A DNA stretch of 64,000 nt, from assembly GCF_016433145.1 (NCBI RefSeq), contig NC_058131.1, forward strand, positions 285,242,513 through 285,306,512, given 5' to 3'. The position numbers were made by a program, and so were the translations under genes. This document shows, in pieces, positions 1 through 64,000 of this stretch (within the stretch, counting starts at the first letter, position 1; each line of letters begins with the position of its first letter). The notes beneath the pieces were generated by a model. That model did no database searches and was not told where the DNA came from. It was given only the letters and a program-made list of their open reading frames with translations. The stretch is from Gracilinanus agilis (taxonomy: Eukaryota).

Positions 1-1399
1 CAGGGAAGAGGGTTGCCTGTTGCCTGGGTTCAGGGCGCTGGGGTTGCGGGGGGGGGGGGCGATTTGGGAGCTAGACAGGGCCACCGGGCCATGAGACGGG
101 AGCCTAGAGAAAGGGGGTCAGCCAGGAGCAAGAGGTTGGAAGCTGACCAAGGATCAGGGTTAATTAGGGAGTATGGAGTTGGCTAATGAAGTCCAGAGTA
201 ATTTTGGGCAAATCAACTCCTTCTTTGGGCCTCCATGTCCATTAGAAGAGATGATAAGGTTCTTTGTAACTTTAAATCTTGTGGCTGGGGACCAGGAAGA
301 GGCAGGGGTAACTAGCAAGGATAAATTAGGGGACTGAGGCCAGAGAGAGGCAGGCCCCTCCTCCATAACAATTAATAAGACTTGTTGATTCTAATATCTC
401 TTGCATCCATCCCTTTTCACTCACATGGCCCCCACCACTTAATTAAGGCCCCCTTACCTGTAGCCTAGGCCATTCCACCAGCTTCCTAAACTGGACTCCC
501 AGTTTGTAGGTATTCTCTCCATCTCTGTCCATCCATTCTCCACACAGCTGTCAGAAAAATCTTTGTAAAGCTGTAAGGGAGCTGGGTTATTACCCTGTTC
601 AGGAAGGTCCAGTGGCTCCCTCTTGCCTAGGAAAAAATACTGCCTCCATAATGTGGCATTTAAAGTGCTCAGCCTGGCTCCAGTCCACTTTTCCAGGTTT
701 ATAGCATGTTACTGTCCCTTTATGCTCTTTAAATTATAGACAAACTGGTCTTATGAACTGATGAATTTCCTCATCTCCAAATCTAGACTCCCTAGGCCCT
801 AGCATCCCTAGCTTCCTTCATGGTTCAGCTCCTGTGCCATCTCACATACTTTTCCAAACCCCTATAATTGTTAGAATGCTCTCCCTCCTCAAATTACCCT
901 GTATGTATTTATCTGTTTATGTTTCATCTACTCTTACCCCCAAGTAGAATGTAAACTTCTGGAGGGCAGGAACTGTTTCTTGCTCCCTAAGCTCCTTGTA
1001 GGTCTTGCAAATATAGTGATGGGTTAATGCTTATTGGATTGAATTGGATTGGTTGGAATTAAGGCTAGGTAACTGGGGAAATAGAAGTTTGGACTGGAAA
1101 AGGGAGGAGAGACTTGAATACTGGAGTCAGTGATTAGAGGTTTTGGACTAATGAGAAGGAACTGAAGACTGGGAGAAAAGGTGAGGAATTTGGGGAGGAG
1201 GTTGCAGTGAAGGGAATTCCTAGAACCTGAATTGGGAATTAGAGGCCTTAGGGGCCAGCAGAATGGAAGCGGTTGGAGAGTAGGAGCTGGGACTGGACAC
1301 AAGGAGCACTAGAATGAGAGAAAGAGGAGACCAGGGCTGGGGCAAAGGCTACTAGGGGTGGGGTGCAGTTAACCAGGAATTATGAGGCAGCAGATTGTA

Positions 1400-1658
1400 G
1401 ACAGCTAGGTGGCACAGTGTATATAGAGTGCCAAACTTTGAGTCAAGAAGATTCATCATTTTTAGTTCACATACAGCCTCTAAGACACTTATGACTATGT
1501 GACCTAGAGCAAGTAACTTAACTCTGTTGGTCTCAGTTTTCTGATCTATAAAATGAGCTGAAGAAGGAAATGGCAAACCACTCCAGTGTCTTTGCCAAGA
1601 AAACCTCAAATGAGGTCATAAGGAGTTAGACATGATTGAAAAAAAAACTGAAAAACAA
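1400..1658 (+). mobile_element. MAR1-type marsupial CORE-SINE
   Basis: tRNA-like head, CORE segment, tail GAAGGAAATGGCAAACCACTCCAGT...CCAAGAAAAC; similar copies elsewhere (e.g. ~58125-58365). Confidence 0.7.
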
Positions 1659-2816
1659 TGTTTCATAGTGGATAGAGCCCTAGACTCTTGTCAGGATGAC
1701 CTCAAATTTTCATCCTGCCTCTGACACCAGCCACCTAACCCAGGGCAAGTAGGTAATCTCTCTGAATCTGTTTCATTGTCAATGCTGATTTTGTAGGGCC
1801 CCAGGAAACTCTAAGACTACGAGTTGCAGAGCAATTGTTGATTCACTGATGAGCTCCTTACACTGAAGAAATCATAGATCCAGACCCTGTCCCACCACTA
1901 CCTCCCCCAAAAAACTTGGAACAGAGCATCTGCCTTTGTTATCTCAGTCCTGTCTGACTCTTTGTGACCCCATTTGGGTTTTTGTTGGCAAAGAGACTGG
2001 TTTGCCATTTCCTTCTCCAGCTCATTTTATAGATAAGGAAACTGAAGCAAAAAGGGTGAAATCACACATCTAGTGTCTGAGGATTTGAACTCAGGTATTC
2101 CTGACTCCAGGCCCAGCACTGCCTGAAGCATCTAGCTTACAGGGTTATTATAAGAATCCAAAGAGATGATGTAAAGTGCTTCCCAAACTTTAAAGTACTC
2201 TGCAAATGTGATTTCTTCACATTTAGGACTGATTGGGGAATCAGGACTGATCCATGAGTTTTTAGTGAAAAGTTTGGAGGAAAGGGGGTCTTTGGAGATA
2301 CTAGGCCTCTGAAAATAAGGCACTGTGAAGATGGTAATAAACTTTGAGTTTTAGATCAACTGGTTAGTTAATGGATGACAACTTGGTATCTAATAGCCTA
2401 TGCAAGGTTCTATTTTCTTCAACATGCTTTTTTTGAGTCATATGCAAATATAGACAGTTATCAGATATATGCATAACATGTTGGGAGGGATAGCTAATAT
2501 GTTAGATAACAGGATCAGGATCTAAAAAAATCTCAACAGGCACAGAGAATGAGCTAAAATGAAATTTTACTCAGAAAATGTTAAGTCTTACACTTGGGTT
2601 CAAAGAACAAATTACCAAGTACAGGATAGGGAGACTTGGTTTAGCAGCAATTCACATGAAAAAGATCTTGGGGATAGGGCTGGTGCTGACCATAGGTTCA
2701 AAACAATATAATATTAAAGGGACTTTGTTTATATGGATGATGGAGCCAGTGAGAGTAGGGGATCTCTGTGGGGATGGGTGGGCCTGGGGTTTGTTAGATC
2801 TCCTTTTTAGGATTGA

Positions 2817-3278
<462 letters not shown>

Positions 3279-4573
3279 TAGTCTAACTTGAACCAGGGTC
3301 AGATGGGCATTTAACTGGTGGATTTGAATTATTTTTGATTGAAATATTAAACACTCCTGGAGATTGTGAGAATTTAACAGTAGCCTGTACTTTTTGGGGG
3401 GGTGGCACCCAAGATTAACCTTGAATTTTAAGAAGGGTGAATTTTGATATTAAGTTCGATTGGATTAGATTGCTCTTGATTGGATTGAGCTGTAACCTGC
3501 CCTACCTTCTGCTCAAACCAAGGCAATGGGGGAGGAGAAGAGTAGGCATGCTACTATGGTAGGATGCTGGAATCCATGTGACTCCCTGGTATCTGGAAAA
3601 CTTTTTGCCTCCAGTCCAGCATGAGGCCAGAGCCCTCTAACCAGAGCAGCTTTGAAAAGGAACATCAATTGGAGCATAAGTTCGAGTCCGGAGGAAAAAT
3701 TGGGTTTTTGACTGGGAATCTAGAGCTAGAAGGGTACATACATGGGCATGGATCCCAGGCTTTAAGGGATTTGCTAACCACGTGTGGCTAGAGGCTTTTT
3801 CTTTCTCTGACCTGTTTTATGATTTAGTAATTATAAATTAAGATACTTTCTAAAGAATTTTCATCTTAGACTTGGTGTTGAGGATGACAATTGTATAATG
3901 GGAAAAACTGAATTGGGAGTCACAGGACCTGGGTTTGAATCCCAACCCAGCTACTTATTCTGTGACATTAGGCAGCTCCTCTTTCCTGGGCTTCAGCTTC
4001 CTTAAATATAAATTGACAGGGATGGACCCTCCCTGACCTATGAAACTTTGTCCAACACTGTTATCTTCTAATCTGTGTGGCCTCCAGGACAGAGTGGGTG
4101 CAAGTTCAAGGATAGAGATTTGGGTTTCAGGTTTTGCTCTTAAGCACAGACTGCACTGCTACTCCTGTTCATGTGGCCAAGTGATCCTGGACAAGTTTCT
4201 TCAATTCCACCTCAGTTTCATCATCTATGAAATGGAGGAGAACAAGGCCTATCCATCTGTCCAGAGTCAAGAGCGAGGACATATGAGAAAGGGCCTCGAC
4301 AACTATAAATCATGGTAAAAAATGAGGTTGTTGTAATTGGTGGAAAAGTATGGATCACTATAAACCCACTATTGCCAATCTGGGAAACATCAAAAAGGGC
4401 ACATCACAGTGAAAGCAACTTCCTTGGTGGATCTGAGGTGCTTGCCCTGGGGAAGCTTCTGCCCCCTGAGGGTAGGCCATGTTTGTATCTCACATAGGAT
4501 GAACTGAAGAGTCACTTTCCCCTGGCTTTTTTCTCAGGATCCTCTTTATTTCCACACCATCCTCTAGCTTTAA

Positions 4574-4861
<288 letters not shown>

Positions 4862-5137
4862 TAGTTGTCAGTGCTGGTCAGCAAAGAGAATATTCGGCCC
4901 ATCTGTCTGAATGAGGGCTTCTCAAACTTTAGGATCAATTACAAAATTCATATAAAAAAGGCAGGAAAGTCCTCAGGGCCTTTGAACTCTGGTTAGAGAC
5001 AAGTCTTTATTCACAGGATTTGCCCATCTTTTGAAGATCTCCAAACACCATATTAGCCTCATCTGTTTCATCCTCATGATACTGGAGAATTAGGGAGCAG
5101 CAGAGAAAAATCCCCTTTTGTAGAAAGCAACACTAGT

Positions 5138-5344
5138 GGCCATTAGGCAGTTCAGAGGATAGAATGCCAGGTCTAGAGTTGGGAGGACATGGGTTCAAAT
5201 CTAATCTGAGACACTTCCTAGCTGTGTGACCCTGGGCAAGTAACCTTAACCCCCATTGCCTACTACTCTCCTGCCTTGGAATTGATACTTAGTATTGGTT
5301 CCAAGACAGAAGGTAAGAATTTTAAATTAAAAAAAAAAAAAAAA
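5138..5344 (+). mobile_element. SINE1_Mdo-like tRNA SINE
   Basis: B-box GGTTCAAATC, GTGTGACCCTGGGCAAGT core, GGAAGGTAAG tail and poly(A). Confidence 0.75.
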
Positions 5345-5666
5345 GGCAACATTGGAGATCTGGGTTCTAATAGCAGTTCTGTAATAAAATTGATACCTGA
5401 CTGGCTATATTCCATCTTCTAATGGCCTGTTCCCTCCTGTTAACAATTGTGAAGTAATCATACTCACCTTACCCTGCCTTCTTCACAAGGTTGTTGTATT
5501 TGGCCATTAAATAATGTTTCAATGAGTGTAGGGAAAATCTAGGTTTCAGACTTCCATGTCCTGCCTCCTAGTTCTGGGTTGTATCCATGCACTGTCAGAT
5601 GAGAGCGAGACCCCTCTCTCCTACCTGTCTCATCTATGGTCTACCCTCCTTGGTTCTGGATTCCAG

Positions 5667-5794
5667 CAATGCTGGTGGGGAGCAAATCAATCAGCTAGCG
5701 CTGGATGCTTGGCGGGCCCGCAGGGACCGAGAAGAGCTCCAGCTTCAGGATCTAGAACCAGCCATCTCTAGGGCCATCGTGGACAATCCCAATC
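5667..5794 (+). CDS. TOR2A: Torsin-2A exon 4
   Basis: ttccag/gtaagt, 128 nt, phases match neighbours; (S)NAGGEQINQLALDAWRARRDREELQLQDLEPAISRAIVDNPN. Confidence 0.95.
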
Positions 5795-6088
5795 GTAAGT
5801 CTGCACCTGTCTATTCACCTCACTTCCCCGAGCCCCTACCCAGAATGGGAGACAGAGCTCAGAACTGAAACAGTACCAGTCATTTGGGTCTCAGATCTTC
5901 CCTGTTCCCTCTCTTCCTCTTGTATCCTCAAGATATTATAGGATGGGGGACCCAGGACCTAAAGCCACCCAATCCTCAAATGGCCCAGCTTGGCCCTCCA
6001 TTAACTTTAGCTCAAAGCTAGAGCAGATCACCCTGTTTAGTCCCCATGGTTTTCTTCTTGAAATGTTCTAGGCTTGTTCTCTCAGTAG

Positions 6089-6385
<297 letters not shown>

Positions 6386-7142
6386 CTGGGCAGGGACATC
6401 TCCCTTCTCTCTGCCCCAGTTGACCTGCCCTGGAACTCTGCCTGGGAGCTGTGGTCCAGATTTGCTGCTGGCAGAATGACCTTTGCCCCCGATCTTCCAC
6501 AGAGTGTAAGCAGGGCAGACCCGTTAGCCCAAGGAGCCAAAGGCTAAAGGCAGACAGGCAATTCTAGTTTCTGCTCTTTTGGGTACTTTCCAGACTGAGG
6601 GTGACAGAGGTACGGGATAGGGAAGATGTTGCTCTGCTGGCTTGAGGACATCTTGGCCCCTTTTGCCCTCCTGACCCTCACTAGAGTCCACCACCTCCAA
6701 TACCCAGAGCCCTTGGCCAAAATACAATTTCATCTGAGCCAATTCCAATTCCCTTTCTCCCAACCCAATCGTGAGCCTTATTTAAATTGATGCTGTGATT
6801 TAATGACTCAGGAACCACTTCTGTCTGTCATCTACCCCACCCCCGCCAGGCTCATGACCCCTCTCCAAGCTTGTGAAGAAATCTGTCTCCCTCTTCCCTA
6901 TATCCATGTAGACATACATATATGTACATATTCACCCCCCCCTTCCCTCCTTCCTCCAGTCCTGATCTCCCCATTCACTGCCTGGGGGAAGCCAAGGAAC
7001 TTAAGTCCCAACTATCTTCCCAGCTTCCCATCCCAGCAGGCACTGCCTCAGTCTGGCAGACTTTCTGCTCTTTGTAACAGAGTCTGGTTTAAATGTTTTT
7101 AATTTTGTAATGAATGAAAGTGGGTGGGGGGGGGGAATGCAA

Positions 7143-7148
7143 AATAAA
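7143..7148 (+). terminator. Probable TOR2A poly(A) signal AATAAA
   Basis: AATAAA ~760 nt after the TOR2A stop; none noticed earlier in the 3' UTR by eye. Confidence 0.6.
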
Positions 7149-9376
7149 CTTATTTAAGGGACCAGGGAAAGTATGTCTAGGCTTTATTGCTCTGGCAAGA
7201 GAAATCTTGACTGTCTAGAAAGGAGGCCAGAAGCAGGGACTAATAGAGTAGATTGACAGGCCAGAGGCCCAAGGCGGTAGAGTGAGCTTCCATCAGTGTC
7301 AAGTGGTCTATCCCATAGACCTTCTATCCCCCCAGAATGCTAGGCTGGATATGGACTGTGCCCACCTGTCGAGGTTCAAGAAAGAGGAGCCAGTTGTCCA
7401 CACACTGGTTCAGGAAAAGACCATTATGGTTTTGCCTTCACTTTGGTCTATGTGTCAGCAGTCTTGGCCTCCCACGTGGAGGTGTCCCCTATGAAGACAT
7501 CAAAGTGCATAAAAGAGGCCTGCTTCTCTCTTTGCAGATAGTGGTCGAGTTAAGCCCCTAAGAGGGAGATGTTTCTGATCATTCAGCATGTCATGCTTTA
7601 TCCCCAGGAAAGCCAACCCTACCCAGTCCCTTGCTTCATTCTCCCTACTTGGCCTAAGGAGTTGATCTCTAGGATTTCCCATCATAAGTTGAGAGGAGGG
7701 CCAGAAGACCCAAGAGTCCTTGCTGTCGACCCCAAGTAGGAATGCTGCTTGGGTTCTAGAGGGTGCTGACTCAGGGACCATGGAATGGTAGCTCCTGAAG
7801 GACCTTTGGGGTCCAATTCAGCCTCCTCCCTTTACTGCATGTCTAAGTACAAAGCACTCGCTAGCTTCAGAGTCAAAAGGCTTGCTTGGGTTCAGATTCT
7901 GGCTCTAACACTCGCTAGCCCTCCCACTGGGAGTCTGTTTCCACGTTGGTCAAAGCAAAATTACACTTGAACTGCTCACCTCAGAGGAATATAGATAAGA
8001 GTTGGAAGGGACCTCCTTTTATAGACAAGGAAATGGACTCAGAGAGACTGAAAACCAGGTCTAGAGGCAGGAGGTCCTGGGTTCAAATATGGCCTCAGGT
8101 ACTTTCTAGCTGTGTGACCCCAGTGCCTAGTCCTTACCACTCTTCTGCCTTGGAGCCAATAGTTAGAATTAATTCCAAGACAAAAGCTAAAAGTTTTTAT
8201 TTCTTTAAAAAAAAAAATGTGGCATAGTAGAGGCCATGGACCCAGGTCCCAGCTCTGCTACCTTTGAGCTCTATGTACTTTTCTGGGCCTCAATTTCCTT
8301 ATCTGCAGAATGAGTATAAGGATCCTTGTTTCCCACATTTATTGTGAGGATCTAAAAGCTTTGTAACCTATAGAGCACCAAACAGGCCCTGTTCTCCACA
8401 CTTCATTGCCTCGTTGTGGTCTAGGGGTATCCCTGGGGACTCAAGAATGTGCCAGGAGTTCATGGACCCCACACTTTGGCAGATTAAGTATAGGCCTGGT
8501 GGCCAACAGGCTGACTATGGGCAGAAAAGCCTGTGGTGATAGAAGAGCTCTGTCTATCTTACAGTGTTATCTACATCCATGAGAGTGATTTGTTGTAAAT
8601 AAGGCAACTGAGGTGTAGAGAGGGGAAGTAATTGGTGACAAACATTGCAGGGTTAGACATTTGTTAAGGAAAGGAGCCAGTGCTCAGTTTGCCCCATCTA
8701 TTGAGGGAGCCCTTGGTTCAGAACTTACCAATAACAACTGAGTCCTCTGAGGACCTTCGAGGCATTTCTGTTTTCGAGGCTTGCTTCAGGTTGCTCTTGC
8801 TTAGAGACTGCCCCTTAAGGAATCACAGAATCTCAAAGTTGGAAGAGTCCTTGGAGATGCAGGTCCCAACCACCCTCTTTCTCAAGGCAGGAATCCAGCC
8901 CTCCCCTGGAAGCTACTTTCTCATTTTCCATTGCTAGATGGCTCAAATGGTTTGAAAGTTCTTCCTTATGTCTAGTTAAAATTAGTCTCCCTACAACTTT
9001 CAAATATGGATCCCAGAGCAAGCCTAATACTCCCATGTGACAGCCCTTCAGATACCACATCCCCAGGCAAGTTTTCTCCAGGCCAAACATCCTTTTTTAA
9101 TCCTTTTGGGCATTTTTGGAGGCCTTCCCTAGCGTAGCCACTCGCCTTTGAACATGTTTGTCTGTCAGTACTTCAAGGATCTCCAGTTTTGCAAGTGTGG
9201 CTGCTTAAAGTCCACCCAGACAAATAGAGTTTAAACCAACCATGTAAAACTGTGAGTTGGCAATATACTGTGACTTAGTATAATGAGAAATGCCCTCTAG
9301 GCAAGCTGCTGATTGAACTGTGTTCAGTTGAACTAGACCAGTCCTTGGATGACAGACAGGCTGGCTGCTGCTGGGC

Positions 9377-9469
9377 CTATTTTGGAAATCTTTCTAGCTT
9401 GGTAGATCCTACCAACGTTTGTTTTCTTGGCACAGCCTCAGATAGCCCAGTGTCACCTCTACACCATGA
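9377..9469 (-). CDS. Possible alternative last exon of TTC16 (SWCRGDTGLSEAVPRKQTLVGSTKLERFPK*)
   Basis: Strong acceptor ctctcttacctag; in phase with an internal GAG|gtggat donor at 9811 in the preceding exon; no homology support. Confidence 0.3.
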   Translation of the reverse strand, partial: SWCRGDTGLSEAVPRKQTLVGSTKLERFPK

Positions 9470-9747
9470 CTAGGTAAGAGAGTGGGATGTTAGTGGAGTC
9501 TATCAATGTCCCTCTTACAATGAGGCCTGAGCTGCTCCTAGCTGTGTGACCCTGGACAAGTCACTTAATCCCCATTGTCTAGCCCTTACTACTCTTCTGC
9601 CTTGGAACCAATACACAGTATTGAGCCCAAGATGGAAAGGTAAGGATTTTTTATTAAAATGAGGCCTCAGTCCTGAAGCCTTAAAAGTGTGGTGCTACCA
9701 CCTTAATCCTCTGATCATAAGACCTTTAGATATGGGGGAAACAAAGG

Positions 9748-10006
9748 TTATCTTCCCTCCCTAGATCTGAAATCTGCAAGGAGTGAGGTCCCAGGGAGCA
9801 AATCATCCACCTCCCTCCCTCTCCTTGCCTCCAGCCTTATTGTGGAAATCAAAGGACCCTTGACCTTGGGGCCCAGCTTTGTTGTGGAAATCGAAGGACC
9901 CTTGTCCTTGGGCCCCATCTCTTCAGAGTCAGGGACCTGCACCGGAGGGCGTGTGGTGTCTTGCCACGTTTTTCTTTCCTCTATGGGAATACTTTTGTCC
10001 AGAAGT
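9748..10006 (-). CDS. TTC16: TTC16 exon 12 (C-terminal; may instead splice out at 9811)
   Basis: cccttcccacag acceptor, phase 2 matches exon 11; (R)LLDKSIPIEERKTWQDTTRPPVQVPDSEEMGPKDKGP...SREGR-TAA; divergent, so the 3' end is uncertain. Confidence 0.6.
9832..9915 (-). repeat. 42-bp (14-aa) coding tandem duplication in TTC16 exon 12
   Basis: GPKDKGPSISTTKL / GPKVKGPLISTIRL. Confidence 0.85.
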
Positions 10007-10267
10007 CTGTGGGAAGGGAATATCAGGTGATCTCAGAGTTTTAGCAGCATTCTTGACCCCCGGTATTTGTTTGAATCAGTTTTCACCTATATGGTGGGAT
10101 TCATCCGGCTTCCTAGTCTGCAGACGTCCCCCAAATGCCTAATGGTAAACTTGGACCCCATTTTCTTCACCAGGCAGGCTGATCCCCCCTTCCCCGTCCT
10201 TATGCCACCCCCTCCCCAATTCAGCATGGCCATCAGGATAAGGGCTCTGGGATGGGATGAAGCTGAC

Positions 10268-10407
10268 CTCAGAACATTCGAGGGAGCCTGGCGAAGATTG
10301 TTCTGAATTGCCCGATCCAGGATGGCTCTGGCCATCACCATTGTCTTGCTGTTCATCAAGTCCTCTTTGGTCTGGCCCTGGAAGAGGTTCGATATCATAG
10401 AAGGCAG
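10268..10407 (-). CDS. TTC16: TTC16 exon 11
   Basis: cctcacag/gtcagc; LPSMISNLFQGQTKEDLMNSKTMVMARAILDRAIQNNLRQAPSNVL, resembles human LSLLMTNLFPG... Confidence 0.8.
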
Positions 10408-10799
10408 CTGTGAGGAAGGAAGAGAAGGTGAACAGAGAGACTGAGATTTGGGATCCCAAAGTCTTGCCTGGGGAAACTGGACTCTTCCTGTACAACTTGT
10501 AGCCTTGAAAGGAGCATCCTTGTAATCAGGTGTTATTAGAAAAAGCCAAGGTTCTGTGGCCATGGCTGACCATCTAAAATCTCTGGGAAATGCAGAATCA
10601 CCACCTCTGTTCTAATAATCCCCAAACACTTTTCTTGCATCTTTTCTCCTCACTCTATCTTACATTTAATTGTGGACGGGTCAAGCCCCATGGACAGGAA
10701 TCATAATTTCAAAAAGATCAGTGCTTTGCCCAGGGCATGCGTCATCTGAATATCACTGAATCAGGCCAGGCTGGAAGAAAGCAGGTGTGCACCTCCCAC

Positions 10800-10965
10800 C
10801 TGGGGGTGCTGGGGGTTGAGGAGCAGCATGGTGGCAACATCTTGACGAGCCCCAAAGAAATCCTGCAGCATTAGGCGGCTCCTGGCCCGGAGGAAGTAAA
10901 AGTTGGCTTTGTCTGGGCCATATTCAATGGCCGAGGTGAAGTATTCTTCAGCCTTGTGGTATTGT
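10800..10965 (-). CDS. TTC16: TTC16 exon 10 (TPR)
   Basis: ctttctag/gtggga; QYHKAEEYFTSAIEYGPDKANFYFLRARSRLMLQDFFGARQDVATMLLLNPQHPQ. Confidence 0.93.
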
Positions 10966-11075
10966 CTAGAAAGAGTGGAAAGAATTAAACTTTGTGGAAG
11001 CCAATGGAGCCATGTCTGAACCCAAGCATGAAAACTAACCTTAGTCTGGTGTGCTTTAGGTCTGAAAGAGGTCTA

Positions 11076-11290
11076 GGGGAGCAGCTAGGTGACTCAATGA
11101 AGAGTCAGGCCTGGAGACAGGAGATCCTGGGTTCAAGTTTGGTCTCAGGCCCTTCCTAGCTGTGTGACCCTGGGCAAGTCACTTAACCTCCCATTGCCTA
11201 GCCCTTACCACTCTTCTGCCTTGGAACCAGTATGCAGTTTTGATTCTAAGGTGGAAGGAAAGAGTTTAAAAAAAACAAATACAAAAAAGA
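11076..11290 (+). mobile_element. SINE1_Mdo-like SINE
   Basis: Full head-core-tail structure ending in an A-rich tail. Confidence 0.75.
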
Positions 11291-12195
11291 GGTCTGGGGT
11301 GATTAGGATATTGTTAGGCTTAGTGGGAAGCTTCTTCCTTCCTGATTCTTGGTCCTGGAATCATCATCGGTAGCTTCCCAGCTGTGTGACCTTGGACAAA
11401 TTACTTAACCCCCATTGCCTATCCTTTACCAGTCTTCTGCCTTGGAGTCAATATTCAGTATTGATTCTAAGACAGAAGGTAAGGGTTTAAAAAAAAAGAC
11501 TTCATGGAAGACACCTTGAAGAAGAGGAGAGATTTCAGCAGCTCAAGGGGGATGAGAGAAAGAAGCTATCCTGTGCATGAATAAATAGTGTATAAACTCC
11601 TTGAGGGAAGGGATTGTATCATTTTTCATCTTTGTCTTCCCAGATCCTAGATAAGGTTTTGTACTTAGCTTAAATAGAAGACCATAGATTCAGTGTTGGA
11701 AGGGACCTTAGGTTAAGTACACTCCTCTCAAGTTACAGATGAGGAAACTGAGGCTGAGTTGATAAATGAATTGCCCATATTCACACACTAATAAATGTAA
11801 GAGGCAGAATTTGAACCCATGTCTTCCTGACTCCAAGTCCCACATACTATCCAAATTAAACTGGAAAACCGAAGCTTAGGTTTCCCAAAGAGATATGGAG
11901 CACCTTTGCTGGGGTTGGGGTGGGGGACACAGGATGAGGAAACATAGGAGTCCCCTGAAGGCCAGCTCTTGGGCTACCATGTCTTAAAGAGACCATAACT
12001 GGAAGCAACTAGAAGGCAACATCTTGGGAAGCTGGCAGGAAAAGTCAGTGGCTCGGCCCCCCTGGAAAGGCTGCCCCAAAATTTGCCTGGCTAGCCCAGT
12101 GCCAGGCCAAATCATCCTGGAGAAAGGGTTTGTGAAGATGCTTTGGCCAATGGCTCTTCCCTGAGCCTCACTATTACAGCCTGGCCCCCACATAC

Positions 12196-12337
12196 CTCAT
12201 CTGATGCTTGCGAAGCCCCATCTTTTCCTTAAGCATGCCCATGCGGTACCGAGCACCCTGGTCCCAAGGGGACAATGCCAGAGCCTCCAGATAATCAGCT
12301 TCAGCAAAGGTCAACTCCCCAAGCTTGAAGAAGCAGT
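12196..12337 (-). CDS. TTC16: TTC16 exon 9 (TPR)
   Basis: ttcctcctag/gtatgt; (D)CFFKLGELTFAEADYLEALALSPWDQGARYRMGMLKEKMGLRKHQM. Confidence 0.94.
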
Positions 12338-13532
12338 CTAGGAGGAAAGGCAGAGAGGGAGGAGGGAAAAAGCGCCTGGTCTCCTCGTCCAACCCAGGCC
12401 CCTCCTGCTCCTGCTCCGACCACTGGTCAGCCCCTACTCTATTCGCTTTTCTGGACCTTGGGCATTCTCCATTTAGCTCCCGATTAGGATTGTGTTCTCC
12501 TCTTCTTAGGGCCTCATTTGCACCTCCCACTCAATTCACTTGGATTTGGTCCACACAGAAATCCTCCTTGGTGGCCTTGTTACCCTCTGCTCCCCACTCC
12601 CAGATTCAAGCCAAGCTTGGGGAATTGTGGCAGGCTAGGGAAAAGGGCAAATGGAGGCTACGGCTTGTGAACATGTCTGAGCACATGCCTGAGCCTTGTC
12701 CCCTTTCCAAAGTCAAAGACCACTGATTTTATGATCAGCTGTATTTCTGGACTGTCCCAGTCTCTTCCTTCTATTGAGGCAAATAATGAAAAGCTCTGTG
12801 TGCGAGAGGCAATTGCCAGAAAGCTGGCCTTGGGAGCTAGGAGGAGATCTGGGCCCAGATCCCTCCTCTGACCCATCCTTGCTGGGTGACCTCTCAGTGC
12901 CCCAGACTGGAGGCTATCAATCACCCAGCCAGGACCAGTCCAGATGGGCAGAGAGGATTTTCCCCTTGGAAGCTTCACAATGCCAGTGAAATCACAGCTC
13001 TGGGTCTGGGTACCTCCCTCCCACTCCAGATCCTCTTTGTTTTGACAAGGAACGAGTACACTATGGATCTGCGAGTTTGTCGTGTGGGATGCCTCTGCTG
13101 ATGCAGATGGCAGCCCCTCTGTGACTTGGTGAAGAGGCTTTGAGAGAGGCCATCCTGGCCACAGGCATACAGGCTCTTCACTGTGGCCAGATGGGCACAG
13201 CCTTGGAGCTCTGGGAGTCTGTGCCCTCTGCACCACAGGGATGAGGGGAGGGCCCAATCTAGTAGTTAAAATCTCCAGCAGGATGACAATAAGCACTGCA
13301 AATCTGAGGAGAGGGGCAGCCAGGGAGGGCTTCCTATATGAAGTAGAATGTGAGCTGGATCTCACAGGACCCATTAGGCCTTAGATGAAGAAGAGAGACG
13401 AGGAGGTCAGGAGCAAAGGCTGACTTCCAGAAGTGAGGGTGTGAGGGGGGCAGGACTAGCTAGAAGGGACACAAATGTGGAGGGGAGGCAGCTAACTACT
13501 GGAGGCAAAGGAGCTTTAAAAATGAGAGAGCC

Positions 13533-13725
13533 GGGGCAGCTAGGCAGCACAGTAGATAGAGCACCTGGCCCAGAGTTAGGAGGTCCTGGGTTCAAATCTG
13601 ACCTCAGTCACTTCCTAGCTGTGTGACCCTGGACCAGTTGCTTAACCTTGACCGCCTGGCTCTTGTCACTCTTCTGTCTTGGAATTGATACTAAGACAGG
13701 AAATAAAGGTTTCTAAAGAAATAAA
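13533..13725 (+). mobile_element. SINE1_Mdo-like SINE
   Basis: GGGGCAGCTAGG head, B-box, core, A-rich tail. Confidence 0.72.
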
Positions 13726-14000
13726 CAATAAGAGAGCTGCCCATCCAATGAGTAGCACACAAGATGCTTAGACCTGGGGCTGGAGAACCTGCATCTGGAG
13801 CCCCAATCTGCTGCTGCTTTCTTTCTGGGGGTACCTAAACTGAAGTCACTCAATGTGTCTAAGATGCAGAATGAGGGGAGGCCTCAAGACCATTCAGGTC
13901 CCTTCTAGCTCTCAGTACTCTGAAACCCTTGCCATGCCCCTTTTCACAAGATGGGGTGCCCCCTTCTTCTCCACCAGGAGGGTCCTCAGGGCCTACTCAC

Positions 14001-14248
14001 CCCCTCTGTTGATATAGATCCCTTTTTCTCCCTTTTCACCCTGTAGGGCCTTGTTGAGAAGCAACACGCCTTCTTCATAGGCGCCCTTGGTATAGCAGAG
14101 GACCGCAAAGTCATTGTAGGTAAGGAGTAGCTGGCGCTGGGCCTGCAGAGGAACCTCAGTTTCCTCATTTTCTGAGCACAATTCTAGAGCCTTGAGAAAA
14201 TCTTCGATGGCTGCATCAAAGTCCTTGAGCCTCCGAAATAGAGTGCCC
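14001..14248 (-). CDS. TTC16: TTC16 exon 8 (TPR)
   Basis: ccttccag/gtgagt; GTLFRRLKDFDAAIEDFLKAL...QAQRQLLLTYNDFAVLCY...KGIYINRG. Confidence 0.95.
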
Positions 14249-16204
14249 CTGGAAGGAGAGGAGGTAGGAGGTCAGGCTCACCCACCCAGGGGCTGGCACG
14301 GACACTGACTTCTGAGGCCGAGGAAGGGAATCAAGCTGGACCATCATCCCTTGCTGGACCCATCTCTTGGGCACTGCCTCCAAGGGGTTCCTAGGCTCAG
14401 AATCCTAAACTGTCAGAGTTGGATGGGACTTTAGTGACCATCTGATAGTAATCTCTCCCACATCACCTCCTCTCATCTCATCTCATCCTATTCTGTTTGT
14501 ATGGGGAATATATTCTCTACTCTGCTGTGAACTAGAAGACTTTTTTTTTTTAAACCCTTATCTTCTGTTTTAATATCATTCGAAGACAGAAGAGCAGTAA
14601 GGGCTGGGTAGTCGGGGTTAAGTGTCACGGCCAGAGTCACACACTAGGAAATGTGTGAGGCCACATTTGAACTCTGTTCCTCCCAACTCCAGGTCTGGCA
14701 CTCTGTCCACGGAGCCACCTAGCCATCCTTGAACTCCAAGACTCTTGAAGGGAGCTACTCTGTCCTATTTCATCTTGGTATCCCCAGAGCATGAACTGAA
14801 CCGAACCGATCCCACCCTGCTCATTTTACAGAAGAACAAACTTAAACCCAGGCTATCGTCAAGGCCAAGGTCACACTGGTTATCAGTGGCCAAACTGGGA
14901 CTGGATTCCAGGTCTCCTAACTACCAGGGGCAGGGATTCTATCACGACTGCTTGCTTCTTTCTTCTCCCCCCCACCCCCAACCCTAGGCATGGTATGGGT
15001 AGACAGTGTCCTCCTCACGCATTATCTCCGTGTCACACTGGCCAGAGAGGGTACCATATTTACTTAGTGGGGTCTTTGGAATCCCAAACCTTGATTCCTT
15101 AGTCCCCTCTCTCCCTCCCCACCTGATAACTGGCTCCCATGACACAGAACCTTTTCTTAGGTCCATACTTGTGGTTTAGTGGGTAGAATGCTGGACTTGG
15201 AATCAGGACAACACATTCAACTCCTGCCCTAGATACAGACTAGCTGTGTGACCCTGAGCAAATGATTTAATGTCTCTCAGCCTCAGTTTCCTCATCTGCA
15301 AAACAGGGATAATTGGAATTTTTATGAAACTGTGTCAGCTTAGCAATGGAATTTGGCAAAACTTAAGTCAACCAGTCAACAAACATTTATTTACCCATTG
15401 TTCTATATTCCAGCTACTGTGCGAGGCACTGGGAACACAAAATCATAAAAAAGGAAAATGTCCTCAAAATGTTTATACTCTGTGGAAGGGGCAAAAAAGG
15501 GTAGACAAGGAAAAATAACATGTTCACACAGAAGTAAATGCAAAGTATACGCATAGTAAATACATTAGGAAAAACTTGGCAAAGCATTAAATACAGGCCA
15601 GCTATTGTAACTGGCAGTGAGGTGGCACAATGGATACAGGGAGACATGGAATCAGAAAGACCTGAATTCAAATCCTACCTCAGGCACTTAGTAAGCTCTA
15701 TATTGTCCCTAGTCAATTCACTTGACCTCTGTTTGCCTCAGTTTCCTCATCAGTAAAATAGGAATAATAGGATCTATCATAAGGTTGTTATGAGAATAAA
15801 CCGAAATAATGTTTTAAAGGGTTTTACAAAGGTTAAAGTGTTAAATATGAATGCTAGCTACTATTTATTAATTAATTCATTTATCATTTGTCATTTGGTC
15901 ATTTTTGGTCCCATCCAACTTTTTGTGATCCCTTTTTTGGAGTGTGTTTTCTTGGCAAAAATACTGGTGTGGTTTGCCATTTTCTTCTCCAGTTTATTTT
16001 CCAGATGAGGAAAATCAAAGCAAACAGAGTAAAGTGGCATGCGCAGGGTCACACAGTCAGTGAGGCTGGATTTGAACTCATGTCTTCCTGATTCCAGGCC
16101 CCAGTTAAGATATCCACACTGAGCCACCTCGCTGCCCCTTTATTATTCATTACATATATTCTAGAGTTATTATTTATCATTTATTATTGCTTTTGTAATC
16201 ATAC

Positions 16205-16419
16205 CGGAACAAATAGTAGCTAGGATCCATAGGGCTGTTCTCAATGGCACAGTTGATCCGGATCAAAGAATCCTCCAGGCTCCCCTTCAAGGCCATGACC
16301 ACTGCTTCCTCCCGGGCCTTTCTGGCCTGGACCAACAATTTCTCCAACAATGTGTTGGCCTCAGGGTGCTCAGGCTTAATCCTTAGGGCCCGGTGCAGAT
16401 CCTGGTAACACTGATTCGG
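16205..16419 (-). CDS. TTC16: TTC16 exon 7 (TPR)
   Basis: gctcccag/gtatga; PNQCYQDLHRALRIKPEHPEA...RINCAIENSPMDPSYYLF. Confidence 0.94.
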
Positions 16420-16493
16420 CTGGGAGCAGGGCAAGAGGTGACAATTAGAACCGTTCCCCTGCTTGGTCAGAGATGCTTTCCCCATAGCCTAGG

Positions 16494-16693
16494 TTTTTTT
16501 TTTGTTTTTTTTTTTTTAAACCCTTGTACTTCGGTGTATTGTCTCATAGGTGGAAGATTGGTAAGGGTGGGCAATGGGGGTCAAGTGACCTGCCCAGGGT
16601 CACACAGCTGGGAAGTGGCTGAGGCCGGGTTTGAACCTAGGACCTCCTGTCTCTAGGCCTGACTCTCACTCCACTGAGCTACCCAGCTGCCCC
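16494..16693 (-). mobile_element. Young SINE1_Mdo-like SINE with target-site duplication
   Basis: Full length, long poly(T) on the + strand; CCCATAGCCTAG duplicated at 16481-16492 and 16695-16706. Confidence 0.85.
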
Positions 16694-18298
16694 ACCCATA
16701 GCCTAGTTTTATGTCCTGCCCCAAATGCCAGCCAGGTTGAGTCATAGGTATAGCATCATCCTTGACAACTTGTGGGTTAGAATAATAGCTAACACTTATG
16801 GAGCTCTTTAAAGGTTATAATCAAGTGCTCTTGTTGGTGTTGAGTCATTGCGATGATAATGTCTGACTCTTTTGACCCCATTTGGGGTTTTCTTGGCAAA
16901 GATGCTGGCATGAGGCAGACAGAGTTAAGTGCGACTCACCCAGCTAGTGTCTGAGGCCTGACTCCTGGCCAGCACTCTAACCACTGGACCACTTCAATGC
17001 CTCAGAATGAGGCAAATCACAATCACAATGGACTGGATCAGAATGTTAGGGAGGATGACACCCTGGAGACTATTCAGTCACAGAATCTTCATTTTAGAAA
17101 GAAGGAAAATGGAAGCTCAGAGATGGAGAGCATCAGTTTGTCCCAAACTTACAGAGTGAGTTCAGGGCAGAGGCAGAGTTGGATTCAGGTGTCCTGATCC
17201 CTGGGCCCAGCAAATTCTAGTAAAGGTCTAAGACTATAGTAATTTAGGATAGTGGAAAGAGCCCTGGACTTGTTGAAAGTACAGAGAACTAAAGGTGAAT
17301 CTAGCTGGGTGACCCTGGGTAAATCACCACATTCTCAGAGCCTTAGTTTCCTCATCTACAAATTGGGAATTTTTTTGTTCTACTTCTTTCAAGATGATGG
17401 TGATTAAAGTGCTCTGAATACCTCCAAAGGAAAGCTATAACCTTGGGAGTCATTCTTGGCTCTTCATTTTCCTTCACCTTTCACATGTGTTTACTCAGTT
17501 GCCAAATCTTAAGTCAATCTGACTTCCAAAACTTCTTCAAGTTCCTTTCTCCCTACTCCCAGGGCCTCCTGCTCTAGCTGAGGCCTCATCATTTCTGGCT
17601 AGAGCTATTGCAACAACTTCCTGATTGGCTTCCAAGCTTCTGGTTCCATCCTTAATTGGCCCCAATCCTATTTTTTGCATTTCTTTGTATCTTGAGTGCT
17701 TAGCACAATACCCAGTGACATGCTCAGCAAAATTGTGAAATTTGCATTCCTAAAGTAGGTCTGACCATATGTCATTTCCCTAATCAAAAGGCTCTAGTGG
17801 CTCCCAGTGCCTTTAGGACAAAATGCAACTCTTCAGCCTGGCATTTAAGGCTAAATCTTATTTGATTTTCCTAGTGTTCAAGTACTCTCTGTTCCAAATT
17901 GGCTGGGGCTGAGAGGAAAACTGGAGTCTTGGGGATTGATTACCTTGACCTTTTTTTTTTTTTTTAAACTCTCTTCTGTCTTCTAATCAACACTAAAGAG
18001 AGGTAAGGGCTAGGCAACTGGAGTTAAATGACTTTCCCAGGGTCATGTAGGAAGTATTTGAGGCCATATTTGAAATCAAGACCTCCAGATCTGGCTCTCT
18101 TATCAACTGAGCCACCTAGCTGCCTCCTACCTTGACTATTTGGGTAGGATTCCAGAACAGCAGAGCTTCTAGGCTCCCTGCCCATCCTATCCTTAGGGGG
18201 CTGTGTGCCAATCCCATTCAATCCTGATGGTGGAGCTGAGCTCAGACTGACTGACTTGGGATCCCATCTTACCTGTTGGGGATTGGTTTAGGTTCTAC

Positions 18299-18425
18299 CT
18301 TTAGGAAGAAGTTATAAAGTCGAGCCCGAAGGATGTAGACATCAGGGTTGGGATGCTGCTTTAATTCTTTTGTGATGATCCCAAGGCATTCCTGATGCTT
18401 TTTCATGGCCAAAAGGCAAGCAATA
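18299..18425 (-). CDS. TTC16: TTC16 exon 6
   Basis: catttcag/gtagaa; (S)IACLLAMKKHQECLGIITKELKQHPNPDVYILRARLYNFFLK. Confidence 0.93.
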
Positions 18426-18527
18426 CTGAAATGAGGAGGAGGGAGGATGTGCCAAGGTGAGGGGGACTTCTATCCCAGGCCTAGCACCCTCCCCCACTCC
18501 CTCCAGTCCTTGAGGCTCCAGGGTCAC

Positions 18528-18628
18528 CTGCGAAAGCGGTAGGAGGATTTGAAAGGCTGCAGCTCTGAAGCCTGGGTGAACAGATCTAAGGCTTTCAGGT
18601 ATGATTCCTCTTCAAAGAGACACTGGCC
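18528..18628 (-). CDS. TTC16: TTC16 exon 5
   Basis: ccccaccag/gtgacc; GQCLFEEESYLKALDLFTQASELQPFKSSYRFR. Confidence 0.93.
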
Positions 18629-19092
18629 CTGGTGGGGAGGGAGGCAGGCATCCACAAGTGTCTCTGACCCCTATATAGCCTGTTAAGACAGCTGGGTACA
18701 TTCTAAGAGGTAGGAAGAGGCAAGGGGAGACACAAATTGAAAGGGACAAAAACTTGAATGGGGCGAGACAGAGGAGACCAGGAAGGCTACAGGGACAGAA
18801 ATGAGAAGAGATAGGAAAGGGGAGAAGAAATAGATGCTGGCAGGAAAGAGAGAAAAAGAGACTAGGAGAGAGGTGGGAAGGAGAGAGTAAGAGGCAGAGC
18901 CACCAGGGAGAAGAGAAGACCACCAGAGGGACAAGGACAGGGGGGAGGCAGAGACAGACAGATGGTCAGAGGCAGACTGACAGCCCACCCCAGACTGAAC
19001 CAAGAACCCTCGAGCCCCTACATGGCTTCTGTCCCTCAGGAAGGAGGCAGAACATGTGGTTCCCTATTCCCTGGCTGGACTAAGCAACCCAC

Positions 19093-19236
19093 CTGGACAT
19101 ACAGGACAAAGCAGAGGCGGTCTATTAACTGGGGCCGGTATGGGGCTAACCCGGCAGCCTTTCGAAGGTTCTGGGATGCTGAGGAAAAGTCACACAGCTG
19201 GATATAGGCCTCAGCCCGAAGCACATAAGCTTCCAC
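19093..19236 (-). CDS. TTC16: TTC16 exon 4 (TPR)
   Basis: gccacag/gtgggt; VEAYVLRAEAYIQLCDFSSASQNLRKAAGLAPYRPQLIDRLCFVLYVQ. Confidence 0.95.
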
Positions 19237-19665
19237 CTGTGGCAGAGGTGAAGAAAGACACTGCAGGCAGGCTGGTTTTAACGTGGTCTAGGCAAATTTA
19301 GCCCAACCCACACTGCAAATTAATAGGCTACAGGTGTATTGAATCTCAGATAAAGGGACCTCTGAAATCCTCTAGTCTTAACAAGGACCAAAGGATTTGT
19401 CAGGCAGTTAAACAGAGGCCCAATAAGGTGAAGTGACTTTCAAGTCAAAGTATGGGTGTCCAGTGTAGGAGGTACCAAGGAATCCATGAGCCCAAGGGAG
19501 GTGGCATCAGGAAGGGGGATTACAGTAGCTTGGTAGGAAATTTGCTTGCTCTTTGGGGTTTGGGGAAGGCCCCCAGCCTCCCCCAATTGTTGGCTGGGAG
19601 GGGATGGCAGAGGGGTTGTGGGGGAGGAAAGAATTTTTGCTCTCTCTATTCTCTCCCATTCTCAC

Positions 19666-19756
19666 CAGCTCGGGATTAAGGTTGATGGCTTTGGAGAAGG
19701 AGAGCACAGCCTTCTCCCACTCCCCACTGGACATGGCATCCTGCCCATGTTGAAAG
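19666..19756 (-). CDS. TTC16: TTC16 exon 3 (TPR)
   Basis: gtccacag/gtgaga; FQHGQDAMSSGEWEKAVLSFSKAINLNPEL. Confidence 0.93.
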
Positions 19757-20115
19757 CTGTGGACAGAGGACCAGGCAGACAGTTTGGGGTGAGAGGGGTC
19801 AGAAAAGGATCAAAACTTAGAGGACAGAGGAGGACAGTGTTCCAAAGTCTAATGTGGCAGGGGAGGAGGGTTCTGGGAAGGAAAGGGCTGTAATATGAAG
19901 AAGGGCAACACAGCTTCTAGGAGGAAGTCATAAAATCATGGAATGTGGGCTGAGAAGGACCTTCTGTCAAATAAGATATCATGCCTTTTAACAGACAAGG
20001 AAACAGGTACAGAAAAGCATCTAAGATCACAAGGCAACTGGTAGATCCTGAACTAGAACCTAGGGTTTCATGGAACTGGGAGGAGGACATGGGAGTAGAA
20101 GAGATCCATGCTTAC

Positions 20116-20268
20116 TGCTCCTTGATTCTCTTCGGCAAGAGAAGGCCTCTGAGTGGTGGTCTATGGGATTCAAGTCCCCGGAAAACAGTACTGGTCCCAA
20201 GGATACGACTCAAGAAAGGACTCTCAACATTTTCACTTAACTTCTCCAATGACATGGCGGTGCTGAAC
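20116..20268 (-). CDS. TTC16: TTC16 exon 2
   Basis: ggttctcag/gtaagc; FSTAMSLEKLSENVESPFLSRILGTSTVFRGLESHRPPLRGLLLPKRIKE resembles human ILQHIFGTSHVF...VPLKVRE; internal ATG at 20255 in accgccATG context. Confidence 0.85.
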
Positions 20269-21549
20269 CTGAGAACCAGAGAATCTCAGAGCTTGAAGGG
20301 ACTTTAGAGATTATCTACATTCTTTAGTTTGGCATTCAAGGCCTTCCATCATCCTCTGGCCCACCCTTCCAACACTTCAGAATCATAGACTATTAAAGCT
20401 GGAAGAGATCAAGTATCTAGTCCAAGAGGTAAGTGACATCCAGGAAGGGGAAGGGAGTCTCTCCAGTCTATACCCCCAGTTAGTGGCAGACACAAACCTG
20501 AATCAGGTTTCCTGATTCCCAGACCTGGACACCTTCGGTGGTCCCACACTATCTTCCCTGCTGCTCACTTCTTGAGCAACACTTGACTTGACAACTGTCT
20601 CCACTACAGACCCCACTTCACTTCTCTACGAAGGTCTCCAAGCTAGGCTCCCAACCATAGAGCAGTTAGTTAGTTACTAAGCACCTGGGACAGAGGGCCA
20701 CGCCCCCTCCTGCTGGCCACGCCCCAGGCTCTACTCCCCAGGAATTCTACCCCTTTAAACGTAATAACATCTAATATAGCTTGCAAGGGAAACTGAGAAA
20801 GCCGTCACTCTCTTCATCTCTGACCTGCTCCCCCAAATAACGAGAGATTTAAAAATTGCCTTCCGCAGTTAGGCACACACACATTTACCTGGTATTTTCA
20901 TGAATTACTAAAGAACTCAAAAGGCCTGCTCTGCTGGGAGTGTGAAATACTATCCCATTCCCGGGTGGCAAATGGCAATGCCTACTAAGTGCCGGCAAAA
21001 ATGACCGCAGAAATGAAAATCTGGTGGCCTGCCCTCGGGGATCTGACATTCATTCTATCCGGGGGAACACCCCTCCAGCAAATAGCTGAGGCTGCCATTT
21101 AAGAGGCATAGTGGGATGGAGGTCAAGTCAGAAGAGCTCAGGGAATGGGAGACTAAGGGCAGGGTTGCGGAGAGAAGACGCTAGTCCAGGACTTGAGTGA
21201 GCGCTTTAGAAAAAAACTACCTGACCTCTCTGCCTCAATTTCCCTAACTGTAAAATGGGGTAGTAGAGAGGTTCTCCCCCTCCAACATCACCCCACTTTC
21301 TTAAGACATGGAAGGGGATCTGATTGGGATTTTGCCTAGGAAACTACGGTCAGGCGACTTGCCCAAGGTCCCACAGCTAGTGCGGGATCTCCGCCCCGTC
21401 TCCCCAGTAAGGAGCCGAAGGGACGTGAAGGGGTGCGCGCCCCCACGCTCCATTGGAGGACGAGGACACCTGTCAGGGTGGCAACGCTTTGCCTGGGGTG
21501 CCGGAGTGTATCCCGCTGGCATGGTGGAGGTAGGTCGGCAGCTCTTCAC

Positions 21550-21653
21550 CTTCGAAGGGAAACTTGCTTCTGCTGTCTGCGACGTTGGTTGCGGCGCTGG
21601 GCCTTGGCCTGAGCGAGTTCCTTCTGGTTCACAAAGGAGCTTAAACTCTGCAT
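21550..21653 (-). CDS. TTC16: TTC16 exon 1 (predicted coding part)
   Basis: ATG at 21653 to AAG|gtgaag donor = 34 codons + 2 nt, exactly the phase exon 2 needs; MQSLSSFVNQKELAQAKAQRRNQRRRQQKQVSLR. Confidence 0.6.
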
Positions 21654-21902
21654 CGACGGCCATAACGCTTTCCTCCCGCGGTCTTCCACAGCTTCTGCCT
21701 TTCAAAACTCACGTCCCCGCAGAACCTAGAACAGCGCGCAGGCGCTACCCCGAAGCCCTCCAAACTACTCTGGGAGGGAGTGAGGTAGGCGAAGAAATGG
21801 GGCGAGGTCATAACTGGTTGGACGCCGCGCTGACGTAGGGGGTGGGACCTTCGTGATGAATGGGGGGCCGGCTCTGAGTAAGAGGAGAGGAAGGAGGAAG
21901 AC
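21654..21902. promoter_or_regulatory. Bidirectional CpG-rich promoter between TTC16 and PTRH1
   Basis: Divergent start codons 250 nt apart; locally CpG-rich; GCGCAGGCGC (NRF1-like) at 21736-21745 and TGACGT (CRE-like) at 21831. Confidence 0.75.
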
Positions 21903-21998
21903 ATGTCGCCCCCGGGGCTCGGACTCTTGTGGAGCTGGCTGAGTCGCGGAATGAGTCGAACTGGCCCCGAACTTCAGCCTCCAGGGAAGAGGTGGCTG
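21903..21998 (+). CDS. PTRH1: Peptidyl-tRNA hydrolase 1 homolog exon 1
   Basis: MSPPGLGLLWSWLSRGMSRTGPELQPPGKRWL followed by gtgagt donor; matches the human ...MSRCVLEPRPPGKRWM pattern. Confidence 0.88.
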
Positions 21999-22190
21999 GT
22001 GAGTGTGCGGGAGAAGGCGGGGAGCTTTCTGGGCTGGAGGGAGATGGGGTACAAAAGGAAGGGAGGAGGCCGAGGGGCCAGCCCCCCCCCCTCCCAGCAG
22101 CCCCAGTTCTCCCCACCTCCCCTGAAGCCCGTGATTCTGGGGCCCCAGCAGCCAGCGGCCAGGGAATTGGAAGGGACTCCGAAATGTATC

Positions 22191-22224
22191 GTGTGTGTGT
22201 GTATGTGTGTGTGTGTGTGTGTGT
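22191..22224. repeat. (GT)n microsatellite
   Basis: Directly visible, one interruption. Confidence 0.95.
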
Positions 22225-22426
22225 GGGTCTTTGACAATCTGGATTTGAATTTCGGTGCTCCGAGTCCAAATCTAGCATTTTTATCTGTTATACCACCCTG
22301 GGGAGAGGGAGGGCGGAGAGAAGCTTCTTTTGGATCTACATTCGTTAAGTAAAGTGTACGGGAAAAAACGTGCTAAGTGCTAAGGAAGTTAAAAAGTTTA
22401 GGTGAGGCATGATCCTTGCCCTAAAG

Positions 22427-22636
22427 CAGGGGGTTTTATTCTGGGGATGGACTTCAGGGGAACCGTGTGAATTGGATAGGGAAAAAACTACAGCTTTAAT
22501 TTCACTAACCCCTAACTGAAATTTGGCATTTATTTCAATTATGAATTTTTAAAATGTATTATGGGGCTATAAACTTCACCAAAAGGGCCTATGATAGCAA
22601 AAAAAAAAAAAAAAAAAAAAAGGTTAAAGACCTCTT
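22427..22636. mobile_element. Old hAT/Charlie-type MITE
   Basis: CAGGGGGTTTTATT...TTAAAGACCTCT ends; internally similar to 62307-62518; CCTAAAG on both flanks. Confidence 0.55.
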
Positions 22637-23514
22637 TCCTAAAGGAATTTAGAGCAGCCTACTGGGATAGGAAAATAGCCCATATCTCATGTAGTAGGGC
22701 ATACTGTAGCTATTTTATATATACATAAATAGTTATTAAAGAGTAACATAGTACTTTGTGAGGTCCCAGGGATATTATCAGATTTGAAAAGGCTTTTAAG
22801 TTGATAAAGAGTCCCAATAGGTGAATCAAAGGAGGAATGGTATTTCAGGAATTAAGCAAAGACATAGAGAAGTATGAGAGGATGTGGGTCAGAGTGTTTT
22901 TTTTTTTTTAATGAATATGAAAGAGGCCAGAAAAATGAGATGAGACAAGAGAGAGTGATTCCAGGTTTTGAAAGTTCTTGAATACAAGAATTGAATACAA
23001 TTAGTCATTTAAGGGTTTAAATATTACCTGTCATTAGGGAACTACTGAAAATTTTTGAGCAGAAAATTGATCAGAATAAATTTCTAGATGAGAAAGATTA
23101 TTTGGGCCATATTAAATAGGATGGATTAAAAAAATCCCAAAAAAAAATTATTTTAAAAAAAAGCAGAGAGATACTAGAAGCTGCTGTGATAACTCCAGGC
23201 AGATGATGATAAGGGATCTACCTGTATTACAGTGATGCCAATAGGAATAGAGGGAAAAAATTACTTCCAGACAGGTTTTGGAGAGGTTCTCAACAGAGCC
23301 TGTTAATTGAATAATTGTGAGAGGTCAGAATCAAAGAGAAGCCCAAGGATTAGAAACATGGGTTAAATGGCTGGCTGAGTGGTGCTGCCATTGCCATCAA
23401 GTGAAGTTTTTTCAAGTAGGGGGGAAAAGATGGAATGAACTCATTTCTGGAGATGTTGGATTTGAGGTGCCATTGTGGTGCTCAGGTAAAGACAGGATGG
23501 GGGAAGTTAGCTGT

Positions 23515-23539
23515 ACACACACACACACACACACACACA
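23515..23539. repeat. (AC)n microsatellite
   Basis: Directly visible. Confidence 0.95.
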
Positions 23540-24676
23540 TATAAAAAAGCTTGAAAGGAGATACAGATTTGGGAATTATCTGCATAGAGGTAGTAATTGA
23601 AGCTGGCACAGAGAAAATTGTGAAGGAAGTGTAAAGACAGAAGAAAGTCCCCCACCGTGGGGAATGCTTATATTAGGGTCGAAGGAAGAAAATAAGAAAC
23701 TATCTGGGAGGAGTAAGAGGAGGAACAGTTAGAGAGGCTGGAGGAGGCCCCATGAGAGTGTGGAGCTTGAAGTAGGTAATTGGTAAGCATTTGTTAAGCA
23801 TCTGCTGTGTGCCAGGCATTGTGCTAAGTGCCTGGTTCAGAGAAGGCAGAAAACAGCACCTGTCTCAGGGAACTCACAGCCTGGAAAACAAATATGTACA
23901 AACAAGGTATATAACAGTAGTATATATAAGGGGGTTCAGGAGAGGTTTCTCATAGAATTTTAGCTCTGACTTGAAGGAAGCCAGGAAGCTAGATAAGGAG
24001 GAGAGCATTCCAGTCATCAGGAGATAGAATGTCTTGTGGGAGGAACAGCAAGAATGCCAGTGTCACCAGATCACCAGACTACCTTGTGAAGTGTCAGAAA
24101 GGAGTGAAGAGTCAGAAGATGTGGAAAGGTAGGAAGGAACCAGGAGGAACAAGAGTGTGCCAAACAGAGGGTTTTATATTTGATACTGGAGGTGATAGAG
24201 AGAGCCACTAGAGTTTATTGAATAGGGAGGTGGCGGGTTCAGATCTGCTCTTTAAGAAGATTAATTTGACAGCTGAATGGAGGATAGACTGAAGTAGGGA
24301 GACACTTACATCAAAGATGTCAACCAGAAAGTCATTGCAATAGTCCAAGTGAGAAGTGATAAGGAGCTGCATCATGGTGAGAGCAGTGTCAGAGAGAAGG
24401 GGACATAAACATGTTACAAAGATGAAGTCAACAGGATTTGAGGCTCAAGAGCTATGGGGCTAATCATCAGTGTCAGAAGGAATGGGGAGAGGTCTAGGAG
24501 AATGAGTCCTGAAAAGAAAAAACCCAAACCTGTGGATTTGGTGATGAGGTCAATGGTAACCTAGTGAGAACAGTTTCAATTAATAGGTGAAAGGAAGCCC
24601 GGCTGCAAGGGGTTAGAGAGAAGGTGGGTGGGTAGTGAGAAAGCAGAGGGAAGCTCAGTACTTTTTTGACCCACAG

Positions 24677-24896
24677 GTGGCTGGCCTGGGCAACTACAGG
24701 TTGCAGGGCACACGGCACAGTGTAGGCATGGCTGTGCTGAACCAGCTGGCCCAGCACCTGAATGTAGCTGACCAATGGAGGAAGCAGCAGCAATGCCATG
24801 CAGATGTGGCCATCGCCTGCCTTGGAGAGGCTGAACTGGTGCTTCTCAAACCTCGACAGTTCATGAATGTCAATGGGCTCAGTGTGGCCCAGGCTG
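24677..24896 (+). CDS. PTRH1: PTRH1 exon 2
   Basis: cccacag/gtgaga; [20 protein letters not shown]...[18 protein letters not shown] (Pth GLGN, RHS and MN motifs). Confidence 0.96.
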
Positions 24897-25132
24897 GTGA
24901 GAGATCAGAGATTGGTAGCATTCCCTTGCCCAGCCTTAGGGGAGGAGGAATGGTTGTCACTTGGTTCCTGTCACCTAGCTTCTGTCCCTAAACATAAGCC
25001 ACTGAGCTTCTCCCTAGCTATAACTCTGTGGCCGAGACCCTTGGTGAGTGGGGAGGGGATAAAAAGGGTGGTGATGGAATCCTAATTCTCTGCTCCTTCC
25101 CTCATCTGTCTCACTCTTGTTTCCTTGGGAAG

Positions 25133-25232
25133 CCAAGATGTATCAGCTGGCAGCCGAAGACATCTACTTGGTTCATGATGAGTTGGACAAGCCACTGGGA
25201 AAACTAGCCATGAAGCTAGGGGGCAGTGCAAG
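25133..25232 (+). CDS. PTRH1: PTRH1 exon 3
   Basis: gggaag/gtgagg, 100 nt; (A)[32 protein letters not shown] (HDELD motif). Confidence 0.93.
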
Positions 25233-25512
25233 GTGAGGAAGTCTTGCCACTCCCAAAAGATTCCCACCTTGAGACCAAGGAAGGAAATACTTGGCCCTGG
25301 GAGTGTTAACCCCACAGTATGGGAATCACTGCCTTCCTTGGAGATGTTGGGAAGAGAAGCCCCAACGCTTATTCATCCTTAGAATAAGTTATATTGTCCT
25401 CCAGTCTCCTCATCTTCCCACTGTCTTTCCCTTGCCCCTGCCATTTTGAGATTTCTAGGCAAGCCTTTAATGAATTTCTGATACTTGTTCTTTCTGGGTT
25501 TTGTCTTGAAAG

Positions 25513-25558
25513 TGGTCACAACGGGGTGCGATCCTGTATCAGCTGTCTCAACTCAAAT
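25513..25558 (+). CDS. PTRH1: PTRH1 exon 4
   Basis: ttgaaag/gtaagt; (S)GHNGVRSCISCLNSN (GHNG motif). Confidence 0.94.
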
Positions 25559-26083
25559 GTAAGTCTTTCCCCTGGAGTAGTGGAGCATTTCCTAGACCTA
25601 ATGCTCTGTACTAGAGTTCGTGTGTCCTATCAGGCCTCCATGCTCTGAAACCTTAGTGCTGAGGTAAGATTTTTGAAGGGACCTGAGAATAGCCTCTAGC
25701 CCAAGCTTACTGTCCTCCTGGGCAAGTATTTAGGCTTTCGTCCCTCCTGTCCCTTTTCCTGATTCACCAGGACTGGCCATATGGGATTCTGGAAGAAAAG
25801 AGAGTAGTAGCCTAGCATTGTAGCATTATGCCCCACTCCTGTTAAGGAGCCACTCTTCTGTTTGCTTCCTCCCCTAAAGCAGTATTCCTTTCATCTCTTC
25901 TATGCTTTGAGGGGCTCCTGTCATAATTTCTCAGTGGCACCTGAGTATAGGCTTCAAGGTAGAGAGTTGGGGGTTGAGCAGGAAGCCATAATCAATACAC
26001 AGAGCCTTCTACCATGGGGCAAGAGGTTGTCTCTTCTGGCTAGGCAGCCACCAGTGTTTCCCACTCACTCTTCCAATTCATAG

Positions 26084-26278
26084 GTCATGCCCCGGCTCCG
26101 AGTAGGCATTGGCCGACCTACTCACCCGGGGGCTGTGGAACGATACGTGTTGGACAGATTCACAGCAGCTGAGCAAGAACGACTGCCTCAGCTGCTGGAG
26201 CAGGCCACAGAACTGCTACTCAGCCACATCCAGCAACGGAGCCTGGCAGGGGCGACGTGTTCAAGCCACCCCTCCTGA
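26084..26278 (+). CDS. PTRH1: PTRH1 exon 5 (terminal coding)
   Basis: ttcatag acceptor; [34 protein letters not shown]...SSHPS-TGA. Confidence 0.95.
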
Positions 26279-26553
26279 CATGACAGGAATAGGCCTCCCA
26301 CCGTGGGCCAGGGCACAACTCATAGATGGCTGTTCCCCCACAATGGAGAGAGGCAGCCTCTTTTTGCCTTACTGAAGAAGCACAAAGGTCAGAGCCTTGG
26401 CATACCAACCCCACTCAGGAAAGCCTTGATCCAGGCTTGGGGCAAAGACATTGAGGAAGATGGTTCTGGGTTCACACCACCCACATTGTGCCCTCCCTGC
26501 CCAACATTAGACCTGCTCATACCTGTGTAATCAATTTTTGATGGGACATTTAA

Positions 26554-27315
26554 TTACTCTTCTGTCCCTGCCGGGGGGAATAAAGATTTGTCTTCCAAGG
26601 ATGAAGCTTGCACTTCCTCCTCAGCTTCCTCTGCCTCTTCTGCTTCCTCTGCCTCTTCTGCTTCCTCTGCCTCCTCCTCTGCCTTGTCTACTTCTTCTGC
26701 CTCCTCCTCTGCCTTGTCTACTTCTTCTGCCTTCTCTGCTTCTTTTGCCTCCTCTGCCTTCTCTACTTCTGCCTCCTCTTCTGCCTTCTCTACTTCTTCT
26801 GCCTCCTCCTCTGCCTCTTCTGCTGTCTCCTCTGCCTCCTCTTCTGTCTCCTCTACATCCTCTGCTGTCTCCTCTGCATCTTCTGCTGTCTCCTCTGTCT
26901 CTTCTGCTGTCTCCTCTGTCTCCTCTGTCTTCTCCTCTGCCTCTTCTGTATCCTCTGTCTTCTCTGCCTCCTCTTCTGTCTCCTCTGTTTTCTCCTCTGC
27001 CTCTTCTGCTGTCTCCTCTGCCTCCTCTCCCTCCTCTGTCTCCTCCTCTGTCTCCTCCTCTGTCTTCTCTGCCTCTTCTGCTGTCTCCTCTGTCTCCTCT
27101 GTCTTCTCCTCTGCAGTCTCCTCTGTCTCCTCCCCTGCCTCCTCTGCTTCTTCCCTTGCCCCCTTTCCCTCTGGCTGCTCTTCTGTGGCCACTTCTGCCA
27201 ATTCTAGTCGTATGGGAGAGGCAGAAAAGATTACTTTCTTCCCCTTACTCTTTTTTCTTGTGGTCAAGGAGATAGCAGGCAGTTTGAACCGACTCAGGGA
27301 GTCTGGAAAGGAAAT
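26554..27315 (-). CDS. CFAP157: CFAP157 copy 1 exon 9 with long acidic Glu/Ala/Thr tail
   Basis: ttctgttttcag acceptor, phase 0; ISFPDSLSRFKLPAISL...(EEA/EET repeats)...PPAGTEE-TAA, 253 aa. Confidence 0.8.
   Translation of the reverse strand: MSFPDSLSRFKLPAISLTTRKKSKGKKVIFSASPIRLELAEVATEEQPEGKGAREEAEEAGEETEETAEEKTEETEETAEEAEKTEEETEEETEEGEEAEETAEEAEEKTEETEEEAEKTEDTEEAEEKTEETEETAEETEETAEDAEETAEDVEETEEEAEETAEEAEEEAEEVEKAEEEAEVEKAEEAKEAEKAEEVDKAEEEAEEVDKAEEEAEEAEEAEEAEEAEEAEEEVQASSLEDKSLFPPAGTEE
26579..26584 (+). terminator. Probable PTRH1 poly(A) signal, lying antisense within the last codons of CFAP157 copy 1
   Basis: First AATAAA seen after the PTRH1 stop. Confidence 0.6.
26614..27153 (-). 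repeat. Degenerate triplet-periodic coding repeat (GAG/GAA/GCA/ACA), polypurine on the - strand
   Basis: ~540 nt of EEA/EET/TAEE/VDKA units; the + strand is almost all C/T. Confidence 0.95.
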
Positions 27316-27429
27316 CTGAAAACAGAAAATTCAGAGAAATTCATCTGAATTATCTTCTATTTTATTCCATCCTTTTCTTCCCCACCCCCTGAAGGCTCCC
27401 ACCCCCAATACTTCAGGGGCAGCGGATAC

Positions 27430-27580
27430 CTTATAGTTTCTGAGACGAGTGGTTTTGGATAGCAATTGGATATCTTTTGGGTTGAAGGGAGTGTGGGATG
27501 GCTGGAACATTGCGCTTATGCTCGACAGCTTGTATGGCATGTTGACGGTCATCCGCTTGTGGGGCTTGAAGCCCTTGCAT
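27430..27580 (-). CDS. CFAP157: CFAP157 copy 1 exon 8
   Basis: ccttttcag/gtatcc; CKGFKPHKRMTVNMPYKLSSISAMFQPSHTPFNPKDIQLLSKTTRLRNYK (cf. human IPPNPQDLRLLSYITR). Confidence 0.85.
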
Positions 27581-27978
27581 CTGAAAAGGCAATAAGTCAG
27601 GCCCATGGAGTCCAGAGAAAAAAGAGACGATGCAGCAGTGACGACCCCTACCCCCACCCACCCTTTTGTGGACAGTGAAGAATCCCTTTCCTGAAGGCTT
27701 CCACTCCATCCCCACGGGATCTCCTTGTTAGGCAGTGTGGTGTAAGAGCTTTAGCACTGGACTTGAAGTCAGGTTACTAACCCGGGACATTTACTAGATG
27801 CGTGACCATGGGCTAGTCACTCAATCTTTTAGGGGCTCAATTTCCTCATCTGTAAAATGGGAGTAATAATAGACCCCCACCACCACCACCACTAAATTTT
27901 GGGAAGAGCACAAAGGCAAACCTCATCGTACTACACCAATGTGAATTATTATTAATAATACTATTAGCCACTGCTCAC

Positions 27979-28154
27979 CTCGCCTGCACTGTATTGGAAG
28001 GGTGAGTTCTTTGTCGGGCTCCCATGAACTCAGTCAGATGTGGCCCCAGGACCACAGCGTGACTCAGCAAGGACATTAGCTGTTGCAGCAACTCCTTCTG
28101 CTCCATCTGGAAGATCACATCAAACTGGCCTTCCACAGTGGGCTTGGGTTGCAT
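27979..28154 (-). CDS. CFAP157: CFAP157 copy 1 exon 7
   Basis: ttcccctag/gtgagc; MQPKPTVEGQFDVIFQMEQKELLQQLMSLLSHAV...NTVQA. Confidence 0.88.
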
Positions 28155-28892
28155 CTAGGGGAAGGCAAGTGGAAGGTGTGTGTAAGGAATCTGCAGTCCA
28201 CAGTGCAAGGTACACACATGCACACACCCCTTCTTTTTTAAGATGAACTTATTGTACATCAACAAACATGAACCATTGTGCTATTTCCAGGAAATGAATG
28301 TAAAATGAGGCTATATGCAAAGTGGGGTCTTGCCTATGTAAGGGCTTGCGTCCATAGCCTGTATGCCCTAGCCCCTGCTCTCTGTGCCTATCTGTAGCAT
28401 AGGAGCTGATGTATTAGAAGCTGCTGCGTTAGTGCTTTGCCAAAAACAAAAAAGCACCTCCTTTTTATTACAATGAACTCATTGCACATCCTTACAAACA
28501 TGGACATTTCCCAATAGGGAGAACAGAAAAAGAGGACTGCATGGGACACCACAGATCTCCAATATGAAAAAAAATTTACAGATTTAACATGCTCCAACCT
28601 TGCCCTAATTGCCCAAAGTTCCCTTCTGAATTTCCTTCCACTCTTGAATTTTTTTTAGATGTTCCATTGATACTCTTTTCTTTTTAGGGGGCAGAAAAGC
28701 GTATCATTACTAAAGGCCTCTCTAAATAAAAGCCTTCCCTCTGCAAGCTATCTTGTTCTGCACCTATAGTCTACTGACCATGAACCCAATTAAAATGTAA
28801 CTAGGAAACATTTAATAAAATAAAAATATAGCACAATATAGATAATGCTAATTTGTGGTTTTCTAGGTCACTATGTGGCCAGCAGTGTTCTA

Positions 28893-29095
28893 TTTTTTTT
28901 TTAAACGCTTATCTTCCATCTTAGAATCAGTACTATACATTGATCCCAAGGCAGAAGAACAGTAAGGGCTAGGCAATGGGGGTTAAGTGACTTGTCCAGG
29001 GTCACTCAACTAGGAATTATCTGAGATTACATTTGAATCCAGAACCTCCTGTCTCTAGGCCTGGCTCTCAATCCACTGAGCCAGCCAGCTGCCCC
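28893..29095 (-). mobile_element. SINE1_Mdo-like SINE
   Basis: Reverse-oriented full-length copy; another follows at ~29190-29405. Confidence 0.75.
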
Positions 29096-29476
29096 TGAGG
29101 GATCTATTTCTATTTGAATTTGATATCATTCCTAGTTTATCACCTCTCTGCCCATACACAGAAAACAGGAGTTTATCAATTGTTCTCTCTCTTTTTCTTT
29201 TCTTCTTTTTTTTAACCCTTGCCTTCTATCTTAGAATCAATACTGTGTGTGGGCTCCAAGGCAAAAGAGCAGTAAGGGCTAGGCAGTGGGGGGTTAAGTG
29301 ACTTGCCCAGGATCACATGGCTAGGAAGTATCTGAGGTCAGATTTGAATGCAGAACCTTTCTTCTTCAGTCCTGGCTTTCTATCCACTGAGCCACTCAGC
29401 TGTTCTCAGTAGAAGAACACCTGTTGGGGCCATCAGCCTATGGCCAGGGTCACTGTCCCTTGCAGGGAAGCCTCAC

Positions 29477-29627
29477 CTTCAACAAATCCCGGAGTAGGAA
29501 TGTAGCTTGGTCCAGCACCTGCTCTACCTTCTCACTTCGTGTCTTCTCATTTTCCAGCTGCGCTGCTAGTCTCTTTCCATCTGCCTGGTAGAACCTGAGC
29601 TCTTTCTTTAGCTGCTCCAAATCGTAC
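29477..29627 (-). CDS. CFAP157: CFAP157 copy 1 exon 6
   Basis: ctcctcag/gtgagg; YDLEQLKKELRFYQADGKRLAAQLENEKTRSEKVEQVLDQATFLLRDLLK. Confidence 0.9.
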
Positions 29628-30221
29628 CTGAGGAGAGGCAGACAGGGAATCATGGGGTTCCCCCAAATCTAGAAGTAAAGAAGGGAGGACTAGGGCAGGA
29701 CTGTCTTGTCTTAGAATTGCTTATTCACCTCTAAGAACCAGACAGGCCTTTTCTTTATAAAATCTCTTATTTAAGAGAAGAACCTCAAGAAGCCATTTGG
29801 TCCCAGCTATTATCTCCATTTTATAGATACAGCTTTCTGGCTTCTGTCTCTGATTTAAATTTATTAAATATGTATTAGACAAGGGCAGCTAAGTGGCTCA
29901 GTGGATTGAGAGTCAGGCCTAGAGACGGGAGGTCCTAGGTTCAAATCTGGCCTCAGATACTTCCTAGCTGTGTTACCCTGTGCAAGTCAATTGACTCCAA
30001 TAGCCCAGCCCTTACTGCTCTTATGTTTTGGAGCCAATGCACAGTTTAATCCTAAAATGGAAACAAAGGATTTCAAAGTGAACAGCTTTCCATGGTAAAT
30101 TGAAGAATCATTGCTTGATCAGTACTTGGATGGGCAGAGCTGGGACTATGGCTTCATACCCTAATGTGCCTGTCTGGTTTGACTTTTCAGTTGGCCATGC
30201 CTCTTCTCAGCGATAGCCTAC

Positions 30222-30352
30222 CTCAGGTCATGGTTGTCCTGCTGTAGTTGCTGGAAGGCCACCTCTAACTGCTCCAGGACGGCTTTTATCTTTTCAGATT
30301 CTGCCATCCTTTGCTGCTGTTGCTCACACTTTTCAGCCAGAAACCATATCAG
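30222..30352 (-). CDS. CFAP157: CFAP157 copy 1 exon 5
   Basis: catcctag/gtaggc; LIWFLAEKCEQQQQRMAESEKIKAVLEQLEVAFQQLQQDNHDL. Confidence 0.9.
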
Positions 30353-31350
30353 CTAGGATGATAATAACAATATCTAGCATTTCCACAGTGCTTTAGGGTT
30401 GACTTAGCACTTTAGATCTACATTGAAGACACATAAATATGAGAAAACTGAGGCAAAGGTTAAGTGACTCGCCTTTGGTTAGTTATATAGCTAGTAAATA
30501 TTTGAGGCTTGATTAGAACTTGTCTTCCTGACTCTAATCCAACGTCCTATCCACTGAGACACCTGGTTGCTTACATGGGTGGAGGAAAGAAGATGTGATG
30601 ATGGGCTTTATGGGTGAAAAAAAGCCAGGAGAAGAGTTGATGATGGGCTTTATGGGTAACAGACAAGCCAAAGGCTGCTACTCTTCCCCCACAGGTTCCT
30701 GCAGGCCACCCCATTCCTACTCTCCTCCTCCAGGCCCTAGGTGTTTCTCCTGGGAGGTTTGCTGCTATGGGGAAGTCACACAGTATGTCTTACTTCCCTC
30801 TCCTGTTATTTTTATTCAAGTGAATTACCAGTACTCTGCCTAGAATGCTCCAGAAGGAAGGATTGAAAGGAAAGGAAGGCACCTGGGAGAAGAATGCAGA
30901 AGTGGGTAACAAAGGGTGGGATAGCACTGCCTCTTTCTAAGTCTGCCTGGCCCACCAAACACAAGTTGATGCCTGTCCCCAAGCCTTTATTAGATAACTC
31001 CTCCACTCCCTTTAGCCTAGGGCACAGAGAAAACCATCAAGCCAGATACATTTAGAATTGTAAAAGCCTAGAAAAATCTAAGAAAAAAACATGTGAAATT
31101 CTTCCCCCTCTCCATTTTCAGAAGAACTAAGCCATGGAGGGGAGGGGAAGAAGAGGAAGAATGTTTATTTATCCCCCCCAAAAAAATATTTCCACTCCCT
31201 GTCCTCTCCCCTTCCCCCCCCCCAATCTCCCCATTTCTAGAAGGGATGAATTCAGATCTGTGGTGGTCTCCCCTGGGAAAGGCAAGGGCATTGGGATCCC
31301 TAGCTCCCAGGCCCCCCAGGCAGAGCAGCCTCGGGTGGGCCAGATGTTAC

Positions 31351-31618
31351 CTTGAGTCGATTCAGCCTAACAGCAGACATAATCTTTTTGTTGTCCTCCA
31401 ACAAGTCCAGCTGTTTGCTCATCTCCTTGGTGTCCATTCTCAGCTCCTCATTCTCATTGCAGAGCTGTAGGGTTTGGTCAGACATCTCAGCCAGCTCTGT
31501 GGTCACTGCCACATTCTCCTGGATTACTTTCTTGGTTGTCTCAGCTATCTGGAGAGCGGACACCTTGCGAAACTCCATTGCCACCTTGTTCACTCGATGG
31601 GTTATTTCCTTTTTCATT
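31351..31618 (-). CDS. CFAP157: CFAP157 copy 1 exon 4
   Basis: accccag/gtaaca, 268 nt; MKKEITHRVNKVAMEFRKV...ETTKKVIQEN...KQLDLLEDN. Confidence 0.93.
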
Positions 31619-32042
31619 CTGGGGTTTGGGGGGGAAGCCTCCTAGGGTTCAGAGTCCTAGATCTCCCCAGTGGGCAGTTTCCAATCCCCTCCCTCTCCCA
31701 AACCACATTCCCTGATCTCGGGACTTGTATTCTGATCCCTGAGTGCTTTGCTTTATAATTGGACATGGGATGATGGAATCCTAGATCAGCAGAGCTGGAA
31801 GGGATCAAAGAGAGTTAGTCCCACCCCCTCCTTTTTTACAGAGAGAATTTGAGGTCAAGGGAGGGGATTTGACTTGCCCAATGTCAAACAGCTAATAAAG
31901 GGAAACTAGATCACTCAGATAGACTTGCTAGACCTTAGGACTGAGTGAGAGAATCTAGGCTCTTATAGATCCCCAGGAGACCCCTAGATTCCTTCCATCC
32001 CTTGGAGACTTGGGGAGGGGCTGGGTGTTAAGGAGCTCAGAC

Positions 32043-32196
32043 CTGTCTTTGTCTAACACAGAATCCTTCTCCAGGGCGTAAATCCAATTTTTGTAATCCT
32101 CCTGTTCCTTCTTGAGTTGTCCTTCCAGCACGGTAAACTTGGCCATGAGGTCTTCCTTCTGGATCCGGTAATCATCTAGGGCAGTCAGCCTCATCC
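32043..32196 (-). CDS. CFAP157: CFAP157 copy 1 exon 3
   Basis: ctggacag/gtctga, 154 nt; MRLTALDDYRIQKEDLMAKFTVLEGQLKK...EKDSVLDKD. Confidence 0.93.
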
Positions 32197-35100
32197 CTGT
32201 CCAGAGGAGTCCTAGTGAGTCAGCAGGCCCCCCAACACCCCTAAAGGACTTCAAATAGGCCTGAGGGTGGCATGAGAGAGGTTTGTGAAGAGTTCTTCCC
32301 TTAGCCACATGTTCCTAAGGCAATTTGTTTTTTCACTTCACTTCTTGAACCACTCCCCTCAAGCTCTTTTGCGACAGGTATCTTATGGGTCCAAGCTTAT
32401 TTCCCACAGCTCTACTGTTTGCATCCTCTCTGTTGCAGGGTCATCATCCTCGTTCTTAATAACTTACATTTGTGGTGCACTTCAAGGGTTACAAAGTGCT
32501 TTGCCCACAAGGATCTTGTAGCATAGATCTTTTTTTTAAAAAACCTTCCCTTCTGAATTAGGATCAATACTGTGTGTTGGTTGGAAGGCAGAAGAGCGGT
32601 AAAGGCTAGGCAATGGAGGTTAAGTGGCTTGTCCACGGTCACATTGTGGGAAAACATCTTTGTCTGATTTGAACCCAGGACCTCCTTTCTCTAAGCCTGT
32701 CTCTCCGTCCACCAAGCCTCCTAGTTGCCCTATTGTATGTCATTTAAGTAATATCATCCCAATTTTGTCAGTAAGGAAATTAACAGATCAAGAATTCAAG
32801 TGAGTTATCCATGGACACAGCTAGTGTCAGACAATATTTAAAGTTGGGTATACTGAGTTCACATCCAAGGCGATTTCCTCTAATATGGCTGCCTGTCCAT
32901 GCTGTTCCTCACAAGATACCTTTGCTCATGCTGAGCCCTCCTCCTGGATCATTCTCCTTCCTTCCATTTATTTCAATTTTACTCATTTTTTTTAAAGACC
33001 CGCCTTTTCAAATCCTACCTCTTCCTACCCTGTTTGTTTCATTCAACACTGATGTCTCCCTTGTAAGAAATCAGAGAACATTTGTGGAAGCAAAATGATG
33101 TGTGGAAGCACAAAGTAAAGATGATTATTTTACAAACAGACCATAACTGAGCTGTCCAAATGAGTGAAATCCTGCCCCACCCCCTTCAAAATGATCCCTT
33201 TGGGAGCCTGGCATTGATTCCAAAGATTCTGTCATTGCTCAAGGCCATTTTAGGAGCTTCTCTTTGGGAATAACCTTCACATCCTCTGTCCCCTTCTCTT
33301 TAAATAACCTCAATGAAGGCATCTCTTCATCCTTTCAACAAATAAATCAATTAGCATTGGTTAAGTCCCCTCTACATTCAAGATGAGTGGCACCCCAGCA
33401 TGGAGGATAGAGGGCCAGCCATGGAGCTCTGAGCTCAAGTCCTGTCTCTGACTCCATGCTAGGTGTGTGACAGTGAGTAGGTCAGTGTTCCCAGGCAGCT
33501 CTCTAACATTGAAAAGTTACAATTAAGTTGTAGGCAGAGGGAGTTTCCATACAAGGAGTTCATTCAGTGCCAGTGCCATCTTCTACATGAAGTCTTTTTC
33601 CATCTCAGCTATTCATATCCTCCCAAAACTATCATGTGGTTCTTTTGTATGTATTCTGTATTATATATGTACATGCCAGCTCCCCCATTAGAATGGAAGC
33701 TCCTTGAAGGCCTAGACTATCTATTTTCTGTCTTTATAGGGAAATTATAACTAAATTAGGTGAACACAGAATAGTATACCTGTCAGATCTATGGGAAGGG
33801 AAGGAATTTAAGACCAAGCAAGAGAAAGAGAACATTACAAAATGTAAAATGAGTGATTTTGATTATATTAAATTAAAAAGGGTTTGTACAAACAAAACCA
33901 ATGCAACTAAAATGAGAATAAAAGCAACAAACTGGGATAACAAAATTCTCTGACAAAGGTTTAATTTCCCAAAAATATATTTTATGTCTTTATATCTCCA
34001 GTGCCTGGCACGAATTAAGTATTTAATATCTCCAGTGCCTGGCACGAAGTAGGTATTTAATGTTTCTTTTTTTCATTTTAAATTTCATTTTTTATTTTTT
34101 CCCATGGTTACATGATTCATGTTGTCTCCCTCTCCTCTTCCCTCCCTATTCCCAGAGTTGACAAGCAATTCCACTGGGCTATATATATATTATCGCTCAA
34201 AATCTGTTTCCATATTATTCTAATAAATGTTTCTTGATAGATTGTCCCCTTGCTAGGTCTGTCTCCTCCACTTCAAGAAAGAAGTAATGACAAGAAAAAA
34301 GGCATGAATCTTGGGAACTAGAAAGCAAAAATTAAAGTCATCATGGTTCCTGGCCTCAAAGAACCAGCTGCCTGATAGAGCAAGTTACACAAAGACAAAA
34401 TGAAGTTGATAAGGACAGGAGAGATAGACAAATTACCATGGGAAATTTTGAAGAGAGTTCACCTCTGTCTAATAATAACTGATGATTTCTTAGCACTTTA
34501 CACACATTATTTCATTTGAGATTCACACCAAATCCTGTGGAGAAGGAACTAATCCATTAGACCCATTTCAGAGTCGAGGAAGCTGAGGCTCAGAGAGACT
34601 AAGTGGTTTTCCTAAAGTTACATGACTAGTAAGTGTCAGAGGTAGGATTTGAACCTAGGTCTTCCTGACTCCAAATTCCACCACTCTATTCACTCTTTCT
34701 TTATAAATTACTCTTCACCTGACACCAAGTTTGTTTTGTTTTGTTTTTTACTGAAATGACCACGTCTGTAGCTAGAAGAATAAAAGAATACCATATTCTG
34801 CTTCTACTTTCTTGATTCTTTAGCAGAAGGGGAACACAACAAGCTTCCTTGGATGATAGGTTTGATTTTTGGAATCACCCACAAGTCATTCCTAGCCAAG
34901 TCTGATGATGAGTGTGGGCGACTGGGCTGGATCACAAATGGGGTGCGACTCAAATCATTAAAGCTTATTTTCTGACTCATAAAGTGACTCTTGATGGCAG
35001 TTCCCAAACAGGATTCCAGAAATGTTTTGAGCAAAGGCTGCCTCTTTGGAAGATCTATAGGTCTGATCATACAGTCCTTAATTGAAAGGCCTTCAGTGAC

Positions 35101-35402
35101 TACCCACTGCCTAATAAATCTGTCATCTGACTGAATTCAAAGCCTAACATCCTCCCTTTCTAGTCCTAATTCATACTCCCTCCCTTCATAGAGCTTACAA
35201 CTCTAGCCCAAGTGGACAGTTGTTGGCCTCTGGACATGTCCTACATTTCTATCTTCATTCATCTTTCTCCCTCTACTTAGTATAGCTTCACCCAACCCCA
35301 TTTTCACCTTGTTGACATCTTAACCTCTTTTCAAAGTTCTGTCAGATGCCACTTCAGTGAAACTACCTCACCCTTCCCAGATGGAAGTGCCTTTTCTTTC
35401 AT

Positions 35403-35615
35403 TTGTTGTTGTTTTTTTTTTTAACTCTTACTTTCCATCTTAGAATAAATACTAGGTATTGGTTCCAAGGTAGAAGAGTGGTAAGGGCTAGGCAATGGGG
35501 GTTAAGTGACTTGCCCAGGATCACATGGCTAGGAAGTATCTGAGGTCAGATTTTAACCTGGTACCTCCTGGCTCTAGGCCTGGCTCTCAATCCACTGAGC
35601 CACCCAGCTGCCCCC
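35403..35615 (-). mobile_element. SINE1_Mdo-like SINE
   Basis: Reverse-oriented full-length copy; further copies near 40190, 44760, 45725, 48830, 53735, 54400 and 61880. Confidence 0.75.
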
Positions 35616-35860
35616 TTTCATCTGCTTTTAGAGTTCCGCATTTGTCTTAACAACTCTGCTAGCTCTGGGAAGGAAAGAAGGTATTCTCTTGGACATCTGG
35701 GTTCTGGTCAGATTGTTAAATAATCAGTCTCATTTTCTTCTAGGCACCTTGCCTAGTCAACACAGTACGACTCCATCATATCTCCCCCACAGACTATAAG
35801 CTCACCAAAGGTAGGCACTGACACTATCTCTTCTTCCTGTGTCCTCCAGAGTGTAGCCTA

Positions 35861-36265
<405 letters not shown>

Positions 36266-37349
36266 CTAGCTAAGAAAAGGCCTGGGAGTCTGAGACATTG
36301 AGCAAAAAATCTAAGGGCTGGAACCACCACTATTGTTTCCTCCTTTCTGGAGAAAACTGCAAAATAGCTCCCTCTGAGTCCTGCTTTAGGGCCATTCAAA
36401 ATCTCTGATGATTAATTACAAAACAGATACCATCAGTGGGTGGGAGTGCTTCAGGTACCTTTTTTAGAATCCAATTTGGAAAGAATTGAGCTAGATTGGA
36501 TTATATGGTGGTATTTGAAGACAACACCAAGGAGTCTATCCTTTCCCAGAATATCTGGCCTTTAAATGATGCTCAAGAGTCCCATTTAGCTCTTTGGGTT
36601 AAGCATTTTCTCTTTCTCCCCATCCCTTGGAAAATGCAGATCCCTCACTGGAGGGCTAACACAACAAGCCCCATTCCTTCCATGTGAATGAGCTTTGCAG
36701 AAAGCTGGGCTCACTCAGTCAGCCGAGGAAGAGGAGTTAGAGGTGCTGAGGGGGCAGGAGAGGGCCCAGAAAGAGGAGTGAGTAACTCTGGAAGTCAGAC
36801 TGCCAGTTTCCCACTATAGTCCAGAGCCGTCCCAAGGGTCAAGCACAGTGACTGTGCAGCCCCTGGACTCCAGCTTCCTGGTACTCAGATCTGGTTTGTT
36901 CTTCGGGTTCCATCTATTCCAGCCCCTTCAATTTTTTTTTTTTTATACCCTTACCTTCTGTCCTAATATCAGTTCTAAGACAGAAAAATAGCAATGGCTG
37001 GATAGTCAAAGTTAAGTGACTTGCCCAGGGTCGTACAACTAAGAAGTGTCAAAAAGCAGATTTGAACCCAGGTCCGCTGGACTCCAGGCCTGGCACTCTA
37101 TCCACTGTGCCCCCTACCTGCTTCTGACTTCTCATTTTTACAGATGGGGAAGCTGATGCCCAGAGAGGGGGAAGGACTTGCTCAAGGTCACACAGTTAAC
37201 TGGAGGCCCCTGGAAGGGACCTGTAGGGGCCAGAGGCCCTGCTCCCAGCGGCCTAGCCCCTCTTGTCCCCACCCCCTACCCCACCCCATCGCCCCAAACA
37301 TGGTGGGGAACCCTGGCTAGCTGTGGTCTGGGCCTCTCGGCTCACTGAC

Positions 37350-37498
37350 AGAAGGATCCGCTTCTCCAGGTCTTCAATCTGGATTTGATAAAACTTGCGG
37401 ATCTCCTCCGTGATGACCTCTTCTGCAGGATTAGGCGATGGTTCCCCCTTCTTGCCTTTCTTTTTCCCCCCTTCCGCACTTTCTTTTTTGGGCCCCAT
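37350..37498 (-). CDS. CFAP157: CFAP157 copy 1 exon 1
   Basis: gccATGG start in CpG-rich DNA; MGPKKESAEGGKKKGKK...RKFYQIQIEDLEKRIL; gtcagt donor gives the required phase 2. Confidence 0.9.
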
Positions 37499-37544
37499 GG
37501 CAGCGAGGGCAGCTGAGGCTTGGGCGGCTGCGGCGGTGGCCACT

Positions 37545-37650
37545 GGCCCTTTAAAAGGCCAAGCCGTTGCTAAGGAAGCTGTTCCTTCTCCCCACCGGAG
37601 TCCGGTACATAGCAACGGATGGACGCAGGGAGGGAGATGGACTTAAAGGA
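37545..37650 (-). promoter_or_regulatory. CFAP157 copy 1 proximal promoter with two RFX X-box-like motifs
   Basis: GTTGCTAAGGAAG (37566-37578) and GTACATAGCAAC (37606-37617), both conserved in the copy 2 promoter. Confidence 0.65.
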
Positions 37651-40600
37651 GCCCTGCCCTGCCCGGCACAGATCAGCGCCCAGCCCACCATGTTTGCCCT
37701 CCTGACCTCACAGGAGTGCGATGAAACGACTCAGAGAACCTTAAAGTGCTCTATACATTTCCTTTTCCATTTTTCATTTAAAAACTGTTTTTTAGCTCAG
37801 AAGGGCGATTTCGTTCCTGTAAGGGAACTCCCCTCAATGAAATTTACCAGCGCAGGTCTGCAGGACTCACCCAGGTCCACGGGGCCAGTGTGTGTCAGGG
37901 GGAGAATTTGAACCCGCTTCTTCCTGTGTCTCCACCCCCTGGGCCACAGCTTCTTCTCACATGAGTGGGAATTATTTTTGTGACTCCAATCAGAACCCCT
38001 TCCCCCATAGAGGTGGTAGAGAACCACAGGACATGCATATTTAGGGGTCTAGAATGGGCACAGACATACAGGAAGAGCCCCCCCAAGTTTCTCTGGTCTA
38101 GTGGCCTAGTAGGGGCCTTCTGCACCGGATTCTTGGGAGTACCCAGGAATGAGACAGAAGACGACCACAGGTCTCCATGCACGGGATCGATGGGCTCCCC
38201 CTTCCAGTGCAGGGTAGGGGAAAGCCAAATAGAACCTGAGATCTCTCGGTGGAAGAAAAGAGATCTGAGGGAGAGCCGAAGTGCACAGGAGCAGGCTGGA
38301 GCCCACTGGTGGGGCTGTGGGCAGGGCAGGTCAAAGAGCAGGATTGGTCAATGAGAGCTAATGGCATCCAGGCTAGGACTTCCTTCTCTCTGCTCCTTCC
38401 CCAGGAAACTCTACTGAGAAGCTCCTGGACAACAATTCCCATCCCCTTCTGATGAGTGGGGAAGAAGGAGTGCAAGAGGAAATGTAGAGAAATTGCAGCT
38501 TGCTGGGTGCTGTTTTATGCTTTCAGGAGTGTTTTATATTACTAACAAATGACACAACCATTCATTTCCAACTCTTTGTGACCTCATCTGAGGGTTTTCT
38601 CAGGAAAGATTCTGGAACGGTTTGCCATTTCCTTCTCCAGTTCATTTGACAAATAAGGAAAGGAAGACAAACAGGTTTAGGTGACTTGCCCAGGGTCACG
38701 CAGCTCGTATCTGAGGATATCTTTGAACTAAGAAAGTTGGGTCTTCCTGTCTTCAGTTCAGCCCTCTGTGCACTGTACCACCTCACTGCCTTACACAGAC
38801 CTTTAAGGACTCTAACAAACATTACACATATTATCTCATTCGAGCCTCTCCACAGATCTGTAATGGGTACTACCAATGCAGTTGCCCCATTTTACAGTTG
38901 AGAAGGCCCCTGTCACTGCTCACCTGACTATTGACAATAGTCTCCTAATTGATTTCCCTGAGTTTACATTCTCCCCAATCCAGGTTCCATAAATCCAGGC
39001 GCAAGGCTGGGTTCAAATCTGGCGTCAGACACTTTCTCTCTGTGTGACCCTGGGCAAGTCACTTAACCCCCATTGCCTAGCCCTTCCTGTTCTTCTGCCT
39101 TAGAACCAATACACAGTATTGATTCTAAGATGGAAGGTAAGGGTTTAAAAAATTGGATGGAATGCAAATTTCTCTACAGGGTATTTAAAATCCTTCACAG
39201 CCTGGATCCAGAACTTTCTAGACTGAGCTAGACATTTTCTATCATGTTGTGGCTAAACTGGTCTCCTGTTCTTCCTTGTGCAAGACAGTCCATCTCTCAC
39301 CCACAGGCTGTTGCCCAGGCTGTGCTCCATGCCTGGAATGGCATCCCTGATCACCTCTGCCCTTTGGAATCTTTAGCTCCTTTCTGGTTCAGCTCAGGTA
39401 CCATCTTCTGTAGTGGGCCTTTCCTGATCCTCCTGTGATTAGTGTAAGCCTGCTCAACCACCCCCAAAATCCTTCCTTTCAGAAATTACTTTGTATTTGC
39501 TCATTTGTATACATGTTTTCTGCCTCTCTCACCCCCAGTAAATTGTAAGATCCTTGAAGAAATAGTAATAACTATTTGGTTGTTTCGGTTGTGTCCCAAC
39601 TCTTCATGATCCCTTTTCTGAGGGTGGAGGGAGGGATTCTTGGCAAAGATACTAGACTGGTTTACCATTTCCTTCACCAGCTCATTTAAAGATGAAGAAA
39701 CTGAGGAAAACAGGGTTAGGTGATTTGCTTAGGGTCAAACAGCCAGTATCTGAGTTTGGATTTGAACTCAGGTCTTCTTGACTCCAGGCCCTGTGTTCTA
39801 TCCACTGTGCCACCTTGCTGCCCCAAATAATAGTAATATCTAGCATTAATATTGTGCTTTACAAATACCTCATTTGATCCTCACAACCACCCTGGGAGGA
39901 AAGTGCTATTATTATCCCCATTTTACAAATGAGGAAACAAAGTGAGACAGGTTAATTGATTTTCCCAGGATCACTGTGCAAGGAAGTATCTGAGGCAAGA
40001 TTTGAACCCAGGTGCTCCTGATTCTAGGCCTGGCTCTATCTGCTGTGCTACCTAGCTGCCCCCTGGCAACTGAATATTAAATGGTAGCATAGGGTTGTAG
40101 ACCTAGAGTTAGAAGGGTCCTCAGTGGTCATCTAGTTTACCCCCTCCCTCATTTTTATTTATTTCATTTACTCGTTCATTCATTTATTCATTTGTTTGTT
40201 TGCTTATTTATTTATTTTAAACCTTTATCTTCCTTCTTAGGATCAATATTGTGTATTGGTTCCAAGGTAGAAGAGTGGTAAGGGCTAGGTGATGGGGGTT
40301 ACACAGCTAGGAAGTATCTGAGGCCACATTTGAACCCAGGATCTCCCATCTCTGGGCCTGGCTCTCAATCCACTGAGCTATCCAGCTGCCCCCCTCCCTC
40401 ATTTTTTAGATGAGGAAACTGAAGCTCAAAGAGGTAATATAACTTGCCCAAGATCACACAGGTAAGTAGTAGAGTAAAATTTGAACCCAGGTCCTTGAAC
40501 TCTAAATTCAGTGACCTTTCCACTGCATCACACAGCAGGATTCCAGGGAATAATTAAGCACACCAGGGTTATACAGATGGAAGAGTCAGCTCACTTCAGG

Positions 40601-42160
40601 AAGATTCAGTTATTGTAGTCCCTGAAATTCTACCACAGTTCGTGAATGCCAAATGGACATGATGTGGCCCAGGCTAGGGAGAGAGGAGGGATTGGGGAAG
40701 AGGAGCTGCCTTCATTGTGTTCCCCGGCCCCCAGGGAAAGGTCACTGACAAAGAGGCACAGAGGGCAGTATTTTCAGTATAGGAAATGGGGTGTGGAAGC
40801 AACAGGGCAAGGTTCATCCCGAGTTCTCTATCTTTATTTCCCTCCCTTTTCCCCAACCCTTCTTTCTCTCTGAGAAGATCAGATGTATGAGCTAGTACCA
40901 AGGACTTCCATCCAGTATGGTGCCTCATAAGATGGACAAACAACTCCATGACAGAAACTGAAGCTGTGACACGTTAGATAAAGGATTCCAGACCCCTCCA
41001 CCCAGGTCCCCGCTCCCCACTGGGGGAGGCAGCACCCCTATTTGATTTCCACCTTTGTGCCCTAAGTGACTGGCCTCTGGCCCTCCCCCACCTCTGGGCC
41101 TCATTTTCCCTACCTGTAAAATAATTGCTAACCACCTCTCCACCTTCCTCATGGTGATCTGGGGAGAAGTTACCATCAGGAGTACAGTTTCCTGGCAGCA
41201 CCATCCATTGGAATGGACACTCCTTGAGAGGAGGTCTTGGTGCTTGGATCCCCAGCACTTCACCCAGTATTTGGCACATAGGAGGCACTTATGCTTGTTG
41301 ACTGACTGATTGGTGGGGCAGTGCCAGAGAAGGAATTGAGGTGGTTAAGCAGGCAGTGAGCTCTGATTTCTGGCCCTTGCTTGTTCTTTCTGGGTCTGCT
41401 TTGAAAAGAATCACAGCAGAGTCATGGTCCTTGATCAGCTGATTCAGCTCAGATGTCCCTTTTCCTTTGTTCCCCAGAAGCAATGTGGTATTGTTTGTCC
41501 TGATATTTTTAGCGGATGCACCTTTGCCCGATGGGTACACAGTCTTGGAGTGAGGCTTCTGAAGGGGCTGAAAGCAGGGGCCTCTTTTCTAGGCCAGACC
41601 TCTTTCATGGGGAGGTGGTCTACAAAGGGGCCCTACTCCTTGCTTTGATTGGTTCCGGTTGGCACTGCCCAACACTAAGAAGCACTAAGTGTCCGTTTCC
41701 CCACTCTTCGATGGAAGATCCCCCCTAACTCTCTCTACCCCGCTGGAGCTCCCTGAAAAGTCCCTTCCATCCCTTTGGCTTGAGGTTAGTAGGAGTGGGA
41801 AGAGATGACAAGGTCTGCCTCATCAGCTTCCCAGAAAAGACCCATCTGGGATGACTCGGCACAGGGGCGACTCATGAAACAGTCTTTGGCCCCAGAGGAA
41901 CAGCCTTGGAAGGGCTGAGACCAGGGCTTCTAGCCTAAGGGGCTTAGTGCTCAAGGGCAGGGGAGGGGAGGGAAGGGGTCCAGTCGCTATCATGGCTTTT
42001 CTTCCATTCCTGGTATAACCATTTTATACATTTACTTTCTCTCCCACCCTTGCCTAGGAAATAAGACTACCAATGTCTACAGCATTTCTTCTTTATACAT
42101 TTTTTAATTTCATTTACCCCTTTGCAAGAACTGAGGGCCAGGGAATAGTAAAGGGGGAAC

Positions 42161-42250
42161 CTATTCCTGCTTTTCCACCGAACTGGAATGCAGGTGGAAA
42201 GATGGCAGGCTGGCCTGCCTGGTCCCTTTAAACATCCGAGGGCTTGGAAT
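42161..42250 (-). CDS. CFAP157: CFAP157 copy 2 exon 9 (terminal)
   Basis: tttttcctttccag acceptor; IPSPRMFKGTRQASLPSFHLHSSSVEKQE-TAG; ATTAAA on the - strand at 42108-42103. Confidence 0.8.
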   Translation of the reverse strand: MPSPRMFKGTRQASLPSFHLHSSSVEKQE

Positions 42251-42389
42251 CTGGAAAGGAAAAATTCAGAGAATGGGAGAGGCCTGACCTCCATCCTCTT
42301 GCCTCCTGCTCCTTCACCCCATCCCTTCCACCTATCAAAGATCCTCCTTTTACATCCTTGCCCTCATCCTCCCTCCCTTGTTTCCTCAC

Positions 42390-42558
42390 CTCAGGGTTGC
42401 TGAAAGCCTTAACAGGCCTACGGCTTTTGAATGGCTCAGATTCTTGGCTATCCTCTGGGGCTGAGGGTGGACGGGGCACCAGGCCCAGGTCTCCAAGCTT
42501 GTACGGTTGTATGTCGGTCAATTGCTGGAGCAAAGTGGTGGGCTCACTTGGCTGAGGA
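42390..42558 (-). CDS. CFAP157: CFAP157 copy 2 exon 8
   Basis: ttcttcttag/gtgagg; [31 protein letters not shown]...AFSNPE (human [21 protein letters not shown]). Confidence 0.93.
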
Positions 42559-42706
42559 CTAAGAAGAAAGAGAGTCAGGGTTGAGGGGACTCCAAAAAGA
42601 AATACCTCCTCTTTTCCCTAATTTTGCACACTTCAAAACCCAACCCAAATCCTTCCTCTTTTGAAGCCTTCCTTGATGAAGACTCTCAGGGCAGGTCACT
42701 ACTCAC

Positions 42707-42894
42707 CTGTCCTCTAAAGATGTCAAGAAAGACTGGACCGAGGGGGACCTGGGCGGGGGAGTTACAAACTCTGGCATATTGGGCTTCACAATCACAACCT
42801 CAGTGAGTATATCCAATAGCTGCCGCAGCATCTCCTTCCTCCCTAGGTGGAAAAACAGGTCTACCTCGCCAGGCCCAGTTTTATCAGGGCGTAT
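42707..42894 (-). CDS. CFAP157: CFAP157 copy 2 exon 7
   Basis: ccctacag/gtgagt; IRPDKTGPGEVDLFFHLGRKEMLRQLLDILTEVV...LTSLED. Confidence 0.9.
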
Positions 42895-42973
42895 CTGTAG
42901 GGATCAGGAGAGAGGCAGTGTGTGGAGAGAGGTCAGCCCTGTGAGCTCTCCCCAAATCTCCCATATCCCCCAC

Positions 42974-43087
42974 CTGCCTACATCTGCACAGGTCTTGATG
43001 AGTATTACAGCAGTCAAACTCGGCAACTATCTCAGCATGGATTAGCATCGCCCTGTCCTTTATGGATAAGGGCTCTCCCCTCATGAT
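42974..43087 (-). CDS. Candidate extra in-frame cassette exon in CFAP157 copy 2 intron 6
   Basis: cttccatag acceptor, CAG|gtgggg donor, 114 nt, phase 0-0, no stop; 79-nt G-rich intron to exon 7. Confidence 0.35.
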
Positions 43088-43550
43088 CTATGGAAGCTGA
43101 GGCCAGGAAATGGAACATGATTTGCTTTGTCACACTGATTGAGCCACTCAATGTCTCTGGGGCTGAGTTTCTTCATCTGTAAAATGGGGAGGTTGAACTA
43201 GATAATCCCTAAGGCTTCTTCCAACCTAGCATTCTATGGTTCTAGATATGAGCTGTCTTATCCAGAGTCATACAAGGAGTTAATGGCAGAAATGAAAGCA
43301 GAATCTGGGTCTCCTCAAGCTTCAGTTTCCTTACCTATAAAATGGGGATGATAACACCTAGCCTTACCTTCCTCATTATAGTGAGAGTTAAATGAGGTAA
43401 AGGGATGTGGGAGCACTTTGCCAATTGTAGTGCTGGGAGTAGCTATGATGGTATACTGAGTTTAAAGGGTGGGCACACCTAGTATTCTTCGGGTCCTCCA
43501 CCTGTCACTCAGTATCCCATTTCTGGCTCACTAACCTATATAGCCCATGG

Positions 43551-44069
43551 CAGTGATGGTGAACCTTTTAGAAATGAAGCACTGTCCACACCCCACCACA
43601 CACCCCCAGACCAGTGCCATGCCTGCCTCACCCAGACCGAGTGCCTTGTCCCCCCTACCATATACTGGGTACACCCTGCCCCCTTTACCCCACAGGGAAG
43701 GGAGGAAGTGCTCCCATTGGGCTCCTGAAAGGAGAGAGGGTGAAGTAAGGAATGTCCTCAGCAAGTATAGAGAGAGGGAGGGGAGTGGCCCGAGCACTCT
43801 GCTCCCCTCCAGCTATTCTGCCTGTCAGCTGCACACCTTACCTCCATGTGCTCCCATTAGCTGCTGGGCAGAGGGGTGGGGCATGTGAAAAAATATTGTC
43901 AGGCTTGGTGGAGAGGGGGAGGGGAGTAGCTCTGCCCAAGTCCCTCTGCCTTTCTAATAAGGAACTGGGGGTGGGGTGGGGTGGAGGGAAGGAGGGAGGA
44001 TGACTTGAGTGCCCACAGAGAGCTCTGTATGCCATCTTTGGCACCCCTGCCATAGGTTTGCCATCACTG
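43551..44069. mobile_element. hAT-superfamily non-autonomous DNA transposon (MITE) in CFAP157 copy 2 intron 6
   Basis: 16-bp TIRs CAGTGATGGTGAACCT / AGGTTTGCCATCACTG; 8-bp TSD GCCCATGG / GCCTATGG. Confidence 0.85.
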
Positions 44070-44173
44070 GCCTATGGTCATGCAACATAGCATGCATTCT
44101 TTGGTTGGACAGTTCTCATCATCTGGAGTCTTAGCTCTGACTGCACATCCTTAGTCAGGGTCTACACGCTCAC

Positions 44174-44324
44174 CATCATCAAGTCCCGGAGGTGGCAAGT
44201 TGCTCTGGCCAGCACAACCTCCAGGCTTTCCCTCTTATCCTTCTCCTTTTCCAGATCTAGTGTCAGCTTCTGCCCCTGTGTCTTCTGTTTTTTCAGTTGC
44301 TTCCTCATGCTCTTTATCCTTATT
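44174..44324 (-). CDS. CFAP157: CFAP157 copy 2 exon 6
   Basis: atccccag/gtgagc, 151 nt as in copy 1; IRIKSMRKQLKKQK...LEVVLARATCHLRDLMM. Confidence 0.88.
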
Positions 44325-45401
44325 CTGGGGATTCAGGGACAGAGGACTATGAGGGGCTGAATTTATTTCCACTATATCCCCTCACCCTGCAGTAGATAAA
44401 GTGTTAGACTAGGAGGTCAGAAGACATTTCTTAGCTGTATGGGCAAGTCATTTAATGTCTCACAGCCTCAGTTTCCTCACCTGTAAAATGAGGCTAATAA
44501 AAGCACCTATTTCCTAAGGTTGGTGTGAAGATCAAATGCATGCAAAGCACTTTGCAAACCTTAAAGTGCTATATAAATACTAGCCATTGTCATTATTAAA
44601 TTTTTTGATACCAGAATTATCATCATCATTATTATGACCATTAACCTAATCATCATCATCATTATGTGGTGGTGGTGGTGATGAAGATGATGGGTTATAG
44701 GCAAGACAGAGAACTGTACTCAAGAGTGGCTTCATTAGCCAGTATCAATACCTTTTGAGGCTAATTTTTAACCCATACCTTCTGTCTTAGAATTCATGCT
44801 GTGCATTGGTTCCAAGGCAGATGAGTGTTAAGGGCTAGGCAATGGAGTTTAAGTGACTTGCCCAGGGTCACACAGCCTGAAAGTGTCTGAGGTTAGATTT
44901 GAACCCAGGACCCCCCATCTCTAGGCCTGAATTTATCCATTGAGCCACCCAGCTGCCCCTTGATACCACTTCTTGACCATGAGAGGGTACATGGATGGCT
45001 TATTCACTTCCTGTGTCTAGAACTACCTCTGGTTAAATCATTATTTTTAGAAGTAGAAGTGGCATCAAGAGATCATGTGGCTGTCTCCTACATCCCTGAG
45101 GAGAAGCCAAGAGGATAGAGATGTCTATGTCCAAGCCTTGCAAAGTTTGTAATAGAATCAAGGCTGGGAGCCAGTCTCCTCACTCCCCGATTAGTGGTCT
45201 TTACATGGCCCCATCCTAATATGGCCCCATCCTAATATTCCCCCAGAGAACACGTATTCACTGGTTACTTTCCCATGTGAGCAATCTGGGACTATGGTTT
45301 CTTATACTGAGTACTTTGGTCACTGGAATGAATTTTCTGTCCACCCCACTGGTTCACCTCCTCCCTTTCCCTCCCCTGGAGGAAGGGCAAAGTTATCTTA
45401 C

Positions 45402-45532
45402 TTTAAGTCCTGGTTGTCTTCCTCCAGCTGCTGAAAAGCAATCTCTGCCTCGCTCAAAATTACCCGAAGCTGGTCAGCTTCGACCTCTGTTTGCTGTTGC
45501 TCCTGATACTTAGCAGAAAGAAGTTGAATCAT
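45402..45532 (-). CDS. CFAP157: CFAP157 copy 2 exon 5
   Basis: ctcccctag/gtaaga, 131 nt as in copy 1; MIQLLSAKYQEQQQTEVEADQLRVILSEAEIAFQQLEEDNQDL. Confidence 0.92.
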
Positions 45533-47607
45533 CTAGGGGAGAAGGGAGAGGCCAGGAGGTAGTGACTACATGAGCCACACAGATGACCTGCTCCCATCCC
45601 AGGGGAGCTTGGGATCTTCTCAAGATAATTTACAGTGCTGAAGGAAATCCCATTGTGCCTTCTCCATATCCTCAGTGGGTATATTAATTTAAATAAATCC
45701 ATAGGTATGTATATATGTATATATATTTTTAAACCCTTAACTTCCTTCTTAGAATCAATACTATGGATTGGTTCCAAGGCAGAAGAGTGGTAAGTGCTAG
45801 GCAATGGGGGTCAAGTGACTTGCCCAGGGTCACATAGCTGGGAAGTGTCTGAGGCCAGATTTGAACCTAGGACCTCCAGTCTCTAGGCCTGACTCTCAAT
45901 TCACTGAGCCACCCAGCTGCCCCCTACATATATACATATAAAACAAATGAACTGTTGCTTCCCTTGCGTAAAAGAAGCTATCCCCATCTACACAAATCTT
46001 CCCTATCCTTTAAGTCTTACTTTTCCTGACAGTCCCAGACCACATTGATCTTCTCTCCTTTCTCTTCCTCTGCCTTTATCTGCACTGCTAATTTAGCACC
46101 TTGCTGTCATGTGGCATTTTTGTATTGTCCTATACTCCCTAAAGGATTTATTCTTTTTTTTTTTTATTTTAAACCCTTAACTTCTGGGTATTGACTTATA
46201 GGTGGAAGATTGGTAAGGGTAGGCAATGGGGGTCAAGTGATTTGCCCAGGGTCACACAGCTGGGATTTATTCTAATGGATCTCATCTCCCCAACTAGGCT
46301 TGTAAGCTCCTTCTCAAGGGTATCAGCAGTCTTTGTACTGAGATAGTTCTATTACCAAAGAGGATGAATCCCAATGAGATACACTGTGATCAGAAACTCT
46401 GTTACCAGATGTAGATTAATACAGAAGACTTAGGAATGAGTTCTAGAACTTTAAATATGGCACAAAAACATCATGAAATATGAACTCAGATGAAGGTTCC
46501 TGGCATGGAGACCACCAGCTTTCTTCCCTTTTGGATGGATCTCAGTGGTAGGTCACTACCATTTCTAGGTCCTCAGAATTAGATAAAAGTTCCCTGTGAA
46601 GTGCCAGGGGCCAGTTAATAGATCCTATAGTTTTGTTTTTTTGGTTTGTTTTATTTTGTTTTGTTTTCTGAAGAAAAGTGTGTTTACACCTTGTTTGGGG
46701 AAACAAACCTTTCCTTTATTGGGGAAAATATACCATAAAGAAGCACTATTGTACACACTTCTTTTCAAGCCAGGAAAATTCCAGCTCCTTAGCTCTTCCA
46801 GAACATGGAGGAAGGAATGACAGAGGGATGGAATGAAGGAGAAAGGAAAGTGGAGCCCTTTTTTCATTTCTCAAGAATAGTCCCATGTTGGCAAAGACGT
46901 GGCACACGTGCCCCAGTACCAGGGAGGTGGCTGCTCTGTTCCCTCTCTCCACCCTGCCTGAGAACATTTTTGCATGTCCTGCTCCTCTGTCTAGCCGCCC
47001 AATGCAAACACTTCTTCCCTCTGCTCTCTGGGTTATGCAGGGGCTCACAGGCAGCTTGAAGGTACAGTTCGGGCATGGGATCTCTAAAATTCACTAACAC
47101 TGCTCTAAACTGTTCTCATTACTTGATGTGTCAGCACCTCCACAGTGGACAGCTCCCTAGCAGCCTCCAGTACCTTCCATGGTAAATTTTAGTTTTTAAG
47201 AATGCTCAGTTTTAGTGAACTTTCATTGGCTGCCTATTCTGTGGCCAACACTGTGGCAGCCACCAGAGTAGACTTCTTTAAATGACACATAAGAGCATCT
47301 CCCCAGTGTCATTTATTTAGAGAGTACCATATTTCTTCTGCCCTTCATCCTGTTGCCCTCCTATAGCATCTCTTTCCCGCCTTTGCCTCCACTTCATTGC
47401 TGCCAGGGGGGGAAAAACCCAAAGCAAACAAACCAAACCAAACCTAGTCCTAAAGAAAAAAAGTTTCCTCTCCAATATCTTCACTCTCTCTTCCCCCAAT
47501 TTTCTTATCTTTATCGAGGACGCAGGCCCCGATAAACCCTCCTTCTAAGATAGATTCGGTGCACATGTAGGTCAAAGCCTTTCTCACTTCTGACCAGCTG
47601 GTCTTAC

Positions 47608-47875
47608 CTTCATGTGGCTGAGGCTGTTTTTAACCATGTTCTTCTCATTTTTCTCCAGAAGCTCCAGCTGTTTGCACAACTCCAGCTTGGACTCTTTCAG
47701 CTGCCCATTCTCCTTGAGCTGCTCCAAGTTTCGGGAGTTTATTTTGGCCAGATCCAGGGCCACCATCATGTTCTCCCGAATAGCTCTCTTTGTTGTCTCT
47801 GCCATCTGGGAGGTAGAAAACTTGCGAAACTCAGTTGCCACTGAGTTCATACGATTGATTATGTCCTTCCGAAGT
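47608..47875 (-). CDS. CFAP157: CFAP157 copy 2 exon 4
   Basis: ctacaaag/gtaaga, 268 nt; LRKDIINRMNSVATEFRKF...ETTKRAIREN...LCKQLELLEKN. Confidence 0.94.
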
Positions 47876-48365
47876 CTTTGTAGAATGGAGAAAAGGAGCT
47901 AGTATGAGGCCCAGGATCTTAGATATTCTTGGAATTCACATTCATATACTTCTTCGCCCAAGCCAAGACCTCTGAACCCCCTCAGGCCTTGGGATTGTCT
48001 GCTGATGTTCTCCAATCCTGTGCCTTAAAAATTGGTCATAGAGTTATAGAATCAGACCATCAGAGCTGGAAGGATCCCTACAGAATATTTAGGCCAATAT
48101 CAATCCTTTATGAATGAGGAAACTGGAGTCTAATATACACACATAAGCGTATGCAAGATTACATAGCTAATATCTAAGAGGGCGATCCCCCCAGTGCCTA
48201 AGTTTAGATGATAAGATTGCCTTCTAGATCACCTTTGATTTGGGTAAATGATCTCTAGATCCATTTAGATACCAGGAGAAGAGCCCTCAGCTCTTAATTT
48301 CACCTCATCTTGTACCCACTCCATTCCTGTCCCCCAACCCACCATTACCTACAGGTGGTTCAAAC

Positions 48366-48519
48366 CTTTCTTTATCCATCAAAGCCTTCCTTTCCAAGTT
48401 GTAAATATAAGTCTTATATTCGTCTTGCTGGGTCTTTAGCTGTTCCTCCAGAAGGGAAAACTTGGACATGAGTTCAGACTTGTGGAATTGGAAATCCTCT
48501 AAGGCAGCCAGCTTCCCCC
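48366..48519 (-). CDS. CFAP157: CFAP157 copy 2 exon 3
   Basis: ctggacag/gtttga, 154 nt; GKLAALEDFQFHKSELMSKFSLLEEQLK...YNLERKALMDKE. Confidence 0.94.
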
Positions 48520-49589
48520 CTGTCCAGAAAAAACCATGTTAGTGAGAGGGACCCAACATCCTAGGGTATGTGGAACAATTCACTCCTGGGCATCAGCTCC
48601 TCAGGGAGAATGCTTCTCTGTACCCCACCCCTACTACTTCTCAGCCTATCAGTGACCTGGTTTGACCCCACTGTTCCAGCCCAATTTGGAACACCTTCCC
48701 AGTTCACACCCTCCGCTTCAGTCTTCTTGGTGTTCCCCTGTGCCTAGCATACCCAGGAACTTTTTGCCCAATCAAAACCTCCCCCTTGGTAAGCCCCATC
48801 TCCTTTCTTCTACTTATTTATTTGTTTGTTTGTTTGTTTATTATTATTATTTTAACACTTACCTTCCTTCTTAGAATCAATACTATGTATTGGTTCCAAG
48901 GCAGAAGAGTGGTAAGGGTTAGGCAATGGGGGTTAAGTGACATGCCCAGGGTCACACAGCTAGGAAGCGTCTGAGGCCAAATTTGAACCCAGGACCTCCC
49001 ATCTCTGAACCTGGCTCTGGATCCACTGAGCCAGCTAGCTGCCCCCTCTTCTACTTATTTAGAGCATCTTTCAAGATTTAGTTTAAATCTTACCATCTCT
49101 TTTCTTGACCTGTCCATGACTTTTCCCTTTTCAGAAATCTTGAACATTTATACAAGCTATGATTGACAATAAGGCTGATTGACTTCAGTATCCAAATGAA
49201 TGTTGTCTCCTTCAAAGTGGTTCCCTTGGGGGCAGGCTTGACTCAGTAGATTGAGAGCCGGGCTTAGAGACAGAAGGTCCTGGGTTCAAATTTGACCTCA
49301 GGCACTTCCTAATTATGTGATCCTGGGCAAGTCACTAAACTCCATTTGCCTAGCCTTTACTGCTCTTCTGCCTTGGAACTTAGTATCAATTCTAAAATGG
49401 AAAGTAGTAAGGGTTGAAAACTAAAAGGAATGACATGAAAGATGGATGGAAGTATGGCAATGGGTGTATTACCATCTTCTTTGCTATTGTATTCATAGAA
49501 ACCATGGGTGAGATTTTTCCATTTGACTTGCAGCTAGGACTTATATATACCATCCCCCTCCCCCATTAGAATGTGAGCTCCTTGGGCAG

Positions 49590-49990
49590 ATCCAGGAGAA
49601 CCTTATACACAGAGACTGATATACTGTGGTACAATTGAACATAACAGACTTCTCTACTAGTAGCAATACAAGGATCCAGAGCAAGGCTGAGGGATTTATG
49701 AGAAAGAAAACTAGCCACATTCAATGGAAGAACTGTGGGAGGAGAAACACAGAGGAAAAACAACTGCTTGAACACATGGACTGATGGGGATATTATTGGG
49801 GATGTGGACACTAAACGATAACTCTAGCCCAACTATCAATAATATGGAATTAGGTCTTGATCAATGATACATGTAAAACCCAGTGGAATTGTGCATTGGC
49901 TAAGGGAAGTTAGGAGGGCTTGGGGGAGAGGGAAAGAACATGAAATATGTAACTATGGGAAAATATTCAAAATTAAAATAAAATAAAAAA
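49590..49990 (+). mobile_element. L1 3' UTR fragment
   Basis: Marsupial L1-like 3' end terminating in AATTAAAATAAAATAAAAAA. Confidence 0.6.
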
Positions 49991-50822
49991 GAATATGAGT
50001 TCCTTGAAAGGAGGAACTGTCTTCCTTTTCTTTTTGTGACTTGCCCAGGGTCACACAGCTGGGAAGTGTCTGCAGTCACATTTGAATCCAAGACCTCCCT
50101 CTCCAGGCCTGATTTTCTCTCTCCTGAGATGCCTAGCTGCCCCCTCTCACTGTGATTTTTATGGCCATAATTCTTAAAGCTAGAAAGGCTCATCTAGTCT
50201 AACCACTTCATTTTATAGAGGAATAAGAATCAAAAAGAGGAAGTGATCTAAGGTCAAATATACAGGTAATAAGTAAGTAGAATTTGGATATGAACCTATG
50301 TGCTTATCTAGACAGGTAATCTCTTTTGAGACCAGGGATCTGCCTTTTCCTCCTATCTTATTCATGGTGAGGAAGACCTAAGTTCAAATCTGCCCTCGGA
50401 CACTCAATAGCTATGTGATGCTGGGCAAGTTACTTAACCCTGTTTGCTTCAGTTTCCTCATATGTCAAATGAGCTGAAGAAAGAAATGGCAAACCACTCC
50501 AATGTCCTTTTTTTAATTAAAAAATTTTTAAATCTTTACCTTCTGCCTTAGAATTGACACTGTCATTTCCAAGACAGAAGAACAGTAAGGTCTAGGGCAA
50601 TTGAGGTTAAGTTACTTGCCCAAGGTCACACACAGCTAGGAGGTGTCCAAGGCTAGATTTGAACCCAGAACTTTCTGTCTCTAGGGCTGGCTCTCTATTC
50701 ACTGAGCCATCTAGTTGCCCCTCTCCCCACTCTAGAATTTTTGCCAAGAAAACCCCAAATGGGATCACAAAGAGTCAGGCTCAACTGAAAATTACTGACC
50801 ATCTACAGTGTAGCCTCGGTCA

Positions 50823-51353
<531 letters not shown>

Positions 51354-51908
51354 CTACTTCCTGGGAGCAAAATACAAGAAGATTGAAGATCCAAGGGGGC
51401 AGAGAGGAGGCCATAAGTATCTTAGGGTTCAACATTTGGTTCTAATATCAGCCTTAGAGAACTACCAGAAAAAATGAAACTCTTCAAAGCCAGGAGGCCA
51501 AAGTGATTTGGAAAGAGTCAAAGAGATTTTTGCTTATGTAAAATGGAGCAGTTGACTACCTGGTGTGACTGTAGGACAGCGCCACCCTTTCCAAAAACAT
51601 TCCCCTCTACTGGCCTGTCATTTATGCTGCAAATGCTAGCAATCACCATCCATCCCTGTGGATTGCCCTACCCATCCCTTGGAAAATGCAGATCCCTCAC
51701 TGAAGGGTTAGCACAGCAAGTCCCCATGAGCTCTGCAGAAATCTGGGCTCACTCACTCAGCCCAGGCAGAGGATATAGGGGTGCTGAGGGGGCAGGAAAG
51801 GGCCCAGAAAGAAGAGCTGAGCAATCCTGAAGTCAGACTCTCAGTTTCCCACTATGTCCCAGAGCTGTCCCAGGAGCCAGGCACAGTGACTGTGCAGCCT
51901 CCTGGACT

Positions 51909-52008
51909 CGAGCTTCCTGGTATTTAGAGCTTGTCTGTTCTTTCAGAGCTGATGAAACCGAGCTTCCTGGTATTTAGAGCTTGTCTGTTCTTTCAGAGCT
52001 GATGAAAC
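51909..52008. repeat. Perfect 50-bp tandem duplication
   Basis: CGAGCTTCCTGGTATTTAGAGCTTGTCTGTTCTTTCAGAGCTGATGAAAC x2. Confidence 0.95.
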
Positions 52009-52029
52009 CCAGAGGGACCATCTATTCCA

Positions 52030-52620
52030 ACTCCTTAATTTTTTAAAACTTAGAAAAAAATTTCAATTACATGTAGAAATAATTTGGGACAATTGTCATC
52101 TGACATTTTTTGATTCATTCTCTCCTTCCTCCTTCCACGAGGCAGTAAATAATCTGATATAGTTTATACCAGTGCTGTTATGCAATATATATTTCCATAT
52201 TCCTCATGCCATAAAAGAAGACACATATCACACATACAAGAAATATTTCATGAAGGAAATAAAGTGCAAGATGGTGTGCTTTGATCAGCAGTCAGACTCC
52301 AATAGGCCCTTCTTTGGCCGTGGATAACATTTTTTAGCCCAAGTCTCTTGGGATTATCTTGGAACCTTGTTTTGCTGACAATACTTCAGGCCTTCACAGT
52401 TGATTATCATCCAGTATTTCTGTTACTGCATATACAGTTCTCCTGGTTCTGCTCACCTCACTTTGCATCAGTTCATCTAAGTCTTTCCAGGATTTTCTGA
52501 ACTCATCCTAGTCACCATTTCTTATGGCACAGTAGTATTCCACTACAACCATATACCACAACTTGTTCAGCCATTCCCCAACCGAGGGACAACCCAAGTC
52601 TCCAATTCTTTGCCACTACC
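52030..52620 (-). mobile_element. L1 3' fragment
   Basis: Similar to 56575-57380, including ...TTGTTCAGCCATTCCCCAA... L1-type sequence. Confidence 0.55.
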
Positions 52621-52864
52621 AACCCCTTTGTTTTTACAGATGGGGAAAGTGAGGCCCAGAGAGGGAGGGAGTCTCACAGTTGGTTCAAGTCAAAACTAGG
52701 ATTGACACCAATAATAATGACTAATATTCAGAGTCCTCAGCACTAAAGCCAAGATGGGGATGTATGGCAACCGTTCTCCCAGGGGCCCAGGCCTGTGGCT
52801 CCCATTGCCCCAACAGCTTTCAGATCTTCCGCTGACTGTTGTCTGGACCTCCTAACTCACTGAC

Positions 52865-52998
52865 CTCTCAAGCCGATTCTCCAGGTCCCGAATTTGGATG
52901 TGGTAGAACTCCCTGGTTTCTGTCAAGACAGATGCCAAGGCATTAGTAGCCTCCTGGACATCTATTTTCTTTTTCTTCTCTTTCTTCTTAGGAGCCAT
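52865..52998 (-). CDS. CFAP157: CFAP157 copy 2 exon 1
   Basis: gccATGG; MAPKKKEKKKKIDVQEATNALASVLTETREFYHIQIRDLENRLE; gtcagt donor (human MAPKK...EFYHIQIRDLEDRLAR). Confidence 0.93.
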
Positions 52999-53009
52999 GG
53001 CTGGCTATC

Positions 53010-53100
53010 GCTGCCCCTTTAAAAGTCTTAGCTGTTGCTAAGGAAGTTGCCTTCCATACATAGTAACAGGCAGAGAAGGAACTGAATTTAAAGGAACTCT
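53010..53100 (-). promoter_or_regulatory. CFAP157 copy 2 proximal promoter with conserved RFX X-box-like motifs
   Basis: GTTGCTAAGGAAG (53034-53046) and ATACATAGTAAC (53056-53067); aligns to the copy 1 promoter. Confidence 0.65.
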
Positions 53101-55299
53101 GACCACCGACAAGTTGGGACTGTTTCTTGGTCTTTCCCTATCCCTGTTCAAAAAGCTCTCCCTGGGCAGCATCTTCTGACCCCTGCAATTCCACAGCCAC
53201 TTCCTACAAAAGCAGACTTTTATTACCTCTCATCTGCAATTCCCTATTTTTAAAGATTTTTCTTTTTTCTGTATTTATGCCTTTTGTTTCTGTAACACAT
53301 TTAATTTTGAACATGTCTCTCCCCATCTTCCCTTATTCAGGGAATTATCCCTTGGAAGAAAGATGTTAAAAGAAAGTTGATACCCAAGACACCTGGAAAT
53401 AAATTCAATTATTTATTTTCCCCCAGTTATATATAATAACAAATTTCCACATCAGTTTCTAAACTTCTATGATCCAAATTGTTTCCCTTCCTCTCTTCCC
53501 TCCCCACTCCCAGAGCTAGAAAGCGATTCCTTCTGGGTATCATCATGCAAAACATATCTCCGTATTGTTCTAAATTCTCTAATTTAAAAAAAAAGAGAGA
53601 AAGTTGGGGAAGTTAATAGCAAAATCAGTCAATACTTCAAATGTGCCCAGTAGTATATCCATAGTGCTCCCTGTTTCCAGTAAAATGAATAGTTTGATCA
53701 TCTCTTCTCTGGAGCCCAGCTTGGTCATTATCATTTTTTTTAAACCCTTACCTTCCATCTTAGCATTAATACTGTGATTTGGTTCCAAGGCAGAAGAGCA
53801 GTAAGGGCTGAGCAATAGTGGTCAAGTGACTTGCCCAGGGTCACACAGCTAAGAAGTGTCCCAGGCCAGATTTGAACCCAGGACCTCCCATCTCCAGGCC
53901 TATTTACTGAGTCACTTAGCTGCCCCCTAACTTCTTTATTATTGTTGAGGGTACCATCCCCTTCTTAGGGCCTCATGTTCTCAACCTAGGTGCCATCCCC
54001 TACTCCTCACCCTCTCCATCTCCTCTAATCAGGTTGCCAAGTCCTTTGAACTCTGCCTTTATAACAGCTCTTGTGTGTGTGTATATATATAGACCCCTTA
54101 TCTCTTCCTACTCGGCCACTATCCTGGTCTGGGACCTCATCACCTCCCACCTGGACTGTTTCAATAGCCTGCTGGGAGGTGTTATTGCCTTCAGTCCATC
54201 CTTTACTTTGCTGACAAATGGATCCTCCTAAAGCATAAATCTGATCATATCACACACGTACACATACCACAAACATCTATACGCATGCCCATCACCTCTA
54301 GGATCAAATATAAAATCCTCGATTTGCCTTTAAAATTTTTTTAATTTAATTTTTAAAGATTTTTTCCATGGTTACATGATTCATTTTCTCTCCCTCTCCC
54401 CGTATTTGCCTTTGAAAAAATCCTTCCCTTCTATCTTAGAATCAACTCCAAGGCAGAAGAGCAGTAAGGGCTAGGCAATGGAGGTTAAGTGACTTGCCCA
54501 GGGTCAAACAGCTAGGAAGTATCTAAGGTCAGATTTAAACCCAGGACCTCCTGTCTGTAGGCCTGACTCTCCATTCACTGAGCTACCCAGCTGCCCCCTA
54601 GACTTGCCTTTTAAAGCCCTTGACAGCTTGGTCCCCTTTTAACTTGTCACACCTTCCTCCACTCCTAGATCCAATTACCCCCTAGCTGCCAGTAATGACT
54701 TTATTCCATCTTTGTCACTGGGCATTTGCTCTGGCTGGCCCCCAGGCCTGGAATGCTCTTCCACTTCCCGGCTTCTTTCAAGTCCTAGGGCAAACCCTGC
54801 TTCCACAGGAAGCCTTTCTCTATCCCCTTTGATGCCCTGGGCCTCCCCTCTGTCGATGATGTCCTGCCTGTCTCGTAGATCTTGTTTGTGCTTCATTTTC
54901 ACGTTGTAGGAGAAAACACTGGACTGGGGATCTCCTGAGAGCCAGGCCTGACTTTTGCCTTTCTTGGTATCTCCAGGCCTCGGTACACAGCCTGGCATAG
55001 GACGTATTTAAAACCAAAACTCAAAAACTAGGACAGAAAGACAAAGGCTAAGCCATTGGGGTGAAGTGACTTGCCTAGGGTCACCCAGCTAGGACATGTC
55101 TGAGGTCACATTTGAACTCAGGTTTTCCTGCCTCACAGTGCTCTAGCCACTGAACCACCTAGCTGTACCCCTCAGCCTCCGCCCCCCCCCCCCCCCAGCC
55201 ATTTTTTTTTTTTTTTTTAAGAATTGGCTCCGGCCTTAGAAATCGACTAGTCCTTTAGAGGGGTGGGGACACGTCTGGTCTGAGATTACACAGCAAGTC

Positions 55300-55900
55300 A
55301 GTGGTAGAGCCTTCACCAGAACTCGGGTGTCCTGGCTCCCGGCCTCCATCTAGAAGAAGCCAATAATGATGGAGAAGCAGCCCACAGCGATGTTTTCCCC
55401 CAATCCAGGATCCGGGCTGCCTCTGGGCCTTGGTATTCTCGTGCCCCCTAGTGGCCAGCAGGAGGCACTGACGGCTCACTAGACTCCAGGCGAGGACAGG
55501 AATGGACCATTCCTAGCAGCTCCCCGACTCCCTGCCCCGCTCCTAGAGGACTGCTGCGGCTCATTCATTGGACACTTGAATTCAGGGCGTGTCTCCCTCC
55601 GGAAGTTCTCCCTCCGGAAGTTCTGCCCCCGGCCGCGTTTCCCCAGTTTTCCGTGAAGGCGTCGAGAGGGCAGCGGGCAGTAACTCTCCACGAAGGAGGT
55701 CGGAAGGCCTCCAAGACGTCCACCGTCCACACTGGAAGAGGGACGACCCGCGAAAGGTTCGGATGACTAGGACGATGCAATTTCTTTTACTCCGGTCTTT
55801 GGAACGCGGCGGTTGGCTCAGAACTATGGTATTTCCGTATGCTTGGAGCGCCTCCAGAGAAGGGAACCGAATCAGAGGAACAAAGATGAATCCTGGGTCA
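55300..55900. promoter_or_regulatory. Orphan CpG-rich element with CTCF motif, CCAAT box and tandem ETS/GABP motifs
   Basis: TGGCCACTAGGGGGCAC on the - strand at 55441-55457; CCGGAAGT at 55599 and 55614 inside a perfect 15-bp direct repeat; CCAAT (-) at 55567-55571; many CpGs. Confidence 0.65.
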
Positions 55901-56574
55901 TGGCATTTCACTTTGGTTACCTTAAGCCCTTCTGGTCTAACCTCCATTCTAAGACAGAAGAGTGGGAAGGGTGAGGCAGTCCGGGGTTAAGTGACTTGCC
56001 CAAGGTCACACAGTGAGCACAAACCATTTTAATGTTTTATCTTTATTTTATTTTAATAACAAATTTTGGGGGTCAGCTGGGTGGCTCAGTGGATTGAGAG
56101 CCGGGCCTAGAGACAGGAAATCCTAGGTTCAAATCTGGCCACAGACACTTCCCAGCTGTGTGACCCTGGGCAAGTCACTTAACCTCCATTGCCTTGCCCA
56201 TACTTGGCAAAGATGTGGTACCTGTGCAGAGCAGGCACTCAGGGAGCTGCTCTGATTTTTTACATGCCCTGCCCCTCCGTCCATGGGTCCAAAGCAAACA
56301 CATTCTCCTTCAGTTCTCTCCCATAATGGGGGGCTCACAGACAGCCTGAATTTGCCCTCTGGACACTCACATTTGGAAAAGTTTCACCACCCTTCTGTCT
56401 TGGAAACAATATTCAAGTATTGATTCCAAGACAGAAGGTAAGGGTTTAAAAAAAAACAAAACCTCAAATCATATAAAAAAATGATAAATCATAAGCACTT
56501 ATCATTTTAAATTGCCTTCTCATTTGATCATCACAATACTTCTATGGAGTACGCGAGGCAAGGATTTTTTTTTT

Positions 56575-57380
56575 AGTTTTATTTTTATCTTATTTTAATA
56601 ACAAATTTCCACATACATTTTCTAAAGTTATAGGATCCATATTATCTCCCTCCCTTCTCCATGCCCCCACCCCCACCCAGGAGCCAACAAGCAATTCAAT
56701 CTGGGGTATAGATGTATTAGCACGCAAAACTTATTTCCATATTGTTCATTTCTGTAAGCAAATAATCTTAGAGAACCAAAACTCCAAAACATATACCCAA
56801 AGAAGTGATAAATCATATGTTTTCATCCGCATTTATGCTCTAACAGTTCTTTCTCTGAAGGTGGATAACATTCTTTGTCACAAGTCCTCAGAATTGTCCT
56901 GGATCTTTGTATTGCCTATAATAGCTAAGCTTTCACAGTTGATCGTTTCACAATATTGCTTTTACTGTGTACAATGTTCTCCTGGTTCTGCTCCTTTCAC
57001 TCTGCATCAATTCCTGGAGGTCGTTCCAGTTCGCATGGAATTCCTGCAGTTTATTATTCCTTTGAGCACAATAGTATTCCATCACCAGCAGATACCACAA
57101 TTTTGTTCAGCCATTCCCCAATTGAGGGTCATCCCGTCATTTTCCAATTTTGCCAGAAAATTATGATTCTCCAAAAAAGTGTGGCTATAAATATTTTTGC
57201 ACAAACAGATCCTTTCCCATTTTTTCAAAAATCTTTTTGGGGTATAAACCCAGCAGTGGTATGACTGGATCAAAGGGCAGACAGTCTTTTATAGCCCTTT
57301 GAACATAGTTCCAAATGGCCCTCCAGAATGGCTGAATCAATTCATAACTCCACCAGCAATGCATTAGTGTCCCAATTTTA
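56575..57380 (-). mobile_element. L1 3' UTR plus ORF2 C-terminal remnant
   Basis: L1-type text (CCCAGCAGTGGTATGACTGGATCAAAGGG...CTCCACCAGCAATGCATTAGTGTCCC); degenerate, no intact ORF. Confidence 0.7.
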
Positions 57381-60300
57381 CAAGGCAGAGATTATTCATC
57401 CTATTTGATAAATAGCATCTAAAGATTATTATGTCATAGATTAGCACCTCCCTCAGAGGGTTGTCATAAGATCAATTGAGATAACATATGTGTGGTGCTT
57501 TACAAACCTTAAAATTCTGTATAAATGTAAGCTATTGTTATTGATTATTGTTGTTTTCGATGAAAGGGATCTCAGAGGTCATCTAGTTCATTCTCATTTA
57601 ATTGGATGGAAAAATGAGTCCTAGAGAAGTGATGTGTTTGGCCCTAGGTCACATTGGTGGTGAGGAGCAGAGCTGAGATCCAAACCTGCATCCTCTGATT
57701 CCTGCACCCTGGTGCCTTTCCCAGCATCTTGCTAAAGAGAATATTTTATGATTCTCCAAGCAACTGAACAGTAAGCATGGGCTTTGCCTATGAGAAATTA
57801 AAGCCAAAGACACAGAAACTGAGGCCTTGCGAGATGAAGTGAGTTGCCCATAGTTGCAGAGCTGGAACCAGAGCCATAAATAACCAGGAATGTTTGCACC
57901 TGGGCCAAGCAGGTGCCTTAAGATGGAGGAAGGGGTGGGCAGCAGTAAATACTGCCCCAAGGAGGAGAAATCCAGAGACCTCTGAACACCCTGGAGTCCC
58001 TGGGGATTTTACAGAGTTATTTTGTGGTTCAGTTATTCAGTTGTGTCCAATTCTTTGTGATCTCATGGGCCATGCTATCCATAATGGAGTGGTTATTAGG
58101 TAGTTCCTAATTGTAATTAATTAGGGCAGCTACATGTTGCAGTGGATAGAGCTCTGGGCCTGGAGTTAGATTCGATTTGAATTCAATTCCAATCTCAGAC
58201 ACTATGTGATCCTGGATAAGTCATTTAATCCTGTTTGTCTCAGTTTCCTCATCTGTCAAATGATCTGGAGAAGGAAATGGAAAACTACTTCAGTATCTTT
58301 GCCAAAAAAATCCCAAATGGGGTCATGAAGAAGCAGGCCTGAATAGAATGAATGAACAACAACATTTAATTATTCTTAATAAACTTGGTGCTCAAGTCAA
58401 AGTGTTTGGGTTTTTTTAATGCTCTTACCTGCCATCTTATTATCAGTTGTATTAGTTCCAAGCAGAAGAGTAGTAAGGGCTGGGCAATGGGGGTTAAGTG
58501 ACTTGTGCGGGGCCACACAACTGGGAAGTGTCTGAGGCCAAATTTGAACCCAGGATCTTTTGTCTATGAAAAGGAAATTTGCCCTTCCCCTTTTCCACTA
58601 AGCGTAAGGACCCAAAGCGAGGACTGAGGGAAATAATTGGATAGATTAGGTCATGAGGATAGAATGGCAGCCAGAAAAAGGCAGCAATGGAGTCAAGGAT
58701 ATCTCCAGACAGGGGGCTGAGCAATCTTCCCCTGCACTGCCCCCTTGGACTTTTCCCCCAGGGCATTGCAGGTACATTAGAAGGCATAGTTGGCTCTAGA
58801 GACATCAAGTGTAAGAGTTAGGAGGTGGAGAATAGGTTTGATAAACTGAGGCAAGAGTGAATTTCAGTCTCTCTGCTTCTGTGTTTCTGTGCTGACCAGA
58901 CTTGCTGGCGAGAGTGTCTCGGGGGCCCTTAATGGAGGCCTTAGGTTAGCAAACTAAATGAAGCAATAAGGAAAATACCCTTTAAATCTCTCTATTTCTT
59001 ATCTTTTACCTATCCAAGTAATTCTAATACATTTTATTAATTTATAGCCAGTCTCATGATTTTCATTCTTACAGGTCTCTAAGCCTGGCTTTCTAGCCAC
59101 TGAACTACCTCGCTGCCCCCCCAAAGTAGTTTCTTAACTTGTGGCATTCTAGAAGCCTGCCTACTGAGAGGAGGGCTGAAGTGGCCTAGGTAGCATCAGA
59201 ACCATGTTTCCACAGTCCCCGGCCAGCACTCCTTCCGGCAGGTGGTGAAACTGGACTTCCCGTGGCAGTGTGGGATCCCAGTTCTTCCAGAGCAGTGGCT
59301 CCTGGTCTCGTGGTGCAGAATAAACAGCTAAGCTGATAGGGATGCCCCTTGATTCTTCTGGGTGAGCCCTGCCCCCAGATTTCCCCCTCCTCAGGAAAGT
59401 TGTAGCTTGATGGGAAAAACTTAGAAGGAAAACAAAGATCCCTTGGGAGGAAGCAGAGGAATCCCCAAGGATGACTGTTTCTTCAGCAGGAGCTGAAGGG
59501 TTGGCAGGCTCTGCCTTCTGCTTTGCCCTGCCTGAACTGTGTCCCCACCCCTCTCCCAGGGTGAGCAATGCAGGGAGGACATCAGCCTGTCCCTTGTCTC
59601 CCACAGGACCAAGATGCCTCAAAGTGCTCATCTCATTTGGCAAGGTGGCTCGTCACACTTTCAGTTTGGTCCACTTGCCCTCCTTCTTAGCTTCAGGAAA
59701 TTTTGAGAATGAAAAAGACCAAGTTCTTGGAGCTGGGATAGGGCAAAGGGGAGGGCAAGAAGAAGAAAAGGCATCCTTCAAAAGGCAAAGCCCTCCATCT
59801 TGCCCCAACTGCAGGGCTTTCCCCTGTGGACTAGTCATAAATAAGGAGGTGGCATGAGGGGAAACCCAGGTGCTCCCTCTCCTAAAGTGAAGGGCCTAGT
59901 TTGCCTGGCCAGGGTCAGAACCAGGGCTGGGTCTCTTTCCCTAACCCTAGATGTAGCCAGAGCTCAGGTCACATCGTGGCTTCTGCTGTCTCTTTTCTTT
60001 TTGTCCAAAGAACCCCAAGATAGCTGAATTGGGGTTCAGATGCTTCTCCAGTAAGTGTATGTTCCCGAACCATCCTGTCACTAAGACTGCCCACCATCCC
60101 CTCCCCTTGCCCTATCTTCTTAGAGGCATCTGAGACACTTGTCAGTGGCCTTTTTTATTTCTCACCTCACCCCTTAGAGCCATTTTCACCCTGGGACAAA
60201 GACTCTTTCACTTTGCCCCAGCTATGGTTCTATCTGGGACTACTAGAACCTAAGATTTTTGACACCCTGCCCAGGACTCTTCATTGTTTTTCAGTACAGT

Positions 60301-60386
60301 AAGTCACTGAAACAGAGGGGAAGCAAATTTTTTGAAACCAAAACTGGCTATCAAGCAAAGCAGATTAAACTTCTCCTAGTCTAGGG

Positions 60387-61024
60387 CCATGGTGGCGAAC
60401 CCATGACATGCATGCCAGAGGGGGCCCTCTCAGAGCCCTCTCTGTGAGCATGCATTGTCACTCCAGCACAGAGTTCACCAGAGTTTGTTACTAGAAAGCC
60501 AGAGGGAGGCTGGGCCAGGATGCTTCCCCCTACCTTTCCATGCACACCTGAGGACATTCCTCATGTCATTCACCCCTCTAAAAGGTTTGCCATCACTGTC
60601 CTAGAGCATAAAGAGAGGCCATGCTGATGAACCTATGGCATATGTGACAGAGGGGGCTGCTCTCCTCCCCCTCTCCGTGTGTCTAAGGCAGTGATGGGCA
60701 AACTACGGCCCGTGAGCCAGATATGGCCCCCTGAAATGTTCTATCTGGCCATGGGACATTATTCCTAAGCTGACAAATACAATGAGCAGGATACAATACA
60801 ATGAAACTTTGAAAGAGTTGCCTTAGAAACAGACTGACAGATGAGCATTTCCTTTCCTTTGGCCCCCTCTTTAAAAAGTTTGTCCATCACTGATCTAAGG
60901 GCATCCTCACTTCTCTTCCCAACAGCCCAATGGGAGTGCTTCCTCCCTCCCCTGAGCAGGGGCTCACATGCAGCATGAGGGTTGCAGTTTGGGCACTCGG
61001 TCTCTAAAAGGTTCACCATCACTG
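60387..61024. mobile_element. Composite of two tandem hAT MITEs within one perfect 8-bp TSD
   Basis: GTCTAGGG at 60379-60386 and 61025-61032; internal TIR copies at 60583-60598 and 60619-60634. Confidence 0.75.
60689..60892. mobile_element. 204-bp hAT MITE nested in the composite
   Basis: TIRs CAGTGATGGGCAAACT / AGTTTGTCCATCACTG; TSD GTCTAAGG / ATCTAAGG. Confidence 0.88.
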
Positions 61025-61615
61025 GTCTAGGGTAACGTAGCCTGGTGGTTCCTCCTTATAGTGGCTAATCCCCAGTGCAGTTGACTCCCTGCTCCTTTCC
61101 TCACTACATTAAGTGGCTTCCCTGCCATTGGAATGATTTGAGCAGAAACCAGAATATCCTGGGCTCCCTCCTCCCTGGCTTACAGTTACATTCTTTCCCA
61201 GGTGGCCCTATCCATCGGCCATTAAACACTTTTGATTCTGCATTCTCTTGGGCTCGCTGTGGGCAGCAATTAGAAGATGCCCTGATCTCCTGACTAGTCT
61301 TGCTCTCAGGACAGGACAAGATAAAGTGATGGTGGCTATTTCAGAAGCTACACAACCTCTCTCATTTCATTGTCCAAATCCACCCCTAGGGTAGGGTCAG
61401 CCTCCAAGTGGACCACAATTTCCTTCCTATCCCTTTATTTATCCAGGTGAAAAGAAGTTCCGACTGCCCCGTCACTTTGCCAGTGTTGGGCTGCTATGCA
61501 TATTAGTCTCAGATCCATCAGCAGGTAGAGTCACTTCCTTCTTGGTGACCTGTTGCCTCCCTGTGTAAATGTCCAGCAGGTTCCAGCATGACAGGGGCTC
61601 AGGATGTTGGTCAAT

Positions 61616-61677
61616 TCATTGTTGGTGATCCACTGGCTGCTTTTGCTCCCCTCTTCTCCCATTTCTTCTAGTTACTC
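61616..61677 (-). CDS. Candidate alternative terminal coding exon of the upstream gene (probably STXBP1 by synteny)
   Basis: ttttctgctattttag acceptor; GA+VTRRNGRRGEQKQPVDHQQ-TGA; AATAAA on the - strand at 61439-61434. Confidence 0.4.
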
Positions 61678-62306
61678 CTAAAATAGCAGAAAACAATGCA
61701 GCCAGCATAGAATACAAAATAACACTAATTATCTTAGAGTGCTAACGTTGCCTTCTAGAACATAAAGGAGGGTAAGAAGAAACAGCACATTGCTTTGAGA
61801 GGTGCAAAGAATCAAAGTTTATGGAGGATTGTGCAGTGAGCATTTTTCTCAAAAAGAAAATTTTAAAAGGACAACTGCTGGGGCAGCTAGGTGGCTCAGT
61901 GGATAGAGCACCAGGTTTGGAGTTGGAAGGACCTGGGTTCAAATGTGACCTCATATACTTCCTAGCTGTGTGACCCTGGGTGAATCACTTAACTTCAATT
62001 GTCCACCCTTATTGCTCTTCTTCCTTGGAACCAATACTCAATATGGATCCTAAGATGGAAGATAAAGGTTTAAAAATAAAATAAAAAGACAACTGCTGAA
62101 CATACCATTTAGCCTAGTGACATTGTAGAGCCAAGTTCATCACCTCCATCAAGGCATCCCTGACCATCTTAGCCCACAGTGATTTCTTTTTTCTTTGAGC
62201 TCCCGGTCTTGTCAATACCACTAAATGGGGACTTAGCAGACAATGGGCCATAGACTGTAAGAACATAGCTTGCGCTGGAAAGAACTCCTTATGAGATCAT
62301 TTAGTC

Positions 62307-62518
62307 CAGGGGTTCTTAATCTGGGAATCTCAAACACCTATTGAGAGATTTCAGGAATTCTGTGAACTTGGGTGGGGGAAAATTGTATATTTATTTCAAT
62401 ATAAATTTCCTTTATAATCCTTTTATTTTATGCCTTTAAAACCATTCTGAGAAGGGGTCCATAGATTTCAGCAGACTGCCAAAGGGGTCTATGATATAAA
62501 AAGAGTTAAGAATCCCTG
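62307..62518. mobile_element. Old hAT/Charlie-type MITE
   Basis: TIRs CAGGGGTTCTTAA / TTAAGAATCCCTG; degenerate 8-bp flanks. Confidence 0.65.
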
Positions 62519-63399
62519 ATCTGGACCAACTCCCTAATTTTACAGACAAAGTTGAGGCCCAGAGTAGAAGGGACTTGTTCAAGGCCACACAAAAGAGCCT
62601 GGGACAAGAGGCTTGATTTTAAAAGTACAGGTCTTGTTTCCCAAACTAGACATATTTTGTATTCCTCCAGAAAGCCCACATAAGATTAGTATGTGGAAGC
62701 ATTAAGGAGGAACAGTATCTGGTTTAAAAACAAGATACAACTTTCTAACCATTAGGGCTGCCCAATCGTAGAGACAAGACCAGCTTATCAAGCTGATAAT
62801 CACCTTGTTAGGGAACATGTACAAGGTAATCCTGCACTGGGCTGAAAGTTAGACTGGGTGACTTCTGGGATCCCTTTCAATGATAAAATTCGAAAAACAT
62901 TATTTAAGTAAATAATAAAATGCTCAATAGGTTTGTCATTTGTTGGACCAACTAGATAACACACTGCATGCTTTAGTCAAAGTTATCAAAGATAAACAAT
63001 TTGGTTCTCCCTTTCAACTAGACAGATGCAAACACTGAGCAAAATCTCCAAAGAGCAAAAGGATGCAACTTCCTTTGTAACAGTCCCCATCAGGTTTAAG
63101 ATTCACATTCATAAGAAAAATGAGAAGTGTCATCTTAAACACATAAACTCACCTGCATTGATGAATGGGCTTTCCCCCCCCCTCCTATTTTATCTATTAA
63201 AGAGCAGACATGGGAGCATTTGTCATGGTGTTTTCTGGCATGTTTCCTAATAGCTTTGTAATTTCAGTCAATTAATCTCTGTACTAGATTGTAAGCTCTC
63301 TGAGGGCTGGGACCAAGCCATACCTTGTTTAAATTTCCTATCTTCCTCAGTGCCTAGCATGGTGTTTTTGCACTTAGGAGGTGTTAAAAAGTGCTGTAA

Positions 63400-64000
63400 T
63401 TAAGCAAACATTATTTGGGGGGCATTTACTCTATAGGAAGCCATTGAGACGCATGCACACACGTGCACCTGTGTGTGTAATTATTAACTCTTCTTAATAC
63501 TTGTACAGTTTATAGGAGACTGAAAACATTGTGGAACAGGAAGAGGGCTCCTCTACAGGTCCTATCTGCCTTCTGGTAGACTACAGGCCCTTCTCCAGAC
63601 AGGAAGAGAAACTAAAGTCAAGGTAAATCAGAAGAGATGGCATAGAGCAATGCACACTCAAGTTCTTGGAGCCTAAAGGTAGGTAGGCAGGGGATGGGAT
63701 GGGAGAAGAGACCCCTTTCTGGAAGCAAAGGAGCATAGTTTCTGCCAGGAACAGTTTGCTTCTGGAAGAAGCAATAGCACAATCAACTGAATTGCATAAA
63801 TAAAGCAGTTTTCCTAGGTCCACACCCCTCCTATGGTCAGGGAAGAAGAAAGATACAATAGACAAAGAAAGAATTGCACCAGAGAACAGTCATAATGCAT
63901 TGTGCTGTCACACTTGTTTAACTCATGCTCCATAAATTCTGGGGTCCACAGTGTAAACTGTGTAAGCCATCATCATGGGCTGGGTCCTACCACCTGACAA
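63400..64000 (-). other. Possible 3' UTR of the neighbouring gene (STXBP1 expected by synteny)
   Basis: Repeat-free sequence with AGTAAA on the - strand at 63430-63425; the gene assignment is inferred from human gene order only. Confidence 0.3.

Follow-up and report, generated by a model that had tools for sequence, protein, structure and literature searches.

A long acidic triplet repeat in the last exon of a didelphid CFAP157 paralogue, a probable in-frame expansion of a short marsupial seed

In Gracilinanus agilis, the CFAP157 paralogue that adjoins PTRH1 (copy 1) ends in a coding exon most of which is an acidic triplet-phased repeat; this last exon is the stretch studied here. It lies on the minus strand of a 64,000-nucleotide stretch of DNA (the window), to which all positions below refer. 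The explanation we favour, with moderate confidence, is that a short acidic seed was expanded in frame in the didelphid CFAP157 paralogue and that the resulting tail is tolerated or near-neutral. The in-frame expansion of a coding repeat is a familiar type of event, met here in a new gene.

Gene identity and anatomy of the last exon

The NCBI CFAP157 protein of G. agilis (P0259, 516 aa) matched seven copy-1 exons at 99-100% in tblastn, running from 37498 down to 27334, with 27827-27876 masked. An eighth copy-1 exon, near 29653-29474, was seen only through a tblastx match to copy 2, the locus of which is the target of a "CFAP157-like" protein (P0159). The body of the copy-1 protein was 90% identical to that of Monodelphis, 66-70% identical to copy 1 of other marsupials, and 44-49% identical to eutherian CFAP157. 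The order STXBP1, copy 2, copy 1, PTRH1 is common to Gracilinanus and Monodelphis; PTRH1 is convergent and lies directly downstream of copy 1, its last coding exon ending at 26278. In a maximum-likelihood tree of 30 CFAP157 proteins, copy 1 and copy 2 each formed a clade (100/100 for both), the two clades were sisters (94/85), and the marsupial copies stood apart from the eutherian, platypus, and turtle proteins. Within copy 1, Gracilinanus was sister to Monodelphis. Since the copy clades are sister groups in this tree, the tandem duplication is marsupial-specific and older than crown marsupials. CFAP157 is a gene of flagella and motile cilia; Weidemann 2016, as cited in PMC11914644, connects it with CEP350 and with the formation of the sperm flagellum. 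Two other assignments were rejected. Copy 1 is not a decaying pseudogene, given that the 516-aa coding sequence is open, the seven mapped exons match at 99-100%, and the protein is 90% identical to that of Monodelphis. The tract is not a part of PTRH1, which ends at 26278 and whose AATAAA (26579-26584) precedes the tract.

The terminal exon (26554..27315, minus strand) was translated as an open reading frame of 253 codons followed by TAA. Its acceptor at 27316, a pyrimidine tract followed by CAG, was rated good, and the splice frame into the exon (NYK/ISFPDSL or NFK/VSFPNSF) is also used in the models of nine other marsupial species. The exon begins with a non-repetitive part of 53 codons (27157..27315, minus strand; ISFPDSLSRFKLPAISL..., with a Lys-rich patch), which aligned with the copy-1 orthologues and showed 78% identity to Monodelphis P0253 in the same frame. 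This is followed by the acidic repeat of 181 codons (26614..27156, minus strand; 543 nt, 88% purine on the coding strand), as delimited by TRF and codon counts. The last 19 codons (26557..26613, minus strand; VQASSLEDKSLFPPAGTEE) are conserved, are in frame with the repeat, and match the QASSLEDKPLFPGQGQESN of other marsupials. The TAA stop (26556-26554) overlaps an ATTAAA poly(A) signal (26554-26549), the two together occupying 26549..26556 on the minus strand. As judged from protein ends, copy 1 of other marsupials also ends within a few codons of the Gracilinanus stop. The AATAAA of the convergent PTRH1 (26579..26584, plus strand) lies antisense inside the Ser-Leu-Phe codons of the CFAP157 C-terminus, and part of the conservation of the C-terminal peptide could reflect this antisense signal rather than coding constraint.

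An internal TTTCCTTTCCAG located 13 nt into the exon was considered as an ancestral acceptor and discarded; it would yield Thr-Pro-stop, and the copy 2 acceptor aligns with the site at 27316. The last exon of copy 2 (42164..42250, minus strand) consists of 29 codons followed by TAG (42163-42161) and matches P0159 and P0012-type C-termini. The lengths given in the first-pass annotation, 253 aa for copy 1 (27315-26554) and 29 aa for copy 2 (42250-42164), were both reproduced. The copy-1 exon should nevertheless be compared with its orthologues in other marsupials (57-61 aa) rather than with copy 2.

The tract encodes 103 Glu, 33 Ala, 21 Thr, 11 Lys, 5 Asp, 5 Val, 2 Gly, and 1 Arg; it is 57% Glu, with 108 acidic and 12 basic residues, a net charge of about -96, and a pI of 4.05. 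It is the biggest tandem array within the window. TRF gave periods of 18, 21, 30, 42, and 63 nt, all multiples of 3, with approximately 70% matches between units. A purine occupies codon position 1 in all 181 codons, 54 of the 56 C fall at position 2, and the period-3 power was 45, compared with 0.63 +/- 0.48 in shuffles. Along the tract, Thr-bearing units (27156 to about 26821) are followed by Val/Lys/Asp-bearing units (about 26820 to 26677) and then by (EEA)n (about 26676 to 26614). The earlier description of about 540 nt of triplet-periodic purine repeats in three zones therefore holds, with 543 nt in perfect phase, and so does the proposal that lengths changed in multiples of 3, given the TRF periods and the unbroken codon phase. 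The codon choice was strongly skewed, with GCA for 32 of the 33 Ala, ACA for 20 of the 21 Thr, and GTA for all 5 Val. The four-fold degenerate sites are thus approximately 95% A, a pattern that fits amplification or homogenisation of the DNA and not prolonged synonymous drift.

Orthologues and the origin of the expansion

The copy-1 last exon is 57-61 aa long in eight other marsupials, including Dromiciops, Trichosurus, Notamacropus, Sminthopsis, Sarcophilus, Antechinus, and Macrotis. In Dromiciops and the seven Australian marsupial orthologues the tract is absent, and an EKETEEEE-like acidic seed of 8-9 residues is found there instead. The usual marsupial last exon reads approximately VSFPNSF-RFTLPAI-LKKRQL...EKETEEEE-QASSLEDKPLFPGQGQESN, and the seed already has the amplified codon types (Glu, Lys, and Thr). 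When the exons were aligned (alignment A1), the orthologues matched both flanks of the Gracilinanus exon, and the tract sat between ...ET-EEE and QASSLEDK. The orthologues of Dromiciops (P0199), Notamacropus (P0239), and Sminthopsis (P0243) are like Gracilinanus copy 1 in gene, synteny, splice frame, exon-end peptides, and stop position; they differ in having the 8-9-residue seed in place of 181 codons and an exon of 57-61 aa in place of 253 aa. The distance from the end of the CFAP157 coding sequence to the end of the PTRH1 coding sequence was 1052 nt in Gracilinanus; in Petaurus it was approximately 500 nt shorter (548 nt), an independent size check that agrees with the insertion. The tail is also missing from copy 2 and from the inspected eutherian protein P0006.

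The tract shares its frame with the two conserved peptides that flank it, for which the chance expectation is one in three, and thus the Glu frame is the ancestral coding frame on each side of the tract. Since the orthologues hold a short seed at the same position and the tract is in frame with its conserved flanks, the tract is a didelphid-lineage in-frame expansion, at least partly common to Monodelphis. The claim that copy 1 has gained an acidic tail of about 180 codons was accordingly borne out as a real gain in the copy 1 lineage, in frame with the coding flanks. Generic coding triplet or minisatellite expansions in disordered tails likewise have multiple-of-3 units, homogeneous codons, a lineage-specific length, and a terminal low-complexity site. 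No essential difference from them was seen, the size (181 codons) and charge (-96) of the Gracilinanus tract being at the high end.

Three Monodelphis copy-1 models (P0253, P0280, and P0281; 655, 638, and 691 aa) splice into the same exon and bear a long repeat. Judging from their accessions, these models appear to come from the older assembly (MonDom5), and they disagree with one another. Monodelphis CFAP157 shares with Gracilinanus a 90% identical body, a long purine repeat in the same exon, and an identical tract start and post-tract sequence, but in the MonDom5-derived models the repeat is entered with a phase offset of one base; past ...EEEPEAE all three read as Arg/Gly, and two go over to Arg/Gln further on. 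In tblastn, aa 521-575 of P0253 fell in the Glu frame of the window, and aa 573-655 were one base out of phase, through the post-tract sequence. When read in the same genomic frame, the first 12 or so tract codons and the post-tract sequence match the Monodelphis models. Since the start and the end of the tract are near-identical in both genera, the expansion at least partly predates the Gracilinanus/Monodelphis split. Should the MonDom5 frame shifts prove genuine, even didelphids would not share the acidic product. In the newer Monodelphis assembly, the product of the gene at the copy 1 position is 764 aa, the longest copy-1 product at NCBI, and the last exon would therefore be approximately 240-280 aa, depending on the N-terminus in the model. 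Frame-breaking indels in orthologues had been named in the first-pass annotation as evidence against a gained tail. The MonDom5-based models do depart from the Glu frame where the repeat begins; however, this evidence is assembly-dependent and not decisive.

The open frame itself carries little weight. The coding strand of the tract contains 10 T, 240 G, and 56 C in 543 nt. No stop occurs in the three plus-strand frames or in the Glu frame; of the two remaining minus-strand frames, one has a single stop near the end and the other has five. After mononucleotide shuffling, 12% of the shuffled tracts remained open in the given frame. Since the strand is almost T-free, stop codons cannot arise and an open frame needs no selection. 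Moreover, since the repeat units are all multiples of 3 nt, slippage preserves the frame without selection. By itself, the open frame of the tract is weak evidence of function. If the tract predates the Gracilinanus/Monodelphis split, the lack of any frame-breaking indel in 543 nt could hint at selection, against pure neutrality.

Properties of the tract and of the encoded tail

Searches, run with single exons or with database proteins, gave little on known domains and structures. Pfam had no family in the last exon, and the other copy-1 exons gave only sub-threshold coiled-coil hits. A PDB sequence search with exon 2 returned nothing meaningful, an Rfam scan of 26000-27800 gave no match, and no protein of 139-443 aa was recovered in a word search that used the non-repeat start of the last exon. 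From the single sequence of the last exon, AlphaFold predicted long generic helices at aa 51-119 and 123-239 (pLDDT 60-89) with disordered flanks; the mean pLDDT was 68.5, and these helices are not decisive. The tract, which has 108 acidic and 12 basic residues, lacks the balanced acidic/basic composition of an ER/K single alpha-helix. We take the tail to be a polyanionic, largely disordered extension.

The first-pass annotation had likened the exon to RPGR-ORF15, a substrate of TTLL5. RPGR-ORF15 has approximately 400 aa of Glu-Gly repeats and a C-terminal basic domain of approximately 100 aa, in which an aromatic helix docks the TTLL5 CID (PMC13052805). In both genes, a purine-rich, triplet-phased terminal exon that is difficult to sequence gives a cilium-associated protein a very long, low-complexity Glu-rich tract (PMC13052805). 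However, the defining features of RPGR-ORF15 are absent from the CFAP157 tail. A Glu-Gly repeat tract was sought in the tail and not found, with 2 Gly in 181 residues and a repeat made of Glu, Ala, Thr, and Lys. Neither was a TTLL5-docking basic domain (FW...L helix) present, as the 19 post-tract residues are net acidic or neutral and include one Phe and no Trp. In addition, RPGR-ORF15 is conserved across vertebrates, whereas the CFAP157 tract occurs in didelphids only. The two are alike in composition alone, and a specific glutamylation or tubulin-mimic role of the tail is unsupported. That other glutamylases might still modify a Glu-rich tract near axonemes is speculation.

At the DNA level, H-DNA had also been suggested for the polypurine tract. 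When the tract was searched for a homopurine mirror repeat, the longest uninterrupted purine run was 17 nt, and 65 purine runs were split by 66 pyrimidines; mirror arms reached 15 nt at most, with C included. The H-DNA potential is therefore modest. The G-rich coding strand (240 G and 56 C) could favour R-loops, to judge from its composition.

Splicing, competing explanations, and meaning

The penultimate copy-1 coding exon (27430..27582, minus strand) ends in ...RLRNYK and is covered by the 100% tblastn match of P0259 aa 434-516 to 27582-27334. The last intron (27316..27429, minus strand) is 114 nt long, or 96 nt with an alternative donor, and contains an in-frame TGA at 27333-27331; P0259 ends ...DNSDEFL at 27334. 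When donors were scored with an approximate position weight matrix, the donor at 27429 (AAG/GTATCC) reached 4.05 bits and the alternative at 27411 (GAA/GTATTG) 0.82 bits, compared with 7-10 bits for most other scored copy-1 donors and 10.15 bits for the copy 2 equivalent. The acceptor context of the intron is homologous to that of the copy 2 acceptor.

These features bear on whether the tail is translated at all. The tail may be untranslated, with a dominant transcript that keeps the 114-nt intron and ends at TGA 27333-27331 (516 aa), so that the repeat would be a purine-rich 3'UTR; we consider this unlikely, though worth keeping in mind. The sole Gracilinanus product at NCBI is the 516-aa intron-retained model, which ends upstream of the repeat, both candidate donors are weak beside that of copy 2, and the predicted transcripts of three other marsupials, Petaurus, the wallaby (isoform X1), and Sarcophilus (an older model), likewise keep this intron. 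The stop would lie in the last exon of the retained transcript, and nonsense-mediated decay does not remove transcripts whose stop lies in the last exon; this transcript would thus be spared. On the other hand, tissues in which a gene is hardly expressed often yield unspliced reads, and the model was made without testis RNA, the RNA-seq tissues of G. agilis being kidney, muscle, and liver only (PMC8390783). The spliced frame is used by most marsupial models and all Monodelphis models, the acceptor is conserved across both paralogues, and the conserved C-terminal peptide is still in frame past 181 repeat codons. Transcripts that avoid the repeat had been named in the first-pass annotation as evidence against the tail; the only annotated Gracilinanus product does stop upstream, but a model built without testis RNA is not decisive. 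We think that the testis makes a spliced mRNA encoding the tail, a view we hold with reasonable though limited confidence, and that the current 516-aa Gracilinanus CFAP157 model with its retained intron probably misses a conserved last exon. Translation of the tail in Gracilinanus is plausible. A different doubt concerns the assembled sequence. The reference, an stLFR/Supernova assembly of 2x100-bp linked reads, has a contig N50 of 57 kb (PMC8390783); with reads this short, the number of units in an imperfect repeat of 0.5 kb is not secure. The tract could be real while its length, internal order, and possibly frame continuity are artefacts, which seems to us improbable. In four read runs of one 2021 study, 38-83% of the sampled words of 26400-27700 were present; three of the four runs are small enough for transcriptomes, and the best run, probably the whole-genome run of the project, has only 0.83 of the words. 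The two Monodelphis assemblies also disagree on the product length (638-691 aa and 764 aa). Against an artefact, the window contains no N, the diverged units (approximately 70% matches) give many unique 31-mers, orthologues anchor both flanks independently, and collapse or expansion of multiple-of-3 units would alter the length and not the frame.

If the tail is real and translated, it may still be a selected functional module, a polyglutamylation substrate or a mimic of the tubulin C-terminal tail at the basal body or axoneme. In its fullest form, this reading would have a didelphid tail of approximately 180 residues with a charge of about -96, open since before the Gracilinanus/Monodelphis split; at the sperm basal body or axoneme it would be a substrate for polyglutamylation, act as a decoy resembling the tubulin tail, or serve as an electrostatic spacer. 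The extreme composition of the tract (57% Glu, charge about -96), the tie of CFAP157 to the sperm flagellum and CEP350 cited above, the long tail open reading frame in Monodelphis as well (764 aa), and 543 nt free of frame-breaking indels are all consistent with it. A sharper variant, in which a one-base change turned the Monodelphis tail into a polybasic Arg/Gly tail without truncation, the repeat being open in several frames, belongs to the same reading. We consider this reading as a whole very improbable, since the RPGR-type requirements (Glu-Gly repeats and a basic/aromatic TTLL5-docking domain) are missing, the eight marsupial orthologues, copy 2, and eutherian P0006 are all without the tail, the codon usage resembles that of recent DNA amplification, and the repeat is read in basic frames in the older Monodelphis models. 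Most likely, the tail is no dedicated functional module but low-complexity sequence that lengthens a disordered C-terminus and is tolerated as nearly neutral.

The favoured explanation, expansion of a tolerated seed, would run as follows. The marsupial ancestor would have had an exon of approximately 58 residues, with an acidic Glu-Lys-Glu-Thr-Glu4 seed just before the conserved C-terminal peptide. In the didelphid lineage, the GAG, GAA, ACA, and GCA codons of the seed may then have been amplified to approximately 180 codons, presumably by replication slippage or unequal exchange. Where the last intron is spliced out, CFAP157 would be approximately 737 aa long (an arithmetic sum of 484 residues up to ...NYK and 253, not a joined model), with a polyanionic, largely unstructured C-terminal tail. 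Where the intron is retained, translation would stop at 27331 and the repeat would be 3'UTR.

The exon is a clean example of a purine-rich coding seed that grew approximately 20-fold while the frame never closed, and it shows why an open frame in purine-rich sequence is no evidence of function. Translation of the tail would mean that, in a single marsupial family, a protein required to form the mouse sperm flagellum has a tail that ranks among the most acidic known. The didelphid paralogue would then be a natural experiment on the charge tolerance of a basal-body/axoneme protein, and a candidate non-tubulin substrate for glutamylases.

Intron 1 block and repeats of the window

As revealed by comparison of copy 1, the marsupial CFAP157 paralogue beside PTRH1, with copy 2, its CFAP157-like tandem paralogue, a non-coding block of approximately 290 nt was present in intron 1 of each (36616-36903 and 51668-51942). 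The identity of this block between the paralogues was 82% at the DNA level, whereas that of the coding exons was lower in every case (67-76%). A simple regex search of the block revealed neither an RFX X-box nor a FOX core motif. The block may represent either a regulatory element under conservation or a repeat shared by the two copies. In copy 2, it is adjoined by a perfect 50-nt tandem duplication (51909-52009; 2.0 copies, 100% matches).

The self-comparison of the window was dominated by SINE-like repeats of approximately 200 nt, which were 70-88% alike and spread over the introns of both CFAP157 copies (28890-29400, 29865-30077, 32530-32730, 35402-35633, 36937-37121, and many in 39000-55000). 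In addition, low-complexity tracts in which the plus strand is strongly skewed towards purines were observed near TTC16/PTRH1, at 18000-20000 (GC skew 0.18, AT skew 0.16) and 22000-24000 (GC skew 0.29, AT skew 0.14); the latter includes a TG/CA dinucleotide run near 22200, which translates as HTHTHT.

Monodelphis locus

The distance from the end of the copy 2 CDS to the start of the copy 1 CDS was approximately 4.7 kb in Gracilinanus (37498-42161), compared to approximately 8.9 kb in Monodelphis. The longest NCBI Monodelphis copy 1 product (764 aa, newer assembly) was not among the word-search matches, the length range searched having included 764.

Last exon of copy 1 and its convergence with PTRH1

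The initial 13 nt of the copy 1 last exon (27303-27315) form a second acceptor-like site, ATTTCCTTTCCAG. Splicing at this site would result in a different frame, reading Thr-Pro-stop, whereas every marsupial copy 1 model includes the 13 nt as coding sequence (Ser-Phe-Pro).

At the other end of this exon, the 3' ends of the convergent CFAP157 copy 1 and PTRH1 genes overlap (26549-26610). The CFAP157 stop codon (26556-26554) overlaps its own ATTAAA, and the plus-strand AATAAA of PTRH1 (26579-26584) lies antisense within the Ser-Leu-Phe codons of the CFAP157 C-terminus. The Leu-Phe pair was kept in every marsupial copy 1 protein seen, and its conservation possibly reflects a dual constraint, imposed by CFAP157 coding together with the antisense PTRH1 AATAAA.
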